A stretch of DNA of 52,608 nt from a virus (taxonomy: Duplodnaviria > Caudoviricetes), in the IMG/VR virus record IMGVR_UViG_3300020182_000048, positions 1 through 52,608 of that record, one strand, 5' to 3'. A program made the position numbers and the translations under genes. The notes under the pieces are model-generated. The model did no database searches. It was not told the origin of the DNA and saw only the letters and a program-made list of their open reading frames with translations. Positions 1-52,608 of the stretch are shown in pieces (the first letter of the stretch is position 1; each line of letters starts with the position of its first letter).

Positions 1-28
1 CGTTTTGTCGATAAACTACAGCCACGGA

Positions 29-799
29 CTAAAGAATATCAGCTACTTGGGAGTCATTGGTCTTTTCAATTAATTTATCAATTGCCTTCCGTTTTATTTC
101 AGAGATTCTAACACCCTTCTTTTTATAAGATCCTTCGATACCTAATATGGCACATATTTCTACAGCATCGTGCTTGTCACAATCAAGACCAAAACTTAGT
201 CTTATTACATCTTGTTCACGCTCTGTTAAATGCTTTTTTAGTAAGGCAAGTATGTACTCATTCATAAGATCCACATTGTACTCAGTAGAGTCATCTTCTA
301 TCTCAATTACTGATCCGCTATCATCATCACTATTCATTGTAAAATCACCTAAATACATCGACTTAGATTTGCTTAGCAAATTATTAATTGCAGGATTGTT
401 AGAGCTTTTGCGCACTTCATTGATCTTCCACTCAGGAATTTTAATATCTCCCATGTTATGATTAATGTAGCGCCTAATCGTGCCCTTAATTCGCTTTGAT
501 AGGAAACTCTTAATAGTTTGTTCTATGTTGTTAGAACTGTTTAAAACTTCCCAGTCAATCTTATCTACAGCTTTTATTAAGCCAATGTGACCTGCTTGTA
601 TCAGATCGTTAATTGATAGCACTCCTATGGCTTGATGTGATGTTGCAAATTTACGTGCAAGGTTTTCCGTTAAGGGCATGAACTTAGTTATAAGTTGGTC
701 TCGAGTATATTCGTCAAAGAATACACCGGGTAAATTATTTAACGTTTCTTTAAGATCTTTTTGGTATCTTACATAGTTGTCGATATTATATTTTTTCAT
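29..799 (-). CDS. Phage-encoded sigma70-family RNA polymerase sigma factor
   Basis: Region 2-like motif DLIQAGHIGLIKAVDK and region 4-like LTEREQDVIRLSFGL...RISEIKRKAIDKL; 256 aa. Confidence 0.9.
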   Translation of the reverse strand: MKKYNIDNYVRYQKDLKETLNNLPGVFFDEYTRDQLITKFMPLTENLARKFATSHQAIGVLSINDLIQAGHIGLIKAVDKIDWEVLNSSNNIEQTIKSFLSKRIKGTIRRYINHNMGDIKIPEWKINEVRKSSNNPAINNLLSKSKSMYLGDFTMNSDDDSGSVIEIEDDSTEYNVDLMNEYILALLKKHLTEREQDVIRLSFGLDCDKHDAVEICAILGIEGSYKKKGVRISEIKRKAIDKLIEKTNDSQVADIL

Positions 800-920
800 T
801 GTTTATTTTTTTGTATGCTTCTGTCATAGCTTGATGATTAGAGTAGTACTTATTTTGAATCTTAAGCATCCACTCATTAAATTTATCTACTTCTTTAATT
901 GGCTCGTCGGGTTTATTCAT
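786..920 (-). CDS. Hypothetical 44-aa protein (MNKPDEPIKEVDKFNEWMLKIQ...)
   Basis: Hand-translated; lies just downstream of promoter motif 944-975 and overlaps the sigma start. Confidence 0.55.
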   Translation of the reverse strand: MNKPDEPIKEVDKFNEWMLKIQNKYYSNHQAMTEAYKKINNEKI

Positions 921-932
921 AAATGTATAGCA

Positions 933-1091
933 TTATTTGAAAGTATTATCTTTTGTTGATCGTAATTGGTCTGCATTCTTGTATGGACAGTGCTTGCAAC
1001 CATTATCACAACAATATCCTCTTTTAATATGATACGCTTCAGTGAAGCATCGATAACCTTCTTCTGTTATGTAATAATCTTTTTCTTCCAT
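933..1091 (-). CDS. Small Cys-rich protein, DUF5522-like (52 aa)
   Basis: Hand-translated MEEKDYYITEEGYRCFTEAYHIKRGYCCDNGCKHCPY...; RGYCCxNGCxHCPY signature. Confidence 0.75.
   Translation of the reverse strand: MEEKDYYITEEGYRCFTEAYHIKRGYCCDNGCKHCPYKNADQLRSTKDNTFK
944..975 (-). promoter_or_regulatory. Early promoter-like motif copy 1 (TGCAGAC-N4-YACG-N10-GATAATA)
   Basis: Plus strand tattatc-ttttgttgat-cgt-aattg-gtctgca; spacing identical to 12 other copies. Confidence 0.75.
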
Positions 1092-1126
1092 AATTTATTT
1101 TTTAAACTTTAGCATAATACCATGCG

Positions 1127-1154
1127 AGTTTGTCGTAAAAACGTGTGATTATAT
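1127..1154 (+). promoter_or_regulatory. Late-type promoter-like motif, antisense to early genes
   Basis: AGTTTG-N12-GTGATTATAT; same architecture as the four motifs upstream of late genes. Confidence 0.5.
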
Positions 1155-1231
1155 ACGTATACTGAAACACTTTAAATTTTAGTTTAATCTTTTATTTTTA
1201 ACTAAAAATAATAACTTGTAGTTTAAGCATC

Positions 1232-1480
1232 CTATATGTCACGGCCTGGGTTATTTTTATTTGTTAACGACTGGATCTGTTTAAAAACATTAGCAGCTCT
1301 AGTATAGTCTTCTTGCTTCTCGTAATGCAATAGTAACATTTGCAGCTCTGCTATTTGTTCTTCATTACTTGGTAAGCTATCAACAAATTCTTCGTTGAAG
1401 GCTATTGTATCCGCTTCTATTTTGGCAAATATTCTATTCGATATCATATCTGCGATCTTCTCCATTTCTTCTTCTGTCAT
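1232..1480 (-). CDS. Hypothetical protein with UvrB/UvrC (UVR)-like C-terminal motif
   Basis: LLHYEKQEDYTRAANVFKQIQSL resembles the UVR coiled-coil motif. Confidence 0.55.
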   Translation of the reverse strand: MTEEEMEKIADMISNRIFAKIEADTIAFNEEFVDSLPSNEEQIAELQMLLLHYEKQEDYTRAANVFKQIQSLTNKNNPGRDI

Positions 1481-1483
1481 ACT

Positions 1484-1759
1484 TTAATTTAAGTTAGTTA
1501 ACTGGTATTCACCAGATAGTATTTTATCTCGGGTTAAATCGACACCTTCTCCTAAGAAATCACGCCTGTACTCAGCTGTGGTTTTAGAATAGTCCCATGT
1601 GTTCTCGTCAAGTTGTACCTTGCCATTGTGATCACGGAAAGCAACCGTACTGTTGTAACTTTGAAAGTACGTGCCATCAGACGTGTATAGCAAGAATTGA
1701 TTAGGGGCAGGATTGCCACCCCTAGTTGTCATCTGTCTTACTCTAGGCTTCATCTTCAT
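1484..1759 (-). CDS. Conserved-type phage early protein
   Basis: FQSYNSTVA...WDYSKTT..Y...FL pattern recalled from phage early proteins; 91 aa. Confidence 0.7.
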   Translation of the reverse strand: MKMKPRVRQMTTRGGNPAPNQFLLYTSDGTYFQSYNSTVAFRDHNGKVQLDENTWDYSKTTAEYRRDFLGEGVDLTRDKILSGEYQLTNLN

Positions 1760-2108
1760 CTTCTATTATGTTAAACAAATCTTCTAGCTTAGAATAGATC
1801 TCATCACCTATATCGTGTGTATGATTGAACTCGATGTTTTCTAATGATATTCTATTATCATAATCTAAGTTAAACTCGTAGTCATAGGCATTGCAATCAG
1901 TAAAATCTATATTGCCAATAGCTTCTTCAACAGCCTCGCTTAGTTCGTCTAAGAATTTTTTAGTTACTTTAGGTCTGTCTACAACTGCAAGCCGTTGCTC
2001 AGCATCCGCTAGATCTTTCTGTAGCATTTCAGCATCGTTATTAAACGTTGTAATAGCTGCCGTTAATTCTTTTACTTTTCTTTGTAATTCTTCTTTAGTC
2101 ATTTCCAT
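1743..2108 (-). CDS. Hypothetical protein, N-terminal coiled coil and acidic C-terminus
   Basis: 121-aa ORF directly downstream of promoter motif 2138-2169. Confidence 0.75.
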   Translation of the reverse strand: MEMTKEELQRKVKELTAAITTFNNDAEMLQKDLADAEQRLAVVDRPKVTKKFLDELSEAVEEAIGNIDFTDCNAYDYEFNLDYDNRISLENIEFNHTHDIGDEIYSKLEDLFNIIEDEDEA

Positions 2109-2137
2109 ATTATATTTATTTAGTTATTATTCAATTG

Positions 2138-2169
2138 TATTATCTATTAGTGATCGTGTTTAGTCTGTA
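2138..2169 (-). promoter_or_regulatory. Early promoter-like motif copy 2
   Basis: tattatc-N10-cgt-N5-gtctgta. Confidence 0.7.
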
Positions 2170-2387
2170 AGTTTAAATTCAAACTTCATTCGTATGTGTT
2201 TACTTACAAAGCTACCGACTGAATGTGCAGTCTGTAATCCACGCCATACGTGGGTTGGTACATCAAAGTAAGTGTAAGTCGCACCGCGATTAAACATTAC
2301 CATTAGTTCTTCTTCTCGGTGTTTATACTGTGCATAGACTACCGCTTCTGATTCTACGATCAGGATCTCTTTAGTTACTTTACTCAT
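2160..2387 (-). CDS. KTSC-domain protein
   Basis: Y...EELMVMFNRGATYTYFDVP..VW..L..A.SVGSF..KHIR is the KTSC pattern; start placed at MSKVT, right after the upstream stop. Confidence 0.85.
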   Translation of the reverse strand: MSKVTKEILIVESEAVVYAQYKHREEELMVMFNRGATYTYFDVPTHVWRGLQTAHSVGSFVSKHIRMKFEFKLTD

Positions 2388-2388
2388 A

Positions 2389-2538
2389 TTAGTATTTATA
2401 TTTAATATCACTTACTTCTCGTACTATTATTTCGTGTGAATGATCGCAATACATTATTGCCCATTGTCTAGCTTCGTCTAGTGTTTTTGCTAGTATGAAT
2501 GTAACTTCATCTGCATTGTAGATCATGAATTTACTCAT
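2389..2538 (-). CDS. Hypothetical 49-aa protein
   Basis: Hand-translated MSKFMIYNADEVTFILAKTLDEARQWAI...; packed tightly against neighbours. Confidence 0.6.
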   Translation of the reverse strand: MSKFMIYNADEVTFILAKTLDEARQWAIMYCDHSHEIIVREVSDIKYKY

Positions 2539-2671
2539 CGAGTTTTATTTTTACATAGGTTAATCCGTCATATCCGGATGCACTCCATTGAAATAATTGG
2601 TTTGGTGTTAAGTTGCATGCTAGCGATTCTAATTCTTCGATAGGCATAAGGTCAATTTGCTTTGCAGTCAT
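2531..2671 (-). CDS. Hypothetical 46-aa protein
   Basis: Hand-translated MTAKQIDLMPIEELESLACNL...; TAACTATG start context shared with other early genes. Confidence 0.6.
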   Translation of the reverse strand: MTAKQIDLMPIEELESLACNLTPNQLFQWSASGYDGLTYVKIKLDE

Positions 2672-2692
2672 AGTTATTTAGTTTAATATTAG

Positions 2693-2748
2693 TAACCGCA
2701 AGGAGATTCGAACTCCTTCACCCGTCAGTGGCGTTCCTTTCGCGGTTA
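2693..2748 (-). ncRNA. Minimal tRNA-like element (acceptor stem plus canonical T arm, no D stem)
   Basis: TAACCGCG-AAAGGAA-CGCC[ACTGACG]GGTG-A-AGGAG[TTCGAAT]CTCCT-TGCGGTTA. Confidence 0.65.
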
Positions 2749-2785
2749 TCAGCTATTACGTGATCATGAATCGTATCTTTCGCCT

Positions 2786-2859
2786 AGTAGTTATCTTCCA
2801 TCTAACAACGGACTTGCACCGTGCCGGGAGTTAATTAAATTCCCGCTCGTGATACTACT
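2786..2859 (-). ncRNA. Unrecognised structured RNA, tandem copy A
   Basis: Closing stem AGTAGTATC/GATAACTACT, hairpin GGGAATT/AACTCCC, T-loop-like hairpin ACGG-TGCAAGT-CCGT. Confidence 0.65.
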
Positions 2860-2860
2860 T

Positions 2861-2961
2861 AGTAGTTATTTTCCTGTATATGCTAGGTATACCTAGATTT
2901 ACCTCAGGATCGGACTTGCACCGTGCCGACGGCTAATTACGCCGCCGCTCGTAATACTACT
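2861..2961 (-). ncRNA. Unrecognised structured RNA, tandem copy B
   Basis: Closing stem AGTAGTATT/AATAACTACT, hairpin GGCGGC/GCCGTC, identical GGCACGGTGCAAGTCCG core, extra arm TCCTG...CTAGGTATACCTAG...CAGGA. Confidence 0.65.
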
Positions 2962-3176
2962 TATTTTAGTTTTTTATACCACATTTTAAACAGTCTGCCA
3001 ATAGTAGGCCACATAAAGTAAAATGGTAGTACAACGTTTAGTAATAACTTTTTCTTAGTGGTTATACACATATCATCCCAATCGTCGTGGTATATCGCAT
3101 TTATATCAACCATTATAGCGGATATTAAAATAGTCCAGTTAACAATATATAGTGCTTTTATAAAAAATATTATCAT
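2961..3176 (-). CDS. Small membrane protein
   Basis: 71 aa with two hydrophobic segments. Confidence 0.65.
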   Translation of the reverse strand: MIIFFIKALYIVNWTILISAIMVDINAIYHDDWDDMCITTKKKLLLNVVLPFYFMWPTIGRLFKMWYKKLK

Positions 3177-3194
3177 AGTTTTTTAGGTTTTAGG

Positions 3195-3677
3195 TTAGTC
3201 AAACTGATCCGTTGAAGTGTATAGCATTTCAACTTTAGGGTTAGCGCAATGTGCTTTTTCATTTACATAGTAATTACGATAAGCAGCTACGGAATCGCCT
3301 GAAACTTTATACTCGTCTGGCATACATTGAGGCATTTCAGTCAAGCCGGTATTAAAGATCGGACCAGGTGTTTGAGACAGTATGTTCTCGCACTTGATTA
3401 TAGTCAGGTGTTTTTTACCGTAGCGCTTAGTATATTCATTGCCAAGAGCTAACATGTGGAAGTATAGCCATGCGTAGTTTTGTACAGATTGTCTCGTCCA
3501 CACAGCACTCGGATGGTTTTTGTGTGTTAGTTTGTAGGGGACATCTATCTCACTATCTAGCATGTGATGAGCTGAACACAGTAGCTGTGCTGACTCAAGT
3601 ATCATCTTGACAACGTGTTTATTGTATTGTTTTTGTGCAGCGATAACTGGATCGCTATGTAAATAAAATATATTCAT
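3195..3677 (-). CDS. Pyrimidine-dimer DNA glycosylase / endonuclease V (DenV-like) family protein
   Basis: MNIFYL...A....KHVVKMILESAQLL...YK.THKNHPSAVW...EY..RYGK.H signature. Confidence 0.85.
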   Translation of the reverse strand: MNIFYLHSDPVIAAQKQYNKHVVKMILESAQLLCSAHHMLDSEIDVPYKLTHKNHPSAVWTRQSVQNYAWLYFHMLALGNEYTKRYGKKHLTIIKCENILSQTPGPIFNTGLTEMPQCMPDEYKVSGDSVAAYRNYYVNEKAHCANPKVEMLYTSTDQFD

Positions 3678-3702
3678 AGTTATTAGATTTTGTATTCAGT
3701 TA

Positions 3703-3734
3703 TATTATCATTAGGTAGACGTAATTAGTCTGCA
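3703..3734 (-). promoter_or_regulatory. Early promoter-like motif copy 3
   Basis: tattatc-attaggtaga-cgt-aatta-gtctgca. Confidence 0.75.
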
Positions 3735-4084
3735 ACTGGTATTACTTTGTTAGCTACATTGTCATATATTGCTAATTGTTTGTTAAATTTAGCTATTTTC
3801 ATCGCTTTTTTGAGATCGCTTACACTTAAGCCGTAGTCAAGAAAGTATATATCGTCTTCACTTAGCCAACCACCTAGTAATTCGTGATCACTGTTGAATG
3901 CCTCGTCTACTATTTGCCATGTATTTTTTGAAAATAGCGATGGATTTGCAGTTTTAAGTACATTTTGTGTGCTTACAGTGTAGCGCTCTAGTCTTGTGCG
4001 GTTTATATTGTGAGTGAAATCTGCTTTTGCATTAATTTTGTTAACAACATCTTGTTGCGGTGATATTTCAATTATTCTTCCCAT
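3725..4084 (-). CDS. Putative SAM lyase/hydrolase-like protein
   Basis: C-terminal LGGW....YFLD......KAMKIAKFNKQLAIYD resembles phage SAMase-like proteins. Confidence 0.45.
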   Translation of the reverse strand: MGRIIEISPQQDVVNKINAKADFTHNINRTRLERYTVSTQNVLKTANPSLFSKNTWQIVDEAFNSDHELLGGWLSEDDIYFLDYGLSVSDLKKAMKIAKFNKQLAIYDNVANKVIPVAD

Positions 4085-4277
4085 AGTACATTTTTTTAAC
4101 TACATTGTTATAAACGTATTGTCGGCGATCCGTCCACTCGTCGCCCTCGCAATCGCCTATTATAGTGTTGCCCTCCATCTGCCAGTCGATTGTGTTAAGT
4201 ATGTGATCTTCTAGGTAAAATAGTATGCGGTCAACGACCTCATCTAGTTCGTTATTTAATTCGAGTTCAGGTTTCAT
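4068..4277 (-). CDS. Acidic hypothetical protein
   Basis: 69-aa ORF in the early operon. Confidence 0.65.
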   Translation of the reverse strand: MKPELELNNELDEVVDRILFYLEDHILNTIDWQMEGNTIIGDCEGDEWTDRRQYVYNNVVKKMYYGKNN

Positions 4278-4280
4278 AAG

Positions 4281-4346
4281 TTAATTGCGTATAGCATACG
4301 CGGCAGCAGCAGCGCATTGAGTTAATATTTTTTTCAGTTTTCTCAT
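4281..4346 (-). CDS. 21-aa micropeptide MRKLKKILTQCAAAAAYAIRN
   Basis: TAACTATG start; fills the gap between neighbours exactly; paralog at 9325-9390. Confidence 0.6.
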   Translation of the reverse strand: MRKLKKILTQCAAAAAYAIRN

Positions 4347-4348
4347 AG

Positions 4349-4528
4349 TTATGCTTTTATGTAGGTTAAACCTTTGTAGTTGAACCAGTTAGATATTCCT
4401 TCTTTTTCTCCGTCGTCAGAGACTTTAAAGCCGAAGCTTGGTGGTAATGCACCTACAGTGTAAGGTCGGTACTTAACGCCGTCTAGTGTGATAGTTCGGT
4501 TTTGTCGGTTGTATTTGAATGACTTCAT
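4349..4528 (-). CDS. Hypothetical protein
   Basis: ORF track 4349..4555; likely start at MKSFKY right after the upstream stop. Confidence 0.65.
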   Translation of the reverse strand: MKSFKYNRQNRTITLDGVKYRPYTVGALPPSFGFKVSDDGEKEGISNWFNYKGLTYIKA

Positions 4529-4529
4529 A

Positions 4530-4733
4530 TTATTCTTCGTTTTTATAGTGTTCAATTATTCCTGCTATTTCGTAATCCATATTCACTAGCTCGTCTGCTA
4601 GTCTTATCAGTTTCTTAAATCCGTTCAGCTCGTAGCTGCTGAAGTCATAGACATCATCGTTTTCGATCGCTCTCACGCAATCTTGTAGGTCTTGTGCAGT
4701 GTTTTCAAACCTGCAGTAGCTCATATTTCCCAT
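4530..4733 (-). CDS. Conserved-type phage protein (NMSYCRFENT motif)
   Basis: N-terminal MGNMSYCRFENT..DL.DC, recalled as a recurring phage early-protein motif. Confidence 0.7.
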   Translation of the reverse strand: MGNMSYCRFENTAQDLQDCVRAIENDDVYDFSSYELNGFKKLIRLADELVNMDYEIAGIIEHYKNEE

Positions 4734-4734
4734 G

Positions 4735-4935
4735 TTATTTGGTTTTTAGTTGTTCGCGTATAGCAAGTAACGCTAGCTTGTAGCCATACTGCTTTGACAT
4801 TTGCATTAATAAAAAATCGTTGCTTCCTTGGTTAGCGTCGGTAAATCGATCTAGGTAATCTTCGTCAGGTGTAGCTACAATGCCACGGCCTAATTTTGCT
4901 AATTCTACTTCGATAAAGGTGTTTACATTTTTCAT
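4735..4935 (-). CDS. Hypothetical protein
   Basis: 66-aa ORF, operon-packed. Confidence 0.7.
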   Translation of the reverse strand: MKNVNTFIEVELAKLGRGIVATPDEDYLDRFTDANQGSNDFLLMQMSKQYGYKLALLAIREQLKTK

Positions 4936-4945
4936 AGTTATATAT

Positions 4946-5278
4946 TTAATAGTTTACATCAGTTCCTGGATATTCTTTTACAATTCGTTTTGCAACTTCT
5001 TCTTCTATCTGGCGTATTATGTCAGCTTCCCAGGTTACGAAGGAGTTACCGTATAGTTGAGTGTATAATTCTTTGAACCCTACGTACTTGCATCGCTTGT
5101 TGTTAACATAGAACTCAAGTTCCGTGTCATTTATATCCGCTCCCCAATCCGTTTTTACAGCGGAATATAGGAATGAGTGGGTTGTGGCGTTCACAGTAAA
5201 TATACCGAGGTCGATATAGCTGTGGTGCATAAGGTTTGTACTTTTATTTACTTCGGCAATTTTTACTTTGTATTTCAT
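4946..5278 (-). CDS. Hypothetical protein
   Basis: 110-aa ORF, TAACTATG start context. Confidence 0.7.
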   Translation of the reverse strand: MKYKVKIAEVNKSTNLMHHSYIDLGIFTVNATTHSFLYSAVKTDWGADINDTELEFYVNNKRCKYVGFKELYTQLYGNSFVTWEADIIRQIEEEVAKRIVKEYPGTDVNY

Positions 5279-5283
5279 AGTTA

Positions 5284-5439
5284 TTAGTATTTAGTGTTAA
5301 TTCCTTCAGCGAAGGATTTGTTAGTTAATTCAGTGCACATAGTGTATAGATCACAGCGTAGTAGTACTTGATCGCTATCCGGTAATAATTCGTTAATTCG
5401 CTTGAAAGAACGTTGTAATGGCGATAATTCTTTAGTCAT
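5284..5439 (-). CDS. Hypothetical 51-aa protein
   Basis: Hand-translated MTKELSPLQRSFKRINELLPDSDQ...; first ORF after promoter 5465-5496. Confidence 0.65.
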   Translation of the reverse strand: MTKELSPLQRSFKRINELLPDSDQVLLRCDLYTMCTELTNKSFAEGINTKY

Positions 5440-5464
5440 AGTTATATATTTTTAGTTACATTTA

Positions 5465-5496
5465 TATTATCTTTTGCAGTGCGTATTTCGTCTGCA
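5465..5496 (-). promoter_or_regulatory. Early promoter-like motif copy 4
   Basis: tattatc-ttttgcagtg-cgt-atttc-gtctgca. Confidence 0.75.
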
Positions 5497-5790
5497 AGGC
5501 TCCGCATGTTCGTCACGAGACGAGATCGCAGAGTGGTATGCCCACATACAACTGTTTATAAAGCAGTGCTCGGGTACATTTTTTTGCTCGTAAGCGAAGG
5601 TGTATAGCATTTGCTTATAAAACGCTGTTAAACCTTTATCACTTACACACCACGATTTCTTAAAGCACTCGTACTCATCGCCTTGCATAAAGTTTAATCC
5701 CATTACTTTTCCGTCGCGGTCATACTCTATGTACATCCATCTGTCGTTGTCATCGCACCATTGGTGCACTACTCTATCTAGTTCTTGCAT
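5467..5790 (-). CDS. Hypothetical protein
   Basis: 107-aa ORF whose 3' end contains the promoter motif. Confidence 0.7.
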   Translation of the reverse strand: MQELDRVVHQWCDDNDRWMYIEYDRDGKVMGLNFMQGDEYECFKKSWCVSDKGLTAFYKQMLYTFAYEQKNVPEHCFINSCMWAYHSAISSRDEHAEPCRRNTHCKR

Positions 5791-5802
5791 AATTATTATA
5801 TT

Positions 5803-6189
5803 TTAGTCGTTAGTTATTGTGATTAAATTCCAGTTTTTAGAGCCAAGGCGGCTTAGGTGAGAACACCCTTTTTCAATGCAGAATACTTCTCTGCCCGCGT
5901 CGTTAGTTATAAGAAATCCACTGCCAGCATCGCGAAGCGTAACTTCGTACAGTTTAGTGGGTGTTATATTGGGTGTACCGCTAGCAGTAGTGAAAGCATA
6001 GGTTATTTCGATCGGTTTCTCGTCGGGTATTTGGTTGAATAGTTCGTGACGTATATCCTCCATCAGCTCTACGTCGGAGTTGTCCATGTTAAAGTCGTTA
6101 GTCTCGGCTTCGTGGTCAAGTATATCACCCAACAAATCGTGTAGTCGGTGGAATTGTTTTACTGGTAATTTTAGTTTTGCAGTTTGCAT
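5803..6189 (-). CDS. Hypothetical protein, paralog of 7005..7376
   Basis: Shares LPVKQFHRL.DLLGD..D.EAE.N.FNM and ELFNQIPDEK. Confidence 0.8.
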   Translation of the reverse strand: MQTAKLKLPVKQFHRLHDLLGDILDHEAETNDFNMDNSDVELMEDIRHELFNQIPDEKPIEITYAFTTASGTPNITPTKLYEVTLRDAGSGFLITNDAGREVFCIEKGCSHLSRLGSKNWNLITITND

Positions 6190-6217
6190 AGTATATATTG
6201 TTTATTAGTTACATTGT

Positions 6218-6249
6218 TATTATCTATCGGTGGACGTATTTGGTCTGCA
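6218..6249 (-). promoter_or_regulatory. Early promoter-like motif copy 5
   Basis: tattatc-tatcggtgga-cgt-atttg-gtctgca. Confidence 0.75.
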
Positions 6250-6456
6250 AACGTCATCTACTCGCATATCGTTGCTTGCATTGATCGCTTCATAGTAAGG
6301 TGATAACATCCACTCTATTTTAGCTAGATCATGACCCACGTCCCGTAGCATTTTACGGTAATCGTTAGGGTTTTCGCGTATAGCAACCGCATATTTGTAC
6401 GTTGCTTTGTCGTTGTAGTCGAGCACCCATAGGTACATAGTTTCTTTATTTTCCAT
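6220..6456 (-). CDS. Hypothetical protein
   Basis: 78-aa ORF. Confidence 0.7.
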   Translation of the reverse strand: MENKETMYLWVLDYNDKATYKYAVAIRENPNDYRKMLRDVGHDLAKIEWMLSPYYEAINASNDMRVDDVCRPNTSTDR

Positions 6457-6468
6457 AGTTTTATAGTA

Positions 6469-6816
6469 TTATAGGTTAAACATTTCTTTTAGCGATTTAA
6501 CAGCGTCTTTGCGTTTAAGGTTAATATTTTCCTCTTCGTGGGTGTCTAGTTCACCTACAAGATCGTCTAGATGTTCGTACATGTGGTCGAGTGCAACCGC
6601 TAGTACGTTGTGTTCCGTATTCGTTAGTGTAGTTTGACCTATATGTACTTTCAGTTTATTTTGTTCGATAAATTTGTGTAATACTTCATTTATATTACCG
6701 AGTGCACGGTCGATTTCGAAAGATTGTTCAGGTGAAATATCACCGCTATCGAGATCGAAGTCTTCGCATATTCCGCTCCAATCGATTTCTACATATTCTT
6801 CAGTTAAATTCTTCAT
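6469..6816 (-). CDS. Acidic hypothetical protein
   Basis: 115 aa, D/E-rich. Confidence 0.7.
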   Translation of the reverse strand: MKNLTEEYVEIDWSGICEDFDLDSGDISPEQSFEIDRALGNINEVLHKFIEQNKLKVHIGQTTLTNTEHNVLAVALDHMYEHLDDLVGELDTHEEENINLKRKDAVKSLKEMFNL

Positions 6817-6818
6817 AG

Positions 6819-6998
6819 TTATATATATTTTTTTAATTCTTTTCTTACTTTAATTACATCTTCGTCTGATATTTCTTCGTCTAGAAAGCAATTTTCACGT
6901 TGTAGGTACACATCGTATACTATATCGTGAAATCCCTCCCACATTAGGTCGTCCATGCGGTCCGCTATTTCTTTTATTTCTTCGTCAGTTAGTTTCAT
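6819..6998 (-). CDS. Acidic 59-aa protein
   Basis: Hand-translated MKLTDEEIKEIADRMDDLMWEGFHDIVYDVYLQ... Confidence 0.7.
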   Translation of the reverse strand: MKLTDEEIKEIADRMDDLMWEGFHDIVYDVYLQRENCFLDEEISDEDVIKVRKELKKYI

Positions 6999-7004
6999 AG
7001 TTAC

Positions 7005-7376
7005 TTAGTTTTCTACGTTAATAATGGTCCAATCTCTACCGTTTAGGAAAGCACAGTTCTTGAAGAGACAATAGATTACTTCACCGTCTTCGACTTCTAA
7101 TTTGAAACCGTGCTTACTCGTTTTTTCTGTTATTTTATATAGTTTACCCGCTTGTATACTAGGGTTTGACGATCGGCCGGTTACAGCGTAATCAGTGTAG
7201 GTTTTTTCGTCAGGTATTTGGTTGAATAATTCAATCCGTATATCCTCTAAGAATTCGATGTCATTACTCTCCATATTGAAAACGTTAATCTCGGCCTCAT
7301 AGTCAATTAGATCACCTAATAAATCGTATAGTCGGTGGAATTGTTTTACTGGTAATTCTAGTTCTGCTTTTTGCAT
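7005..7376 (-). CDS. Hypothetical protein, paralog of 5803..6189
   Basis: Clear DNA and protein similarity to 5803..6189. Confidence 0.8.
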   Translation of the reverse strand: MQKAELELPVKQFHRLYDLLGDLIDYEAEINVFNMESNDIEFLEDIRIELFNQIPDEKTYTDYAVTGRSSNPSIQAGKLYKITEKTSKHGFKLEVEDGEVIYCLFKNCAFLNGRDWTIINVEN

Positions 7377-7392
7377 AGTATTTATATATTTA

Positions 7393-7569
7393 TTAGTTAT
7401 TATTAGTTAAGTACAGTTCTTTCGGAGGATTTACATCGTTACCTATTTGGTCGTCGATAAAATTTACCCAAGCATCGTGGTCTTCGAATAGTGGTTCTAG
7501 TATAGAATAGTGATTTTCTAGGTCCACTACATTATTAAAATAAATTCGGTTATTAAATGGTTTTTTCAT
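7393..7569 (-). CDS. Hypothetical 58-aa protein
   Basis: Hand-translated MKKPFNNRIYFNNVVDLENH...; first ORF after promoter 7599-7630. Confidence 0.6.
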   Translation of the reverse strand: MKKPFNNRIYFNNVVDLENHYSILEPLFEDHDAWVNFIDDQIGNDVNPPKELYLTNNN

Positions 7570-7598
7570 ATTATATAGTTATTATTTGTATTCACATT

Positions 7599-7630
7599 TA
7601 TTATCAAAAGGTAATCGTAATTAGTCTGCA
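7599..7630 (-). promoter_or_regulatory. Early promoter-like motif copy 6
   Basis: tattatc-aaaaggtaat-cgt-aatta-gtctgca. Confidence 0.75.
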
Positions 7631-7640
7631 ACCGTGACAA

Positions 7641-7690
7641 CCATTACCGTAGCCACTTACAAACACTTAATACCACTTACCCACTAAAAT
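7641..7690. repeat. Helically phased CACTTA repeats in a non-coding gap (origin candidate)
   Basis: CACTTA at 7654, 7664 and 7674 (10-bp period), plus CCATTAC at 7641 and CACTAA at 7682; AT-rich tract follows. Confidence 0.5.
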
Positions 7691-7707
7691 AATCCCATAT
7701 TTACTGT

Positions 7708-7736
7708 AGCTTTCACCCCAAAACAGGTAATTATAT
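7708..7736 (+). promoter_or_regulatory. Late-type promoter-like motif (13-bp spacer) facing into non-coding DNA
   Basis: AGCTTT-N13-GTAATTATAT. Confidence 0.45.
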
Positions 7737-7897
7737 TAATTTAATTAAATACTAGTTCTTTAAGTGTACTTTTATTACCATGAGTAAATTAGTACTCTAG
7801 TCTAATAGATAGTCTCTGACTACTCTACACTAGTATTACTTAACTAAAGCTTAGTTATCTAAGTTAGCTCAGTGGGGTCCATTTCTTCAACATCGAC

Positions 7898-8134
7898 CTA
7901 AAATTCTTTTAAGTAAAACCTTATTAACTCTGACATCGTGAACTTTTTCCTCCACTGTGTTGTCTGTTCTATATAGGTATCTTCACCGATCATTTCTACA
8001 TTACCGTCTTCGATCCAATTTATCACCATTCCTACATCGACCATATCCGTTATCTCTTCGTGAGTCAGGTGGTCATATTCCTGTATTAGATCGGTGTAAA
8101 TTTCTTCCCTTAATTCTTCAGTAGTTAGTGTCAT
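7898..8134 (-). CDS. Acidic hypothetical protein
   Basis: 78-aa ORF downstream of promoter 8160-8191. Confidence 0.7.
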   Translation of the reverse strand: MTLTTEELREEIYTDLIQEYDHLTHEEITDMVDVGMVINWIEDGNVEMIGEDTYIEQTTQWRKKFTMSELIRFYLKEF

Positions 8135-8159
8135 ATTAGTGTGTTTTTGTATTCACATA

Positions 8160-8191
8160 TATTATCTTTAGGTGAGCGTAATCTGTCTGCA
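8160..8191 (-). promoter_or_regulatory. Early promoter-like motif copy 7
   Basis: tattatc-tttaggtgag-cgt-aatct-gtctgca. Confidence 0.75.
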
Positions 8192-8211
8192 AGGTGACAC
8201 TGCTTCTACCG

Positions 8212-8278
8212 TGCTATACGCGTTGCTATACACCGCTATGACCGCCCGCTGAGGACGGAACATACCTATGCTATACAC
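8212..8278 (+). repeat. TGCTATACRC boxes (tandem pair plus one single)
   Basis: TGCTATACGC-GT-TGCTATACAC at 8212-8233; TGCTATACAC at 8269. Confidence 0.8.
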
Positions 8279-8301
8279 ACGCTGAGGTGTGGTTTTTTTA
8301 G

Positions 8302-8409
8302 TTAGTATTCGTTTTCATCTTCGTCGTCAAATACGGCGTGCTCTAGACACGATCCGCATAGTTCGTCGCTTAAATAGCTTGGCTCTGAGCCACAACAGTT
8401 ACTCCACAT
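8302..8409 (-). CDS. 35-aa zinc-ribbon-like peptide
   Basis: MWSNCCGSEPSYLSDELCGSCLEHAVFDDEDENEY; SNCCG...CxxCxEH. Confidence 0.65.
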   Translation of the reverse strand: MWSNCCGSEPSYLSDELCGSCLEHAVFDDEDENEY

Positions 8410-8411
8410 AA

Positions 8412-8552
8412 TTATTCTATTAAGTTATTATTAATTGCATACTCTAGATTATCTAGTGCTTTTTGTATATCGTCAGCGATCGGCTCACATCCGTGATAGC
8501 TTAGACTTCGTTGACATAGTTCTAACATTTCTTTCGTTTCAGTATAGTTCAT
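8412..8552 (-). CDS. Hypothetical 46-aa protein
   Basis: Hand-translated MNYTETKEMLELCQRSLSYHGCEPIADD...; first ORF after promoter 8577-8608. Confidence 0.6.
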   Translation of the reverse strand: MNYTETKEMLELCQRSLSYHGCEPIADDIQKALDNLEYAINNNLIE

Positions 8553-8576
8553 ATTATTTAGTTTTAGTTACATTAT

Positions 8577-8608
8577 TATTATCTATTAGTACTCGTAATT
8601 CGTCTGCA
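8577..8608 (-). promoter_or_regulatory. Early promoter-like motif copy 8
   Basis: tattatc-tattagtact-cgt-aattc-gtctgca. Confidence 0.75.
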
Positions 8609-8630
8609 TTTGGCCGAAGCCTAAGCCTGA

Positions 8631-8987
8631 CTAAGTCAGACTTGCTTCAGAATCCTGGAATTCTTTTGACGTCTCGTCAATTTCCAGTTCTTCGATCGTA
8701 GCCAAGTGCCTCACATTCGTCGGCAAGTTAGTGCTTTGAGACCAGTACTTTCGCTTAAGCCAGCAAGCTTGGAACTTCAGTTTCGGAAGCATTGCTTCGA
8801 GTATCACGTCGTGATTGTAAGTCACTCTTTGATTTTTGTTGTTCACAAAAGTTATTATTTGATTTCGATTCATCCAGCTTTCTCGGACTACGAAGTTCTT
8901 TCGCTCGATCGGCGGGAAGATTTTAGCTTTATCTTCGTTGGACATTGATTTCAGTGCATTCTGTAAAATTTCATTTGAATTTTGCAT
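8631..8987 (-). CDS. Hypothetical protein behind two tandem early promoters
   Basis: 118-aa ORF; hairpin AAGTCTGAC-TTA-GTCAGGCTT spans its stop codon. Confidence 0.75.
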   Translation of the reverse strand: MQNSNEILQNALKSMSNEDKAKIFPPIERKNFVVRESWMNRNQIITFVNNKNQRVTYNHDVILEAMLPKLKFQACWLKRKYWSQSTNLPTNVRHLATIEELEIDETSKEFQDSEASLT

Positions 8988-9033
8988 AGTTATTAGAATT
9001 TAATTATTAATTATTATTATTAGTATTCAATTA

Positions 9034-9065
9034 TATTATCGATTTATAGACGTGATTAGTCTGCA
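9034..9065 (-). promoter_or_regulatory. Early promoter-like motif copy 9
   Basis: tattatc-gatttataga-cgt-gatta-gtctgca. Confidence 0.75.
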
Positions 9066-9137
9066 ACTTTGTATTATTAAATAATTTCTTAATTTATTTT
9101 TATTTTATTATTTATATTAATTACTTACTTACAACTA

Positions 9138-9169
9138 TATTATCTAAAAGTGAACGTAGTTTGTCTGCA
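9138..9169 (-). promoter_or_regulatory. Early promoter-like motif copy 10
   Basis: tattatc-taaaagtgaa-cgt-agttt-gtctgca. Confidence 0.75.
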
Positions 9170-9208
9170 AAAATGGGGGGTGACAAAATGACATGACATA
9201 ACGTCGCA

Positions 9209-9230
9209 TGCTATACGCGTTGCTATACAC
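9209..9230 (+). repeat. Tandem TGCTATACRC box pair
   Basis: TGCTATACGC-GT-TGCTATACAC, identical to 8212-8233. Confidence 0.8.
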
Positions 9231-9231
9231 G

Positions 9232-9316
9232 CCTCCGGCGTTGCCGCTGTGACCCACAGCCACGTCAGCTGCTAGTTTCCTTATAGGGATCGGGGTCAGG
9301 CATTGGCGCCGCGAGG
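9232..9316 (-). ncRNA. GC-rich branched stem-loop (candidate ncRNA or 3' UTR structure)
   Basis: Nested pairings CCTC(G)CGGCG/CGCCGGAGG, TGCC/GGCA, TGACCC/GGGTCA, with two inner hairpins. Confidence 0.45.
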
Positions 9317-9324
9317 TCGTGATC

Positions 9325-9390
9325 TTAGTTCCTTAGTGCATACCCAGCTCCTCGAGCCAGGTCAGCAAGTATCCTCTTGAATGCTTTCAT
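9325..9390 (-). CDS. 21-aa micropeptide MKAFKRILADLARGAGYALRN
   Basis: ATGA overlap with the upstream stop; paralog of 4281-4346. Confidence 0.6.
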   Translation of the reverse strand: MKAFKRILADLARGAGYALRN

Positions 9391-9527
9391 TTTAGTATGG
9401 TATTTATAGTGTTCATAATCTGTACTGGGTTCAGTCCTGGGTAGTGGTCCTTCATCTGGCTTGCTACCTCGCCAGGCATTAGTAGCCCCATGGCGTAGGC
9501 TTGGATAATCTGTTCTGGTGTTCTCAT
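9387..9527 (-). CDS. Hypothetical 46-aa protein
   Basis: Hand-translated MRTPEQIIQAYAMGLLMPGEVASQ... Confidence 0.6.
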   Translation of the reverse strand: MRTPEQIIQAYAMGLLMPGEVASQMKDHYPGLNPVQIMNTINTILK

Positions 9528-9542
9528 CTGTTTGGTTTTAGA

Positions 9543-9713
9543 TTAGTATATGTTTGGATCTTTCTTAGCTCCCGCCAGATAGTTAGCCATCATCAGGCTG
9601 TCGATCTTGTGGCCGTCGATAGGTTGTATACCTTTCTTGTAGTCGGCTTCACTTCGGTTCTTCTGGTAGAACTTTATCAGTTCATTGATTGTGTTGTGAT
9701 CTTGTAAGGACAT
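9543..9713 (-). CDS. Hypothetical 56-aa protein
   Basis: Hand-translated MSLQDHNTINELIKFYQKNRSEADYKKG...; TAACTATG start. Confidence 0.6.
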   Translation of the reverse strand: MSLQDHNTINELIKFYQKNRSEADYKKGIQPIDGHKIDSLMMANYLAGAKKDPNIY

Positions 9714-9715
9714 AG

Positions 9716-9895
9716 TTATATGGATTTTAGTTTATACTTTATTATTTCTCGGTCGAGTATCTTAGTCACTGTTTCGATGTCACTGTTGTCTACGATCAGT
9801 CCGCCGTATGTTATATGGACTGGTCTGTTCAGTTTATTACTGTTTGTGATCTGGTTGATAGTCTTGTAGACTGTGTTGAATAGAATCTTTGTCAT
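9716..9895 (-). CDS. Hypothetical 59-aa protein
   Basis: Hand-translated MTKILFNTVYKTINQITNSNKLNRPVHITYGG...; first ORF after promoter 9924-9955. Confidence 0.65.
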   Translation of the reverse strand: MTKILFNTVYKTINQITNSNKLNRPVHITYGGLIVDNSDIETVTKILDREIIKYKLKSI

Positions 9896-9923
9896 AGTTA
9901 TTATATTTAGTTACTTACATTTA

Positions 9924-9955
9924 TATTATCTTAGAGTAGACGTGGTTTGTCTGCA
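9924..9955 (-). promoter_or_regulatory. Early promoter-like motif copy 11
   Basis: tattatc-ttagagtaga-cgt-ggttt-gtctgca. Confidence 0.75.
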
Positions 9956-9957
9956 AT

Positions 9958-9992
9958 GGATCCGCCTTGGCATCAAGGACCGGCTGAGGTTA
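9958..9992 (-). repeat. 35-bp conserved 3' element, copy 1
   Basis: TAACCTCAGCCGGTCCTTGATGCCAAGGCGGATCC; 31/35 identical to 10135-10169. Confidence 0.8.
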
Positions 9993-10064
9993 TCTCAGAC
10001 ATCGGTAGATAAGGTCTTTAATATCTTGGATTTTCATTTCTAAAGCGGGATCTAAATTTTTCAT
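9990..10064 (-). CDS. 24-aa micropeptide MKNLDPALEMKIQDIKDLIYRCLR
   Basis: Only ORF between promoter 10101-10132 and the 3' element. Confidence 0.5.
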   Translation of the reverse strand: MKNLDPALEMKIQDIKDLIYRCLR

Positions 10065-10100
10065 CTTATATTTATTTTAATTATTATTATCTTACAACTA

Positions 10101-10132
10101 TATTATCTATGGATCAACGTAAACCGTCTGCG
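10101..10132 (-). promoter_or_regulatory. Early promoter-like motif copy 12
   Basis: tattatc-tatggatcaa-cgt-aaacc-gtctgcg. Confidence 0.7.
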
Positions 10133-10134
10133 AA

Positions 10135-10169
10135 GGATCCGCCCTGGTGTCAAGGACAGGCTGAGGTTA
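10135..10169 (-). repeat. 35-bp conserved 3' element, copy 2
   Basis: TAACCTCAGCCTGTCCTTGACACCAGGGCGGATCC. Confidence 0.8.
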
Positions 10170-10238
10170 ATCATCCCAGTTACATCTTAGGAAGGTTGCT
10201 ATCAAAGCCATTGGTATTGCGATCAAGAATATTATCAT
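10167..10238 (-). CDS. 23-aa hydrophobic micropeptide MIIFLIAIPMALIATFLRCNWDD
   Basis: TAACTATG start after promoter 10277-10308; single TM-like segment. Confidence 0.55.
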   Translation of the reverse strand: MIIFLIAIPMALIATFLRCNWDD

Positions 10239-10276
10239 AGTTATTATTATTTATTATTATTATTATCTTACAACTA

Positions 10277-10308
10277 TATTATCTATAAGACAACGTGATC
10301 CGTCTGCA
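10277..10308 (-). promoter_or_regulatory. Early promoter-like motif copy 13 (outermost)
   Basis: tattatc-tataagacaa-cgt-gatcc-gtctgca. Confidence 0.75.
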
Positions 10309-10320
10309 AGCCGACCTCTA

Positions 10321-10342
10321 TGCTATACGCGTTGCTATACGC
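10321..10342 (+). repeat. Tandem TGCTATACRC box pair
   Basis: TGCTATACGC-GT-TGCTATACGC. Confidence 0.8.
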
Positions 10343-10552
10343 ACGCTGTGCGCAAGCACCTTAGCTAAGGCCTAGTTAGTAGTCCTAAACCCTGGGCGTA
10401 AAACCGCAGCTAAAGGTAAACCCTTAACCCCAATCCCTAAAACCCAAAGGGGGGTGGGTCAAATCAAATCCATTTCCGTAATCAAAATGGTTTTTCAATT
10501 TACTATATAGCCCTATACCCCTAATTATGTAATAAAGTTTTTTTTCGGGCGT

Positions 10553-10580
10553 AGCTTTTTAGAAAACTGGGTAATTATAT
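10553..10580 (+). promoter_or_regulatory. Late promoter-like motif
   Basis: AGCTTT-N12-GTAATTATAT upstream of the first plus-strand gene. Confidence 0.65.
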
Positions 10581-10606
10581 TAGTCATAGTGCTAAATTTT
10601 ATTTGA

Positions 10607-10891
10607 ATGGCTAGTAAACAAAAATTATCGCCTGCGGCGAGGAAGCGTAAAGCTGCCCGGGACCTAGCTTTTGCTAAGACGCCGGCACGTAGAGCTAAAA
10701 AAGCCCATGCGCAGAGGGAAAGACGCAAGGCGAAGAGGAAAGGTGTCAATGTTAAAGGTAAAGATTGGGATCACAAGGACGGAAGATGGGAAAGTGTTGC
10801 TAGAAACCGCGCAAATGATGGAAAAGGGACTAAAAGCGAGGGCAAAAAGAGGTACAAGGTACCAAAACGTAAAACAAAAAAGAAAAAATAG
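10607..10891 (+). CDS. Very basic protein with a minimal HNH-like motif
   Basis: GKDWDHKDG....SVARNRA; K/R-rich. Confidence 0.55.
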   Translation: MASKQKLSPAARKRKAARDLAFAKTPARRAKKAHAQRERRKAKRKGVNVKGKDWDHKDGRWESVARNRANDGKGTKSEGKKRYKVPKRKTKKKK

Positions 10892-10894
10892 AAT

Positions 10895-11593
10895 ATGTCT
10901 AGAATAATATCTTACCCGTATGATAATGATATCAAGGATGGAGACGCGTGGATAGGATCGGAGGCATCTACTGGGAAGACAAGGCAGTATACAGCTCAAG
11001 CGGTAGCAGATTACCTTAATGTAAACGGTAAGATATCTATTGGCACGGCAATGATCTATGAGTATGTATCAACGTCTTTAGCGGGTACAGGTACTATGGC
11101 TTTACAGGCCGGTGGAGGAGCTACGCCGTTCGCTAATGTGACGTCGTTGACGTTAAGTACTAATGACAGGAGTGGTTCTAATACAACTGCGTTTGTAAAC
11201 TACTTAGTTGGCTCTGACATACTTATAAATGAGCAAAAAAATTTATTGGCCTTCGGCCATTATACTGTCGAATCGTACACAGCGGTGTCTGCAGACTACT
11301 ATACTATAGAGGTATCATTTAACGGGGGACAGGGCAACTTGACTCCTACAGTAATTTATAACCTCGATAATTTTTTACTTGCATCGGATGCGGTGGGGGA
11401 TTTAAACTTTACATTTACGCAAAATACTGCGTCGGCCTCATGGGATATAGCACATAACCTTGGGAAATTCCCTTCGGTATCAGTAATAGACTCTGCAGGT
11501 ACCAACGTAATAGGCGAAGTGGATTACGGAGACAACAATAACTTAAGAATAAACTTTACCGCGGCTTTTGCTGGGGTCGCATACCTAAACTAA
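10895..11593 (+). CDS. Virion structural or fibre-associated protein
   Basis: Beta-rich; C-terminal W.I.HNLGKFPSVSVIDSAG...GEV.Y domain typical of fibre modules. Confidence 0.65.
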   Translation: MSRIISYPYDNDIKDGDAWIGSEASTGKTRQYTAQAVADYLNVNGKISIGTAMIYEYVSTSLAGTGTMALQAGGGATPFANVTSLTLSTNDRSGSNTTAFVNYLVGSDILINEQKNLLAFGHYTVESYTAVSADYYTIEVSFNGGQGNLTPTVIYNLDNFLLASDAVGDLNFTFTQNTASASWDIAHNLGKFPSVSVIDSAGTNVIGEVDYGDNNNLRINFTAAFAGVAYLN

Positions 11594-11615
11594 AACAAAT
11601 AAATAAACAAACAAC

Positions 11616-13793
11616 ATGGCAGTAAAATTTTTAAACAACATTGACTTAACCCAGAATGAGTTGCAGAATGCAGCTATTCAAAATTTAGGGTCGGCACCGA
11701 TTGCCCCTGTTTCAGGTCAAATATACTTTGACACAAACCTAGATAAGCTTAGGGTCTGGAGTGGAAGCGCCTGGCTAACTATGCCAGATGGTACTGGAGC
11801 AAACGATTTCTTAGATGGATTATCATTTAATACAGGCACGGGTGTTTTAACAGCTAGTGTATCAAATCAATCCGATGTAACAGTTGATCTAGATGGTAGA
11901 TACGCTTTAACGGCTTCTATACCAACTGTGGGCGATGGAACACTAACAGTGCAAGGAACAGGTGTTCTTGGAGGAACTGGAACTTTTACAGCGAATCAAG
12001 CGGGCAACACCACTATATCGGTAACACACGATAATGTATCTAGAACAGACACAACTTCTTCTTTAAGTAGTAATACATTTCCTGTAGTTGATTCTGTAAC
12101 ATCTAGTGCACAAGGGCATATTACTGCGGTTAACATAAAAACAGTAACTGTACCTGCGGGAACAGATACTACATACGAGTTATTTGGAGTAGGTTCTACG
12201 AACGGAACAGCCGGTGTACAACTTGACGGTTCTGACGGAACTCTTGACAATGTATTAATCGTTGGAGCAGGAACATCTTCTGTGACAAGATCGGGTAATA
12301 CATTAACGGTAACATCGAATGACCAATTTGACGGTACAGTAACCTCTGTAACAGCAGGAACTGGTATGACGCAAAGTGGTACTTCAACCGTTAACCCTAC
12401 CTTAAATGTAATAGGTGGTGATGGTATTACAGCTAACGCAAACGACATTCAAGTAGATAACACGGTTGTTAGAACAACAAACAATCAAACTATAGCGGGT
12501 ACTAAAACCTTTACTAGTAATGTAGTAATACCTGTTACTCCAACTATTAACGCTCATGCAGCTTCAAAGCAATATGTAGACCAATCAAATGTTGGTCAAT
12601 CAATATTCCAAGGAGGCTACAACGCAGCAACTAACACACCTGATTTAGATACTTCACCTTCTACTGCTATTAAAAATGGTTGGTTCTGGGCAGTAACAGA
12701 TACAGGTGATTTCTTTTCTGAAGAAGTCCAGCCTGGAGATTTAATATATGCTAACCAAGACAATCCTGGTGCAACATTTGCCAATTGGACAGTTGTTCAA
12801 TCTGGACAAGACATTGCAGGTCAAGGAGCTTCTGACGGAGCAACAACTAAAGGTATTGCAGGTTTCAACTCTGCTCACTTTAATGTAACCACTAACGGAT
12901 TTGTTTCATCTGATATATATGGTGGAGGTTCTTCATTAGGTATTGTGCCTTCTGGGGGTGCAGCTGGAACGTTCCTTAACGGAGCTGGAAACTGGGCTAC
13001 ACCTGCAGGTACTTACTCATTACCAGAAGCAACTGCTACAGTGCGAGGTGGTATTGAATTATTCAGTAACACGGACCAATCAGTAGCAGCTAACTCGATA
13101 AGCTCTACCGCAGGAAGAACGTATGGTAGTCAGTTAAACTCGGCTGGACAATTAGTAGTTAATGTTCCATGGGAAAACACTGAGTATAATGCGATGTCAG
13201 CTACCGTACTTGGTCTAGGTAAATTGTTTTCGAACACGACACAAACTGTCGCTGGTAACACAGTATCTGCTACAGCTTCTAGAACATACGGTGTTCAAAA
13301 GAATGCTAGTAATCAACTGGTGGTTAACGTGCCGTGGACAGATAGTGTACCTCAAGTAGATTCCGTTGACGCTAGCACTGATAACAACCTCTTAGGTATA
13401 AGAGTATCTCCAACTACTGGAAGCGTGGAAGTTGGTCTAGATATAAATAATCTTGCAGGTGTGCAATCTTTAGCTGATGCAGATACACTACCTATATATG
13501 ACGCAGGTACAAACAAGAAAGTTACAGTAGCGAATCTATCAACGGCTGTTCTAGAGAGAACATCGTTTACTAACACCAATCCTGCGGGCACATCTTATAC
13601 GATAACGGCAGCTACGCACGGTTTAGGCACGAATGGTAATAGAATTATGGTTGAGCTAATCGACGAAGCTACTGGAGCAACTGTTTACACGGATGTTAGC
13701 CGCAGCAAAACTACAGGGTTAATTACCTTTACTTTTGCAGCTTCACAGACAGCTGGAGCATACAGAGCCTTACTAACGAAGGTAAGCGCATAA
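11616..13793 (+). CDS. Tail or head fibre protein
   Basis: 725 aa, G/T/S-rich; AASKQYVD motif; duplicated LFSNT...RTYG.Q.N...QLVVNVPW repeat. Confidence 0.8.
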   Translation: MAVKFLNNIDLTQNELQNAAIQNLGSAPIAPVSGQIYFDTNLDKLRVWSGSAWLTMPDGTGANDFLDGLSFNTGTGVLTASVSNQSDVTVDLDGRYALTASIPTVGDGTLTVQGTGVLGGTGTFTANQAGNTTISVTHDNVSRTDTTSSLSSNTFPVVDSVTSSAQGHITAVNIKTVTVPAGTDTTYELFGVGSTNGTAGVQLDGSDGTLDNVLIVGAGTSSVTRSGNTLTVTSNDQFDGTVTSVTAGTGMTQSGTSTVNPTLNVIGGDGITANANDIQVDNTVVRTTNNQTIAGTKTFTSNVVIPVTPTINAHAASKQYVDQSNVGQSIFQGGYNAATNTPDLDTSPSTAIKNGWFWAVTDTGDFFSEEVQPGDLIYANQDNPGATFANWTVVQSGQDIAGQGASDGATTKGIAGFNSAHFNVTTNGFVSSDIYGGGSSLGIVPSGGAAGTFLNGAGNWATPAGTYSLPEATATVRGGIELFSNTDQSVAANSISSTAGRTYGSQLNSAGQLVVNVPWENTEYNAMSATVLGLGKLFSNTTQTVAGNTVSATASRTYGVQKNASNQLVVNVPWTDSVPQVDSVDASTDNNLLGIRVSPTTGSVEVGLDINNLAGVQSLADADTLPIYDAGTNKKVTVANLSTAVLERTSFTNTNPAGTSYTITAATHGLGTNGNRIMVELIDEATGATVYTDVSRSKTTGLITFTFAASQTAGAYRALLTKVSA

Positions 13794-13806
13794 TCTAATA
13801 CAAAAC

Positions 13807-14004
13807 ATGGCAATTAAATTTTTAAATGATATTGATGTTGAAGGTGGAGCTAGGGTCGCAGATGACCCTGGCGCTGCTTCAGCAAGCAAGGTAGGCACTC
13901 TGCGTTATAGAGTGGTTGCCACGAGAAGTTATGTTGACATGTGCATGCAAACAGGTGCATCAACTTACAGTTGGGTTAACATAGTGCAAAACTCTTGGGC
14001 ATAA
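13807..14004 (+). CDS. Small fibre-associated protein
   Basis: N-terminus MAIKFLNDID mirrors the fibre's MAVKFLNNID. Confidence 0.65.
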   Translation: MAIKFLNDIDVEGGARVADDPGAASASKVGTLRYRVVATRSYVDMCMQTGASTYSWVNIVQNSWA

Positions 14005-14005
14005 T

Positions 14006-14566
14006 ATGGGAAAAGAATATATAACAGACTCTATAGTAATATTAGAAAGCATTATTGACGGAGACGGGGAAACCGGTACTGGAGGGCAGTTATTAAGCTC
14101 TACAGGATCAGGTATTTTATGGGTGGATGACAATTCAGTTAAGCCATACACAAAAACAAAGTTAACTGCAAATACAGCTATTAACAACTCAGCCTTGTTG
14201 AGTGTATTTAGTGTTATCAACACAAGTCCAGTACAAAATTCTGGGTTTACTTTTACATCTAGTAGAGTTATACCTCCATCAGCTGGAGTGTACGCTGTGG
14301 ATGTAATGGCGTATTACACCTCTGCTACCGCTAGGGTTAGTGTAGGAATGCAGGTTGCTGTTAACAACACTTTTACAGGGGAAGAAGCAGCTATGGGTTA
14401 TATCAGAGCCTCTTCAGGACACAATCAATCTAGTTTAACTTGGTCTTCTATTGTAGAAGTACCAACAGGTGGATATATATCAATAGGGTTTGTAAGACTA
14501 GGGCAGGCAGGAACTTGTACGCTAGATGCGGCAAAGAGTGCAGTATCAGTTTATAAGATAAGCTAA
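14006..14566 (+). CDS. Short fibre or receptor-binding protein with C1q/TNF-like domain
   Basis: D.DG..GTGGQLLSSTGSG..W linker, then P.AGVY.V beta-sandwich pattern. Confidence 0.6.
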   Translation: MGKEYITDSIVILESIIDGDGETGTGGQLLSSTGSGILWVDDNSVKPYTKTKLTANTAINNSALLSVFSVINTSPVQNSGFTFTSSRVIPPSAGVYAVDVMAYYTSATARVSVGMQVAVNNTFTGEEAAMGYIRASSGHNQSSLTWSSIVEVPTGGYISIGFVRLGQAGTCTLDAAKSAVSVYKIS

Positions 14567-15147
14567 TGGGAAAAGAATATATAACAGACATTATAAGGGT
14601 GGAGGATACTTTGGGTGACTACAATGGTAATCCCGGAACAGCAGGACAATTACTTGAACGAAGGTCCGGCGACTTAAGTTCGCAGTGGACTTCTCGCTCC
14701 TCACCTGTATATTTAAAAACAAAGCTTGTAAATACAACTATAGTAAATGTCACTAGCTTTGGTGCAACTGCTTGCCTGAATACTACACCGGAATTTTCAA
14801 GTGGTGGAATAAGCGTTACAAGCAGTAGCGCTATAACTATTACAGATGGAGGAATATATAAGGTAACAGCTATGGTTCAATCAGACTCGAGCAGGTTAAG
14901 GGGTAACTTAACTATGACGGTAGGTGTTGATGGAGTTTTTAATCAAGCGGTAGCAGGTATGGCTTATGTTAGAAATAGCAACGGAACAGATGAGGCAAGT
15001 ACTACTTGGACAGGAATAATTTTTATTGGTTCAAACTCTGTACTAAATTTGGCGTTTTTAAACACAACAAACACAAGCCTTACTAGCGTTATAACAGGTG
15101 CAAAAAGCTCAGTAACTTTGCATAAAATAGCTGCTGGATCAGTATAA
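14566..15147 (+). CDS. Paralogous C1q/TNF-like short fibre protein
   Basis: Shares MGKEYITD, GT.GQLL, KTKL, M.Y.R and AKS.V...KI with the previous ORF. Confidence 0.6.
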   Translation: MGKEYITDIIRVEDTLGDYNGNPGTAGQLLERRSGDLSSQWTSRSSPVYLKTKLVNTTIVNVTSFGATACLNTTPEFSSGGISVTSSSAITITDGGIYKVTAMVQSDSSRLRGNLTMTVGVDGVFNQAVAGMAYVRNSNGTDEASTTWTGIIFIGSNSVLNLAFLNTTNTSLTSVITGAKSSVTLHKIAAGSV

Positions 15148-15217
15148 ATCAAATTAAATGTCTAGAAAGAAAGGCAGAAGAAAAAGAAAAAAAAGAAAAA
15201 AATTAAAACAAAAAGAT

Positions 15218-15571
15218 ATGGTAACTTATAATTGGGATTGCAGAAGGGTAGAGGCTTATCCGGAATTCGAATCAGATGGGGTAGTTTATCCTGACGTAGT
15301 GTTTTGGGTAACATGGCTTGTTACAGGTGTTTCAGATGTTTTAGACCCTGAAGGGAATCCTTATACATCTTTTTGGGAAAACACAATAGCTATAGACACT
15401 AGCAATATAACAGATTTTATTCCTTTCTCAGAATTAACTAATGAAATATCTGTTGGGTGGGTACAATCCACTATGGGCGCGGAGACTGTAGCTTTTTGGG
15501 AAGAAACAGTAGCGTACTCAATTGAAAACCTAATTAATCCCGTTTCTATACCCTTGATTATAGGGGAATAA
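15218..15571 (+). CDS. Fibre-associated conserved phage protein
   Basis: MVTYNWDC...DVV..V.W...G...FIPFSELT....GWV...MG; the upstream in-frame ATG at 15158 only adds an A-rich leader. Confidence 0.65.
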   Translation: MVTYNWDCRRVEAYPEFESDGVVYPDVVFWVTWLVTGVSDVLDPEGNPYTSFWENTIAIDTSNITDFIPFSELTNEISVGWVQSTMGAETVAFWEETVAYSIENLINPVSIPLIIGE

Positions 15572-15587
15572 ACAATGATTATTATGT

Positions 15588-15615
15588 AGCTTTTTGCGTT
15601 TACACGTAATTATAT
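15588..15615 (+). promoter_or_regulatory. Late promoter-like motif upstream of groEL
   Basis: AGCTTT-N12-GTAATTATAT. Confidence 0.65.
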
Positions 15616-15631
15616 AATAAAATCTAATCAA

Positions 15632-17170
15632 ATGAATCAAATAGTAAAAGAGTTTAGCTTTGGAGACGAAGGTAAAGACAAAGTATTTAAAGGTATTGAG
15701 GTACTAACAAAAGCGGTTGCTTCCACGTTAGGTGGTGGCGGGGAGTGTGTTATTTTTGAAGACGCGCACGGAATACCGGTTATAACAAAAGACGGTGTAA
15801 CTGTCGCAGAGCTAAGTGTTCTGTTAGATCCTGTAGAAAATATGGGAGCCTCGTTAGTAAAGCAAGCAGCAAGACGAACTGTACAAGAAGCCGGTGACGG
15901 AACTACAACAGCCACCGTATTGGCCTATGCGATACTAAAAGAGTTTAGTAAGTCAAAAATGAAGTTTACTAGCCGTGAAAAGCGCGACGCAATCAATACG
16001 ATCGTTGAAAAAGCTTTAAAGTATCTTGACAAGCGCAGTAAAGCGGTTGAGGGAGATATGATTGACGAAGTAGCTACTATATCTACAAACAATGACCCTG
16101 TATTAGGTAAGCTAATTGCAGATGCATATAGAGCGGTGGATTTAACGGGCGTTGTAATGATGGAGACATCACAAGATGGCAATACAAGTATAGAGGTTGT
16201 AGAAGGTGTGCAATACGAGAAAGGATTTACAAATAATCATTTCGTTAATAACACAGCAGCTAATACAGCGGAACTTGTTAACCCTAAGATATTATTAGTT
16301 GATTCTGCGGTAGATACTATTAGGCAGATACAAACTATACTAGAGCACGTTATAAAGAACAACATACCATTGCTTATTGTAGGGGATGTTGACGCAAAAG
16401 TAGCTGCGGCTTTAGCAATGAACAAAAACAAAGGAGCTATAAAGATTAATATAGTACCAGCACCAACTCACGGTGTAAATAGAAAAGAAATATTTGATGA
16501 CTTAGCCTTATTAACGGGAGCTACAGTTATAAGTGAGAATCTAGGGGACGATTTAGATCTAATCGATCTTTCACACTTAGGTACTTGCGTAAAAGCTATA
16601 TCAACGTTCAGAGACACGGTTTTTCAAATAGATGAAGAACAGTCTGAAGAAGTTAAGGCTATAATTAAAAATATCAAAGAGCAATTGCTTACAGAGCTAA
16701 ATTCTGGTAAAGTAATCAAACTTGAAAAAAGATTAGCAATGCTATCGGCTAAACTAGCTATTGTAAAAGTAGGTGGTGACTCAGACGTAGAGTTAAACGA
16801 AAAGAAAGATAGAGTGGAGGACGCAATATGCGCGACTAAAGCGGCTATCAAAGAAGGTGTGGTTGCTGGCGGTGGAGTTGCTTTAGTAAACGCAAGCGAA
16901 AGTATAAAAGCTAAAACGCCAGCCGAAGAGGTTGTGTTAAAGGCGTTATATCTTCCATGCAAAACAATAATGAAAAACGCGGGACTCGAGTACAAGAACA
17001 TCGACAAAAAAGATTGGGGTGTTGACGTAGAGACCGGCAAAACAGTTAATATGTTTAAAGCAGGGATTATAGATCCTGTATTAGTTACAAAATCAGCTTT
17101 AAAGAACGCTGCATCAGTTGCTTCGACAATATTGTCAACTAACTGCGTTATGTCTAACTTAAGAGAATAA
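15632..17170 (+). CDS. groEL: Phage chaperonin GroEL (Cpn60)
   Basis: ITKDGVTVA, AGDGTTTATVLA, EKKDRVEDAICATKAA, GVVAGGG, GIIDPVLV; no GGM tail. Confidence 0.97.
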   Translation: MNQIVKEFSFGDEGKDKVFKGIEVLTKAVASTLGGGGECVIFEDAHGIPVITKDGVTVAELSVLLDPVENMGASLVKQAARRTVQEAGDGTTTATVLAYAILKEFSKSKMKFTSREKRDAINTIVEKALKYLDKRSKAVEGDMIDEVATISTNNDPVLGKLIADAYRAVDLTGVVMMETSQDGNTSIEVVEGVQYEKGFTNNHFVNNTAANTAELVNPKILLVDSAVDTIRQIQTILEHVIKNNIPLLIVGDVDAKVAAALAMNKNKGAIKINIVPAPTHGVNRKEIFDDLALLTGATVISENLGDDLDLIDLSHLGTCVKAISTFRDTVFQIDEEQSEEVKAIIKNIKEQLLTELNSGKVIKLEKRLAMLSAKLAIVKVGGDSDVELNEKKDRVEDAICATKAAIKEGVVAGGGVALVNASESIKAKTPAEEVVLKALYLPCKTIMKNAGLEYKNIDKKDWGVDVETGKTVNMFKAGIIDPVLVTKSALKNAASVASTILSTNCVMSNLRE

Positions 17171-17171
17171 T

Positions 17172-17432
17172 ATGAACGCAATAGGTAGAAATATAATAAT
17201 AAAGAAACTTAAAGAAGGAGTAACCGCTACAAAAGGCGGTTTGCTTCTTGCTGAGAATCATCGTGAAGACATAAGATACGTAGAAGCTACAGTCATATCT
17301 ACGGGCAGCGAATGTGATGGTATAAAAAAGAACGATGTGATTTATTACGATAGACACGCGGGGCATAAAATAGAACTGGATAGGGAAACATACCACGTTA
17401 TAAAAACCCAGGATGTAGTTTTTGTTTTATGA
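17172..17432 (+). CDS. groES: Co-chaperonin GroES (Cpn10)
   Basis: TKGGLLL mobile loop, ATVISTG, D.IYY, adjacent to groEL. Confidence 0.9.
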   Translation: MNAIGRNIIIKKLKEGVTATKGGLLLAENHREDIRYVEATVISTGSECDGIKKNDVIYYDRHAGHKIELDRETYHVIKTQDVVFVL

Positions 17433-17875
17433 GAAAGTTAACAGGAGGTGATTTAAAAGAACTCGGACTGTTAAAGCATTATAGGATTATACGCAAGTGG
17501 GCTTGTAAAACAAATGGTATTACAGATGCTGATTTAGAGCTGTTGATTTACTTCGATTGTTTAGGGCAGTTTAGGAAGCGCGATTTCGAAGACGGTAGCC
17601 TTACATACTCTTGGGACAATAGGAGATGGAATAGGCTGCTTAAAGAGGGCTGGATTGTTAAATGGCGAGGCTACAACGGGTCGGATAAAAGCTATAGTAT
17701 ATATAAGATTAGTTTTAGGTGCAAATGCTTAATACAGCAGATGTATCGTATAATGTTAGGCGAAGAGGATATACCTACTTCAACTAGGCGTAATCCTTTA
17801 ATGAAGAAAGACACATACAGCGCAAAGGTTTATTCCGCTGCATTCGATAAAGTTAACAAAGATAAAACAAGATAA
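17429..17875 (+). CDS. Hypothetical protein, possibly winged-helix
   Basis: 148 aa; LELLIYF...RLLKEGWIVKW...YKIS pattern. Confidence 0.6.
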   Translation: MRKLTGGDLKELGLLKHYRIIRKWACKTNGITDADLELLIYFDCLGQFRKRDFEDGSLTYSWDNRRWNRLLKEGWIVKWRGYNGSDKSYSIYKISFRCKCLIQQMYRIMLGEEDIPTSTRRNPLMKKDTYSAKVYSAAFDKVNKDKTR

Positions 17876-17877
17876 TT

Positions 17878-18102
17878 ATGGTAAACATGAACATGATGGG
17901 CCAAATGCCTGGTGTACAAGACACAAGCGAAATGGCAATGGAACAGGCTATGGCTGCACAACAGCAAGCACAACTACAAGCTAGAGGTATGCAGCAACCT
18001 ACTTACCAAGCAAACGGGGTTAATCCTGCTTTTGCGGCTGTAACAAATGGTGTGATGGGAGATATTGAAGCAAGAAATAAATCTATGCAAGGATTAATAT
18101 AA
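17878..18102 (+). CDS. M/Q-rich hypothetical protein
   Basis: 74-aa low-complexity ORF. Confidence 0.6.
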   Translation: MVNMNMMGQMPGVQDTSEMAMEQAMAAQQQAQLQARGMQQPTYQANGVNPAFAAVTNGVMGDIEARNKSMQGLI

Positions 18103-18107
18103 AAACT

Positions 18108-18329
18108 ATGGATTATAAAAAACAAATGGTATCCAACCCAACAGGTGGAGCTAAAGGACAAATAGGAGAATCAGCATTATGGGATGGGCCATTAAGCCAA
18201 GAGGGTAGGCCTCATGGAAAAGGATCTTCTTCAGGAGCAAACGGTATGCAGGTATTAAAATACCCAACGCCTTACGAAGCTAAGCCAATCACGCAGTGTG
18301 CTAAAGGACGCTCGAATGAATCTTACTAG
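18108..18329 (+). CDS. Hypothetical protein
   Basis: 73-aa G/P-rich ORF. Confidence 0.6.
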   Translation: MDYKKQMVSNPTGGAKGQIGESALWDGPLSQEGRPHGKGSSSGANGMQVLKYPTPYEAKPITQCAKGRSNESY

Positions 18330-18702
18330 TAACTTTAAAAAGTCTGAGTTTGAATGCAAATGCGGTTGCGAAATGCCTATGGAAGTGTTCTTTAACATCC
18401 AAAAGCTAGCAAACCAATTGCAGTACACTCGTGACTTTATAGAATTACCAATAACAATAACTAATGCATATCGATGCCGAAGTCACAACAAAGAAGTGGG
18501 CGGAGTCTCTGACAGCCAACATATACTAGGCAAGGCCGCTGATTTGCAGGTTAAAGGCTTACCGCCAAAAGACTTGTATAAAGTGTTAGATACATTAGCC
18601 GAGTACAATCATGTAATGCAAGGGGGGTTAGGTTTATATAACACATTTGTGCATTACGATATACGAGGAGCAAAAGCAAGGTGGGACAACACAAATAAAT
18701 AG
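18316..18702 (+). CDS. Peptidase M15A-family endolysin
   Basis: NF..SEF.CKCG, AYRC..HN..VGG..DSQH..GKAAD, GLGLY.TFVHYDIRG..ARW. Confidence 0.9.
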   Translation: MNLTSNFKKSEFECKCGCEMPMEVFFNIQKLANQLQYTRDFIELPITITNAYRCRSHNKEVGGVSDSQHILGKAADLQVKGLPPKDLYKVLDTLAEYNHVMQGGLGLYNTFVHYDIRGAKARWDNTNK

Positions 18703-18704
18703 GT

Positions 18705-19019
18705 ATGGCAGTAAAAAAGAAAGCAGCTCCTAAGAAAAAGGGTAAAGCGCCATCACGTAAGAAATCAAAAGGTAATTACGCGGCAGTAAAAAAAGGTAAA
18801 GGAACAGGTAAAAAGGCCGGCGGCGGTATGACCGCTAAAGGTGTTGCGAAGTATCGCAAAGATAATCCCGGGAGTAAACTTAAAACCGCTGTTACGACAC
18901 CTCCTTCTAAATTAAAGAAGGGTAGTAAAGCTGCTAAAAGACGTAAAGCATTTTGCGCAAGATCTAAAAGCTGGAAATCAGAAAGAGGATTGGCTGCGCG
19001 AAGAAAATGGAACTGTTAA
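18705..19019 (+). CDS. Lys-rich protein (DUF6321-like)
   Basis: GGMTAKGVAKYR..NPGSKLK.AVT...RRKAFCARS...ARRKWNC. Confidence 0.7.
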   Translation: MAVKKKAAPKKKGKAPSRKKSKGNYAAVKKGKGTGKKAGGGMTAKGVAKYRKDNPGSKLKTAVTTPPSKLKKGSKAAKRRKAFCARSKSWKSERGLAARRKWNC

Positions 19020-19020
19020 T

Positions 19021-19158
19021 ATGAAGAAAAGCAAACTAAATTGCGGGTGCCTCAGTAAATACATGAAGCCTGCACAAACAGGAACCAAAGGGTCTAAAGG
19101 CCGAAACGGGTGGGATGCAAAACCCGTATTTAGAATAACTAACCCACGCAACCGATGA
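19021..19158 (+). CDS. 45-aa basic protein
   Basis: Hand-translated MKKSKLNCGCLSKYMKPAQTGTKGSKGRNGWDAKPVFRITNPRNR. Confidence 0.55.
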   Translation: MKKSKLNCGCLSKYMKPAQTGTKGSKGRNGWDAKPVFRITNPRNR

Positions 19159-19259
19159 AAGCTAAAAAGAAAACAACTCCTTGTTGGAGAGGATATATAA
19201 AGCAAGGCACAAAAAAGAAAGGCGGGAAAACCGTTAATAATTGTGTAAAGAAAAAATAA
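19155..19259 (+). CDS. 34-aa basic peptide (PCWxGY...NCV motif)
   Basis: MKAKKKTTPCWRGYIKQGTKKKGGKTVNNCVKKK; recalled recurring phage motif; ATGA coupling. Confidence 0.65.
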   Translation: MKAKKKTTPCWRGYIKQGTKKKGGKTVNNCVKKK

Positions 19260-19322
19260 CAGAATAGGACTGTATAAACCTAAACAAACATAAACAATAA
19301 CAAAAACAAAACCAAAAACAAA

Positions 19323-19718
19323 ATGGGGAAATTTTTAAAATTTAGAATCGCTAACGGCGAAACAGTAGCATCTGGAAACGGATCAAGAGAAGTATTAATT
19401 CCTGTAGAGCAGATTTCATCTATAGTAGACGGCGCTGATGCAGCATCTGTAGCAGTTGAACTTAGAGACGGGTTAGTTTACACGTTCACATTAGGTACAA
19501 CTATAATTTCTGCACCTATAACAGGAGCAAGTAATTTACCAGCAATCGTACCGCCTGCGGCACCAACAGTTGGAAGCAACATGCCTTCACAGGTTATCAA
19601 CAGAGCATTAACTGCAAACCCGGGAGGAGTAACTTCTATGGCTCAGTTAGGATTTGACGGAGCTGGAGTATCTGGCACTGATGACAGAATGTACTTTGTA
19701 CAATTAGTAGTAGCATAA
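19323..19718 (+). CDS. Putative virion protein
   Basis: 131 aa, followed by a terminator. Confidence 0.6.
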   Translation: MGKFLKFRIANGETVASGNGSREVLIPVEQISSIVDGADAASVAVELRDGLVYTFTLGTTIISAPITGASNLPAIVPPAAPTVGSNMPSQVINRALTANPGGVTSMAQLGFDGAGVSGTDDRMYFVQLVVA

Positions 19719-19728
19719 CAATTAATTA

Positions 19729-19761
19729 CCCTGCGGAATTTAATCATTCCGTGGGGTTTTT
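19729..19761 (+). terminator. Rho-independent terminator
   Basis: CCCTGCGGAAT-ttaatc-ATTCCGTGGGG followed by TTTTT. Confidence 0.8.
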
Positions 19762-19775
19762 ATTAAACAAAGAAT

Positions 19776-20186
19776 ATGAGCAAAATAATTTCATGGTTAA
19801 CAGGAGGCCTTATTAAAGAGGTTGGATCTGTAATTGATAGTCTAACGACTACAAAAGAAGAAAAGCTTGAGATTAAAAAGCAATTGCAAGTGATTCTTGA
19901 AAAAGCAGAAGCTAACGCACAAGTGGAGGTTACTGCAAGATGGAAGTCGGACATGAGTTCGGATAGCTTCCTTTCTAAAAACATTAGGCCAATGGTATTG
20001 ATATATCTTACCTTTATATTTTCGGTATTAGCATTTGCTGACGGAAATATTGGTCACTTTCAAATAGCAGCAGAATATATACCTATATTTCAAACGCTAT
20101 TAGTTACAGTCTACGGTGCTTACTTTGTGGGTAGATCGTGGGAAAAGAGTAGAAAAATAATGAATAACAAAACAAATAAAGAATAA
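19776..20186 (+). CDS. 3TM-type holin (GTA-like)
   Basis: RW.SDM.SDSFLSKNIRP, two TM segments, YGAYFVGRS.EK. Confidence 0.8.
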   Translation: MSKIISWLTGGLIKEVGSVIDSLTTTKEEKLEIKKQLQVILEKAEANAQVEVTARWKSDMSSDSFLSKNIRPMVLIYLTFIFSVLAFADGNIGHFQIAAEYIPIFQTLLVTVYGAYFVGRSWEKSRKIMNNKTNKE

Positions 20187-20479
20187 TGGGACAATTTGGA
20201 AATCAACCAGAGTTTGGAACAGAGGCAGTAGCCGTAACTCCAAATGATGCAATAACTTACGCGACTAACTTAAACCAAGCTTGCTTATATGTAGGTGTAG
20301 CCGGAGATATTAAAGTAATTTTATCCGGGGTAGTTAATCCAGCAGGAGGTTTTCCAACAGCTGCTCAAGCGGTAACATTTAAAGCTGTGCCAGCAGGATC
20401 TATCTTGCCGGTTATAGTTGATTATGTATTAGCAACAGGAACTGCTGCAGGGGCGGGTGATCTTATAGCTTTAAAATAA
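20186..20479 (+). CDS. Head-spike base-like protein (RcGTA Rcc01079-like)
   Basis: AVTPND......LYVGVAGDIKV...VTFKAVPAGSILPV.V..V.ATGT.A.DL.AL. Confidence 0.65.
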   Translation: MGQFGNQPEFGTEAVAVTPNDAITYATNLNQACLYVGVAGDIKVILSGVVNPAGGFPTAAQAVTFKAVPAGSILPVIVDYVLATGTAAGAGDLIALK

Positions 20480-20480
20480 C

Positions 20481-22394
20481 ATGAGCAATGCAATAGGGAT
20501 CGGGATACCTATGGTATCAATTGCTTTAGGCGGTGGAGGCGCAAGCCCTGCTCCGTTTATATTTGATGCAATAACTACAGCGGACGCTGAGGTTTTTCAA
20601 ATGCCTTTTAGAACGACAAGTACGGTTAACGCAGAAGTTGACTGGGGAGATGGAACCTCTGATACAGTAACTTCTTCTGCCGAAGCAGTACATACTTATG
20701 CTACAGCAGGCACACACACTATAACTGTAACAGGGACAATAAATGGCTGGTCATACTACTATGCAAATCAAGATGGAGTGACTGTTAATACAAGCCAAAT
20801 GGGTAACATTTCTCAATGGGGTTCTTTTGTATTAGATGAAGATGTAACATTTTATAATTGTTCCAACTTAACAGTAACTGCTACTGATGGACCTACAACA
20901 ACAGATGCTTATAGTTTTGGTTATTGGTTTGCTAACTGTTCATCATTAACTTCTATAGATATTTCATCTTGGGATTTCACAAATATGACCGCTACGGCTA
21001 ACATGTTTAGGAATACAGGATTAGTAAGTATAGACTTATCAGGCTTAGATTTTTCTACTATCACTAATCTAAGTAATATGTTTAGTAGCTGTTCAAGCTT
21101 GGAATCTGTAATTACTACAGGGTTAGATCTTACTAATGCCGAGAGGCTAAGCTTTATGTTTGATGGTTGTAATAGCTTAACAACATTAGATCTTTCTGAA
21201 TTGAATTTAGAGAGTGTTATTGATATAAACTATATGTTCCGAAATTGCAGTTCTTTAACAAGTATTGACTTATCTAGCCTAACAGGTAATATATCTGCAC
21301 AGCTTGCATTTAGAGACGCAACTAGCTTAACATCCATAGATTTAAGTGGAGGGGTTTCCTTTACTTTTGTTAACTTAATGTTTGACGGTTGTACTAGCCT
21401 TGTCTCAGTCGATATGACAGGCTGTGACTTAAATAGTGTTACCAATACATACGGTATGTTCCAGGATTGTAGTTCTCTTACAACAATTACAGGAAATGAA
21501 GGGTTTGGACTTGCAGGACTAACTGGAGGTTACTCTAACGTTGGTTATAACGGCACAGCATACATGTTTAGAAATTGCGTACTATTAACCGCCCTTGATA
21601 CTTCAGCATGGACATTAAGTTCTAATCTTCAAGATATGCATCAAATGTTTTATAAAGCCAAGTCATTAACTACTATTGATGCATCAAATTGGGATGTGAG
21701 TAGTGTGACTGATATGAGTTATACATTTAGCTCTAATTCTGACATGGCTTTAACAACTTTAAATCTCTCTGGTTGGAATGCAGGGTCGTTAACTAACCTA
21801 ACAGCTACGTTTGCATATTGTAGAAATTTACCATCAATAGATGTAAGTGGAATGAATACAAGTAATGTAACTAGTATGAATAGTACATTTTATAACTGTA
21901 GAGCTTTAGGATCACTAGATGTTACTAACTGGAATACTGACAACGTTACAGACATGGAGTATACGTTTTATAATCTGGACGGAAGCAGTAGTCCTATTGT
22001 GGGGTTAAATGGCTGGAACACCGGGAACGTTGCTAAATTTAGAAGAACCTTCCAAAACTGTAAATTCCGTGACCTTGATATAAGTGGCTGGGATACAAGG
22101 TCTGCTACAAATATGAATGAAATGTTATACGATTGTGATTCTTTTGATGAAAACATAGGGTCATGGGATATTAACCAAGTAACTAGCTTTACCTCTTTTA
22201 TGGTTAATTCAACCGGACTATCAACAGCAAATTATGATGCTCTTTTAATTGGATGGGCTGCACAAATACCATTAGCATATAACGGAACTTTAAATTTTGG
22301 TTCAGCTCAATACACATTAGGTGGAGCGGCAGAAGCTGCAAGAACGCAATTAATTGCTGATGTTGGAGCAATAAGTGACGGCGGAGGAGTATAA
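20481..22394 (+). CDS. PKD domain plus BspA/DUF285-type leucine-rich-repeat protein
   Basis: VDWGDG...HTYATAG.HTI.V.G PKD motif; many MF..C.SLT.LD.S.W/DTS.VT.M repeats; NYDALLIGWA cap. Confidence 0.85.
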   Translation: MSNAIGIGIPMVSIALGGGGASPAPFIFDAITTADAEVFQMPFRTTSTVNAEVDWGDGTSDTVTSSAEAVHTYATAGTHTITVTGTINGWSYYYANQDGVTVNTSQMGNISQWGSFVLDEDVTFYNCSNLTVTATDGPTTTDAYSFGYWFANCSSLTSIDISSWDFTNMTATANMFRNTGLVSIDLSGLDFSTITNLSNMFSSCSSLESVITTGLDLTNAERLSFMFDGCNSLTTLDLSELNLESVIDINYMFRNCSSLTSIDLSSLTGNISAQLAFRDATSLTSIDLSGGVSFTFVNLMFDGCTSLVSVDMTGCDLNSVTNTYGMFQDCSSLTTITGNEGFGLAGLTGGYSNVGYNGTAYMFRNCVLLTALDTSAWTLSSNLQDMHQMFYKAKSLTTIDASNWDVSSVTDMSYTFSSNSDMALTTLNLSGWNAGSLTNLTATFAYCRNLPSIDVSGMNTSNVTSMNSTFYNCRALGSLDVTNWNTDNVTDMEYTFYNLDGSSSPIVGLNGWNTGNVAKFRRTFQNCKFRDLDISGWDTRSATNMNEMLYDCDSFDENIGSWDINQVTSFTSFMVNSTGLSTANYDALLIGWAAQIPLAYNGTLNFGSAQYTLGGAAEAARTQLIADVGAISDGGGV

Positions 22395-22399
22395 AAACA

Positions 22400-22427
22400 A
22401 GTTTTTAAAAAAAACGTGTGATTATAT
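22400..22427 (+). promoter_or_regulatory. Late promoter-like motif
   Basis: AGTTTT-N12-GTGATTATAT. Confidence 0.65.
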
Positions 22428-22443
22428 AATAAAATCAAATCTT

Positions 22444-22788
22444 ATGAAAAATTTATTTATTACACTATGTTTAGTTTTAACGTCATTAACATTAACAGCA
22501 CAAGAGGCATTTAATGGAATATGGGAGAACGAAGGAAGCAATTATTTAAAAACAATACTTGCGTCAGATTACGCGGTGCTACAATGTTTTAACACTTCTT
22601 TTACGGAGCAAGATGTTATAACAGAAGAGCTAATCAAAAAAACTAATAATAGTTTTACAACAATACTTCGTAATCCAGCTAATGGATACGAGGTAACTAT
22701 AGAATACACATTAATAAACAACGATTCAATATCAAGTAAGTATACTGGAGACATCCGCGGTACTTATGGACTAACTAGATTATACTAA
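22444..22788 (+). CDS. Exported protein with Sec signal peptide
   Basis: MKNLFITLCLVLTSLTLTA|QEAFNGIWE: Bacteroidota-style signal with +1 Gln and a GxW motif. Confidence 0.7.
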   Translation: MKNLFITLCLVLTSLTLTAQEAFNGIWENEGSNYLKTILASDYAVLQCFNTSFTEQDVITEELIKKTNNSFTTILRNPANGYEVTIEYTLINNDSISSKYTGDIRGTYGLTRLY

Positions 22789-22798
22789 AACAAACATC

Positions 22799-23368
22799 AT
22801 GGCTTACACACAAACACCTGGTTTTACTAAAGAAATGGGAGCGGGAATTACTAAAGTTATTAATAACCTGCAACAAACAGATCCTAAGAAAGATATCACA
22901 TCCGGAGAAACAACCGGAACGAGTGCTAAAACGCAAGGAGATAACACAGCTACTCGCAGGAATTTAAACTTCAAAGAAGTTAAAAAGGATAAAGGGGGAG
23001 TAGAAAGCGTAGTTAATCAAACCTCAGGCAAAGAAATAATAACCAATGCCAACCAGAGACTCGCGAACAAAGCTGCTTCTGATAATAACTTGAGAGGAGA
23101 ACTAACCGGTAATGTCAAGTATGATAATACTTCAGGCCTGTACTCGGCGGCCCCTTATAAAGGTAAAAAATTGATGGACGACGCCGGAGGGCATTATGGG
23201 TACAAATCTCACCAAGGAAAAGTTACTAAGTTTACGGGCATGTCAATTCGCGAGAAAAATATAGCCAAGAAAGATTACGAGAAAAATCAAAACATGTACA
23301 ACGCTAAATCGAGCCAAGCAGTAGCTAGATTTAACAGCATGGCAAAAACACACAGAGATTCACAATAA
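22799..23368 (+). CDS. Hypothetical protein
   Basis: 189-aa ORF. Confidence 0.7.
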   Translation: MAYTQTPGFTKEMGAGITKVINNLQQTDPKKDITSGETTGTSAKTQGDNTATRRNLNFKEVKKDKGGVESVVNQTSGKEIITNANQRLANKAASDNNLRGELTGNVKYDNTSGLYSAAPYKGKKLMDDAGGHYGYKSHQGKVTKFTGMSIREKNIAKKDYEKNQNMYNAKSSQAVARFNSMAKTHRDSQ

Positions 23369-23406
23369 TTCACAATAATTAACAATTAACAATTAAATTA
23401 AATCAA

Positions 23407-23685
23407 ATGGGTAAAGTAAAAAAAATCAAGTCAAAAGCAAAAGCAAACTCTATTACGGCGGAAGAATTAGCAAGCGTTAAAAAGGTGCAAGCGGATTTGC
23501 AGGCTTATTTAGCAAACATTGGAGTACTAGAGGTTCAAAAAGCAAAAGCTATCTATCACGTTAACATGCTTGAAAAAGAAATGGACGAGACTAAAAAAGA
23601 TATTGAAGCTAAGTACGGGCCAGTTAATATTAACCTTGTAGACGGAACTTTCGAAGAGATTGTGCCGGAAGCAGTTATAGAGTAA
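23407..23685 (+). CDS. Hypothetical coiled-coil protein
   Basis: 92 aa; KYG.VNINL.DGT C-terminus. Confidence 0.7.
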   Translation: MGKVKKIKSKAKANSITAEELASVKKVQADLQAYLANIGVLEVQKAKAIYHVNMLEKEMDETKKDIEAKYGPVNINLVDGTFEEIVPEAVIE

Positions 23686-23689
23686 TATT

Positions 23690-23917
23690 ATGGATAGTAT
23701 TATAAGAAAGATTAGTATCGGGGCTGACTATAAAAACGAAGCAATGCATTACTCTGTTAAACAGACAGTTTACGGCGGTCACGAGATCTCTCACATACTA
23801 TTTGAAGAGTCTGATAATTCTTATAATATATTTATAAAAAAAGTAGACGAGATAATGCCATGGAAGAAATTCAATTCAAACATGGCAATATCCGTTGAAT
23901 ATGACTTAGAATATTAA
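23690..23917 (+). CDS. Hypothetical protein
   Basis: 75 aa, coupled to the next gene. Confidence 0.7.
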   Translation: MDSIIRKISIGADYKNEAMHYSVKQTVYGGHEISHILFEESDNSYNIFIKKVDEIMPWKKFNSNMAISVEYDLEY

Positions 23918-24522
23918 TGCGGAGTGTATATGACTTTATCATAAAGCCGGTAGGCAAAAGGTATGATAACGAGGTAAAGGTTGGAGAGCATACCCTTATA
24001 ACAAACAGCTCTATAGAAAGCTTTAAGCATGTCAACAATATTGCTGAGGTAGTTGAAACACCGGTTGCGTTTGCGACCCCTATAAGGAAAGGTGATTTGA
24101 TTATGGTACATCATAATGTATTCAGAGTATTCTACGACATGAAAGGAATCAAAAAGAACAGTAGGTCTTTCTTAAAAGACAACTTGTTTTTTTGCGCGGT
24201 TGATCAAGTGTATTTGTATAAAAGAACAGACACTTGGAAATCATTTGGAGATAGATGCTTTGTTGCACCTGTTAAGAATAAAGACATTTTAAGCGCAGAT
24301 AAAGTAGCTGATCTTATTGGTATACTTAAAATAGGTAATAGCTCCTTAGAGGAGTCTGGAATCAATCCAGGGGACATAATTGGATTCACACCAAATAGCG
24401 AATGGGAATTTGTTGTAGACAATCAAATTATGTATTGTATGAAATCAAATGATATTGTTATAAAGTATGGACTCGATAGAAACGAAGAAGAATATAATAG
24501 CCGCTGGGCGACTAGCGATTGA
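23917..24522 (+). CDS. Tandem GroES-like domain protein
   Basis: Two halves, each with F/I.I.PV...(G/E)V/I...GD.I, typical of the Cpn10 fold. Confidence 0.6.
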   Translation: MRSVYDFIIKPVGKRYDNEVKVGEHTLITNSSIESFKHVNNIAEVVETPVAFATPIRKGDLIMVHHNVFRVFYDMKGIKKNSRSFLKDNLFFCAVDQVYLYKRTDTWKSFGDRCFVAPVKNKDILSADKVADLIGILKIGNSSLEESGINPGDIIGFTPNSEWEFVVDNQIMYCMKSNDIVIKYGLDRNEEEYNSRWATSD

Positions 24523-24739
24523 AGAATTAGTAAAGGTAGCAAAAGAAAAGATCGTTGACTCAGAAGAGGATATCTCAGCTGACAGACTTAAAAATGCTGC
24601 CGCTACTAAAAAGTTATGTATATTTGATGCTTTTGAAATTCTTACAAGAATTCAGGAGGAGGAAAGTATGATAAACGAATCGTCAAGCGCTTCAACTAAA
24701 CCTGCTTTTAAAGGGTTTGCAGAATCGAGATCTAAATAA
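24467..24739 (+). CDS. Putative terminase small subunit
   Basis: 90-aa helical protein coupled to TerL; positional inference. Confidence 0.45.
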   Translation: MDSIETKKNIIAAGRLAIEELVKVAKEKIVDSEEDISADRLKNAAATKKLCIFDAFEILTRIQEEESMINESSSASTKPAFKGFAESRSK

Positions 24740-26952
24740 TGGCATATCAACAGGAATTATACCGGATAGCCAAAGACTACATTAAGCCGCAAGCAATTAA
24801 GAAAAAGAATCGCTACGCTAAATGGGAGTATGGTTACGACAAGGAGTACGATCTTGTTGTAATAAGCAGGACAGGCAAGATAGGAGATATATATGTTATT
24901 GGTGATTTACATATCGCATTACCTTTGCTAGAAGATAAACTTAGCAAGGGAATTAATAAGTGGGCACCAAAAGAATACCCAAAAGAATTAAGTAAAATTA
25001 AAAGCGAAGCGGATTGGGAGAAGTATCCAGCTGCATTTAAAGAAAAGTGGTATGAATATATTGACACAGAGTTTAACAGGCGTGAAGAGGGTTTTTGGTT
25101 TATTAACAAAGACAAGCCTACTTATATTACTGGTACTCACTACATGTACTTGCAGTGGTCCAAGATTGACGTTGGGCACCCAGACTTTCGAGAGTCAAAC
25201 AGATTGTTCTATCTTTTTTGGGAAGCTTGCAAAGCAGACAGACGAAGCTATGGCATGTGTTACCTTAAGAACAGAAGATCGGGTTTTTCTTTCATGGCCT
25301 CAGGAGAGACCGTTAACCAAGGCACAATATCTACGGATGCTAGATTTGGCATACTGTCCAAGTCTGGACCCGATGCAAAGAAGATGTTTACAGACAAAGT
25401 TGTTCCGATATCGGTTAACTATCCATTCTTCTTTAAACCAATACAGGACGGAATGGACCGCCCGAAAACAGAGCTTGCGTACAGAGTTCCAGCCTCAAAG
25501 CTTACAAGGAGGAAACTCGATTCAAACGAGAAACTCCAGGAAATTACAGGTCTCGACACAACGATCGACTGGAAAAACACCGGGGACAACTCTTACGATG
25601 GAGAAAAACTAAAGCTATTAGTACACGACGAAAGCGGTAAGTGGGAAAGGCCTACTAACATACTTAACAATTGGCGTGTTACAAAAACTTGCTTGAGATT
25701 AGGTAGTCGTATTATAGGAAAGTGTATGATGGGCTCAACCTCAAATTCATTAGACAAGGGAGGTAAAAACTTTAAGAAATTATATAACGATTCAGACGTT
25801 ACAAAAAGAAATAAGAATGGGCAAACAAAAAGTGGATTATATAAGCTTTTTATACCGATGGAGTGGAACTATGAAGGATTCATCGATGAACACGGTTGGC
25901 CGGTTTTTGACGTACCTAAGAAAGATATTCTTGGTCCTCAAGGTGACGTTATTGATGAGGGCGTCATTGATCATTGGGAAAATGAAGTTGAAGGATTAAA
26001 AGACGATCCGGATGCGTTGAACGAATACTATCGTCAATTCCCAAGAACAGAACAACACGCTTTTAGAGATGAGTCTAAACAATCATTATTTAACTTGACT
26101 AAGATCTATCAACAGATAGACTACAATGACGAGTTAAAAAACAATACAATGGTTACGAAAGGAAACTTTCAATGGGAACACGGTATTAAAGACACAAAAG
26201 TAATGTTCTACCCGAACAAAGACGGTAGGTTTTATATTACTTGGGTCCCTGATCAAGAACAACAGAATAATATAATAATAAAGAATGGTATTAAATATCC
26301 AGGAAACGAGCACATGGGAGCTTTTGGTTGTGACAGTTATGACATTAGTGGTGTTGTGGGCGGTGGTGGCTCTAACGGATCACTTCATGGATTAACGAAA
26401 TTTTCAATGGAGGATGCCCCTCCTAACCATTTCTTTCTAGAATACATAGCTAGACCATCAACAGCTGAAATGTTTTTTGAAGATGTACTGATGGCTATGG
26501 TATTTTACGGAATGCCTATATTAGCTGAAAACAACAAACCAAGATTGCTTTATTATTTAAAGCGTCGAGGATATAGAGGCTTTAGTATCAACAGACCAGA
26601 TAGGTCTTACAACAAGTTGTCGGTGTCAGAGCGAGAAGTAGGCGGTATACCTAACTCAAGTGAAGACATCAAGCAAGCACACGCCTCAGCAATTGAAACT
26701 TATATAGAAGATTTTGTTGGTCAAACAAAAGAAGGGTACGGTGATGTTTATTTACAAAGAACATTAGAAGACTGGGCTAAGTTTGATATAAACAACAGAA
26801 CAAAGCATGATGCATCGATAAGCTCCGGCTTAGCTTTGATGGCATGCAACAAACACAGATATAGTCCTAAGGGAGCTATAACCACAAAGAAATATTCCTT
26901 AGGGTTTAAGAAATACGACAATAAAGGAACCACCTCAAAAATAATGCAATAG
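24739..26952 (+). CDS. terL: Terminase large subunit
   Basis: Walker A-like KNRRSGFS, Walker B LLVHDESGK, coupling GSTSN, nuclease FGCDSYD...HDASIS. Confidence 0.92.
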   Translation: MAYQQELYRIAKDYIKPQAIKKKNRYAKWEYGYDKEYDLVVISRTGKIGDIYVIGDLHIALPLLEDKLSKGINKWAPKEYPKELSKIKSEADWEKYPAAFKEKWYEYIDTEFNRREEGFWFINKDKPTYITGTHYMYLQWSKIDVGHPDFRESNRLFYLFWEACKADRRSYGMCYLKNRRSGFSFMASGETVNQGTISTDARFGILSKSGPDAKKMFTDKVVPISVNYPFFFKPIQDGMDRPKTELAYRVPASKLTRRKLDSNEKLQEITGLDTTIDWKNTGDNSYDGEKLKLLVHDESGKWERPTNILNNWRVTKTCLRLGSRIIGKCMMGSTSNSLDKGGKNFKKLYNDSDVTKRNKNGQTKSGLYKLFIPMEWNYEGFIDEHGWPVFDVPKKDILGPQGDVIDEGVIDHWENEVEGLKDDPDALNEYYRQFPRTEQHAFRDESKQSLFNLTKIYQQIDYNDELKNNTMVTKGNFQWEHGIKDTKVMFYPNKDGRFYITWVPDQEQQNNIIIKNGIKYPGNEHMGAFGCDSYDISGVVGGGGSNGSLHGLTKFSMEDAPPNHFFLEYIARPSTAEMFFEDVLMAMVFYGMPILAENNKPRLLYYLKRRGYRGFSINRPDRSYNKLSVSEREVGGIPNSSEDIKQAHASAIETYIEDFVGQTKEGYGDVYLQRTLEDWAKFDINNRTKHDASISSGLALMACNKHRYSPKGAITTKKYSLGFKKYDNKGTTSKIMQ

Positions 26953-29364
26953 ATGAATGTAAGTACAAATACTAATAGTCCATTTCCTGATCAGGTAGTA
27001 AGTGACGCTGAAAAAGCAACGCTAGAATACGGATTGCAGGTTTCTCGTGCTATTGAGCAAGAGTGGTTTAATTATGGAGGTGCAGGTTCAAATAGATATC
27101 TAACTAACTGGAATAACTTTCATAACCTAAGGTTATACGCCAGGGGAGAACAAAGCGTTCAAAAATATAAAGATGAATTAGCTATTAACGGCGATTTATC
27201 TTATTTGAATTTAGATTGGAAGCCAGTACCCATACTATCAAAGTTTTCAAACATTGTAGCTAATGGTATTACTCAAAAGCAATATGATATATCAGCTTAC
27301 TCGCAAGATCCTGAGTCTTTAAAAGCTAGAACGGATTACGCGGAGAATCTTCTTTTTGATATGATGACAAGAGAAGCCCGGGCAGAAGCTAGCGCGGTTA
27401 TACCCATGGACCTTAGCCGTTCGGGTGTTCCTGATGGAGAGTTGCCTGAGTCTACAGAAGAAAGAGATTTGCACATGCAGCTTAAGTACAAGCCTGCTAT
27501 AGAAATAGCGGAGGAAGAAGCTATTAGCACTGTGTTAGCTACTAACGAGTATAATCTAACGCGAGCTAGGATAAATCAAGATTTAGTTAATATCGGAATA
27601 GGCATAACTAAAACATCGTTTAACCCGGCAGAGGGTATAGTTGTTGACTACGTAGATCCAGCTTATTGCGTATGGTCTTATACGGAGGACCCTAACTTCG
27701 AGGATATATATTATGTAGGTGAAGTTAAATCTATAACAATACCAGAGCTTAAAAAAGAATTCCCTTATATATCTGACGAGCAATTAGAAAGAATTCAAAA
27801 GATGCCAGGCAATCGTAGAATGATACGAGGCTTTGAGAACTACGACTATAATACAGTACAAGTATTATACTTTGAGTATAAAACTTATACGGACCAGGTG
27901 TTTAAAATAAAGAAAACAGACAACGGTCTTGAAAAGGCTATTGAAAAAACAAACGAATTTGATCCCCCACCAAATGACAACTTTGAAAGAGTGTCAAGGT
28001 CAATTGAAGTATTGTACCAAGGTGCCAAAGTAGTAGGTACGGACATTATGCTAGAATGGAAACTAGCCGAAAACATGACTCGCCCAATGGCTGACACTAC
28101 AAGAGTGGAAATGAGTTACTCTATAGCTGCTCCTAGAATGTACAAGGGAGTGATACAGTCGCTTATAAGCAAGTGCATTGGGTTTGCTGACGTAATACAA
28201 TTAACGCATTTAAAAATACAGCAGGTACTATCTAGAATGGTTCCTGATGGAATATTTTTAGATATTGATGGTTTAGCAGAAGTTGATTTAGGTAATGGTA
28301 CAAATTATAACCCGGCGGAAGCATTAAACATGTACTTCCAAACAGGTTCAGTTGTTGGTAGATCAATGACGCAGGACGGGGATATGAACAGAGGCAAGGT
28401 TCCTATACAAGAATTATCAAGCTCTTCCGGTATATCTAAAATACAATCTTTAATTACTGCATACAACTATAATATGCAGATGATTAGAGACGTTACTGGA
28501 TTAAATGAAGCCAGGGACGGAGCTATGCCAGATCCTAACGCTTTAGTAGGCTTGCAAAAAATGGCAGCGAATGCTTCTAATGTTGCCACTAAGCATATAC
28601 AGGATGCAAGTATACAGTTGACATTGAGTACTTGCGAAAATATTTCGCTTAAAATAGTCGACGCGTTAAACTTCCCTCTTACTAAAAATTCTTTAATGAA
28701 TAGCGTATCTACTTTTAATGTAGAAACTTTAAAAGAAATTGAAAACCTCAACCTGCATGACTTTGGTATATTTTTAGAAATAGAGCCAGATGACGAAGAA
28801 AAAGCAGAGCTGCAAAAGAATATACAAATAGCCTTGCAAACAAAAGAAATTGATATAGAGGATTCAATTGATATCAGCCAAATAAAAAACCTTAAGCTAG
28901 CTAATCAAATGCTAAAGCTTAAGCGCAAGAAGAAGCAGGAAAGAGAGCAAGCGCTGGTTCAGCAAAATATACAAGCACAAGCTCAAGCAAACGCAGAAGC
29001 GTCTGAAAGAGCCGCGATGGCTGAAGTACAAAAGCAACAAGCAATGACTGCTGAGAAGGTGGCAATCGAGCAAGCTAAATCTAATTTTGAAATGCAAAGA
29101 ATGCAGACCGAAGCGCAGATTAAAAAAGAGTTGATGGCAACGGAGTTCCAATACAACTTAAAGCTCGCACAGATGAAGTCTCAAGAAACACAAGCCAAAG
29201 ACGCGCAAATAGAAGATCGCAAAGACAAAAGAATAGAGAAAGAAGGTACGCAACAAAGCCAGCTGATAGAGCAAAGGCAAACGCAAGGATTACCAAAAGA
29301 CTTTGAGTCTGCGGGTAATGATAACCTAGGTGGATTTGATCTATCTCAATTCGAACCGCAATAA
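26953..29364 (+). CDS. Portal protein
   Basis: 803 aa between TerL and scaffold/MCP; RDVTGLNEARDG motif; Q-rich C-terminal coil. Confidence 0.85.
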   Translation: MNVSTNTNSPFPDQVVSDAEKATLEYGLQVSRAIEQEWFNYGGAGSNRYLTNWNNFHNLRLYARGEQSVQKYKDELAINGDLSYLNLDWKPVPILSKFSNIVANGITQKQYDISAYSQDPESLKARTDYAENLLFDMMTREARAEASAVIPMDLSRSGVPDGELPESTEERDLHMQLKYKPAIEIAEEEAISTVLATNEYNLTRARINQDLVNIGIGITKTSFNPAEGIVVDYVDPAYCVWSYTEDPNFEDIYYVGEVKSITIPELKKEFPYISDEQLERIQKMPGNRRMIRGFENYDYNTVQVLYFEYKTYTDQVFKIKKTDNGLEKAIEKTNEFDPPPNDNFERVSRSIEVLYQGAKVVGTDIMLEWKLAENMTRPMADTTRVEMSYSIAAPRMYKGVIQSLISKCIGFADVIQLTHLKIQQVLSRMVPDGIFLDIDGLAEVDLGNGTNYNPAEALNMYFQTGSVVGRSMTQDGDMNRGKVPIQELSSSSGISKIQSLITAYNYNMQMIRDVTGLNEARDGAMPDPNALVGLQKMAANASNVATKHIQDASIQLTLSTCENISLKIVDALNFPLTKNSLMNSVSTFNVETLKEIENLNLHDFGIFLEIEPDDEEKAELQKNIQIALQTKEIDIEDSIDISQIKNLKLANQMLKLKRKKKQEREQALVQQNIQAQAQANAEASERAAMAEVQKQQAMTAEKVAIEQAKSNFEMQRMQTEAQIKKELMATEFQYNLKLAQMKSQETQAKDAQIEDRKDKRIEKEGTQQSQLIEQRQTQGLPKDFESAGNDNLGGFDLSQFEPQ

Positions 29365-29396
29365 ATACCTATTTAATAATTATATAATATCATATC

Positions 29397-30488
29397 ATGA
29401 GTGAAGTAAAAACAGAGGGATCTTTTAAGATCAAATCTAGACCTAAGCTAACAGACGAACAATTAGCCGCTAAGAATAAAGAGCCGCTAATAGATGTCCC
29501 AAGCAATGTAACAAAAGTAGTAATTCCCAAAGAAGATGCGCCGGCTGAGGATCCGCTTTTAGAAGGAGACGGAGACGGAGACGGAGACGGAGTTATAAAA
29601 GAAATAGTTGACGATAAGCCTATTGAGCCAGCTGCACCAGCTGCACCTGTTGCGCCGGCTGTAGAGTTGCCGGAAAACGTTACAAAGCTAGTTGATTTTA
29701 TGCGTGAAACCGGGGGAACCATGCAGGATTACATGCGATTAAATACTAATTACGACGATGTGGATCGCGACGTATTGGTAAAAGAATATTACAAAAACAC
29801 TAAGTCACACTTAAGTGCAGAAGAAATCGAGTTTATGATCGAGGACAACTTTGCATTTGATGAAGACCTAGATGAGGAGCGAGATATCCGTAGAAAAAAA
29901 CTCGCATATAAAGAAGAGGTTGCCAAAGCCCGTAAGTTTTTAAATGATACTAAAGATAAGTATTACGATGAGATCAAGTTGAACTCACCTAGCTTATCCC
30001 AGGATCAACAAAAAGCATCGGACTTTTTTAATCGATATAAAGAGGACCAGGAAAGAAACGTCGCTAACCACGATAAGTTTAAGGCTAAGACTAATGAATT
30101 ACTTAATGAAAATTTCGAAGGTTTCGATTTCAGTTTAGGTGAGAAAAAGTTTAGATACAGCGTACAAAACCCATCACAGATAGCGGAAAAGCAGTCAGAC
30201 ATTAGTAACTTCATAGGGAAGTTTCTGGGAGAAGACGGCACGATTACAGATACCGCAGGGTATCACAAAGCATTATACGCTGGAGCGAATGCCGATAAAA
30301 TGGCAAATCATTTCTATGAGCAAGGCAAAGCCGACGCAACTAGAGATATCCTATCTAAATCTAAAAACCCATCGACAGGAGCAAGACAAGCTGCACCGGT
30401 TGAGGGGGTTAAGTTTGGAGCATATAAAGTTAAATCTGTTTCTGGAGCGGACTCATCAAAGTTAAAAATTAAAAAGTTTAAAAACTAA
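29397..30488 (+). CDS. Capsid scaffolding protein
   Basis: Acidic disordered N-terminus with (GGAGAC)4 at 29565-29588; sits directly before the MCP. Confidence 0.7.
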   Translation: MSEVKTEGSFKIKSRPKLTDEQLAAKNKEPLIDVPSNVTKVVIPKEDAPAEDPLLEGDGDGDGDGVIKEIVDDKPIEPAAPAAPVAPAVELPENVTKLVDFMRETGGTMQDYMRLNTNYDDVDRDVLVKEYYKNTKSHLSAEEIEFMIEDNFAFDEDLDEERDIRRKKLAYKEEVAKARKFLNDTKDKYYDEIKLNSPSLSQDQQKASDFFNRYKEDQERNVANHDKFKAKTNELLNENFEGFDFSLGEKKFRYSVQNPSQIAEKQSDISNFIGKFLGEDGTITDTAGYHKALYAGANADKMANHFYEQGKADATRDILSKSKNPSTGARQAAPVEGVKFGAYKVKSVSGADSSKLKIKKFKN

Positions 30489-30493
30489 AAACT

Positions 30494-31945
30494 ATGAGTT
30501 TATTACCACAATTTGGGGATATGACCCCAACACAAGTACCGCAGTTACTTTCAACAAACTACTTGCAATGGAACAACAACGGTGGAGCAGCCGGGATTCC
30601 TGGAAACTTTGCTGACTTTGCGCAGCAGTACCTACCAGAAATCTACGAAGCAGAAGTAGAGCGTTATGGAAACAGAACGTTATCTGGATTTTTACAAATG
30701 GTTGGTGCTGAAATGCCAATGACATCTGATCAAGTTATCTGGTCTGAACAAAACCGTCTACACATATCTTACACGGATGTTGTAGTTGATGCAGCAGGAA
30801 CAGGATTTGTTATCCCTGTAGGAGTAGGAATTACTAACGTAATATCCGTTCAGGATACTATCGTTATTCTTGACCCAGCAACTGGAGTAGAAGCTAAAGG
30901 TATTGTTACTGCATCAGGTGCAGCAGCAGGAAACGGAGCATTAACCGTGCAACTTTACAGTGGAGTTACACCAGCAGCGGCATTTGGAGCTGCTCAGCCA
31001 GGTCTTAAGATATTCGTTTACGGATCTGACTATTCTAAAGGATCGCAAATAGGTGGAGCAACACCTAGAGTGAGCATAGAGCCTGTTTTAACACAGTATT
31101 CTAACTCACCGATTATCATCAGAGATCAATATGTTGTGAACGGATCGGACACTGCACAGATCGGATGGGTAAATGTAGCGACTGAAGATGGAACTGACGG
31201 ATACCTATGGTACCTAAAAGCTGAGTCTGAAACACGTTTACGCTATGCTGACAAGCTAGAAATGGCTATGGTAGAAGGAGAGCTTAACTTGAATGCAGGT
31301 GCTGGTGCAAACCAAAACTTACTTCAGCCAGGAACAGAAGGTATGTTCGCAGCTATCCAAAGCAGAGGAAACGTAGAGACTGGATTTACAGCAGCAGGCG
31401 GTTTAACTGAATTTGATAACATTCTTAAGAATCTTGATACTCAAGGAGCTATCGAAGAAAACATGTTGTTTGTACAACGTCAGACTTCTTTAGACTTTGA
31501 TGACATGCTAGCTGCAATTTCTGGAGGAGCACAAGGAGGAACCGCTTACGGTTTATTCGAGAACTCTTCTGAAATGGCTTTAAACTTAGGATTCACTGGA
31601 TTCCGTAGAGGATCTTACGACTTCTACAAAACAGACTGGAGATACTTAAATGATGCATCTACTCGTGGAGCAATCAATGGAGTTAATTCAATCGAAGGTG
31701 TATTAGTACCAGCTGGAACTTCAACTGTTTACGATCAAGTATTAGGAACAAATATCAGACGACCATTTTGTCATATCCGATATAGAGCTTCTCAGACTGA
31801 TGACCGTAGAATGAAGTCTTGGTTAACTGGATCTGTTGGTGGAGCGTCTAGCTCAACTTTAGATGCAATGGAAGTAAACTTCCTATCTGAAAGATGTTTG
31901 ATTACTCAAGCAGCTAACAACTTTGTACTATTCAAAGGAATCTAA
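30494..31945 (+). CDS. Major capsid protein
   Basis: 483 aa, strong codon bias, followed by a terminator; TerL-portal-scaffold-MCP synteny. Confidence 0.85.
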   Translation: MSLLPQFGDMTPTQVPQLLSTNYLQWNNNGGAAGIPGNFADFAQQYLPEIYEAEVERYGNRTLSGFLQMVGAEMPMTSDQVIWSEQNRLHISYTDVVVDAAGTGFVIPVGVGITNVISVQDTIVILDPATGVEAKGIVTASGAAAGNGALTVQLYSGVTPAAAFGAAQPGLKIFVYGSDYSKGSQIGGATPRVSIEPVLTQYSNSPIIIRDQYVVNGSDTAQIGWVNVATEDGTDGYLWYLKAESETRLRYADKLEMAMVEGELNLNAGAGANQNLLQPGTEGMFAAIQSRGNVETGFTAAGGLTEFDNILKNLDTQGAIEENMLFVQRQTSLDFDDMLAAISGGAQGGTAYGLFENSSEMALNLGFTGFRRGSYDFYKTDWRYLNDASTRGAINGVNSIEGVLVPAGTSTVYDQVLGTNIRRPFCHIRYRASQTDDRRMKSWLTGSVGGASSSTLDAMEVNFLSERCLITQAANNFVLFKGI

Positions 31946-31955
31946 GGATTCAAAT

Positions 31956-32000
31956 GTAATTCTTACCCTCGTTGTATCAGCGAGGGTAATTATTACTTTT
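31956..32000 (+). terminator. Rho-independent terminator after MCP
   Basis: TTACCCTCGTTG-tat-CAGCGAGGGTAA stem, then TTTT. Confidence 0.8.
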
Positions 32001-32025
32001 ATCAATTATTAAATTATATTATATT

Positions 32026-32868
32026 ATGGCGAATAAAAAACCAGCGGCTAAAAAAGTCGAAAAAGTAGAAGAGGTTGTGCAGGAGCAAGCAGCTCCAATG
32101 CCGACAAAAAAAATGAAAGAACCCGCTAAACCGGAATGGGAAATTAAAGACAGAGTGTATTACTTAACAGGAAGACACACTCCTCTTACCCTAACAATAC
32201 CAGGAAGGCACACTCAAAAGCATGCTTTATTGTATTTTGATGAAAAAGCAGGTAAACAAAAAGAAATTAGATATGCAACCAACCATGATTCTCCGTTTAA
32301 AGAAGAACAAGAAGGAGAAGCTACGATGGGACATATCATGTTTAGAGATGGGGATTTAAAAGTTCCTAAAGAAAAACAAAACTTACAAAAGCTGTTGTCT
32401 TTGTATCACCCCTTAAAAGGAAGAGTATACGAAGAGTTTGATGCTCAAGAAGAAGCCTATGACGATTTAGAACTGCTTGATTTACAAACAGATGCAGCAG
32501 TGTTTGCAAGAGAAATGGATATCGACGATGCAGAAGCAATACTTCGTGTTGAAATAGGTAGCTCAGTATCTAGCCTATCATCTAAGGAAATAAAAAGAGA
32601 CCTTAGATTGTTTGCCAGAAGTAATCCAGAATTATTCTTAGAGCTCGCTCAAGATGAAAACGTTGGATTGCGTAATACAGCAATCAAAGCAACCGAAGCA
32701 GGAATATTAGTTTTATCTCAGGATCAAAGAACATTTTCTTGGGGATCTAACGGAAGAAAGCTAATGAGTGTTCCTTTTGACGAGAATCCTTACTCTGCAA
32801 TGGCAGCTTACTTCAAGACCGACGAAGGTGGCGAAGTGTTTAGATCTATAGAAAAAAAGTTTAATTAG
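32026..32868 (+). CDS. Conserved-type protein downstream of MCP
   Basis: 280 aa; position matches the conserved gene after MCP in crAss-like capsid modules. Confidence 0.7.
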   Translation: MANKKPAAKKVEKVEEVVQEQAAPMPTKKMKEPAKPEWEIKDRVYYLTGRHTPLTLTIPGRHTQKHALLYFDEKAGKQKEIRYATNHDSPFKEEQEGEATMGHIMFRDGDLKVPKEKQNLQKLLSLYHPLKGRVYEEFDAQEEAYDDLELLDLQTDAAVFAREMDIDDAEAILRVEIGSSVSSLSSKEIKRDLRLFARSNPELFLELAQDENVGLRNTAIKATEAGILVLSQDQRTFSWGSNGRKLMSVPFDENPYSAMAAYFKTDEGGEVFRSIEKKFN

Positions 32869-32869
32869 T

Positions 32870-32897
32870 AGTTTTTAAAAAAACTATGTGATTATAT
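32870..32897 (+). promoter_or_regulatory. Late promoter-like motif
   Basis: AGTTTT-N12-GTGATTATAT upstream of the tail operon. Confidence 0.65.
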
Positions 32898-32916
32898 TAT
32901 AGATGGTGAATTAATT

Positions 32917-32946
32917 TTAGCCGGCTTCATCACTGGGGCCGGTTAA
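32917..32946 (+). other. Stable hairpin in the leader of the tail operon
   Basis: TTAGCCGGCTTCA-tcac-TGGGGCCGGTTAA, no U tract. Confidence 0.6.
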
Positions 32947-32967
32947 TATTTATAATAAAATAAAAAA

Positions 32968-33885
32968 ATGGCAGTAAATGTAGATATAGTTTATAAAACA
33001 GTGTTACTTATTCTGAATAAAGAACAGAGAGGTAACTTATCTCCGGACGAATTCAATAAGGTTGCAACACAAGTGCAATTAGAAATCTTCGAGAGCTATT
33101 TTGATACGCTTAATCAACAGCTACGTAGACCAGATAATGATACGGAATATGGTGATCGCATTAAAAATGTAGACCATAACATATCTGTATTTAAAACATA
33201 CGGTGATGCAACCTATGTCCCAACAGGCGGGTATTTTACTTTACCAACAACCTCAGGGTTAGGCACCGCGGTGCAGTCACTTACGGGCGACGGGGTTGCA
33301 ATATCGTTTCCTTTTACATCGATAACATCTTCGCAGTTACAAACCAGTGTAATTGCTGTTACAATAAACGGTGTATCTACTACAGCTTACACAATCAGTG
33401 GAGCTAACATAATATTTAACAGTATACCAGCTTTAAACGACGCTATAATCGTTACAGCGACTTCAGAGGACTTTTATAGACTCGGTACGGTTATATATCA
33501 AGATTCGAAAGAAGCGCAGCTATCTCAGCGAAACGAGCTTCTATACTTAAACAACAACCCTTTAATAGCCCCAACAAAAACATATCCTATATATTTATAT
33601 GAGGATAGTAAATTATACTTGTATCCGCAAACTATTACATCGGATGTAAGTGTTAGCTACTTAAGGAAGCCTGTAGATGTTATATGGAACTTTACAATTC
33701 CATCTGGACAAAACTACTACCAATACAATGCTACTAACTCAGTTAATTTTGAGCTATCAAAAACGGAGCAGGCAAATATTATCTTAAAGATATTACTCTA
33801 CTCGGGTGTCGTTATAAGAGACCCATCAATAGTACAGATAGCGGCACAGCAAGTGCAACAAGAAAATCAACGCTCAATAATGTAA
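32968..33885 (+). CDS. Head-tail adaptor / tail ring protein
   Basis: Helical N- and C-termini, LYLYP....V.VSYLRKP; inserted small beta domain. Confidence 0.7.
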   Translation: MAVNVDIVYKTVLLILNKEQRGNLSPDEFNKVATQVQLEIFESYFDTLNQQLRRPDNDTEYGDRIKNVDHNISVFKTYGDATYVPTGGYFTLPTTSGLGTAVQSLTGDGVAISFPFTSITSSQLQTSVIAVTINGVSTTAYTISGANIIFNSIPALNDAIIVTATSEDFYRLGTVIYQDSKEAQLSQRNELLYLNNNPLIAPTKTYPIYLYEDSKLYLYPQTITSDVSVSYLRKPVDVIWNFTIPSGQNYYQYNATNSVNFELSKTEQANIILKILLYSGVVIRDPSIVQIAAQQVQQENQRSIM

Positions 33886-33888
33886 GAT

Positions 33889-35097
33889 ATGCCGATACCT
33901 AATGGCGGTTTAATAACCGAAACTAATGAACAATATTACGCTGGAGCACAGCGATTTCTTATATCGAATCCTGCTGTTATAGGTGATTCGGTAACAACTA
34001 CATTTAACACGGATTTAACGTACGACTCTGTTAATGCTCAATTAACAAATTTTGTCGTGTATACAAGTGATACCGGCTTAGCGGGATCATACTCTGAGTT
34101 TGCTCCGGGATATACTGTAACAGGAAATACAATAACTTTTACGTCTACAAACGGCTTAAGGCCACACATTGCAATACAATTAAAATCTTTAGACGGAGGA
34201 AATTTTGGAAATGAAGATGCTCTTGGGGATACAGTGCAAGAAAATTACGGAAGTTACGCTTACACTTCTTTAAACGATGTTATTAACGGATTTATCGCAA
34301 CCTATGTTGGTGAGCATAAATTAATAGGTGATGTTAAAAGAACAGATGTAATATTTCACGCTAAAAGAGGATTGCAAGAATTCAGCTATGATACTTTAAA
34401 AAGCACAAAATCTCAGGAGATAACAATACCCCCGAGCCTAAGCGTTACAATACCACAAGATTACGTTAATTACGTTAGCTTGGCTTATATAGATCAATTA
34501 GGTGTAAGACACCCTATATATCCAGCAAACAATTTAACTAGCAGCCCATACGAGGTGCCATTGCAAGATGATGCAGGAGATTACACTATGGATAATATTG
34601 GTGATCTTTTGGAAGGTACGTCTATTACAAACGAAAGATGGGGAGAAGCTAATGACAGATTATTAAATGGTAATATAACATTCGAAGATTACTGGTCTTA
34701 CGGTAATTACTTAACAGGCAATCCATTTTACGGGCAAAGATACGGTAACGATCCACAAAATGCACAAAGAAATGGTTGGTTTAATATGAATGAAAGAGAC
34801 GGCGTTATAGCTTTTTCTTCTAATTTAAAAGACAGATTAATAATACTTGATTATATATCAGATGGATTAGCGTATGACTTGGATTCTAGGATACCTAAGA
34901 TGGCCGAGGATGCATTATATGCACACATACTATATTCTATATTAGCCGGAAGAATCAATCAACCAGAGTACGTTATACAGCGTTTAAAGCGAGACAGATC
35001 TGCTAAGCTAAGAAATGCTAAGATAAGATTATCTAACATTAAACTATCAGAGATAGTACAGGTAATGAGAGGTAAATCTAAATGGATAAAATCATAA
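33889..35097 (+). CDS. Tail ring / tubular protein
   Basis: TIPQDYVNYV, ILDYISDG, IPKMAEDALYAHI motifs. Confidence 0.7.
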   Translation: MPIPNGGLITETNEQYYAGAQRFLISNPAVIGDSVTTTFNTDLTYDSVNAQLTNFVVYTSDTGLAGSYSEFAPGYTVTGNTITFTSTNGLRPHIAIQLKSLDGGNFGNEDALGDTVQENYGSYAYTSLNDVINGFIATYVGEHKLIGDVKRTDVIFHAKRGLQEFSYDTLKSTKSQEITIPPSLSVTIPQDYVNYVSLAYIDQLGVRHPIYPANNLTSSPYEVPLQDDAGDYTMDNIGDLLEGTSITNERWGEANDRLLNGNITFEDYWSYGNYLTGNPFYGQRYGNDPQNAQRNGWFNMNERDGVIAFSSNLKDRLIILDYISDGLAYDLDSRIPKMAEDALYAHILYSILAGRINQPEYVIQRLKRDRSAKLRNAKIRLSNIKLSEIVQVMRGKSKWIKS

Positions 35098-35101
35098 TTT
35101 A

Positions 35102-38100
35102 ATGGCACAAGAAATCAAAAACACATTTCTAAAATCCAAGATGAATAAAGATCTTGATGATAGAATATTGCCTAACGGCGAATATAGAGATGCTCGGAAC
35201 ATATCAGTTGGTAGATCCGAAGATAATGACGTAGGTGCCTTAGAAAACATAATTGGTAACAACTTGGTTACCGGAACGGATATAGGCAATGGATTAACTA
35301 TCATAGGGATTGAGTCCGATGATTCTACTGATAGGTTATTTGTTTTCTTAACCGACTACGAAGATCCTAATATTTCCAGCCCTACTAATGCTCCTTTAGG
35401 CACAAGACATTACATATACTCTTACAACAATTCAACAAAACAATATACAAGATTAGTGCAAGGGGAATTTTTAAATTTCTCAACAACCAATAGAATAGTA
35501 GGCATAAACTTACTTGAAAACCTTTTGTTTTGGACAGACAACAGAAATCAACCTAGAAAGATTAACGTTAACCTAGCTGTAGCATTTGAGCCAGGACAAA
35601 TATCCACAGGAGTGGATTATTACACTCAGGAGCATCAGATATCTGTAGCTAAGTACAATCCGCACGGAGCTATTCATCTTTATAATAGAGTTGACTTGCA
35701 GGCAAACCTGGGGGCAACTACCACTGTATTACAAGTGGACGGGGACAGAAGCGCAGAGCTAATACAATATCTAGGAGCAACAGTCGTTTCTTCTGAAGCG
35801 TTTCCTCCTACTCAAGGAATAGACTATGTTAAAGTCGTAAGCGTAATTTCACCCTCAACGTCAGGACCTACATCTATAATTGTTTCGCCAGCACTAAACG
35901 CTGCACCTACTGAAGGGCAATATTTTTCGCTCATAAAATCAACAATGAGCAATAAAAATGGTGACGATCAATGGCCAGGGGATCCAGACTACTTAGAAGA
36001 TAAGTTTGTTAGGTTTAGCTATAGATTCAAGTTTGATGACAACGAGTACTCCTTAATGGCTCCTTTTACCCAGATAGCCTATATTCCAAAGCAGAATGGT
36101 TATTTTGTTAACGGAGACGAGGACTCTGCTTATAGATCTACCATAGTAGATTTTATGGAGAATCTTGTCCAAAACATCGGGCTAGTGATACCGCTACCGA
36201 CTTCCGCAAGCAGACTGGTGTCTGATTATAAAATTAGTTCATTAGAAATATTATTTAGAGAAAGCGACGGACTGGCTGTAAAAGTTTTAGACAGCGTTTC
36301 CGTAGGTGTTATATCAGGGGCTAGCGGCCTTGACAACCACTACACATACGAGTATCAATCAAGAAAGCCTTACAGAACACTTCCAGAGGCACAAACAGTA
36401 AGAGTTTATGACAAAGTACCTGTGAGAGCCTTAGCTCAAGAAACCTCAGGTAACAGAATTATATATGGTAACTTTAGAGATCAGCATACACCACCTGCAA
36501 ACCTAAACTACAACTGTAGAATATCTACAAAAAGCAATACAGGAGCCTATAACAACTGGATAGAGTATCCTAACCATTCTGTAAAAAGAAATAGAAATTA
36601 TCAAGTAGGATTTGTTTTAGCTGATAAGTTTGGTAGGCAATCGCCTGTTTTACTGTCTTCAGTGGATTTAGGAACAGAAGCTGACGGGGAATTTTATTCT
36701 GGGTCAACAATTTACAGTCCTTATGATTTGTCAGAAAATGACACGGATGTTGAAACTTGGTTTGGTGACGCCATCCAAGTTTTGGTTAATGAACCTATTG
36801 CTTCGCAGATAGACTTAGCCGCGGGAACGCCAGGGCTTTACGCTATAAAACAACAATATGCCCCTAATACGGGTGAAGGATTTGCAATTGCGGCGTGGAA
36901 CGGTACTTTTATAACTAATAGTCAATACACGTTTAGGCAAGACGGACCAAACGGAAGCGCTTACCCAAACAATCAAAACATACCTAGAGTAGGCGATTAC
37001 ATGCGCGGCGCATACACCGACTTTGTTAAGGTAACAGCTATAAGCGGGCCCACTGGACCTTCGCAATACACGGTTACTACTGACGGCCGAGTAAACGATG
37101 TCTACCTTAGAGCCAACAACATACCGAATAGCCAGCCCGATTTAAAATTCACGTACACTATAAATGATTTAGGGTGGTACAGCTACAAGATAGTTGTAAA
37201 GCAAACTGAGCAAGATTATTACAATGTTTATTTACCAGGTATTTTAAATGGGTATCCAGGGCAAAGTATAAACGGGACAGAAAATGGCCCTTTTCCAGGT
37301 AACGAACTTAACTTGACGGCGCATACCGTATTATTTAACGATAATATAAACAAAATACCTAGGGATTTAAAGGAAGTAGGAGAGCAAGACAAACAGTTTA
37401 GAAGCTCTGTAGCACTGTATGGAAGAGTTACCAACCTAATGAATATCACTAGCAGTAATGTAGATCCAGATCCAGGAAACAAACAATACTATGCTAGATT
37501 AGATTACACTGGAAAAAATGCCATAAGACATACAGCTACCACAATAGCAACCGCTTTTGAGCTGGACATGGCCTACGGAGAACTTTCTAAAGGAAGCGGC
37601 TCAGATCAAGGAGGAGAAGATGGCGTTAAGGTTTTTTATCAAATTGATTCTGACCCGTTAATAGCTAGAATATCTACTACAGAAAAGGGTATTGGATGGG
37701 ATGCAGAAAGAACAACTAACCCCGATGGCGGAGCAAATAACTGGAGCTGGAATATGCAACCTTTCTTAGCCGTGTACGAAACTGCTCCGGTAGAATCACT
37801 ATTAGATATATATTGGGAAACAACTTCAGAGGGATTGATAGTGGATTTAAACACCGAAATTGCGTCGAGCAATAATGCCGTAGCCGGATTTGAAAACCTT
37901 ACATGGGAATTCAGAGAAGATGTGATTCCAGATGAAGCTGTTACAGGCTGGTTTAGACCTATTAATAATGAAGGGCAGTCTTTTGTAGACGCACCAACTG
38001 GAGAGCTAGTTTCTGCAACAAACGGTTTGGATGCGGATGTTGACTTTTTTGAGCTTGTAGCGGGTGACGTGGGTAGTTCAGAAGAGGGCGAATTTCAAAT

Positions 38101-39826
38101 ACGATATACTGGGCCTGGGGTTGTTTTTCTTCAAGGAAGCAGCGGTTTAGATGTTTATGCATTTGTAATACGAATGAACGCGGGCGGGATAATTAGCAAC
38201 ATTCCATTAGGAGGAGAGCCTCAAGGCTTTGGAGCTTTAGAAAATGTAGCACCTAGCTTTAATCTTGTTAATGACATAGTAAAAACAAGAAGTGACGCGA
38301 CTCTAATACCTCCAGCAACTTTTGCCGGGTCTGCAAACGGTACAGGCTTAGGCGGGAGCGCAAGAAGTCAGCAATTAGTATACACTTTTTATGCAACCGG
38401 AGGCGGTGAAGTTCCTGACAACTGGACTATGAATCCAATTAATGGCGAAATGACACAAGCTGTTCCAGATGGAGGAGACTTTTTAGGAAACCCTTTTGGC
38501 GTTTATAATATAACCATACGATTAACAGATGCTAACGCGGAGACACCTACTAATACAACTTCTCCATATACTTCGCTTTTCTATGAACAAGAAGTTACTA
38601 TAAAAATAGATTTTCCAAAGGCTAATACAACCGTTTTATCAGACACTTGCTTATTAGCACCTAGTGGCAGCCCTTATCAATATCCTGAAGTAATTTACTC
38701 AGAAGGAGGAAACGGCACTACTGGGGGGTTTGACCCAACTAATAGAATATATTACATTGCCGCAGAAAACAACAGCCTTCAGGATTTTATAACAGACGGA
38801 GTTGATTTCCCTGATGGAGATGATCCCGATAATCAAGTTTTACCTACTTTTAGGATAGGCACAACACCACATTTAGACGGGACTATAGCGGCAACATTTA
38901 ATGCTTATGCTCCCGCCGGAAACCGAGCTCTTTGGTTTAAAGTACCTATCATAGATTATTACTACAGAATAGCAGGAGGAGACCCGGCTTGGATACAAAT
39001 ACCTAGAACTCTTGAGCAAAATAGAATTGGACAAACTATTACATCGCAGAGCACTACGCTTGCATTCCCTATAAAAGACTTGCCGAGACTAAGTGATTCT
39101 AGGGGATTATATAGTAATAGCTTTAGCCCTACTTACATACAGGCAATTAGAGCCTTTGATTATGACGATTTTAATACGCAAGAAGGCATAGAGTACGCTT
39201 TTGTAGTAAGAGACTTTCAACAAGTAAGAGGAGATAATAACCAGCCGGCTGGGCCTGGGGAACCTTTTAACCCCCCGCCATATCAGTTTGATAATCAAAT
39301 TAGAGGCTGGTTTCAGGTTGATGATTTGCATTACCCTTCGTGTGTTCCATGGCAAGGAGAAAATTTAGTTACCGCAAACGGGGGATTTGGCGAATATTTT
39401 AAATATATAAGATCAGTCGGAAATTTTACATCAAATACTTACGCTGATTTAACAGGTTCTTCAGATTTCATATACTCAAGAAATCCTTATGGGGATTATG
39501 TTAAGCAATTTTATACGGATATTACGGGACTAGATATATATAAGCCCGCTGCTGGAGCCCCTTATATAAACACTACCCTTGACACAAGCGTTTTATCGCC
39601 TGTTCCTGCTCAATGGGTAACACTGCTTCAGCCTCCATCACTCCCTAGCAGCGCGGGACAAGCTATTACATTGCAATGGGTTACAGGGTATAGTGCAGAC
39701 ACAGGGCTTAAAATAAACAATCCAGATTTAGTGCTGGGAGTTTCGTCTATACAGACTTCAAATGATATTGATTATGCTCCAAGCAACCCGGATAACAGGG
39801 GTACCGCGAGATACAAAGTAGACTAA
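35102..39826 (+). CDS. Tail stabilisation (muzzle/nozzle) protein, N-terminal part with long C-terminal extension
   Basis: MNKDLDDRILPNGEYRDARN, LFWTDNRNQPRKIN, RFSYRFKF, GNRIIYGNF, YQVGFVLADKFGR. Confidence 0.75.
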   Translation: MAQEIKNTFLKSKMNKDLDDRILPNGEYRDARNISVGRSEDNDVGALENIIGNNLVTGTDIGNGLTIIGIESDDSTDRLFVFLTDYEDPNISSPTNAPLGTRHYIYSYNNSTKQYTRLVQGEFLNFSTTNRIVGINLLENLLFWTDNRNQPRKINVNLAVAFEPGQISTGVDYYTQEHQISVAKYNPHGAIHLYNRVDLQANLGATTTVLQVDGDRSAELIQYLGATVVSSEAFPPTQGIDYVKVVSVISPSTSGPTSIIVSPALNAAPTEGQYFSLIKSTMSNKNGDDQWPGDPDYLEDKFVRFSYRFKFDDNEYSLMAPFTQIAYIPKQNGYFVNGDEDSAYRSTIVDFMENLVQNIGLVIPLPTSASRLVSDYKISSLEILFRESDGLAVKVLDSVSVGVISGASGLDNHYTYEYQSRKPYRTLPEAQTVRVYDKVPVRALAQETSGNRIIYGNFRDQHTPPANLNYNCRISTKSNTGAYNNWIEYPNHSVKRNRNYQVGFVLADKFGRQSPVLLSSVDLGTEADGEFYSGSTIYSPYDLSENDTDVETWFGDAIQVLVNEPIASQIDLAAGTPGLYAIKQQYAPNTGEGFAIAAWNGTFITNSQYTFRQDGPNGSAYPNNQNIPRVGDYMRGAYTDFVKVTAISGPTGPSQYTVTTDGRVNDVYLRANNIPNSQPDLKFTYTINDLGWYSYKIVVKQTEQDYYNVYLPGILNGYPGQSINGTENGPFPGNELNLTAHTVLFNDNINKIPRDLKEVGEQDKQFRSSVALYGRVTNLMNITSSNVDPDPGNKQYYARLDYTGKNAIRHTATTIATAFELDMAYGELSKGSGSDQGGEDGVKVFYQIDSDPLIARISTTEKGIGWDAERTTNPDGGANNWSWNMQPFLAVYETAPVESLLDIYWETTSEGLIVDLNTEIASSNNAVAGFENLTWEFREDVIPDEAVTGWFRPINNEGQSFVDAPTGELVSATNGLDADVDFFELVAGDVGSSEEGEFQIRYTGPGVVFLQGSSGLDVYAFVIRMNAGGIISNIPLGGEPQGFGALENVAPSFNLVNDIVKTRSDATLIPPATFAGSANGTGLGGSARSQQLVYTFYATGGGEVPDNWTMNPINGEMTQAVPDGGDFLGNPFGVYNITIRLTDANAETPTNTTSPYTSLFYEQEVTIKIDFPKANTTVLSDTCLLAPSGSPYQYPEVIYSEGGNGTTGGFDPTNRIYYIAAENNSLQDFITDGVDFPDGDDPDNQVLPTFRIGTTPHLDGTIAATFNAYAPAGNRALWFKVPIIDYYYRIAGGDPAWIQIPRTLEQNRIGQTITSQSTTLAFPIKDLPRLSDSRGLYSNSFSPTYIQAIRAFDYDDFNTQEGIEYAFVVRDFQQVRGDNNQPAGPGEPFNPPPYQFDNQIRGWFQVDDLHYPSCVPWQGENLVTANGGFGEYFKYIRSVGNFTSNTYADLTGSSDFIYSRNPYGDYVKQFYTDITGLDIYKPAAGAPYINTTLDTSVLSPVPAQWVTLLQPPSLPSSAGQAITLQWVTGYSADTGLKINNPDLVLGVSSIQTSNDIDYAPSNPDNRGTARYKVD

Positions 39827-39839
39827 ATAATAAACAATT

Positions 39840-41381
39840 ATGGCAGCAATAATAGAATTAAAATACTTTAATACTTTTTGGTTAAAAAAGCTTAAAGACG
39901 TAACGGATATTGTGCCGGAGTCTAATACAAGTATCACCTATGTTAGTAACGTTGGAAAGACATTTCAAACTGGCGGAGGTTTAAATACAGGAATTGGGGT
40001 AGGCCAGCAAGTTACAATACAAGACGGAGCAAATACTTACCGTAGCTACGTAAGTTTTATAAATAGTGATATAGAATTTGTAGCCGGTGATACCCCTGAT
40101 TTTGTTATAACACCATCGACTTCTATATCTTTTGGCAAGATAATTAATTTTGATCGCATTCCTATAGCTTATACTCCCGGGAATAACGCTACGGATTGGC
40201 TGATAGAGGAGTCTAGGATTAGAGGCGGTTACAACAATGTTTCCGTAGACTTTGGAGTTAAAGCATATCTAGTAGAAGACGAGCCAAAGCAGTCACACAA
40301 GTTTAGCTCCTTAATTCATTCTGGTATATTTAATTCTAGAACGGGAGTTAATCAGACGAATCAATTTTCTGTAGGAGAAGACATAACAAGGACGGTTGAT
40401 CCCGCGAATGGCTCAATACAAAAGTTATATGCGGAAGACACTAACCTAATTATTTTCCAAGAAAATAAAGTGAGCAAGTCTTTAATAGACAAGGACGCAA
40501 TATACTCTGCCGAAGGCAATGCAAGTGTTACTAGTCGTAACTTAGTTATAGGACAGAACGTGGCATTTGCCGGGGAATACGGAATTAGCAAAGACCCTGA
40601 ATCATTTGCTGTAAATGGATACAGAAAGTATTTTACGGACAGAAATCAAAACGTAGTTTGTAGATTATCAATGGACGGAATAACTGTGATATCAGATTAT
40701 GGTATGACCGATTATTTTAGAGATAAGCTATCAACTGCTGCGCCTAATATAATAGGTGGATGGGACGCTCACAATAAACAATACACATTGTCGATGCCCA
40801 AAAGCGAAGACGGCTTTGATACTCTATCGTTTGACGAAAGATCCAAAGGATGGGTTAGCTTTTTTGACTACAAACCAGGCCAAATAATTAGCCTGAACAA
40901 TGAATATTTCACCACGCGCTTAGGTAAGATATATAAACATTACGTTTTTGCTGATAATACAACTACCAGAGGCGTATTTTACGGAGAAACGAAAAACTCT
41001 AGCGTAACCTTTGTGTTTAACGGAGCACCATCTATGGTTAAAAACTTTCAAACAATAAATTACGAGGGAGACACCGGGTGGAAAATGGATAGCTTTAAAA
41101 CGAACACGGACACAACCTTACCTATAACAAGCGCTGTTTTTGTTACTACATTGGAGCAAATGCAAAACTCGTTACTAATAAACAGGTTTAAGCGGAAGGA
41201 AGATAAATACTATGCGGATCTAGTTAACGGTACGCCCTCGCAAAACGGCGAGGTTGTATGGGGTAGCTCGTCATCAGGTGTAAAAGGATTCTTCGGAGAA
41301 GTAGCAATGTCAATAAATAACAGCGGCGCAGGCAAAAAAGAATTATTTGCTGTAAGCACAGGATTTGTACAATCATCATAA
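39840..41381 (+). CDS. Tail stabilisation protein, C-terminal (P22 gp10-like) part
   Basis: GSIQKLYA.DTNLIIFQE.KV, GEYGIS..PESFA, YFTD, GWVSF.DY.P. Confidence 0.75.
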   Translation: MAAIIELKYFNTFWLKKLKDVTDIVPESNTSITYVSNVGKTFQTGGGLNTGIGVGQQVTIQDGANTYRSYVSFINSDIEFVAGDTPDFVITPSTSISFGKIINFDRIPIAYTPGNNATDWLIEESRIRGGYNNVSVDFGVKAYLVEDEPKQSHKFSSLIHSGIFNSRTGVNQTNQFSVGEDITRTVDPANGSIQKLYAEDTNLIIFQENKVSKSLIDKDAIYSAEGNASVTSRNLVIGQNVAFAGEYGISKDPESFAVNGYRKYFTDRNQNVVCRLSMDGITVISDYGMTDYFRDKLSTAAPNIIGGWDAHNKQYTLSMPKSEDGFDTLSFDERSKGWVSFFDYKPGQIISLNNEYFTTRLGKIYKHYVFADNTTTRGVFYGETKNSSVTFVFNGAPSMVKNFQTINYEGDTGWKMDSFKTNTDTTLPITSAVFVTTLEQMQNSLLINRFKRKEDKYYADLVNGTPSQNGEVVWGSSSSGVKGFFGEVAMSINNSGAGKKELFAVSTGFVQSS

Positions 41382-41393
41382 AAAAATAAATAT

Positions 41394-42176
41394 ATGCCAG
41401 TACCAATATTAGCGGGAGCAGCGATAAGCATCCTCGGAAGTGTAGCGGGTGGTCTCATTGGAGGCAGAAGCGCTAGAAAGCAACAAGAGCAAGCTCAGCA
41501 AGAAAGAGATGCTTTAGATAGACAAATGAGAGCATTTGAGAATAACAGGCAGGCAATTACTAATCCTTATGCTGGCGTTACTTCAAACGCTGACATGATA
41601 GAAGAAATGCGAGGGGAGCTTAATAATCCATTTGCAAACCTAGGAGTTGCTACAAGCGCTGCGGAGATCCAGATGGAACAAACAGATATTGCCTTAGCAA
41701 ATACACTAGATGTGTTACAAGCGACGGGAGCGAGCGCCGGAGGTGCCACAGCGTTGGCTCAAGCAGCTAAGCAAAGCAAGAAAGAAGTTTCGGCTAACAT
41801 AGAGCAACAAGAAGCTGCTAATGAAAAGCTAAGAGCTCAAGGAGAGCAAGCATTACAGGCAAAAGAACTGCAGCTTACCCAAATGGAAATGAGTGAAGAA
41901 GCCAGGGTGCAAAACGCACAAGCTCAAGGAGCCGCCTTTATGTTTGGAGCTCAGGAAACAAGAGATATGGCAACCTTAGACAGACTACAAGGCCAGCAAT
42001 CTCAAGCTAGGCAGGATATGGCTAGTGCTAACATGGCCGGAGCTTCGGCAATGAGCGGTATGATTGGGGGCATAACGTCTACAATTGGTGGGGTGATGCA
42101 ATCAGGGGCCTTTGCAGAAGGAGGGTCATTGAATCCTTATAAGATAAACCCAGTAACAGGAGAGCCTGTTAAATAA
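41394..42176 (+). CDS. Internal virion / ejection protein
   Basis: Gly/Ala-rich hydrophobic termini flanking a Q/A-rich coil. Confidence 0.7.
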   Translation: MPVPILAGAAISILGSVAGGLIGGRSARKQQEQAQQERDALDRQMRAFENNRQAITNPYAGVTSNADMIEEMRGELNNPFANLGVATSAAEIQMEQTDIALANTLDVLQATGASAGGATALAQAAKQSKKEVSANIEQQEAANEKLRAQGEQALQAKELQLTQMEMSEEARVQNAQAQGAAFMFGAQETRDMATLDRLQGQQSQARQDMASANMAGASAMSGMIGGITSTIGGVMQSGAFAEGGSLNPYKINPVTGEPVK

Positions 42177-42186
42177 AACATAATAC

Positions 42187-43839
42187 ATGAGTTACAGAAA
42201 TCCAGTAATAGTAAAGGACGATTCCGGGTCTGTTCTAGGCCAGGCAATAGCACAAGGCGCAAAAAACATAGCGACAGGAATAGTCGGCATGGAAAAGCAA
42301 AACCAATTAGCGGCGGAAAAGGCTAGAAAAGAAGCAGAAAAAAGAAAGAAGGAAGACGAGATATACAACACGAGTATGGTCAAGCTTTCTAAAGATTACA
42401 ATGCCGATAAACAAAGAGCCGCAAAGCTAACCAAAGACCAGCTAACCGGAATAAAAGATCAGTTTGGTATTAATATGTCTGAAGTTATAGACGAGGGTTA
42501 CAGGCTAGAAAAGGCTTTTTTAGCAAATAGAACTGCGGCTAACCGCGAAGCCATGGAGAAGAACAGTGCGAAAAGAGCAGAGCTAAACGAGTGGATGCTT
42601 AATACAGGAGCCTTAGTCACCAACGCGGAAAAATGGGCAGCCCAAGCTGAATCTGATATAGAAATAAACAATTCCTATCCATCCATTGGGACCAAGGATA
42701 TGAAAGAAGACGGGGAGCTAGACGACGGAACAAACGCTAGGGAGCTTATAAAAGCTTTTCTAAACAAAGACGGGTACTCTTACGATTATGCAGATGGCAA
42801 ACTAAAAATAACCAGAGGTGAGGGTCAAGCAGATTTGTTTTTTAGCGGCACAGATTTAGCAACCGTAACAGCCCTTTTTAAACCAAGAAAAGAAACAGGC
42901 GTTGCGACAGTACAAAAAGGAGCTGAATCGGAGTTCTTATTAGACGGCAAAGTAAGGAACAACATGCTGGCTACCGATGGTACTGCTGAGCCCAACGCTA
43001 ATGGGGATGCTCCTGTTATACCGGCTACAAAGCAAATTATTGACGGCAAAGTGTATTACAGACAAACATTAAATACTACTAAAGTACAAGGAGTAGTGGA
43101 TTCTCAGGTGCGTATGATGGGAGATATGATTGGCGAAATGGGTACAGACGAAAAACGACGGTACCTTAAGGACTTTGATATATCTATGGATGACTGGAGC
43201 CGGCTAAAACAAGAAGGGCAAACTCCTGAGGAGCTTAAAGCAGCCCAAAGCGCATTGCTTGAAAAAAAGATAGAGGATGTTGCATTGCAGGCTATTAATG
43301 TAAAAAAAGAAGGAGATAACTATTATTATGACAAGCTTCACGGTAATGTGCCAAAACCAAGCCAAGGCAACGGAGTCGATCCAACACTTACTGGAAACGA
43401 TTATTATACCCAAGCCAATACTAACATAAGCACAGGGCTAACCCCTTACGCTGCTGAAACACCTACCTCAGACGGATATAAAGAAAGTGTTACTAATCAG
43501 CTAAACAAGTTGTTTAAATTTGACCAAGCCGGCAAAGGAAATTTTATGCAATATTACTTAGGGGGCAATAGCGATAAGTCACCAAGAGACTTTAGAGATT
43601 TAAAGTTTTTATACAGAAATAATAAGCTAGTATTGGAATCTAAAACAGGATCCGAAGCGGACCCGGACGGCTACGGCGCAGACAAAAAAGCTAAAGATAC
43701 CCCGATTACGAGCGCAATGAGACTCGTTAGCTTAATAAACGATCAAAACAAAACATCAATGTCTTATGAGCAAAAAGCAAAGCTCGCAAAATTAATTGAA
43801 GAAAAGCTAGGATCTAACTTTCTTACTGGGAAACTTTAA
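42187..43839 (+). CDS. Internal virion / ejection protein
   Basis: 550 aa, helical, between the small ejection protein and the giant protein. Confidence 0.6.
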   Translation: MSYRNPVIVKDDSGSVLGQAIAQGAKNIATGIVGMEKQNQLAAEKARKEAEKRKKEDEIYNTSMVKLSKDYNADKQRAAKLTKDQLTGIKDQFGINMSEVIDEGYRLEKAFLANRTAANREAMEKNSAKRAELNEWMLNTGALVTNAEKWAAQAESDIEINNSYPSIGTKDMKEDGELDDGTNARELIKAFLNKDGYSYDYADGKLKITRGEGQADLFFSGTDLATVTALFKPRKETGVATVQKGAESEFLLDGKVRNNMLATDGTAEPNANGDAPVIPATKQIIDGKVYYRQTLNTTKVQGVVDSQVRMMGDMIGEMGTDEKRRYLKDFDISMDDWSRLKQEGQTPEELKAAQSALLEKKIEDVALQAINVKKEGDNYYYDKLHGNVPKPSQGNGVDPTLTGNDYYTQANTNISTGLTPYAAETPTSDGYKESVTNQLNKLFKFDQAGKGNFMQYYLGGNSDKSPRDFRDLKFLYRNNKLVLESKTGSEADPDGYGADKKAKDTPITSAMRLVSLINDQNKTSMSYEQKAKLAKLIEEKLGSNFLTGKL

Positions 43840-43868
43840 AATTAAAAACAAATACAAAAAATCATATC

Positions 43869-46800
43869 ATGCCAAGATTTACATACCTAATAAACGACAC
43901 TAAAGAAGTATTTGAGGATTACGATAGCTTAATTGCGCGCTTAAAGAAAGCGGATGAAATGGGTTGGTCAGTTAAAGAATTAACGGAAGGCGAAGACGAA
44001 GAAGTTGAAGACAGCACTGATGTTAGCCGTGCTCCCGCAGAGGAATCCATGATTGAAAAAATTGATTCTCCAAATTTTGGGGAAGACCTTGCGACGAGTG
44101 CAAGCGAAGGGTCGGATGTGTTTGCACAACCAGAATTGGAATCCAGCTCGGAAGATACTTCTTTGGATTTACCCGCTGTAACCATAGATGATATAGAATC
44201 TGAGGCGGAAAAAAATGAGGTAATAAATTTGGAAGCTTTACAAGGGCTGCTAGGGGGAGACGAAGATAGAGTCAAGGAAGCTATGCAAGCTATAGCTAGA
44301 ACTCCTAACATGAGCTTAAATATTACTGACTATAACCAGAAGGAAAAAACGAGCAGTAGAAATGCAACTCTTTCTTATACTAACCCTGATACAGGAGACA
44401 TAGATGAGACTTTTGATCTAAGAATACAGGGAAGAGATTTAAGTAAGACAGAAATGTCAGAAAAAGCAAAAGAGCTCAGAAAGTTCTTAAACAGATATGC
44501 TGACTCAAATGCTTTAACAGCAATGGGTGATCAAGCGGAGACTATGCTAGGTAGTGCTAACTTAAACCCCACAGAGCAAGAAATAACGGAGGCGTTACCC
44601 CCTAAGGAATCGATGTTTGAGCCACAAACAAAACAGCGCTTCACTCAAAAAAACAAGTATTCATCAACGGGAGAAATAGAGGAATTTGATGTGTACCCCT
44701 ATGACGCCGAGCTAGAGGCAAAGCGGAACCAGCTAATAAGTGAGGGCTCCGACTTGGGTGTTGATGAGTTAATCGCAAAAAGCAAGGATATGGTCTATGC
44801 AGACCTAAAAGAAGCTAAACGCCAGGAGCTACTTACGCAAAAAACGGAACAGTATCTTTCGGATAACATTGATAAAAGAAGCGTTGCTACCTTAGGCGGT
44901 GCTGTAGCGAAAACAAAAAAGTTTAAAGCATGGGCAGCAAAAGAGGCTGTAGTTATAGCTAACACAAATAGCTCAGTTGCAAAAACAAAAAACCTAGCAT
45001 TAGCTTCACGATATGCCGAAGGAACCGTACAGGCTGCGGAATTAAAAATTAACGGACAAACCGTAATGCTCGGGGATTTAAGTGACGGTTCTCCAGTTTT
45101 AACCTACGAAACAGGCGTTCAAATAACACAGCAACAAAAAGATATCTTAGATAGCGAGCAGGTTGAATTAAATGCTTCTCTTGAAGCGTTTGCTCCGCTA
45201 ATGCAAGACCTTAATGAAACAGGTAAGAAGCTAGGAGACATGGACGCGCAGCTAAAGGCAGCTGGATTGAACTTTAGTATACTAGACAAATCGGCGAGCA
45301 CCTTGGTTACTGGATTAGGTAGCATAGGAGTGAGTTTAGGCATGTTTGGTATCAAGACAATAAACCTAATGAATTACGGGTCAGAAGTTTTAACCGGGCA
45401 AGTAGGTGCTGAAAATAGATTTCTTAGAACAGAGGAGGCCCTGGACGAATGGGGATCACAATATTCTGAATTTAAAGAAGATATCAGGGGCCAATACGTA
45501 AGAGATCTTAGTGTTGGTGAAGGATTTTCTAGCGGCAAAAACTTTGCTAAATTTGTAGCGCAAGAAATAGCTACGCAAGCGCCCGTACTCATTGCCATGG
45601 CCGCATCAGGAGGCACGTTAGCACCTTACATTGTAGGAGCCTGGACAGCTGGTGAAAAAATGATGGATATAGCATACGAGAATTCCTTAATGACGTCTAG
45701 CGAAAGAACAGGTGCTTTTGAGGCTTATGCAAAAGCAATCGGTGTTGGCTTAGCCAATGGAGTGTTTACCGGTTTGACAACAAACCCTATACTTCAGAAT
45801 GGTATGAAGATGTTTAAGGGTAACACGAAAAAAGATTTCTTATTAAATTTAAACGATTACTGGAAGTTAAACTGGAAAAGGAATCTTGTTTATGATAATG
45901 CCTTAGAACTTTCAGGTGAATTAGCCACTAACGTTGTGGAGAACGCTATAGACGGTAGACCTATATTTGAAAATGCGGATCATGTTGCAGTAAGCAGCCT
46001 AGGATTCTCATTTGCTTTTTCCGGCTTGCCATTCTTGCAAGGAGCAGGTATACGTGCATTATCTCCTCGTAAAACTACAATAGACTTAGATAATCGCCAG
46101 AAGAAAATATTTGATCTAGAGGCAGCTTATGCGGCTGTAGACAAGAGAACAGTTGCTGGCAAGGAAATAAGAACACAGCTAGAGGCCTTGAAGGTTGTGC
46201 AGGGTAGAGAAATAGCTAAAGCAGAGCAAAAAGCTCAAAACGGCATATCTATATTAGGGGCACGAGGGGTTCAAGCGACCACAAAAACAATAAACGAAGC
46301 TAAAGAAAAAGCGTCAAACATTGTTAATGATCCTACGCTTACCTACAAGCAAAAAGAGGCTGCACTAGAAAAAATACAGAATGACTTTATAGTTGCGAAA
46401 AGCACTCAAGAAGCCTACCTATCTAGCGCGTTTAGAGACGAATTTATTTTGCTAGAAGCTACAGACCCAGATGGTTATCAAGGCTACATGGATCAAGCTA
46501 TGAATGAGCTAAATGCTTATGTTGTAACCGATCAGGTTAAGCAAAAAGCTTCAGACTTATACAACGCTAAACTAATAAGAGACAAATTTGCCGTTAACGG
46601 GAAGAAGGTTAACTCTAGAGCCATGTTGTTTGAAACTACAAAAGAAGCTATAGCGGAAGTAGAGAAGATGGCAAAGGCTGGTGAAATCACACCCGAGGAA
46701 AAAGCAGATATAATTGCAAACCTAAAGAAAGGAGCCGGAGGTGTTAACATCAAGATAGGTAAGACCGACAAAAACGGTGAGTTCACCTACTCTTTAGATG

Positions 46801-49800
46801 CAGACGGGGATAGTGTTACAACCCCTATAGCTATTATAGAAAGCCAGCTTGCGGAACAAAAAATAGGTGTTATGGAACACGAGCTGAGCCACGGGGTAAT
46901 GGATAAGATTTTTGCAAACGCTCCAGAAAAGCTTGCGGCTATGGCTGATCAGATTGAACTTTGGATGCAAAAAAATCAGGCAGGGCTTAATTTAAAAATA
47001 CAAAATCAGCTAAGTCCATACATGGTCGATTACACTAAAAGGATTGACAAGGCTGCTACGAAAGAAGAAAAATTAAGTCTTGAAAAAGAATTGCAGAGTA
47101 TTATTGCAAACGAATATATGGCTAACTTTTTTGAGCTAGTTGGTGGAGGAAAAGGAATGGATCCTCTAGCCCCTGGCAACCAGGCGTTCATGGGACTTAG
47201 TGGCTACATGCTACAAGATTTAGCTGGAAAAGATTATAATTTTGATTTCAGAGGCCCTGATGATTTTGTTGCGTTTGCCGCTTCAATAGCCAAAGGAATT
47301 AAAGAAGGAACAGTAAACATAAACAGGTTAGGCGATTTAAAAAAGCAGGTGGATAAAATAGCTGCTGATAAGACAGACGGCAAGGCAGCAACTCCCGCTA
47401 CTAGGCTCTCTAAGCCGCTACAAGACAAATTTGACGAGGCAGAAGAGGCTTTAAACGATGCCGAGGACATGTTTAATCTAGACCCGGACAATCCAACACT
47501 TCAAAAAGCTGTTGAGGACGCACAGAAAACCTATGATTTAGCGGAAGCCGCTTTAGATGAGGGGGTAGACGCTGTTCCAGAAGCAACCGCCGCAACAAAC
47601 GAACCTGTTAAAAAAGAAAAAATAGTTAGGCCTAAGGCTGACAAAAGCAAAAGAAAATACTCTTTAGACACGGAAGTAAAGAAAGAAATAGAGCCTAAAA
47701 TAGCCGAAGTACAAGCTATTAATAAGGTAATAAAGGAAGAAGAAAAAAGACTTAATGCTGAGGCTAAAAAAGCTATAGAAGATAAGCCTGAAACCGGGGA
47801 TGTAACTAGAACGTCTAAGGAAGAAGAATTAGTAGCACTTAAGGAAAACCCTATAACTATTAACGCAAATAACAGCCCTGATATAATCAAACAAGCTGCT
47901 AGACGAGATAAACTACAGAACGAAATAGTTAAGGCTTTAGACGTGCCCTTAAGCAAGGCTGCGCGATTGTTTACCAATGTTTTCTACAACAAAATATCCG
48001 AAAACGCTAAGCAAGCAACAAGCAGGGAAGATTACTTGGCGTCTGCAAAAGCCAACCTAACGGTTATGACTATCAATGAGTTTAAACCTGAAACTATTAA
48101 TAGGAAAGGCGAAAACGTTATTAATGACATCGAGGATATTATATTCCAAAGAGGAGGACTTAGAGCTGTAAAATTTGCAGAAGATCTTGGGGTTGTAGGT
48201 AAAGACCAGGGGACTTCAAGAGGAGCAGAGGCATTAGTAAAAATAGCGTCGAATGATACTGAATTCGAGTTTGAAACTAAAGATTCTAAAAAACCAGAAA
48301 AGAAATTAGTTAGCGGATTTAAAGGCGAAGTTAGAAGGCCTAGCGCTTTGCTAGCGAACGAAGCACTCAAAGCACAGGCTAAAGCTAAAATTTTAGAATT
48401 TTGGGAAAAGAACAGGGGTAACAAAAAAGTAGAAAACTTTAAAAACTTACCGGTTGTTATTGATTCCATACTAGCAGAAATATACGGTATTAGCGAAGGA
48501 ACTTTAACTGCGAGGTCCGGTAACTTTAACAAGGAAACATACAAAAGTGCAATTACAGCTTTTACTGCAAAGCAAGCTGTATTCAGAACGGAAGTAAATG
48601 GAGAAATGACAGAGGTAAGAGTGCCTTATGATCAAAGAGACTCTAAGCTAGCGGAATTAGAAGCAAAAGCTAAAGAGGATTCTAACTTTACTTTTGAAGA
48701 ATACTCACCAGAGTCTAGGGCAGAAGGTATATTAAGATTTTTACCAGAACTTAGCGTTCCTGAATACAAATACTTTAGCGGCAAAAGAGGTAGAAGCGCG
48801 GGTATGTCAACAGGAATGGGTAGAAATTTTACAGCCCTTGCTTACTTAGTTACAGGCAGAAGAACTCAAGCACAAGGAAATTTAGAAGGCGAAATTCAAA
48901 AAATATCTCGGGACGAATTGCTAGAAGCGATAGGAGCTATTGATGACGGCAATGGAAATGCGGTGCCAGATGTAGCAAAAGCTAAAGAAGCAGGTAAGGC
49001 AATAAACAAAATGCCGGGAGCGCAGACCTTACTGAGTTTGATAAAGCTTGAGGGTCGTATGATAGCGAACGAAATGAGTAGGGAATTTGGTAACCTAGAC
49101 CCTATGACATTGCTGGACATTGAAATGGGTAAAAACCCAACTATGTACTCCAAAAGCATAACGAATTTTGGTGGAGTAGAGGCTATGCTTAACATGGCTA
49201 ATGTAAACTACGATTCAGCTACTAATGCTCAATTATCCGTAGAAGTGCTAAATCATTTAAAAGGCAAATTTGCAAAATATCCTATAAGTGCCGCTGATGT
49301 TTTTAAAGCAACCGATACTTACCTTAGAAAAGAATTTGATGTCCAAGTTGGCAGAATTTTTGCAGATGAAGTTTTTAACGATTTTATAGGAAAAACAGAT
49401 CTTACTCCAGATCAAACCAAAAAGCTTATTAATAGCTCATACGGAAAAGCCCTTGGAACGGCATTTGACTATATACTCCGAGATAGAGGATACAACAAGC
49501 TTACCGCTGCACTTAAAGCTCTTGGCGATAAACTTAGTACTGCTGACATAGTAGAATTTATTGAGTTTTACGGCAGAGGAATCCGAGACGCGAAGGTTGA
49601 TGGAATAATAACAAACAAAGATCTATACAATAGCTTAGCCGAAAAGCTAGGTATAACACCCAAGGAACTAAAAACAAAGTACGGTGTAGAGTTGGCAAAG
49701 GAGACTAGATACCGTGTAAAAAAGAAAGGAGAGAAAGCTACTGAACAAGAGGTTTTTGTAATAAAAAAACCAGGTAGTGATAATAAATTAAAAGGCATCT

Positions 49801-52608
49801 TCAAAACAACCACAATTGAAGACATAAAAAAGGTAAGAACGCAAAGCAACGAAAGAATAGATGGCATGGCGGCTACCATGGCTAGCGATACTAAGAAAAA
49901 TAGGGATTTTGTTAAAAAAATAGTAACGGATTCTAAACAAGCATATCTAGCCGCAGGTAAAAACAAGGTTAAGCAACAAGAGATTTTTTTAGAAGCAAAA
50001 GCAAAACTTCTTCTTTTATCTGGCGGACAACTTACTCCTATGCGCAAAATGTATAACCTTAAAAACGTTTATAAAACCAAAGCAGCATCAATGCTTGAGC
50101 ATGAGATCTCTTTAGGTGTAATGAGGCAAGCTTTATACGATTACATTTCCGCTAAAAAGAATTTTGATATAGATGCTTATTTTAGTGAATTGTATGTGAA
50201 CATAATTCCTGTAGAGGCTAACGCTGTTTTAGATCGCGATGGAGATAGCACACGCTATGATAAGGAACCCGACGGCAAAGGCAAAGGTGGCTTTAAAAAC
50301 AAAGTTAAAGGGCTAAAGTTTTACAACGCTCAAGAAAAACGACAAAGAACCGCAGACAACAATTTTTATTCTTTGCCTTTGAATTTAAGGCAAAAAGGTC
50401 TTACAGTGGAACAATCTTTAAAAGCGGTTGAAAACTTTGATAAAGCAATAAATTTAGGAAATAGTCTCGACAGACCAAGAAGAGGTATTAGCGTTTGGGA
50501 TTTTGACGATACATTGGCAACAACTAAAAGCAACGTGTTATACACAATGCCTGACGGAACTAAAGGTAAATTAGATGCATCGAGATTTGCGAAAGAAGGG
50601 GATACATTTTTAGCTAACGGCGCTGAATTTGATTTTAGTGAATTTAGCAAAGTGATGAGTGGAGCTAAAGGCCCGTTCTTTAATAAGGCTGTAGATAGAA
50701 ACAAAAAGTTTGGCAACAAAGACGTGTACATATTAACCGCTCGCCCGGCTAATAGTGCCAATGCTATACATGAATTCCTCAAGGGTATTGGTCTTGACAT
50801 ACCACTTGCTAACATTACCGGGCTTGCAAGCTCAGATCCACAAGCTAAGGCTAATTGGGTTGTAGGTAAATTTGCAGAAGGCTACAACGACTTTTACTTT
50901 GCAGACGATCACGTAGGTAATGTGGCTGCGGTAGGCGATGCACTTTCTAGATTAGACGACGTGCAAAGTAAGGTTGAACTTGCTAAAGCAACTAGATATT
51001 CTAAAAAAATACGTGCAGAATACAGCACAATACTCGATAAGCTACGGGGAGGTGATGTAATAGAAGGCAATAAAGTGTTTTCGGCAGAGCAGCAAATAGA
51101 CGACGTATTCGACTGGGTTAAGAGTTTAGATATACCAGAAAAAAATCAAGCTAAATACAAAAAGGCTGCTTTAAACTTTGTAGCAAAAAGCCCTACTAAT
51201 TTTCCTGTTGACGCTGAAATTGTAGGTGAAGCTATAAGAATAGCCGAGCTAAAAAAGCTAAACGTAATGGACTTTAGCAATCCTCGCGACATTATAGATA
51301 AATTTGCAGGAGAAGTTAAGGCTAAGCGATTAGACCCTAATAAAGAAAAGCAATTTTTTAATAAAAAATCTTTACCTGAGGGGGTAGAAACATTTCAAAT
51401 AATGCCTACTCGTAGAGGGCAGCAGGCTGTTAGAAGAATATTGGATACTCATTGGGGTAAAAAAACTAACCCTTGGTGCGTAACGGCGCAAAAAAACGCA
51501 TACACCCCAGCAGAACAAAAAGAACGAAAAGAAAACCCACCTGGTATTCCTATTGGAACTACAGTTAAGGTTACGTACGAAGCTATAGTGAATGCTGGGG
51601 TTGTGGAAGACTATATAACATTTGATAACCTAGGCAACCGAGTGGAGGACGTTATGTTTGATTTTATTGGCAATTTAAAGCCAGGATGGGTTGCGGGAAA
51701 AGCAGAATACGACAGCACAGATCCTAACGATCAATGGGTAATAGACAGGGAAAATGAACAAGACTTTAACGAAGAATTAGCTACAGCCAAAGCCGAAGGA
51801 TACACTATAAGAGAGGGAAGCTATGATACTAGCCAGGATAATTTTTATGTTCAAATGGAGCGCAACAACGATCCCGAAGTAAACAGGGTTCAAAAATACG
51901 TTGCTTACTACAAAACTAAAGACCCAAACATGACTCAAAAGGAGTTTGATAACGGACCCGCTAAAGGGGGGACGGTTACAAACCCGGAAATAGAACCTAC
52001 TGGCCCAATTGAATTAACTCCTCAGTCTTTTCGAATGTGGGAAAACTACGGCAAACCTATCAATCCAAATCAGTTGTTTGACATGGGTGTAATTAGCGCT
52101 ACTGAATTTGCTAATGAAAATACCGTAGATGTAGTTGATGACGGTGGGTTTGAAATAGCATTTAAAGACGGTAAATTACTGGGCCTTAAAAACCTTGGAG
52201 GTAGCAAACAAAAGTGGTTTGACCGCATGGATCATGGTACAAAAGATTTAGCTTTAAAAGTGCCTAGAGACCCTAAGGGTAAAATCAATGGATCATCTAC
52301 TATGATGAATACCGATTCAGGTAGAGTCTTTAGTAGAAATTATACGACTAAGTACTCTAAAAAACTTGAAGGAGATATTAACTTTTTAACAAATGAGTTG
52401 TCTACAAAGGGCGAGGCTTTACCTGGGCAAACACTAAACGCTGATCAACAGCCAAAAGCAGTTAAAGATGTTATTAATACTCTCGATGTTAAAAGTAAAA
52501 CACAACAAAGCCGTATAAGATACAGTAAAGCTTTAGACGAGGAATTTAACAAGATAATAGAGCAAGAATCCGGTATAGAAGCATTTAAAGAGTACAAGTC
52601 GGTTAAAG
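43869..52608 (+). CDS. Giant virion polyprotein (>2900 aa, truncated at window end) with zincin and HAD domains
   Basis: ATG at 43869 (MPRFTYLIND...); same frame read at 46878 (HELSH), 50499 (DFDDT) and the window end; absent from the ORF track, consistent with no stop codon. Confidence 0.85.
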   Translation, partial: MPRFTYLINDTKEVFEDYDSLIARLKKADEMGWSVKELTEGEDEEVEDSTDVSRAPAEESMIEKIDSPNFGEDLATSASEGSDVFAQPELESSSEDTSLDLPAVTIDDIESEAEKNEVINLEALQGLLGGDEDRVKEAMQAIARTPNMSLNITDYNQKEKTSSRNATLSYTNPDTGDIDETFDLRIQGRDLSKTEMSEKAKELRKFLNRYADSNALTAMGDQAETMLGSANLNPTEQEITEALPPKESMFEPQTKQRFTQKNKYSSTGEIEEFDVYPYDAELEAKRNQLISEGSDLGVDELIAKSKDMVYADLKEAKRQELLTQKTEQYLSDNIDKRSVATLGGAVAKTKKFKAWAAKEAVVIANTNSSVAKTKNLALASRYAEGTVQAAELKINGQTVMLGDLSDGSPVLTYETGVQITQQQKDILDSEQVELNASLEAFAPLMQDLNETGKKLGDMDAQLKAAGLNFSILDKSASTLVTGLGSIGVSLGMFGIKTINLMNYGSEVLTGQVGAENRFLRTEEALDEWGSQYSEFKEDIRGQYVRDLSVGEGFSSGKNFAKFVAQEIATQAPVLIAMAASGGTLAPYIVGAWTAGEKMMDIAYENSLMTSSERTGAFEAYAKAIGVGLANGVFTGLTTNPILQNGMKMFKGNTKKDFLLNLNDYWKLNWKRNLVYDNALELSGELATNVVENAIDGRPIFENADHVAVSSLGFSFAFSGLPFLQGAGIRALSPRKTTIDLDNRQKKIFDLEAAYAAVDKRTVAGKEIRTQLEALKVVQGREIAKAEQKAQNGISILGARGVQATTKTINEAKEKASNIVNDPTLTYKQKEAALEKIQNDFIVAKSTQEAYLSSAFRDEFILLEATDPDGYQGYMDQAMNELNAYVVTDQVKQKASDLYNAKLIRDKFAVNGKKVNSRAMLFETTKEAIAEVEKMAKAGEITPEEKADIIANLKKGAGGVNIKIGKTDKNGEFTYSLDADGDSVTTPIAIIESQLAEQKIGVMEHELSHGVMDKIFANAPEKLAAMADQIELWMQKNQAGLNLKIQNQLSPYMVDYTKRIDKAATKEEKLSLEKELQSIIANEYMANFFELVGGGKGMDPLAPGNQAFMGLSGYMLQDLAGKDYNFDFRGPDDFVAFAASIAKGIKEGTVNINRLGDLKKQVDKIAADKTDGKAATPATRLSKPLQDKFDEAEEALNDAEDMFNLDPDNPTLQKAVEDAQKTYDLAEAALDEGVDAVPEATAATNEPVKKEKIVRPKADKSKRKYSLDTEVKKEIEPKIAEVQAINKVIKEEEKRLNAEAKKAIEDKPETGDVTRTSKEEELVALKENPITINANNSPDIIKQAARRDKLQNEIVKALDVPLSKAARLFTNVFYNKISENAKQATSREDYLASAKANLTVMTINEFKPETINRKGENVINDIEDIIFQRGGLRAVKFAEDLGVVGKDQGTSRGAEALVKIASNDTEFEFETKDSKKPEKKLVSGFKGEVRRPSALLANEALKAQAKAKILEFWEKNRGNKKVENFKNLPVVIDSILAEIYGISEGTLTARSGNFNKETYKSAITAFTAKQAVFRTEVNGEMTEVRVPYDQRDSKLAELEAKAKEDSNFTFEEYSPESRAEGILRFLPELSVPEYKYFSGKRGRSAGMSTGMGRNFTALAYLVTGRRTQAQGNLEGEIQKISRDELLEAIGAIDDGNGNAVPDVAKAKEAGKAINKMPGAQTLLSLIKLEGRMIANEMSREFGNLDPMTLLDIEMGKNPTMYSKSITNFGGVEAMLNMANVNYDSATNAQLSVEVLNHLKGKFAKYPISAADVFKATDTYLRKEFDVQVGRIFADEVFNDFIGKTDLTPDQTKKLINSSYGKALGTAFDYILRDRGYNKLTAALKALGDKLSTADIVEFIEFYGRGIRDAKVDGIITNKDLYNSLAEKLGITPKELKTKYGVELAKETRYRVKKKGEKATEQEVFVIKKPGSDNKLKGIFKTTTIEDIKKVRTQSNERIDGMAATMASDTKKNRDFVKKIVTDSKQAYLAAGKNKVKQQEIFLEAKAKLLLLSGGQLTPMRKMYNLKNVYKTKAASMLEHEISLGVMRQALYDYISAKKNFDIDAYFSELYVNIIPVEANAVLDRDGDSTRYDKEPDGKGKGGFKNKVKGLKFYNAQEKRQRTADNNFYSLPLNLRQKGLTVEQSLKAVENFDKAINLGNSLDRPRRGISVWDFDDTLATTKSNVLYTMPDGTKGKLDASRFAKEGDTFLANGAEFDFSEFSKVMSGAKGPFFNKAVDRNKKFGNKDVYILTARPANSANAIHEFLKGIGLDIPLANITGLASSDPQAKANWVVGKFAEGYNDFYFADDHVGNVAAVGDALSRLDDVQSKVELAKATRYSKKIRAEYSTILDKLRGGDVIEGNKVFSAEQQIDDVFDWVKSLDIPEKNQAKYKKAALNFVAKSPTNFPVDAEIVGEAIRIAELKKLNVMDFSNPRDIIDKFAGEVKAKRLDPNKEKQFFNKKSLPEGVETFQIMPTRRGQQAVRRILDTHWGKKTNPWCVTAQKNAYTPAEQKERKENPPGIPIGTTVKVTYEAIVNAGVVEDYITFDNLGNRVEDVMFDFIGNLKPGWVAGKAEYDSTDPNDQWVIDRENEQDFNEELATAKAEGYTIREGSYDTSQDNFYVQMERNNDPEVNRVQKYVAYYKTKDPNMTQKEFDNGPAKGGTVTNPEIEPTGPIELTPQSFRMWENYGKPINPNQLFDMGVISATEFANENTVDVVDDGGFEIAFKDGKLLGLKNLGGSKQKWFDRMDHGTKDLALKVPRDPKGKINGSSTMMNTDSGRVFSRNYTTKYSKKLEGDINFLTNELSTKGEALPGQTLNADQQPKAVKDVINTLDVKSKTQQSRIRYSKALDEEFNKIIEQESGIEAFKEYKSVK

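Follow-up and report, generated by a model that had tools for sequence, protein, structure and literature searches.

The window analysed here is the whole 52,608-nucleotide stretch of IMG/VR record IMGVR_UViG_3300020182_000048, a virus of the Caudoviricetes, with a leftward early arm up to the junction at 10.4 kb and a 42-kb late arm beyond it. The last early-arm gene that the window contains is a phage sigma-factor gene, whose product also scores for Sigma70_r2 (1.3e-4) and r4 (1.3e-3), both below the Pfam cut-offs. A three-part promoter, TTGCAGAC-N5-ACG-N9-11-GATAATA, occurs in 12 copies in 944..10309, all leftward, where none is expected. A rightward, late-class motif, TAGCTTT-N13-GTAATTATAT, is matched three times in the window (none expected): at 10552, before the first late gene, at 15587, before GroEL, and at 7707, where it diverges from the leftward promoter at 7599-7631 and is conserved in the close relatives L146 and L147. 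The three-part type matches the verbal description of the middle promoters of the crAss-like Cellulophaga phage phi14:2, read by the host RNA polymerase, the extended motif of which is tripartite and includes one block resembling a -35 and one resembling a -10 element (10.1101/2020.03.07.982082); the series TTGCAGAC/ACG/GATAATATA of the window has blocks of both kinds. No intrinsic-terminator-like site was found on the minus strand of 1-10.4 kb, so that the packed early units have no obvious way to end.

Table 1. Copies of the TGCTATACRC box in the window and the features around them; sense and antisense refer to the direction of the genes
Feature	Position	Strand	Context
Phage sigma-factor gene, 256 aa	29..799	minus	phrog_351, 1.5e-19; final leftward-arm gene in the window
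Variant box TGCTATACAT	923..932	minus	sense; just downstream of promoter 944-974, upstream of the sigma-factor gene
Single box TGCTATACAC	1683..1692	minus	sense; within 91-aa ORF 1484-1759
Single box TGCTATACAC	3217..3226	minus	sense; close to the 3' end of 160-aa ORF 3195-3677
Single box TGCTATACGC	4287..4296	minus	sense; intergenic, ATG (4277) 9 nt downstream
Single box TGCTATACGC	4756..4765	minus	sense; within 66-aa ORF 4735-4935
Single box TGCTATACAC	5600..5609	minus	sense; within 107-aa ORF 5467-5790
Single box TGCTATACGC	6376..6385	minus	sense; within 78-aa ORF 6220-6456
ORF-free stretch, 266 bp	7632..7897		separates the two orientation groups; contains the diverging promoter pair
Rightward promoter motif	7707..7736	plus	at the flip point, within the flip interval
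Tandem pair, 12-bp period	8212..8233	plus	antisense to leftward genes; 19 nt upstream of the leftward promoter ending 8192
Third plus-strand box of the 8.2-kb cluster	8269..8278	plus	exact match
118-aa early protein gene	8631..8987	minus	best-conserved small early gene
Tandem pair	9209..9230	plus	antisense; 38 nt upstream of the leftward promoter ending 9170
Tandem pair	10321..10342	plus	antisense; 11 nt upstream of the first leftward promoter (ends 10309)
Variant box TGCTATACAT	50762..50771	plus	sense; within the giant late ORF
Three-part promoters (GCAGAC 5' ends)	974, 3733, 5495, 6248, 7629, 8190, 8607, 9064, 9168, 9954, 10131, 10307	minus	motif matches

Scattered through the early arm is an asymmetric 10-bp word, TGCTATACRC (hereafter, the box; Table 1). 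An exact scan of the window yields 13 matches with the coordinates and strands of the original prediction, compared to 0.25 expected from 100 dinucleotide-preserving shuffles of the window (largest shuffle value, 2). Six minus-strand copies occupy 1.7-6.4 kb, and seven plus-strand copies occupy 8.2-10.3 kb. The late arm (10343-52608), previously inspected by eye, indeed holds no exact copy. Against the 13 exact copies stand only three with one mismatch, so the word is sharply defined; these are the near match noticed earlier at 924, which is the real variant TGCTATACAT at 923-932 on the minus strand, and plus-strand copies at 50536 and 50762, the latter with a counterpart in relatives, an exact sense copy in a long open late-arm frame, which spans at least 667 aa. 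The flanks of 128 non-redundant copies contain no information beyond the 10-mer, and no -10 element at a constant distance after the box was found among them. The minus-strand copies had all been called coding, which fails for the intergenic one at 4287-4296. The three 22-nt tandem pairs (family D5), described as about 1 kb apart and 12-39 bp upstream of an early promoter motif, are spaced by 997 and 1112 bp, with promoter distances of 19, 38 and 11 nt (Table 1); the rightward late-class promoter at 10552 follows the last pair by about 210 nt. Two boxes are embedded in local structure: that at 3217 is flanked by a 6-bp inverted repeat, GTTGAA/TTCAAC, preserved in the relative G004 via two synonymous changes (window 3217 compared with L147 8886), and the 3' end of the box at 8269 is part of a plus-strand hairpin (8276-8291) followed by seven T residues.

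The box belongs to a widespread group of uncultured marine phages, in the early genes of which the exact word occurs about once per kilobase. The original prediction took the strand groups for polar sites pointing away from one central locus, in the manner of Ter, KOPS, Chi or origin-flanking sites, and, in the window, the flip coincides with the diverging promoter pair at 7.6-7.7 kb. In distant relatives (such as G007, G009 and G006), however, plus and minus copies interleave near promoters, with no single flip, and it is the local context that predicts orientation: boxes are sense in genes and form antisense tandems upstream of promoters. In nine early arms, sense copies fall in ORFs 51 times and between genes 13 times, whereas the antisense copies comprise 41 intergenic ones and 8 in doubtful frames open on both strands, all 8 belonging to tandem pairs that adjoin promoters; there is no credible antisense copy within a gene in these arms. 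Coding does not forbid such copies, because the antisense form of the word, as can be read from its letters, is open in two of the three frames. The sense copies are evenly spaced (median gap, 1086 bp; mean CV, 0.51), and none of 5000 random placements was as even. Among distinct tandem pairs, 71 of 76 are closely followed by a three-part promoter on the strand for which the pair is antisense, compared to 0 of 75 for the other orientation; the gap between pair and promoter ranges from -10 to +54 nt, with 41 of the 71 between -5 and +8. Either orientation is found among single copies that immediately precede promoters, and 4 of the 17 gene-embedded copies outside the proximal arms are antisense.

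That the box is under strong selection is apparent from its persistence. The word and its layout recur in all 10 related virus records that were scanned whole, and the tandem form is found in 51 stretches of 39 IMG/VR contigs. In pairwise comparisons of orthologous positions, the box is unchanged in 75 of 110, as opposed to 465 of 1929 for control 10-mers; among the comparisons with flanks just 70-80% identical, it survives in 20 of 45. Sister lineages without the box keep the same promoters. The host class provides no enrichment: 81 Bacteroidetes-class genomes contain 0-26 copies each, apart from one metagenome-assembled genome (MAG) with phage pieces, compared to 0-31 for the reversed-word control, an indirect test in that these genomes represent the class of the single MAG holding the box. 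This background level, together with the absence of the box from promoter-sharing sister lineages, points to an accessory reader encoded by the phage. A candidate is the 118-aa early protein, which is accompanied by the box in 76 of 80 loci; it is also present in box-free lineages, with four loci in records that hold one box or none. Its predicted fold has no convincing match, the weak top likenesses being to restriction-endonuclease-like folds (PvuII, Z 3.0, rmsd 3.6 over 74 residues), far below significance.

The box is thus an asymmetric, direction-sensitive element under strong selection, most likely some kind of DNA-level protein site. The explanation that we tentatively prefer, with a probability of about 0.3, is that it binds a lineage-specific, phage-encoded factor and serves as a one-way barrier, or insulator, to transcription; protein binding, a polar effect and RNA polymerase as the target are what we infer from the observed orientation rules, conservation and promoter association. 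Under this scenario, a factor carried by some lineages only would bind the 10-bp box such that RNA polymerase passes when arriving from the T end of TGCTATACRC but is hindered from the C end. Boxes inside early and middle genes would, then, be tolerated in the sense orientation alone, stopping antisense or head-on traffic about every kilobase, whereas the antisense tandem pairs, which separate transcription units and closely precede strong host-type promoters, would block read-through from the preceding unit and shield the next promoter. The variable gap between pair and promoter suits a barrier better than an activator of fixed geometry.

Polar terminator or barrier sites with a dedicated protein are familiar from Tus-Ter, RTP-Ter and the promoter-proximal and downstream TTF-I/Reb1 sites of rDNA. 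The box resembles all these in that the sites are short, asymmetric, used in one orientation, and tandem or clustered, and can form two opposed groups, as in the window; as with the TTF-I/Reb1 type, a copy lies just upstream of the promoter, which is there shielded from read-through. Unlike in those systems, the box recurs about once per kilobase inside genes in the permissive orientation, in the early arm only, its orientation groups interleave in relatives, and polar arrest is here a prediction. Several observations weigh against the barrier: the evenly spaced permissive sites in genes call for an extra assumption; the pair at 10321 precedes the arm's first promoter, where leftward transcription from upstream is not evident; single promoter-proximal copies and the antisense minority outside the proximal arms depart from the rule; the 118-aa candidate occurs in the four loci with one box or none; and domain searches of the early ORFs gave no binding-protein match, with no Tus, RTP, mTERF or Myb-type domain among them. 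Another parallel is with the MotA boxes of T4 middle promoters, asymmetric words of 9-10 bp that begin with TGCT. Like these, the box is phage-specific and scattered in the early region, where it runs in the direction of the genes and often falls within upstream ORFs, but it lacks the -10 element at a constant distance, no MotA or AsiA domain was detected, and the antisense tandem form has no counterpart among MotA boxes.

Alternatively, although we consider this unlikely, the box could be read on the non-template strand by the transcribing RNA polymerase, as an ops-like element that pauses the enzyme or loads an elongation or antitermination factor, with the roughly 1-kb copies reloading the factor along the early arm and the tandems loading it on a rightward transcript from the flip promoter toward the late arm. 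The even, sense-only series in genes would be explained, DNA-level reading is compatible with sites in translated regions, and the seven plus-strand boxes all follow the conserved rightward promoter at 7707. In distant relatives, however, the pattern used for the late-class motif had its sole plus-strand match ahead of the first late gene, with none upstream of the tandems, the main late promoter at 10552 is downstream of all boxes, and the link of the tandems to the upstream side of leftward promoters would be incidental. Ops elements, the targets of RfaH-type factors, lie in leaders, usually once per operon; the box shares with them the short word and, in genes, the sense (non-template) orientation but differs in its many copies within ORFs and its antisense tandems. 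No NusG/RfaH-type (KOW) domain was found among the early ORFs of the window, in which no NusG paralogue was found either.

It is rather improbable that the boxes are replication-linked polar sites, for lagging-strand priming or helicase loading, or fork barriers, around an origin in the non-coding stretch at 7.6-7.9 kb. The comparison is with T7, the primary origin of which sits behind promoters: the flip interval, with its diverging promoters, is the largest ORF-free stretch of the arm, forks leaving 6.4-8.2 kb would have every box of the window on their lagging-strand template, the roughly 1-kb gaps match Okazaki fragments in size, and the leftward arm of a relative encodes a T7 gp4-like primase-helicase (Toprim, 6.7e-14; DnaB_C, 2.2e-6). 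The cumulative GC skew, which the original prediction proposed to compare with the flip point, does have its minimum at 7-9 kb, but this is weak evidence. Against this reading, the known primase recognition words are about 3 nt long, compared to the 10 bp of the box; the late arm of about 42 kb, almost without copies, must replicate too; the tandems are tied to promoters rather than to one locus; and the orientations interleave in the distant relatives.

Less probable still is a role as promoter or initiation site of some second polymerase, such as a virion-borne enzyme, with each box pointing along a transcript. The boxes are co-directional with genes, the tandems and leftward promoters form back-to-back diverging pairs, and the box-free relative MW202828 has a different 16-mer repeat of its own, most copies of which stand 15-25 nt ahead of early start codons. 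The phage also shares with crAss-like phages a muzzle-like protein (PF25731, 2.1e-10) and encodes a giant late ORF of at least 2913 aa; in crAss-like phages, a giant virion protein is an RNA polymerase, and the passages on this enzyme and on the phi14:2 promoters describe nothing resembling the 10-bp box (10.1101/2020.03.07.982082). Yet the DFDxD motif is absent from the 2913 residues of the giant ORF within the window, the positions of boxes in ORFs are arbitrary, with no constant distance to the next start codon, the 128 copies have no conserved flank or initiation context, and rightward transcripts from the tandems would be antisense to early genes.

The original prediction preferred a DNA-level to an RNA-level signal because transcription is leftward on both sides of the flip; the rightward motif inside the flip interval weakens the argument, as leftward transcription alone is not demonstrable. 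We nevertheless regard as very doubtful an RNA-level signal, whereby early read-through transcripts with two complement copies pair with sense boxes in downstream messages, or an RNA-binding protein reads the sense word. Base-pairing would predict the sense word in target genes and its complement in separate early intergenic stretches, R at position 9 allows G-U wobble, and the tandems are probably transcribed, given that no minus-strand terminators separate them from the upstream early genes. The complement, however, is predicted to be unpaired with a probability of 0.42 (54 loci), not above its flanks (0.40 and 0.55), the pair at 10321 has no identified minus-strand promoter upstream, stable RNA-protein or RNA-RNA complexes would be ill placed within translated ORFs, and single promoter-proximal copies occur in both orientations.

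Highly improbable are strand-specific nick sites in virion DNA, known from phage T5: genes keep this short, exact and strand-specific word on their non-template strand, and the 118-aa protein has its insignificant likeness to restriction-endonuclease-like folds, but no nuclease motif was identified, and the tandems would nick the template strand of read-through early transcripts. A borrowed host-type polar motif (Chi for AddAB/RecBCD, KOPS or an uptake sequence) that protects or steers phage DNA is close to refuted: such exact short polar words, one per kilobase or few kilobases and tolerated in genes, resemble the box, the plus-strand copies would face an enzyme entering at the 10.4-kb junction if this is a physical end, and tandem pairs are found less than 2 kb from the ends of many IMG/VR contigs, but those words are properties of host chromosomes, whereas the box is confined to about 17 kb of the phage and is at background in the 81 genomes, the excess in the one exceptional MAG (37 vs 8) sits largely on very small contigs, as binned phage pieces would, and no Chi is known to reach ten exact bases.

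Should the barrier reading hold, the factor, once present, would set up two divergent zones of one-way traffic in the window, on either side of the promoter pair at 7.6-7.7 kb, a leftward one at 1-7.6 kb and a rightward one at 8.2-10.3 kb, and the latter would also shut off the immediate-early units.

The 10-bp box TGCTATACRC occurs 13 times in the window, six times on the minus strand between 1683 and 6376 and seven times on the plus strand between 8212 and 10333, at the places and in the orientations of the original prediction, against an expectation of 0.25 copies and a maximum of two in 100 shuffles. The late arm, judged by eye to lack exact copies, indeed holds none under an exact scan of 10343-52608, and the plus-strand copies include three 22-nt tandem pairs with separations of 997 and 1112 bp, in keeping with the predicted spacing of about 1 kb; the assertion that all minus-strand copies are coding has to be amended for the one at 4287, which falls between genes, 9 nt short of an ATG. 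One-mismatch copies number just three, at 923 (minus strand), 50536 and 50762 (both plus strand); in two of them, the sole change is C to T at the last base, and all three obey the orientation rule. Copies with two mismatches number 55, of which 48 lie in the late arm, and match the noise expectation. Judged by its letters, the 10-mer is non-palindromic and asymmetric, and so resembles the sites of the Tus-Ter and RTP-Ter systems and may be a candidate protein site. Among 128 non-redundant sense copies (sense and antisense being relative to the leftward early genes), there is no information outside the 10-mer, bar an A or T immediately 5', and no extended motif was found around single boxes. 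The box at 3217 lies in the loop of a 6-bp inverted repeat (3207-3236), the pairing of which is preserved by two synonymous changes (T to C and A to G) in a close relative, G004; this arrangement was seen at one copy only.

The window is an entire IMG/VR virus record, linear, with an estimated completeness of 82%, in which minus-strand genes occupy 29-10043 and plus-strand genes run from 10607 to the window end. The minus arm consists of about 30 small ORFs, most without assigned function, and no RNA family was detected in 1-11000, nor any tRNA in the window. By terminase, the nearest deposited phage is the uncultured podovirus MW202828 (63% identity), followed by phages of Flavobacterium, Cellulophaga, Tenacibaculum, and Maribacter (31-43% identity); GroEL and a GroES-like protein are also encoded by the Flavobacterium and Cellulophaga phage relatives. 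The long open-ended ORF of the plus arm has, in the portion within the window, neither a Pfam match nor a DFDxD motif. No DNA match among cultured phages was found for the early arm or for the promoter-plus-tandem stretch. The stretch 5500-12500 is represented in 20 sequencing runs (14 DNA and 6 RNA) from 13 studies, the source metagenomes being marine, sponge, sediment, and estuary, with at least 69% of the sampled words present in the 14 DNA runs.

Features of the window, by position where one is given
Feature	Position	Strand	Match or context
Sigma factor	last minus-arm ORF in the window	-	phrog_351, 1.5e-19; Pfam r2 and r4 matches below cut-off
Second-motif copy	7707	+	in 266-bp ORF-free stretch between orientation groups
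118-aa early protein	8631-8987	-	
Second-motif copy	10552	+	before first late gene
Second-motif copy	15587	+	before GroEL
GroEL	15632-17170	+	1.3e-127
GroES-like protein	23917-24522	+	
Large terminase	plus arm	+	1.4e-160
Portal	plus arm	+	9.3e-140
Virion proteins	plus arm	+	
Protein with crAss muzzle-like N-terminus	plus arm	+	Pfam PF25731, 2.1e-10
Tail-fibre-like proteins, endolysin, holin	plus arm	+	
Open-ended ORF, at least 2913 aa	plus arm	+	

The early arm contains 12 copies (expected, 0) of a three-part motif, TTGCAGAC-N5-ACG-N9-11-GATAATA, which all lie between 944 and 10309 and read on the minus strand, eight of them within 7.4-10.7 kb; a simple sigma-70 scan reads the copies at 8189, 9167, and 9953 as CAGACA-17-GATAAT. 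A preprint on the crAss-like Cellulophaga phage phi14:2 describes middle promoters as an extended tripartite motif, with two blocks that are -35- and -10-like, used by a host-type RNA polymerase (10.1101/2020.03.07.982082). On the strength of this resemblance to the description, we take the three-part motifs to be putative promoters for the host polymerase. Three copies of a second motif, TAGCTTT-N13-GTAATTATAT, were found (expected, 0), each of them on the plus strand. The copy at 7707 diverges from a leftward promoter at 7599-7631 and is conserved in the close relatives G002 and G004, so that in the lineage of the window the flip in box orientation coincides with a diverging promoter pair, and the seven plus-strand boxes would, on this reading of the sequence, be sense for any transcript from 7707. 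In distant relatives, the search for a late-class promoter upstream of the tandems matched the pattern only before the first late gene, and for that reason a rule by which each box would be sense for a transcript is supported in the window and two close relatives only. Intrinsic terminators are at chance level (8 found vs 7.5 expected), and the minus strand of the early arm has none.

Several other features of the arm and its junction were observed. A late-type -10-like word, GTGATTATATAC, lies inside the leftward arm at 1145-1156 on the plus strand and is conserved in G002 and G004, and leftward GTAATTATATA copies are found in the arms of four relatives (G010, G006, G002, and G004), which suggests that the second promoter class may serve some early-arm genes. 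The stretches 9898-9992 and 10075-10169 form a 95-nt direct repeat (73% identity) in which a promoter is joined to a GC-rich, conserved element, GGATCCGCC..GGC..CAAGGAC.GGCTGAGGTTA, that takes the position held by the tandem boxes at other promoters; the loop-like word GCTGAGG is also found at 8249 and 8281. Very short minus-strand ORFs follow the first two promoters of the arm (10170-10241 and 9994-10068; 23 and 24 codons by eye), and one of them is hydrophobic. The junction itself (10343-10606) is non-coding and repetitive, with CCTAAA/AACCC-like words, and its counterpart in G007 (10861-11760 of the collected locus) is a low-complexity stretch of roughly 900 bp made up of CGTA and CACA repeats; the junction could be an origin or joined physical ends. 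Tandem pairs lie no more than 2 kb from the end of many IMG/VR contigs, as might be seen if the DNA physically ends there or if assembly breaks at the repeats.

The orientation of the boxes is subject to strict rules. Across nine early arms, 51 sense copies lie in ORFs and 13 are intergenic, and of the antisense copies 41 are intergenic and the other 8 occupy frames that are open on either strand, all 8 being in tandem pairs beside promoters. Coding does not account for this bias because two of the three frames stay open across the antisense word. Beyond the nine arms, the rule is looser (13 sense, 4 antisense, and 1 unclear). A three-part promoter is located just downstream of 71 of the 76 distinct tandem pairs, on the strand where the pair reads antisense, and a downstream promoter in the opposite orientation is found for 0 of 75 pairs. 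The pair is separated from the -35-like block by -10 to +54 nt, with 41 of the 71 between -5 and +8, and some relatives have -35-like letters that are provided by the end of the pair itself; single promoter-adjacent copies come in both orientations. Sense copies are evenly spaced, with a median gap of 1086 bp and a mean CV of 0.51, and none of 5000 random placements was as even; the nine arms do not provide nine independent tests since the genomes are related. Conservation of the sites in relatives is borne out, the box being exact at orthologous positions in 75 of 110 comparisons versus 465 of 1929 among control 10-mers; the remaining 35 comparisons show turnover, with a different word at the site. 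The original picture of two opposed groups of boxes fits the window and its close relatives and breaks down in G007, G009, and G006, more distant box-bearing records in which the orientations interleave, with plus-strand copies left of minus-strand ones and no single flip.

The tandem form was recovered from 51 stretches in 39 IMG/VR contigs, a good number of which measure 58-68 kb, and the layout is common to all 10 relatives scanned whole: single copies, mostly TGCTATACAC, are on the gene strand at about one per kb along the small-gene arm, tandems are on the opposite strand within the 2-3 kb adjoining the diverging junction, and the long late arm holds at most one to three copies. In G007 and G010, which are among the 66-68 kb records, single copies run on across the contig start, and the leftward arm of about 17 kb encodes thymidylate synthase, metallophosphatase, ERF, PDDEXK exonuclease, endonuclease VII, and a T7 gp4-like primase-helicase. 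A sense box and promoter come immediately after an apparent tRNA-gene 3' end (GGTTCGAATC-type arm) in G007 (~3990-4030) and in a further relative, G008 (~4980-5020). Among 80 IMG/VR loci collected via the conserved 118-aa early protein, 76 contain boxes (483 copies in 554 kb); the other four combine this protein and the same promoters without a box, their whole records holding 1, 1, 0, and 0 copies. The box is likewise absent from the deposited relatives MW202828 and Flavobacterium phage elemoE, the nearest by terminase, in which the 7-base core is at background level only. The box would, on these distributions of sequence, be an accessory layer over the promoters. The early arm of MW202828.1 (43745-55172) contains 14 copies of a perfectly palindromic 16-mer, GTGTCGTTAACGACAC, located mostly 15-25 nt ahead of early start codons and in some cases within ORFs; it may serve as a processing site or as a promoter of the hairpin type. 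In bacterial genomes, the tandem form was detected only in three small contigs of one Bacteroidetes MAG (G011). In the literature, full-text matches to the box 10-mers were unrelated and of the primer type, and no such box was found in work on early-gene promoter motifs of Cellulophaga phages and podoviruses.

Comparison of the early proteins of eight box-bearing relatives with those of MW202828 yielded two that are present in all eight and absent from MW202828. A 160-aa protein matches phrog_624, "DNA binding protein" (1.2e-51), a broadly distributed type, and gives only a weak match to a solved chain. The 118-aa protein belongs to a family of 1687 clusters (E<=1e-3) without annotation, none of the 120 clusters listed carrying a Pfam domain; it has 40 invariant positions across 30 sequences, falls into no Pfam or PHROG family, and has no solved relative by sequence. 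Its predicted model is confident (pLDDT 82.9, pTM 0.69), and no convincing structural relative emerged: the best Foldseek E-value is 1.7, the best hit in a wide VIA-align search is PvuII (Z 3.0; 74 residues at rmsd 3.6), the 14 weak matches of this search including several folds of the restriction-endonuclease type, and the Atlas gave no usable match. Because it is also found in box-free lineages, this protein is only a candidate reader of the box. Pfam and PHROGs searches of 30-37 window ORFs, from a genome 82% complete, detected no terminator-protein domains; the window ORFs include no Pfam match to MotA/AsiA-type co-activators, the small early proteins being mostly unassigned, and no KOW/NusG domain. 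Gene content of box-free and box-bearing lineages does not single out a candidate reader because the box-free records are fragments (12-75% complete).

Two transcription-linked readings at the DNA level remain: a polar barrier, whereby a box bound by a phage factor would impede or insulate transcription in one direction, and an ops-like element read in the non-template strand. We tentatively prefer the polar barrier, at a probability of roughly 0.3, because it accounts for antisense tandems being tied so strictly to the region upstream of promoters, turns the sense-only rule in genes into selection against the blocking orientation, suits an early-arm minus strand devoid of intrinsic terminators, and does not require a rightward transcript in every lineage. 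The orientation of the 51 gene-embedded copies fits an ops-like element, but the tandems fit only given a rightward transcript, the promoter motif for which is present in the window and two close relatives only. Pairing of box and anti-box at the RNA level would explain the use of both strands; however, exposure of the tandem complement is not predicted, accessibility is not distinctive, and sites inside translated ORFs are awkward for this explanation. A global polarity centred on an origin or terminus fits the window but conflicts with the interleaved orientations in relatives and leaves the nearly copy-free late arm unaccounted for. Were the box a start site for a second polymerase, a positional relation between boxes and genes would be anticipated, and there is none. 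In the middle promoters of T4, the MotA box has its centre near -30 and is followed after 11-13 bp by a -10 element, whereas TAnnnT, ATAAT, and TAnnTTTG are unenriched at any downstream offset from the 128 sense boxes, so that a MotA-type promoter is not supported, these copies having neither an extended motif nor an enriched -10-like word. Replication-origin iterons form a direct-repeat array at one locus, with an AT-rich unwinding region and an initiator gene adjoining, whereas the pairs or triplets of boxes are distributed over at least three distinct loci, every one of them linked to a promoter, with singles spread over about 17 kb, a layout that does not fit iterons. Chi sites are strongly over-represented in the host chromosome, and a host Chi, KOPS/FtsK-type, or uptake word is close to excluded, given background counts of 0-26 copies per genome, equal to those of the reversed word (0-31), in 81 genomes of the class of G011 (G011 apart, where the excess is mostly on very small contigs), an indirect comparison made through the class of that MAG.

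The polar barrier has its own difficulties: evenly spaced permissive sites have no explained need, a tandem pair precedes the arm's first promoter, and no cognate protein was found among the window ORFs by Pfam and PHROGs scans. A bolder scenario, which we consider improbable, is a phage-encoded one-way-street system, coded by orientation and serving as a timing switch on the genome scale. A small phage protein would bind the exact 10-bp word spaced at about 1 kb and, once bound, would pass polymerases in one direction only, shielding the whole early arm from antisense and head-on traffic, and in the immediate-early block, the permitted direction would reverse once the protein appears, thereby effecting the switch. 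No system of this kind was found described in the phage literature searched.

The box provides a clean handle on early gene expression, being exact, easily scanned, and bound by strict orientation rules, and its presence or absence between sister lineages that share promoters lends itself to a direct comparative search for the reader. If one of the rival explanations is true, be it priming, a second-polymerase start, or nick sites, the map of the sites directs experiments. If the polar barrier is true, this abundant, uncultured phage group would possess a protein-based, orientation-coded means of ending and insulating transcription units in an arm without intrinsic terminators.
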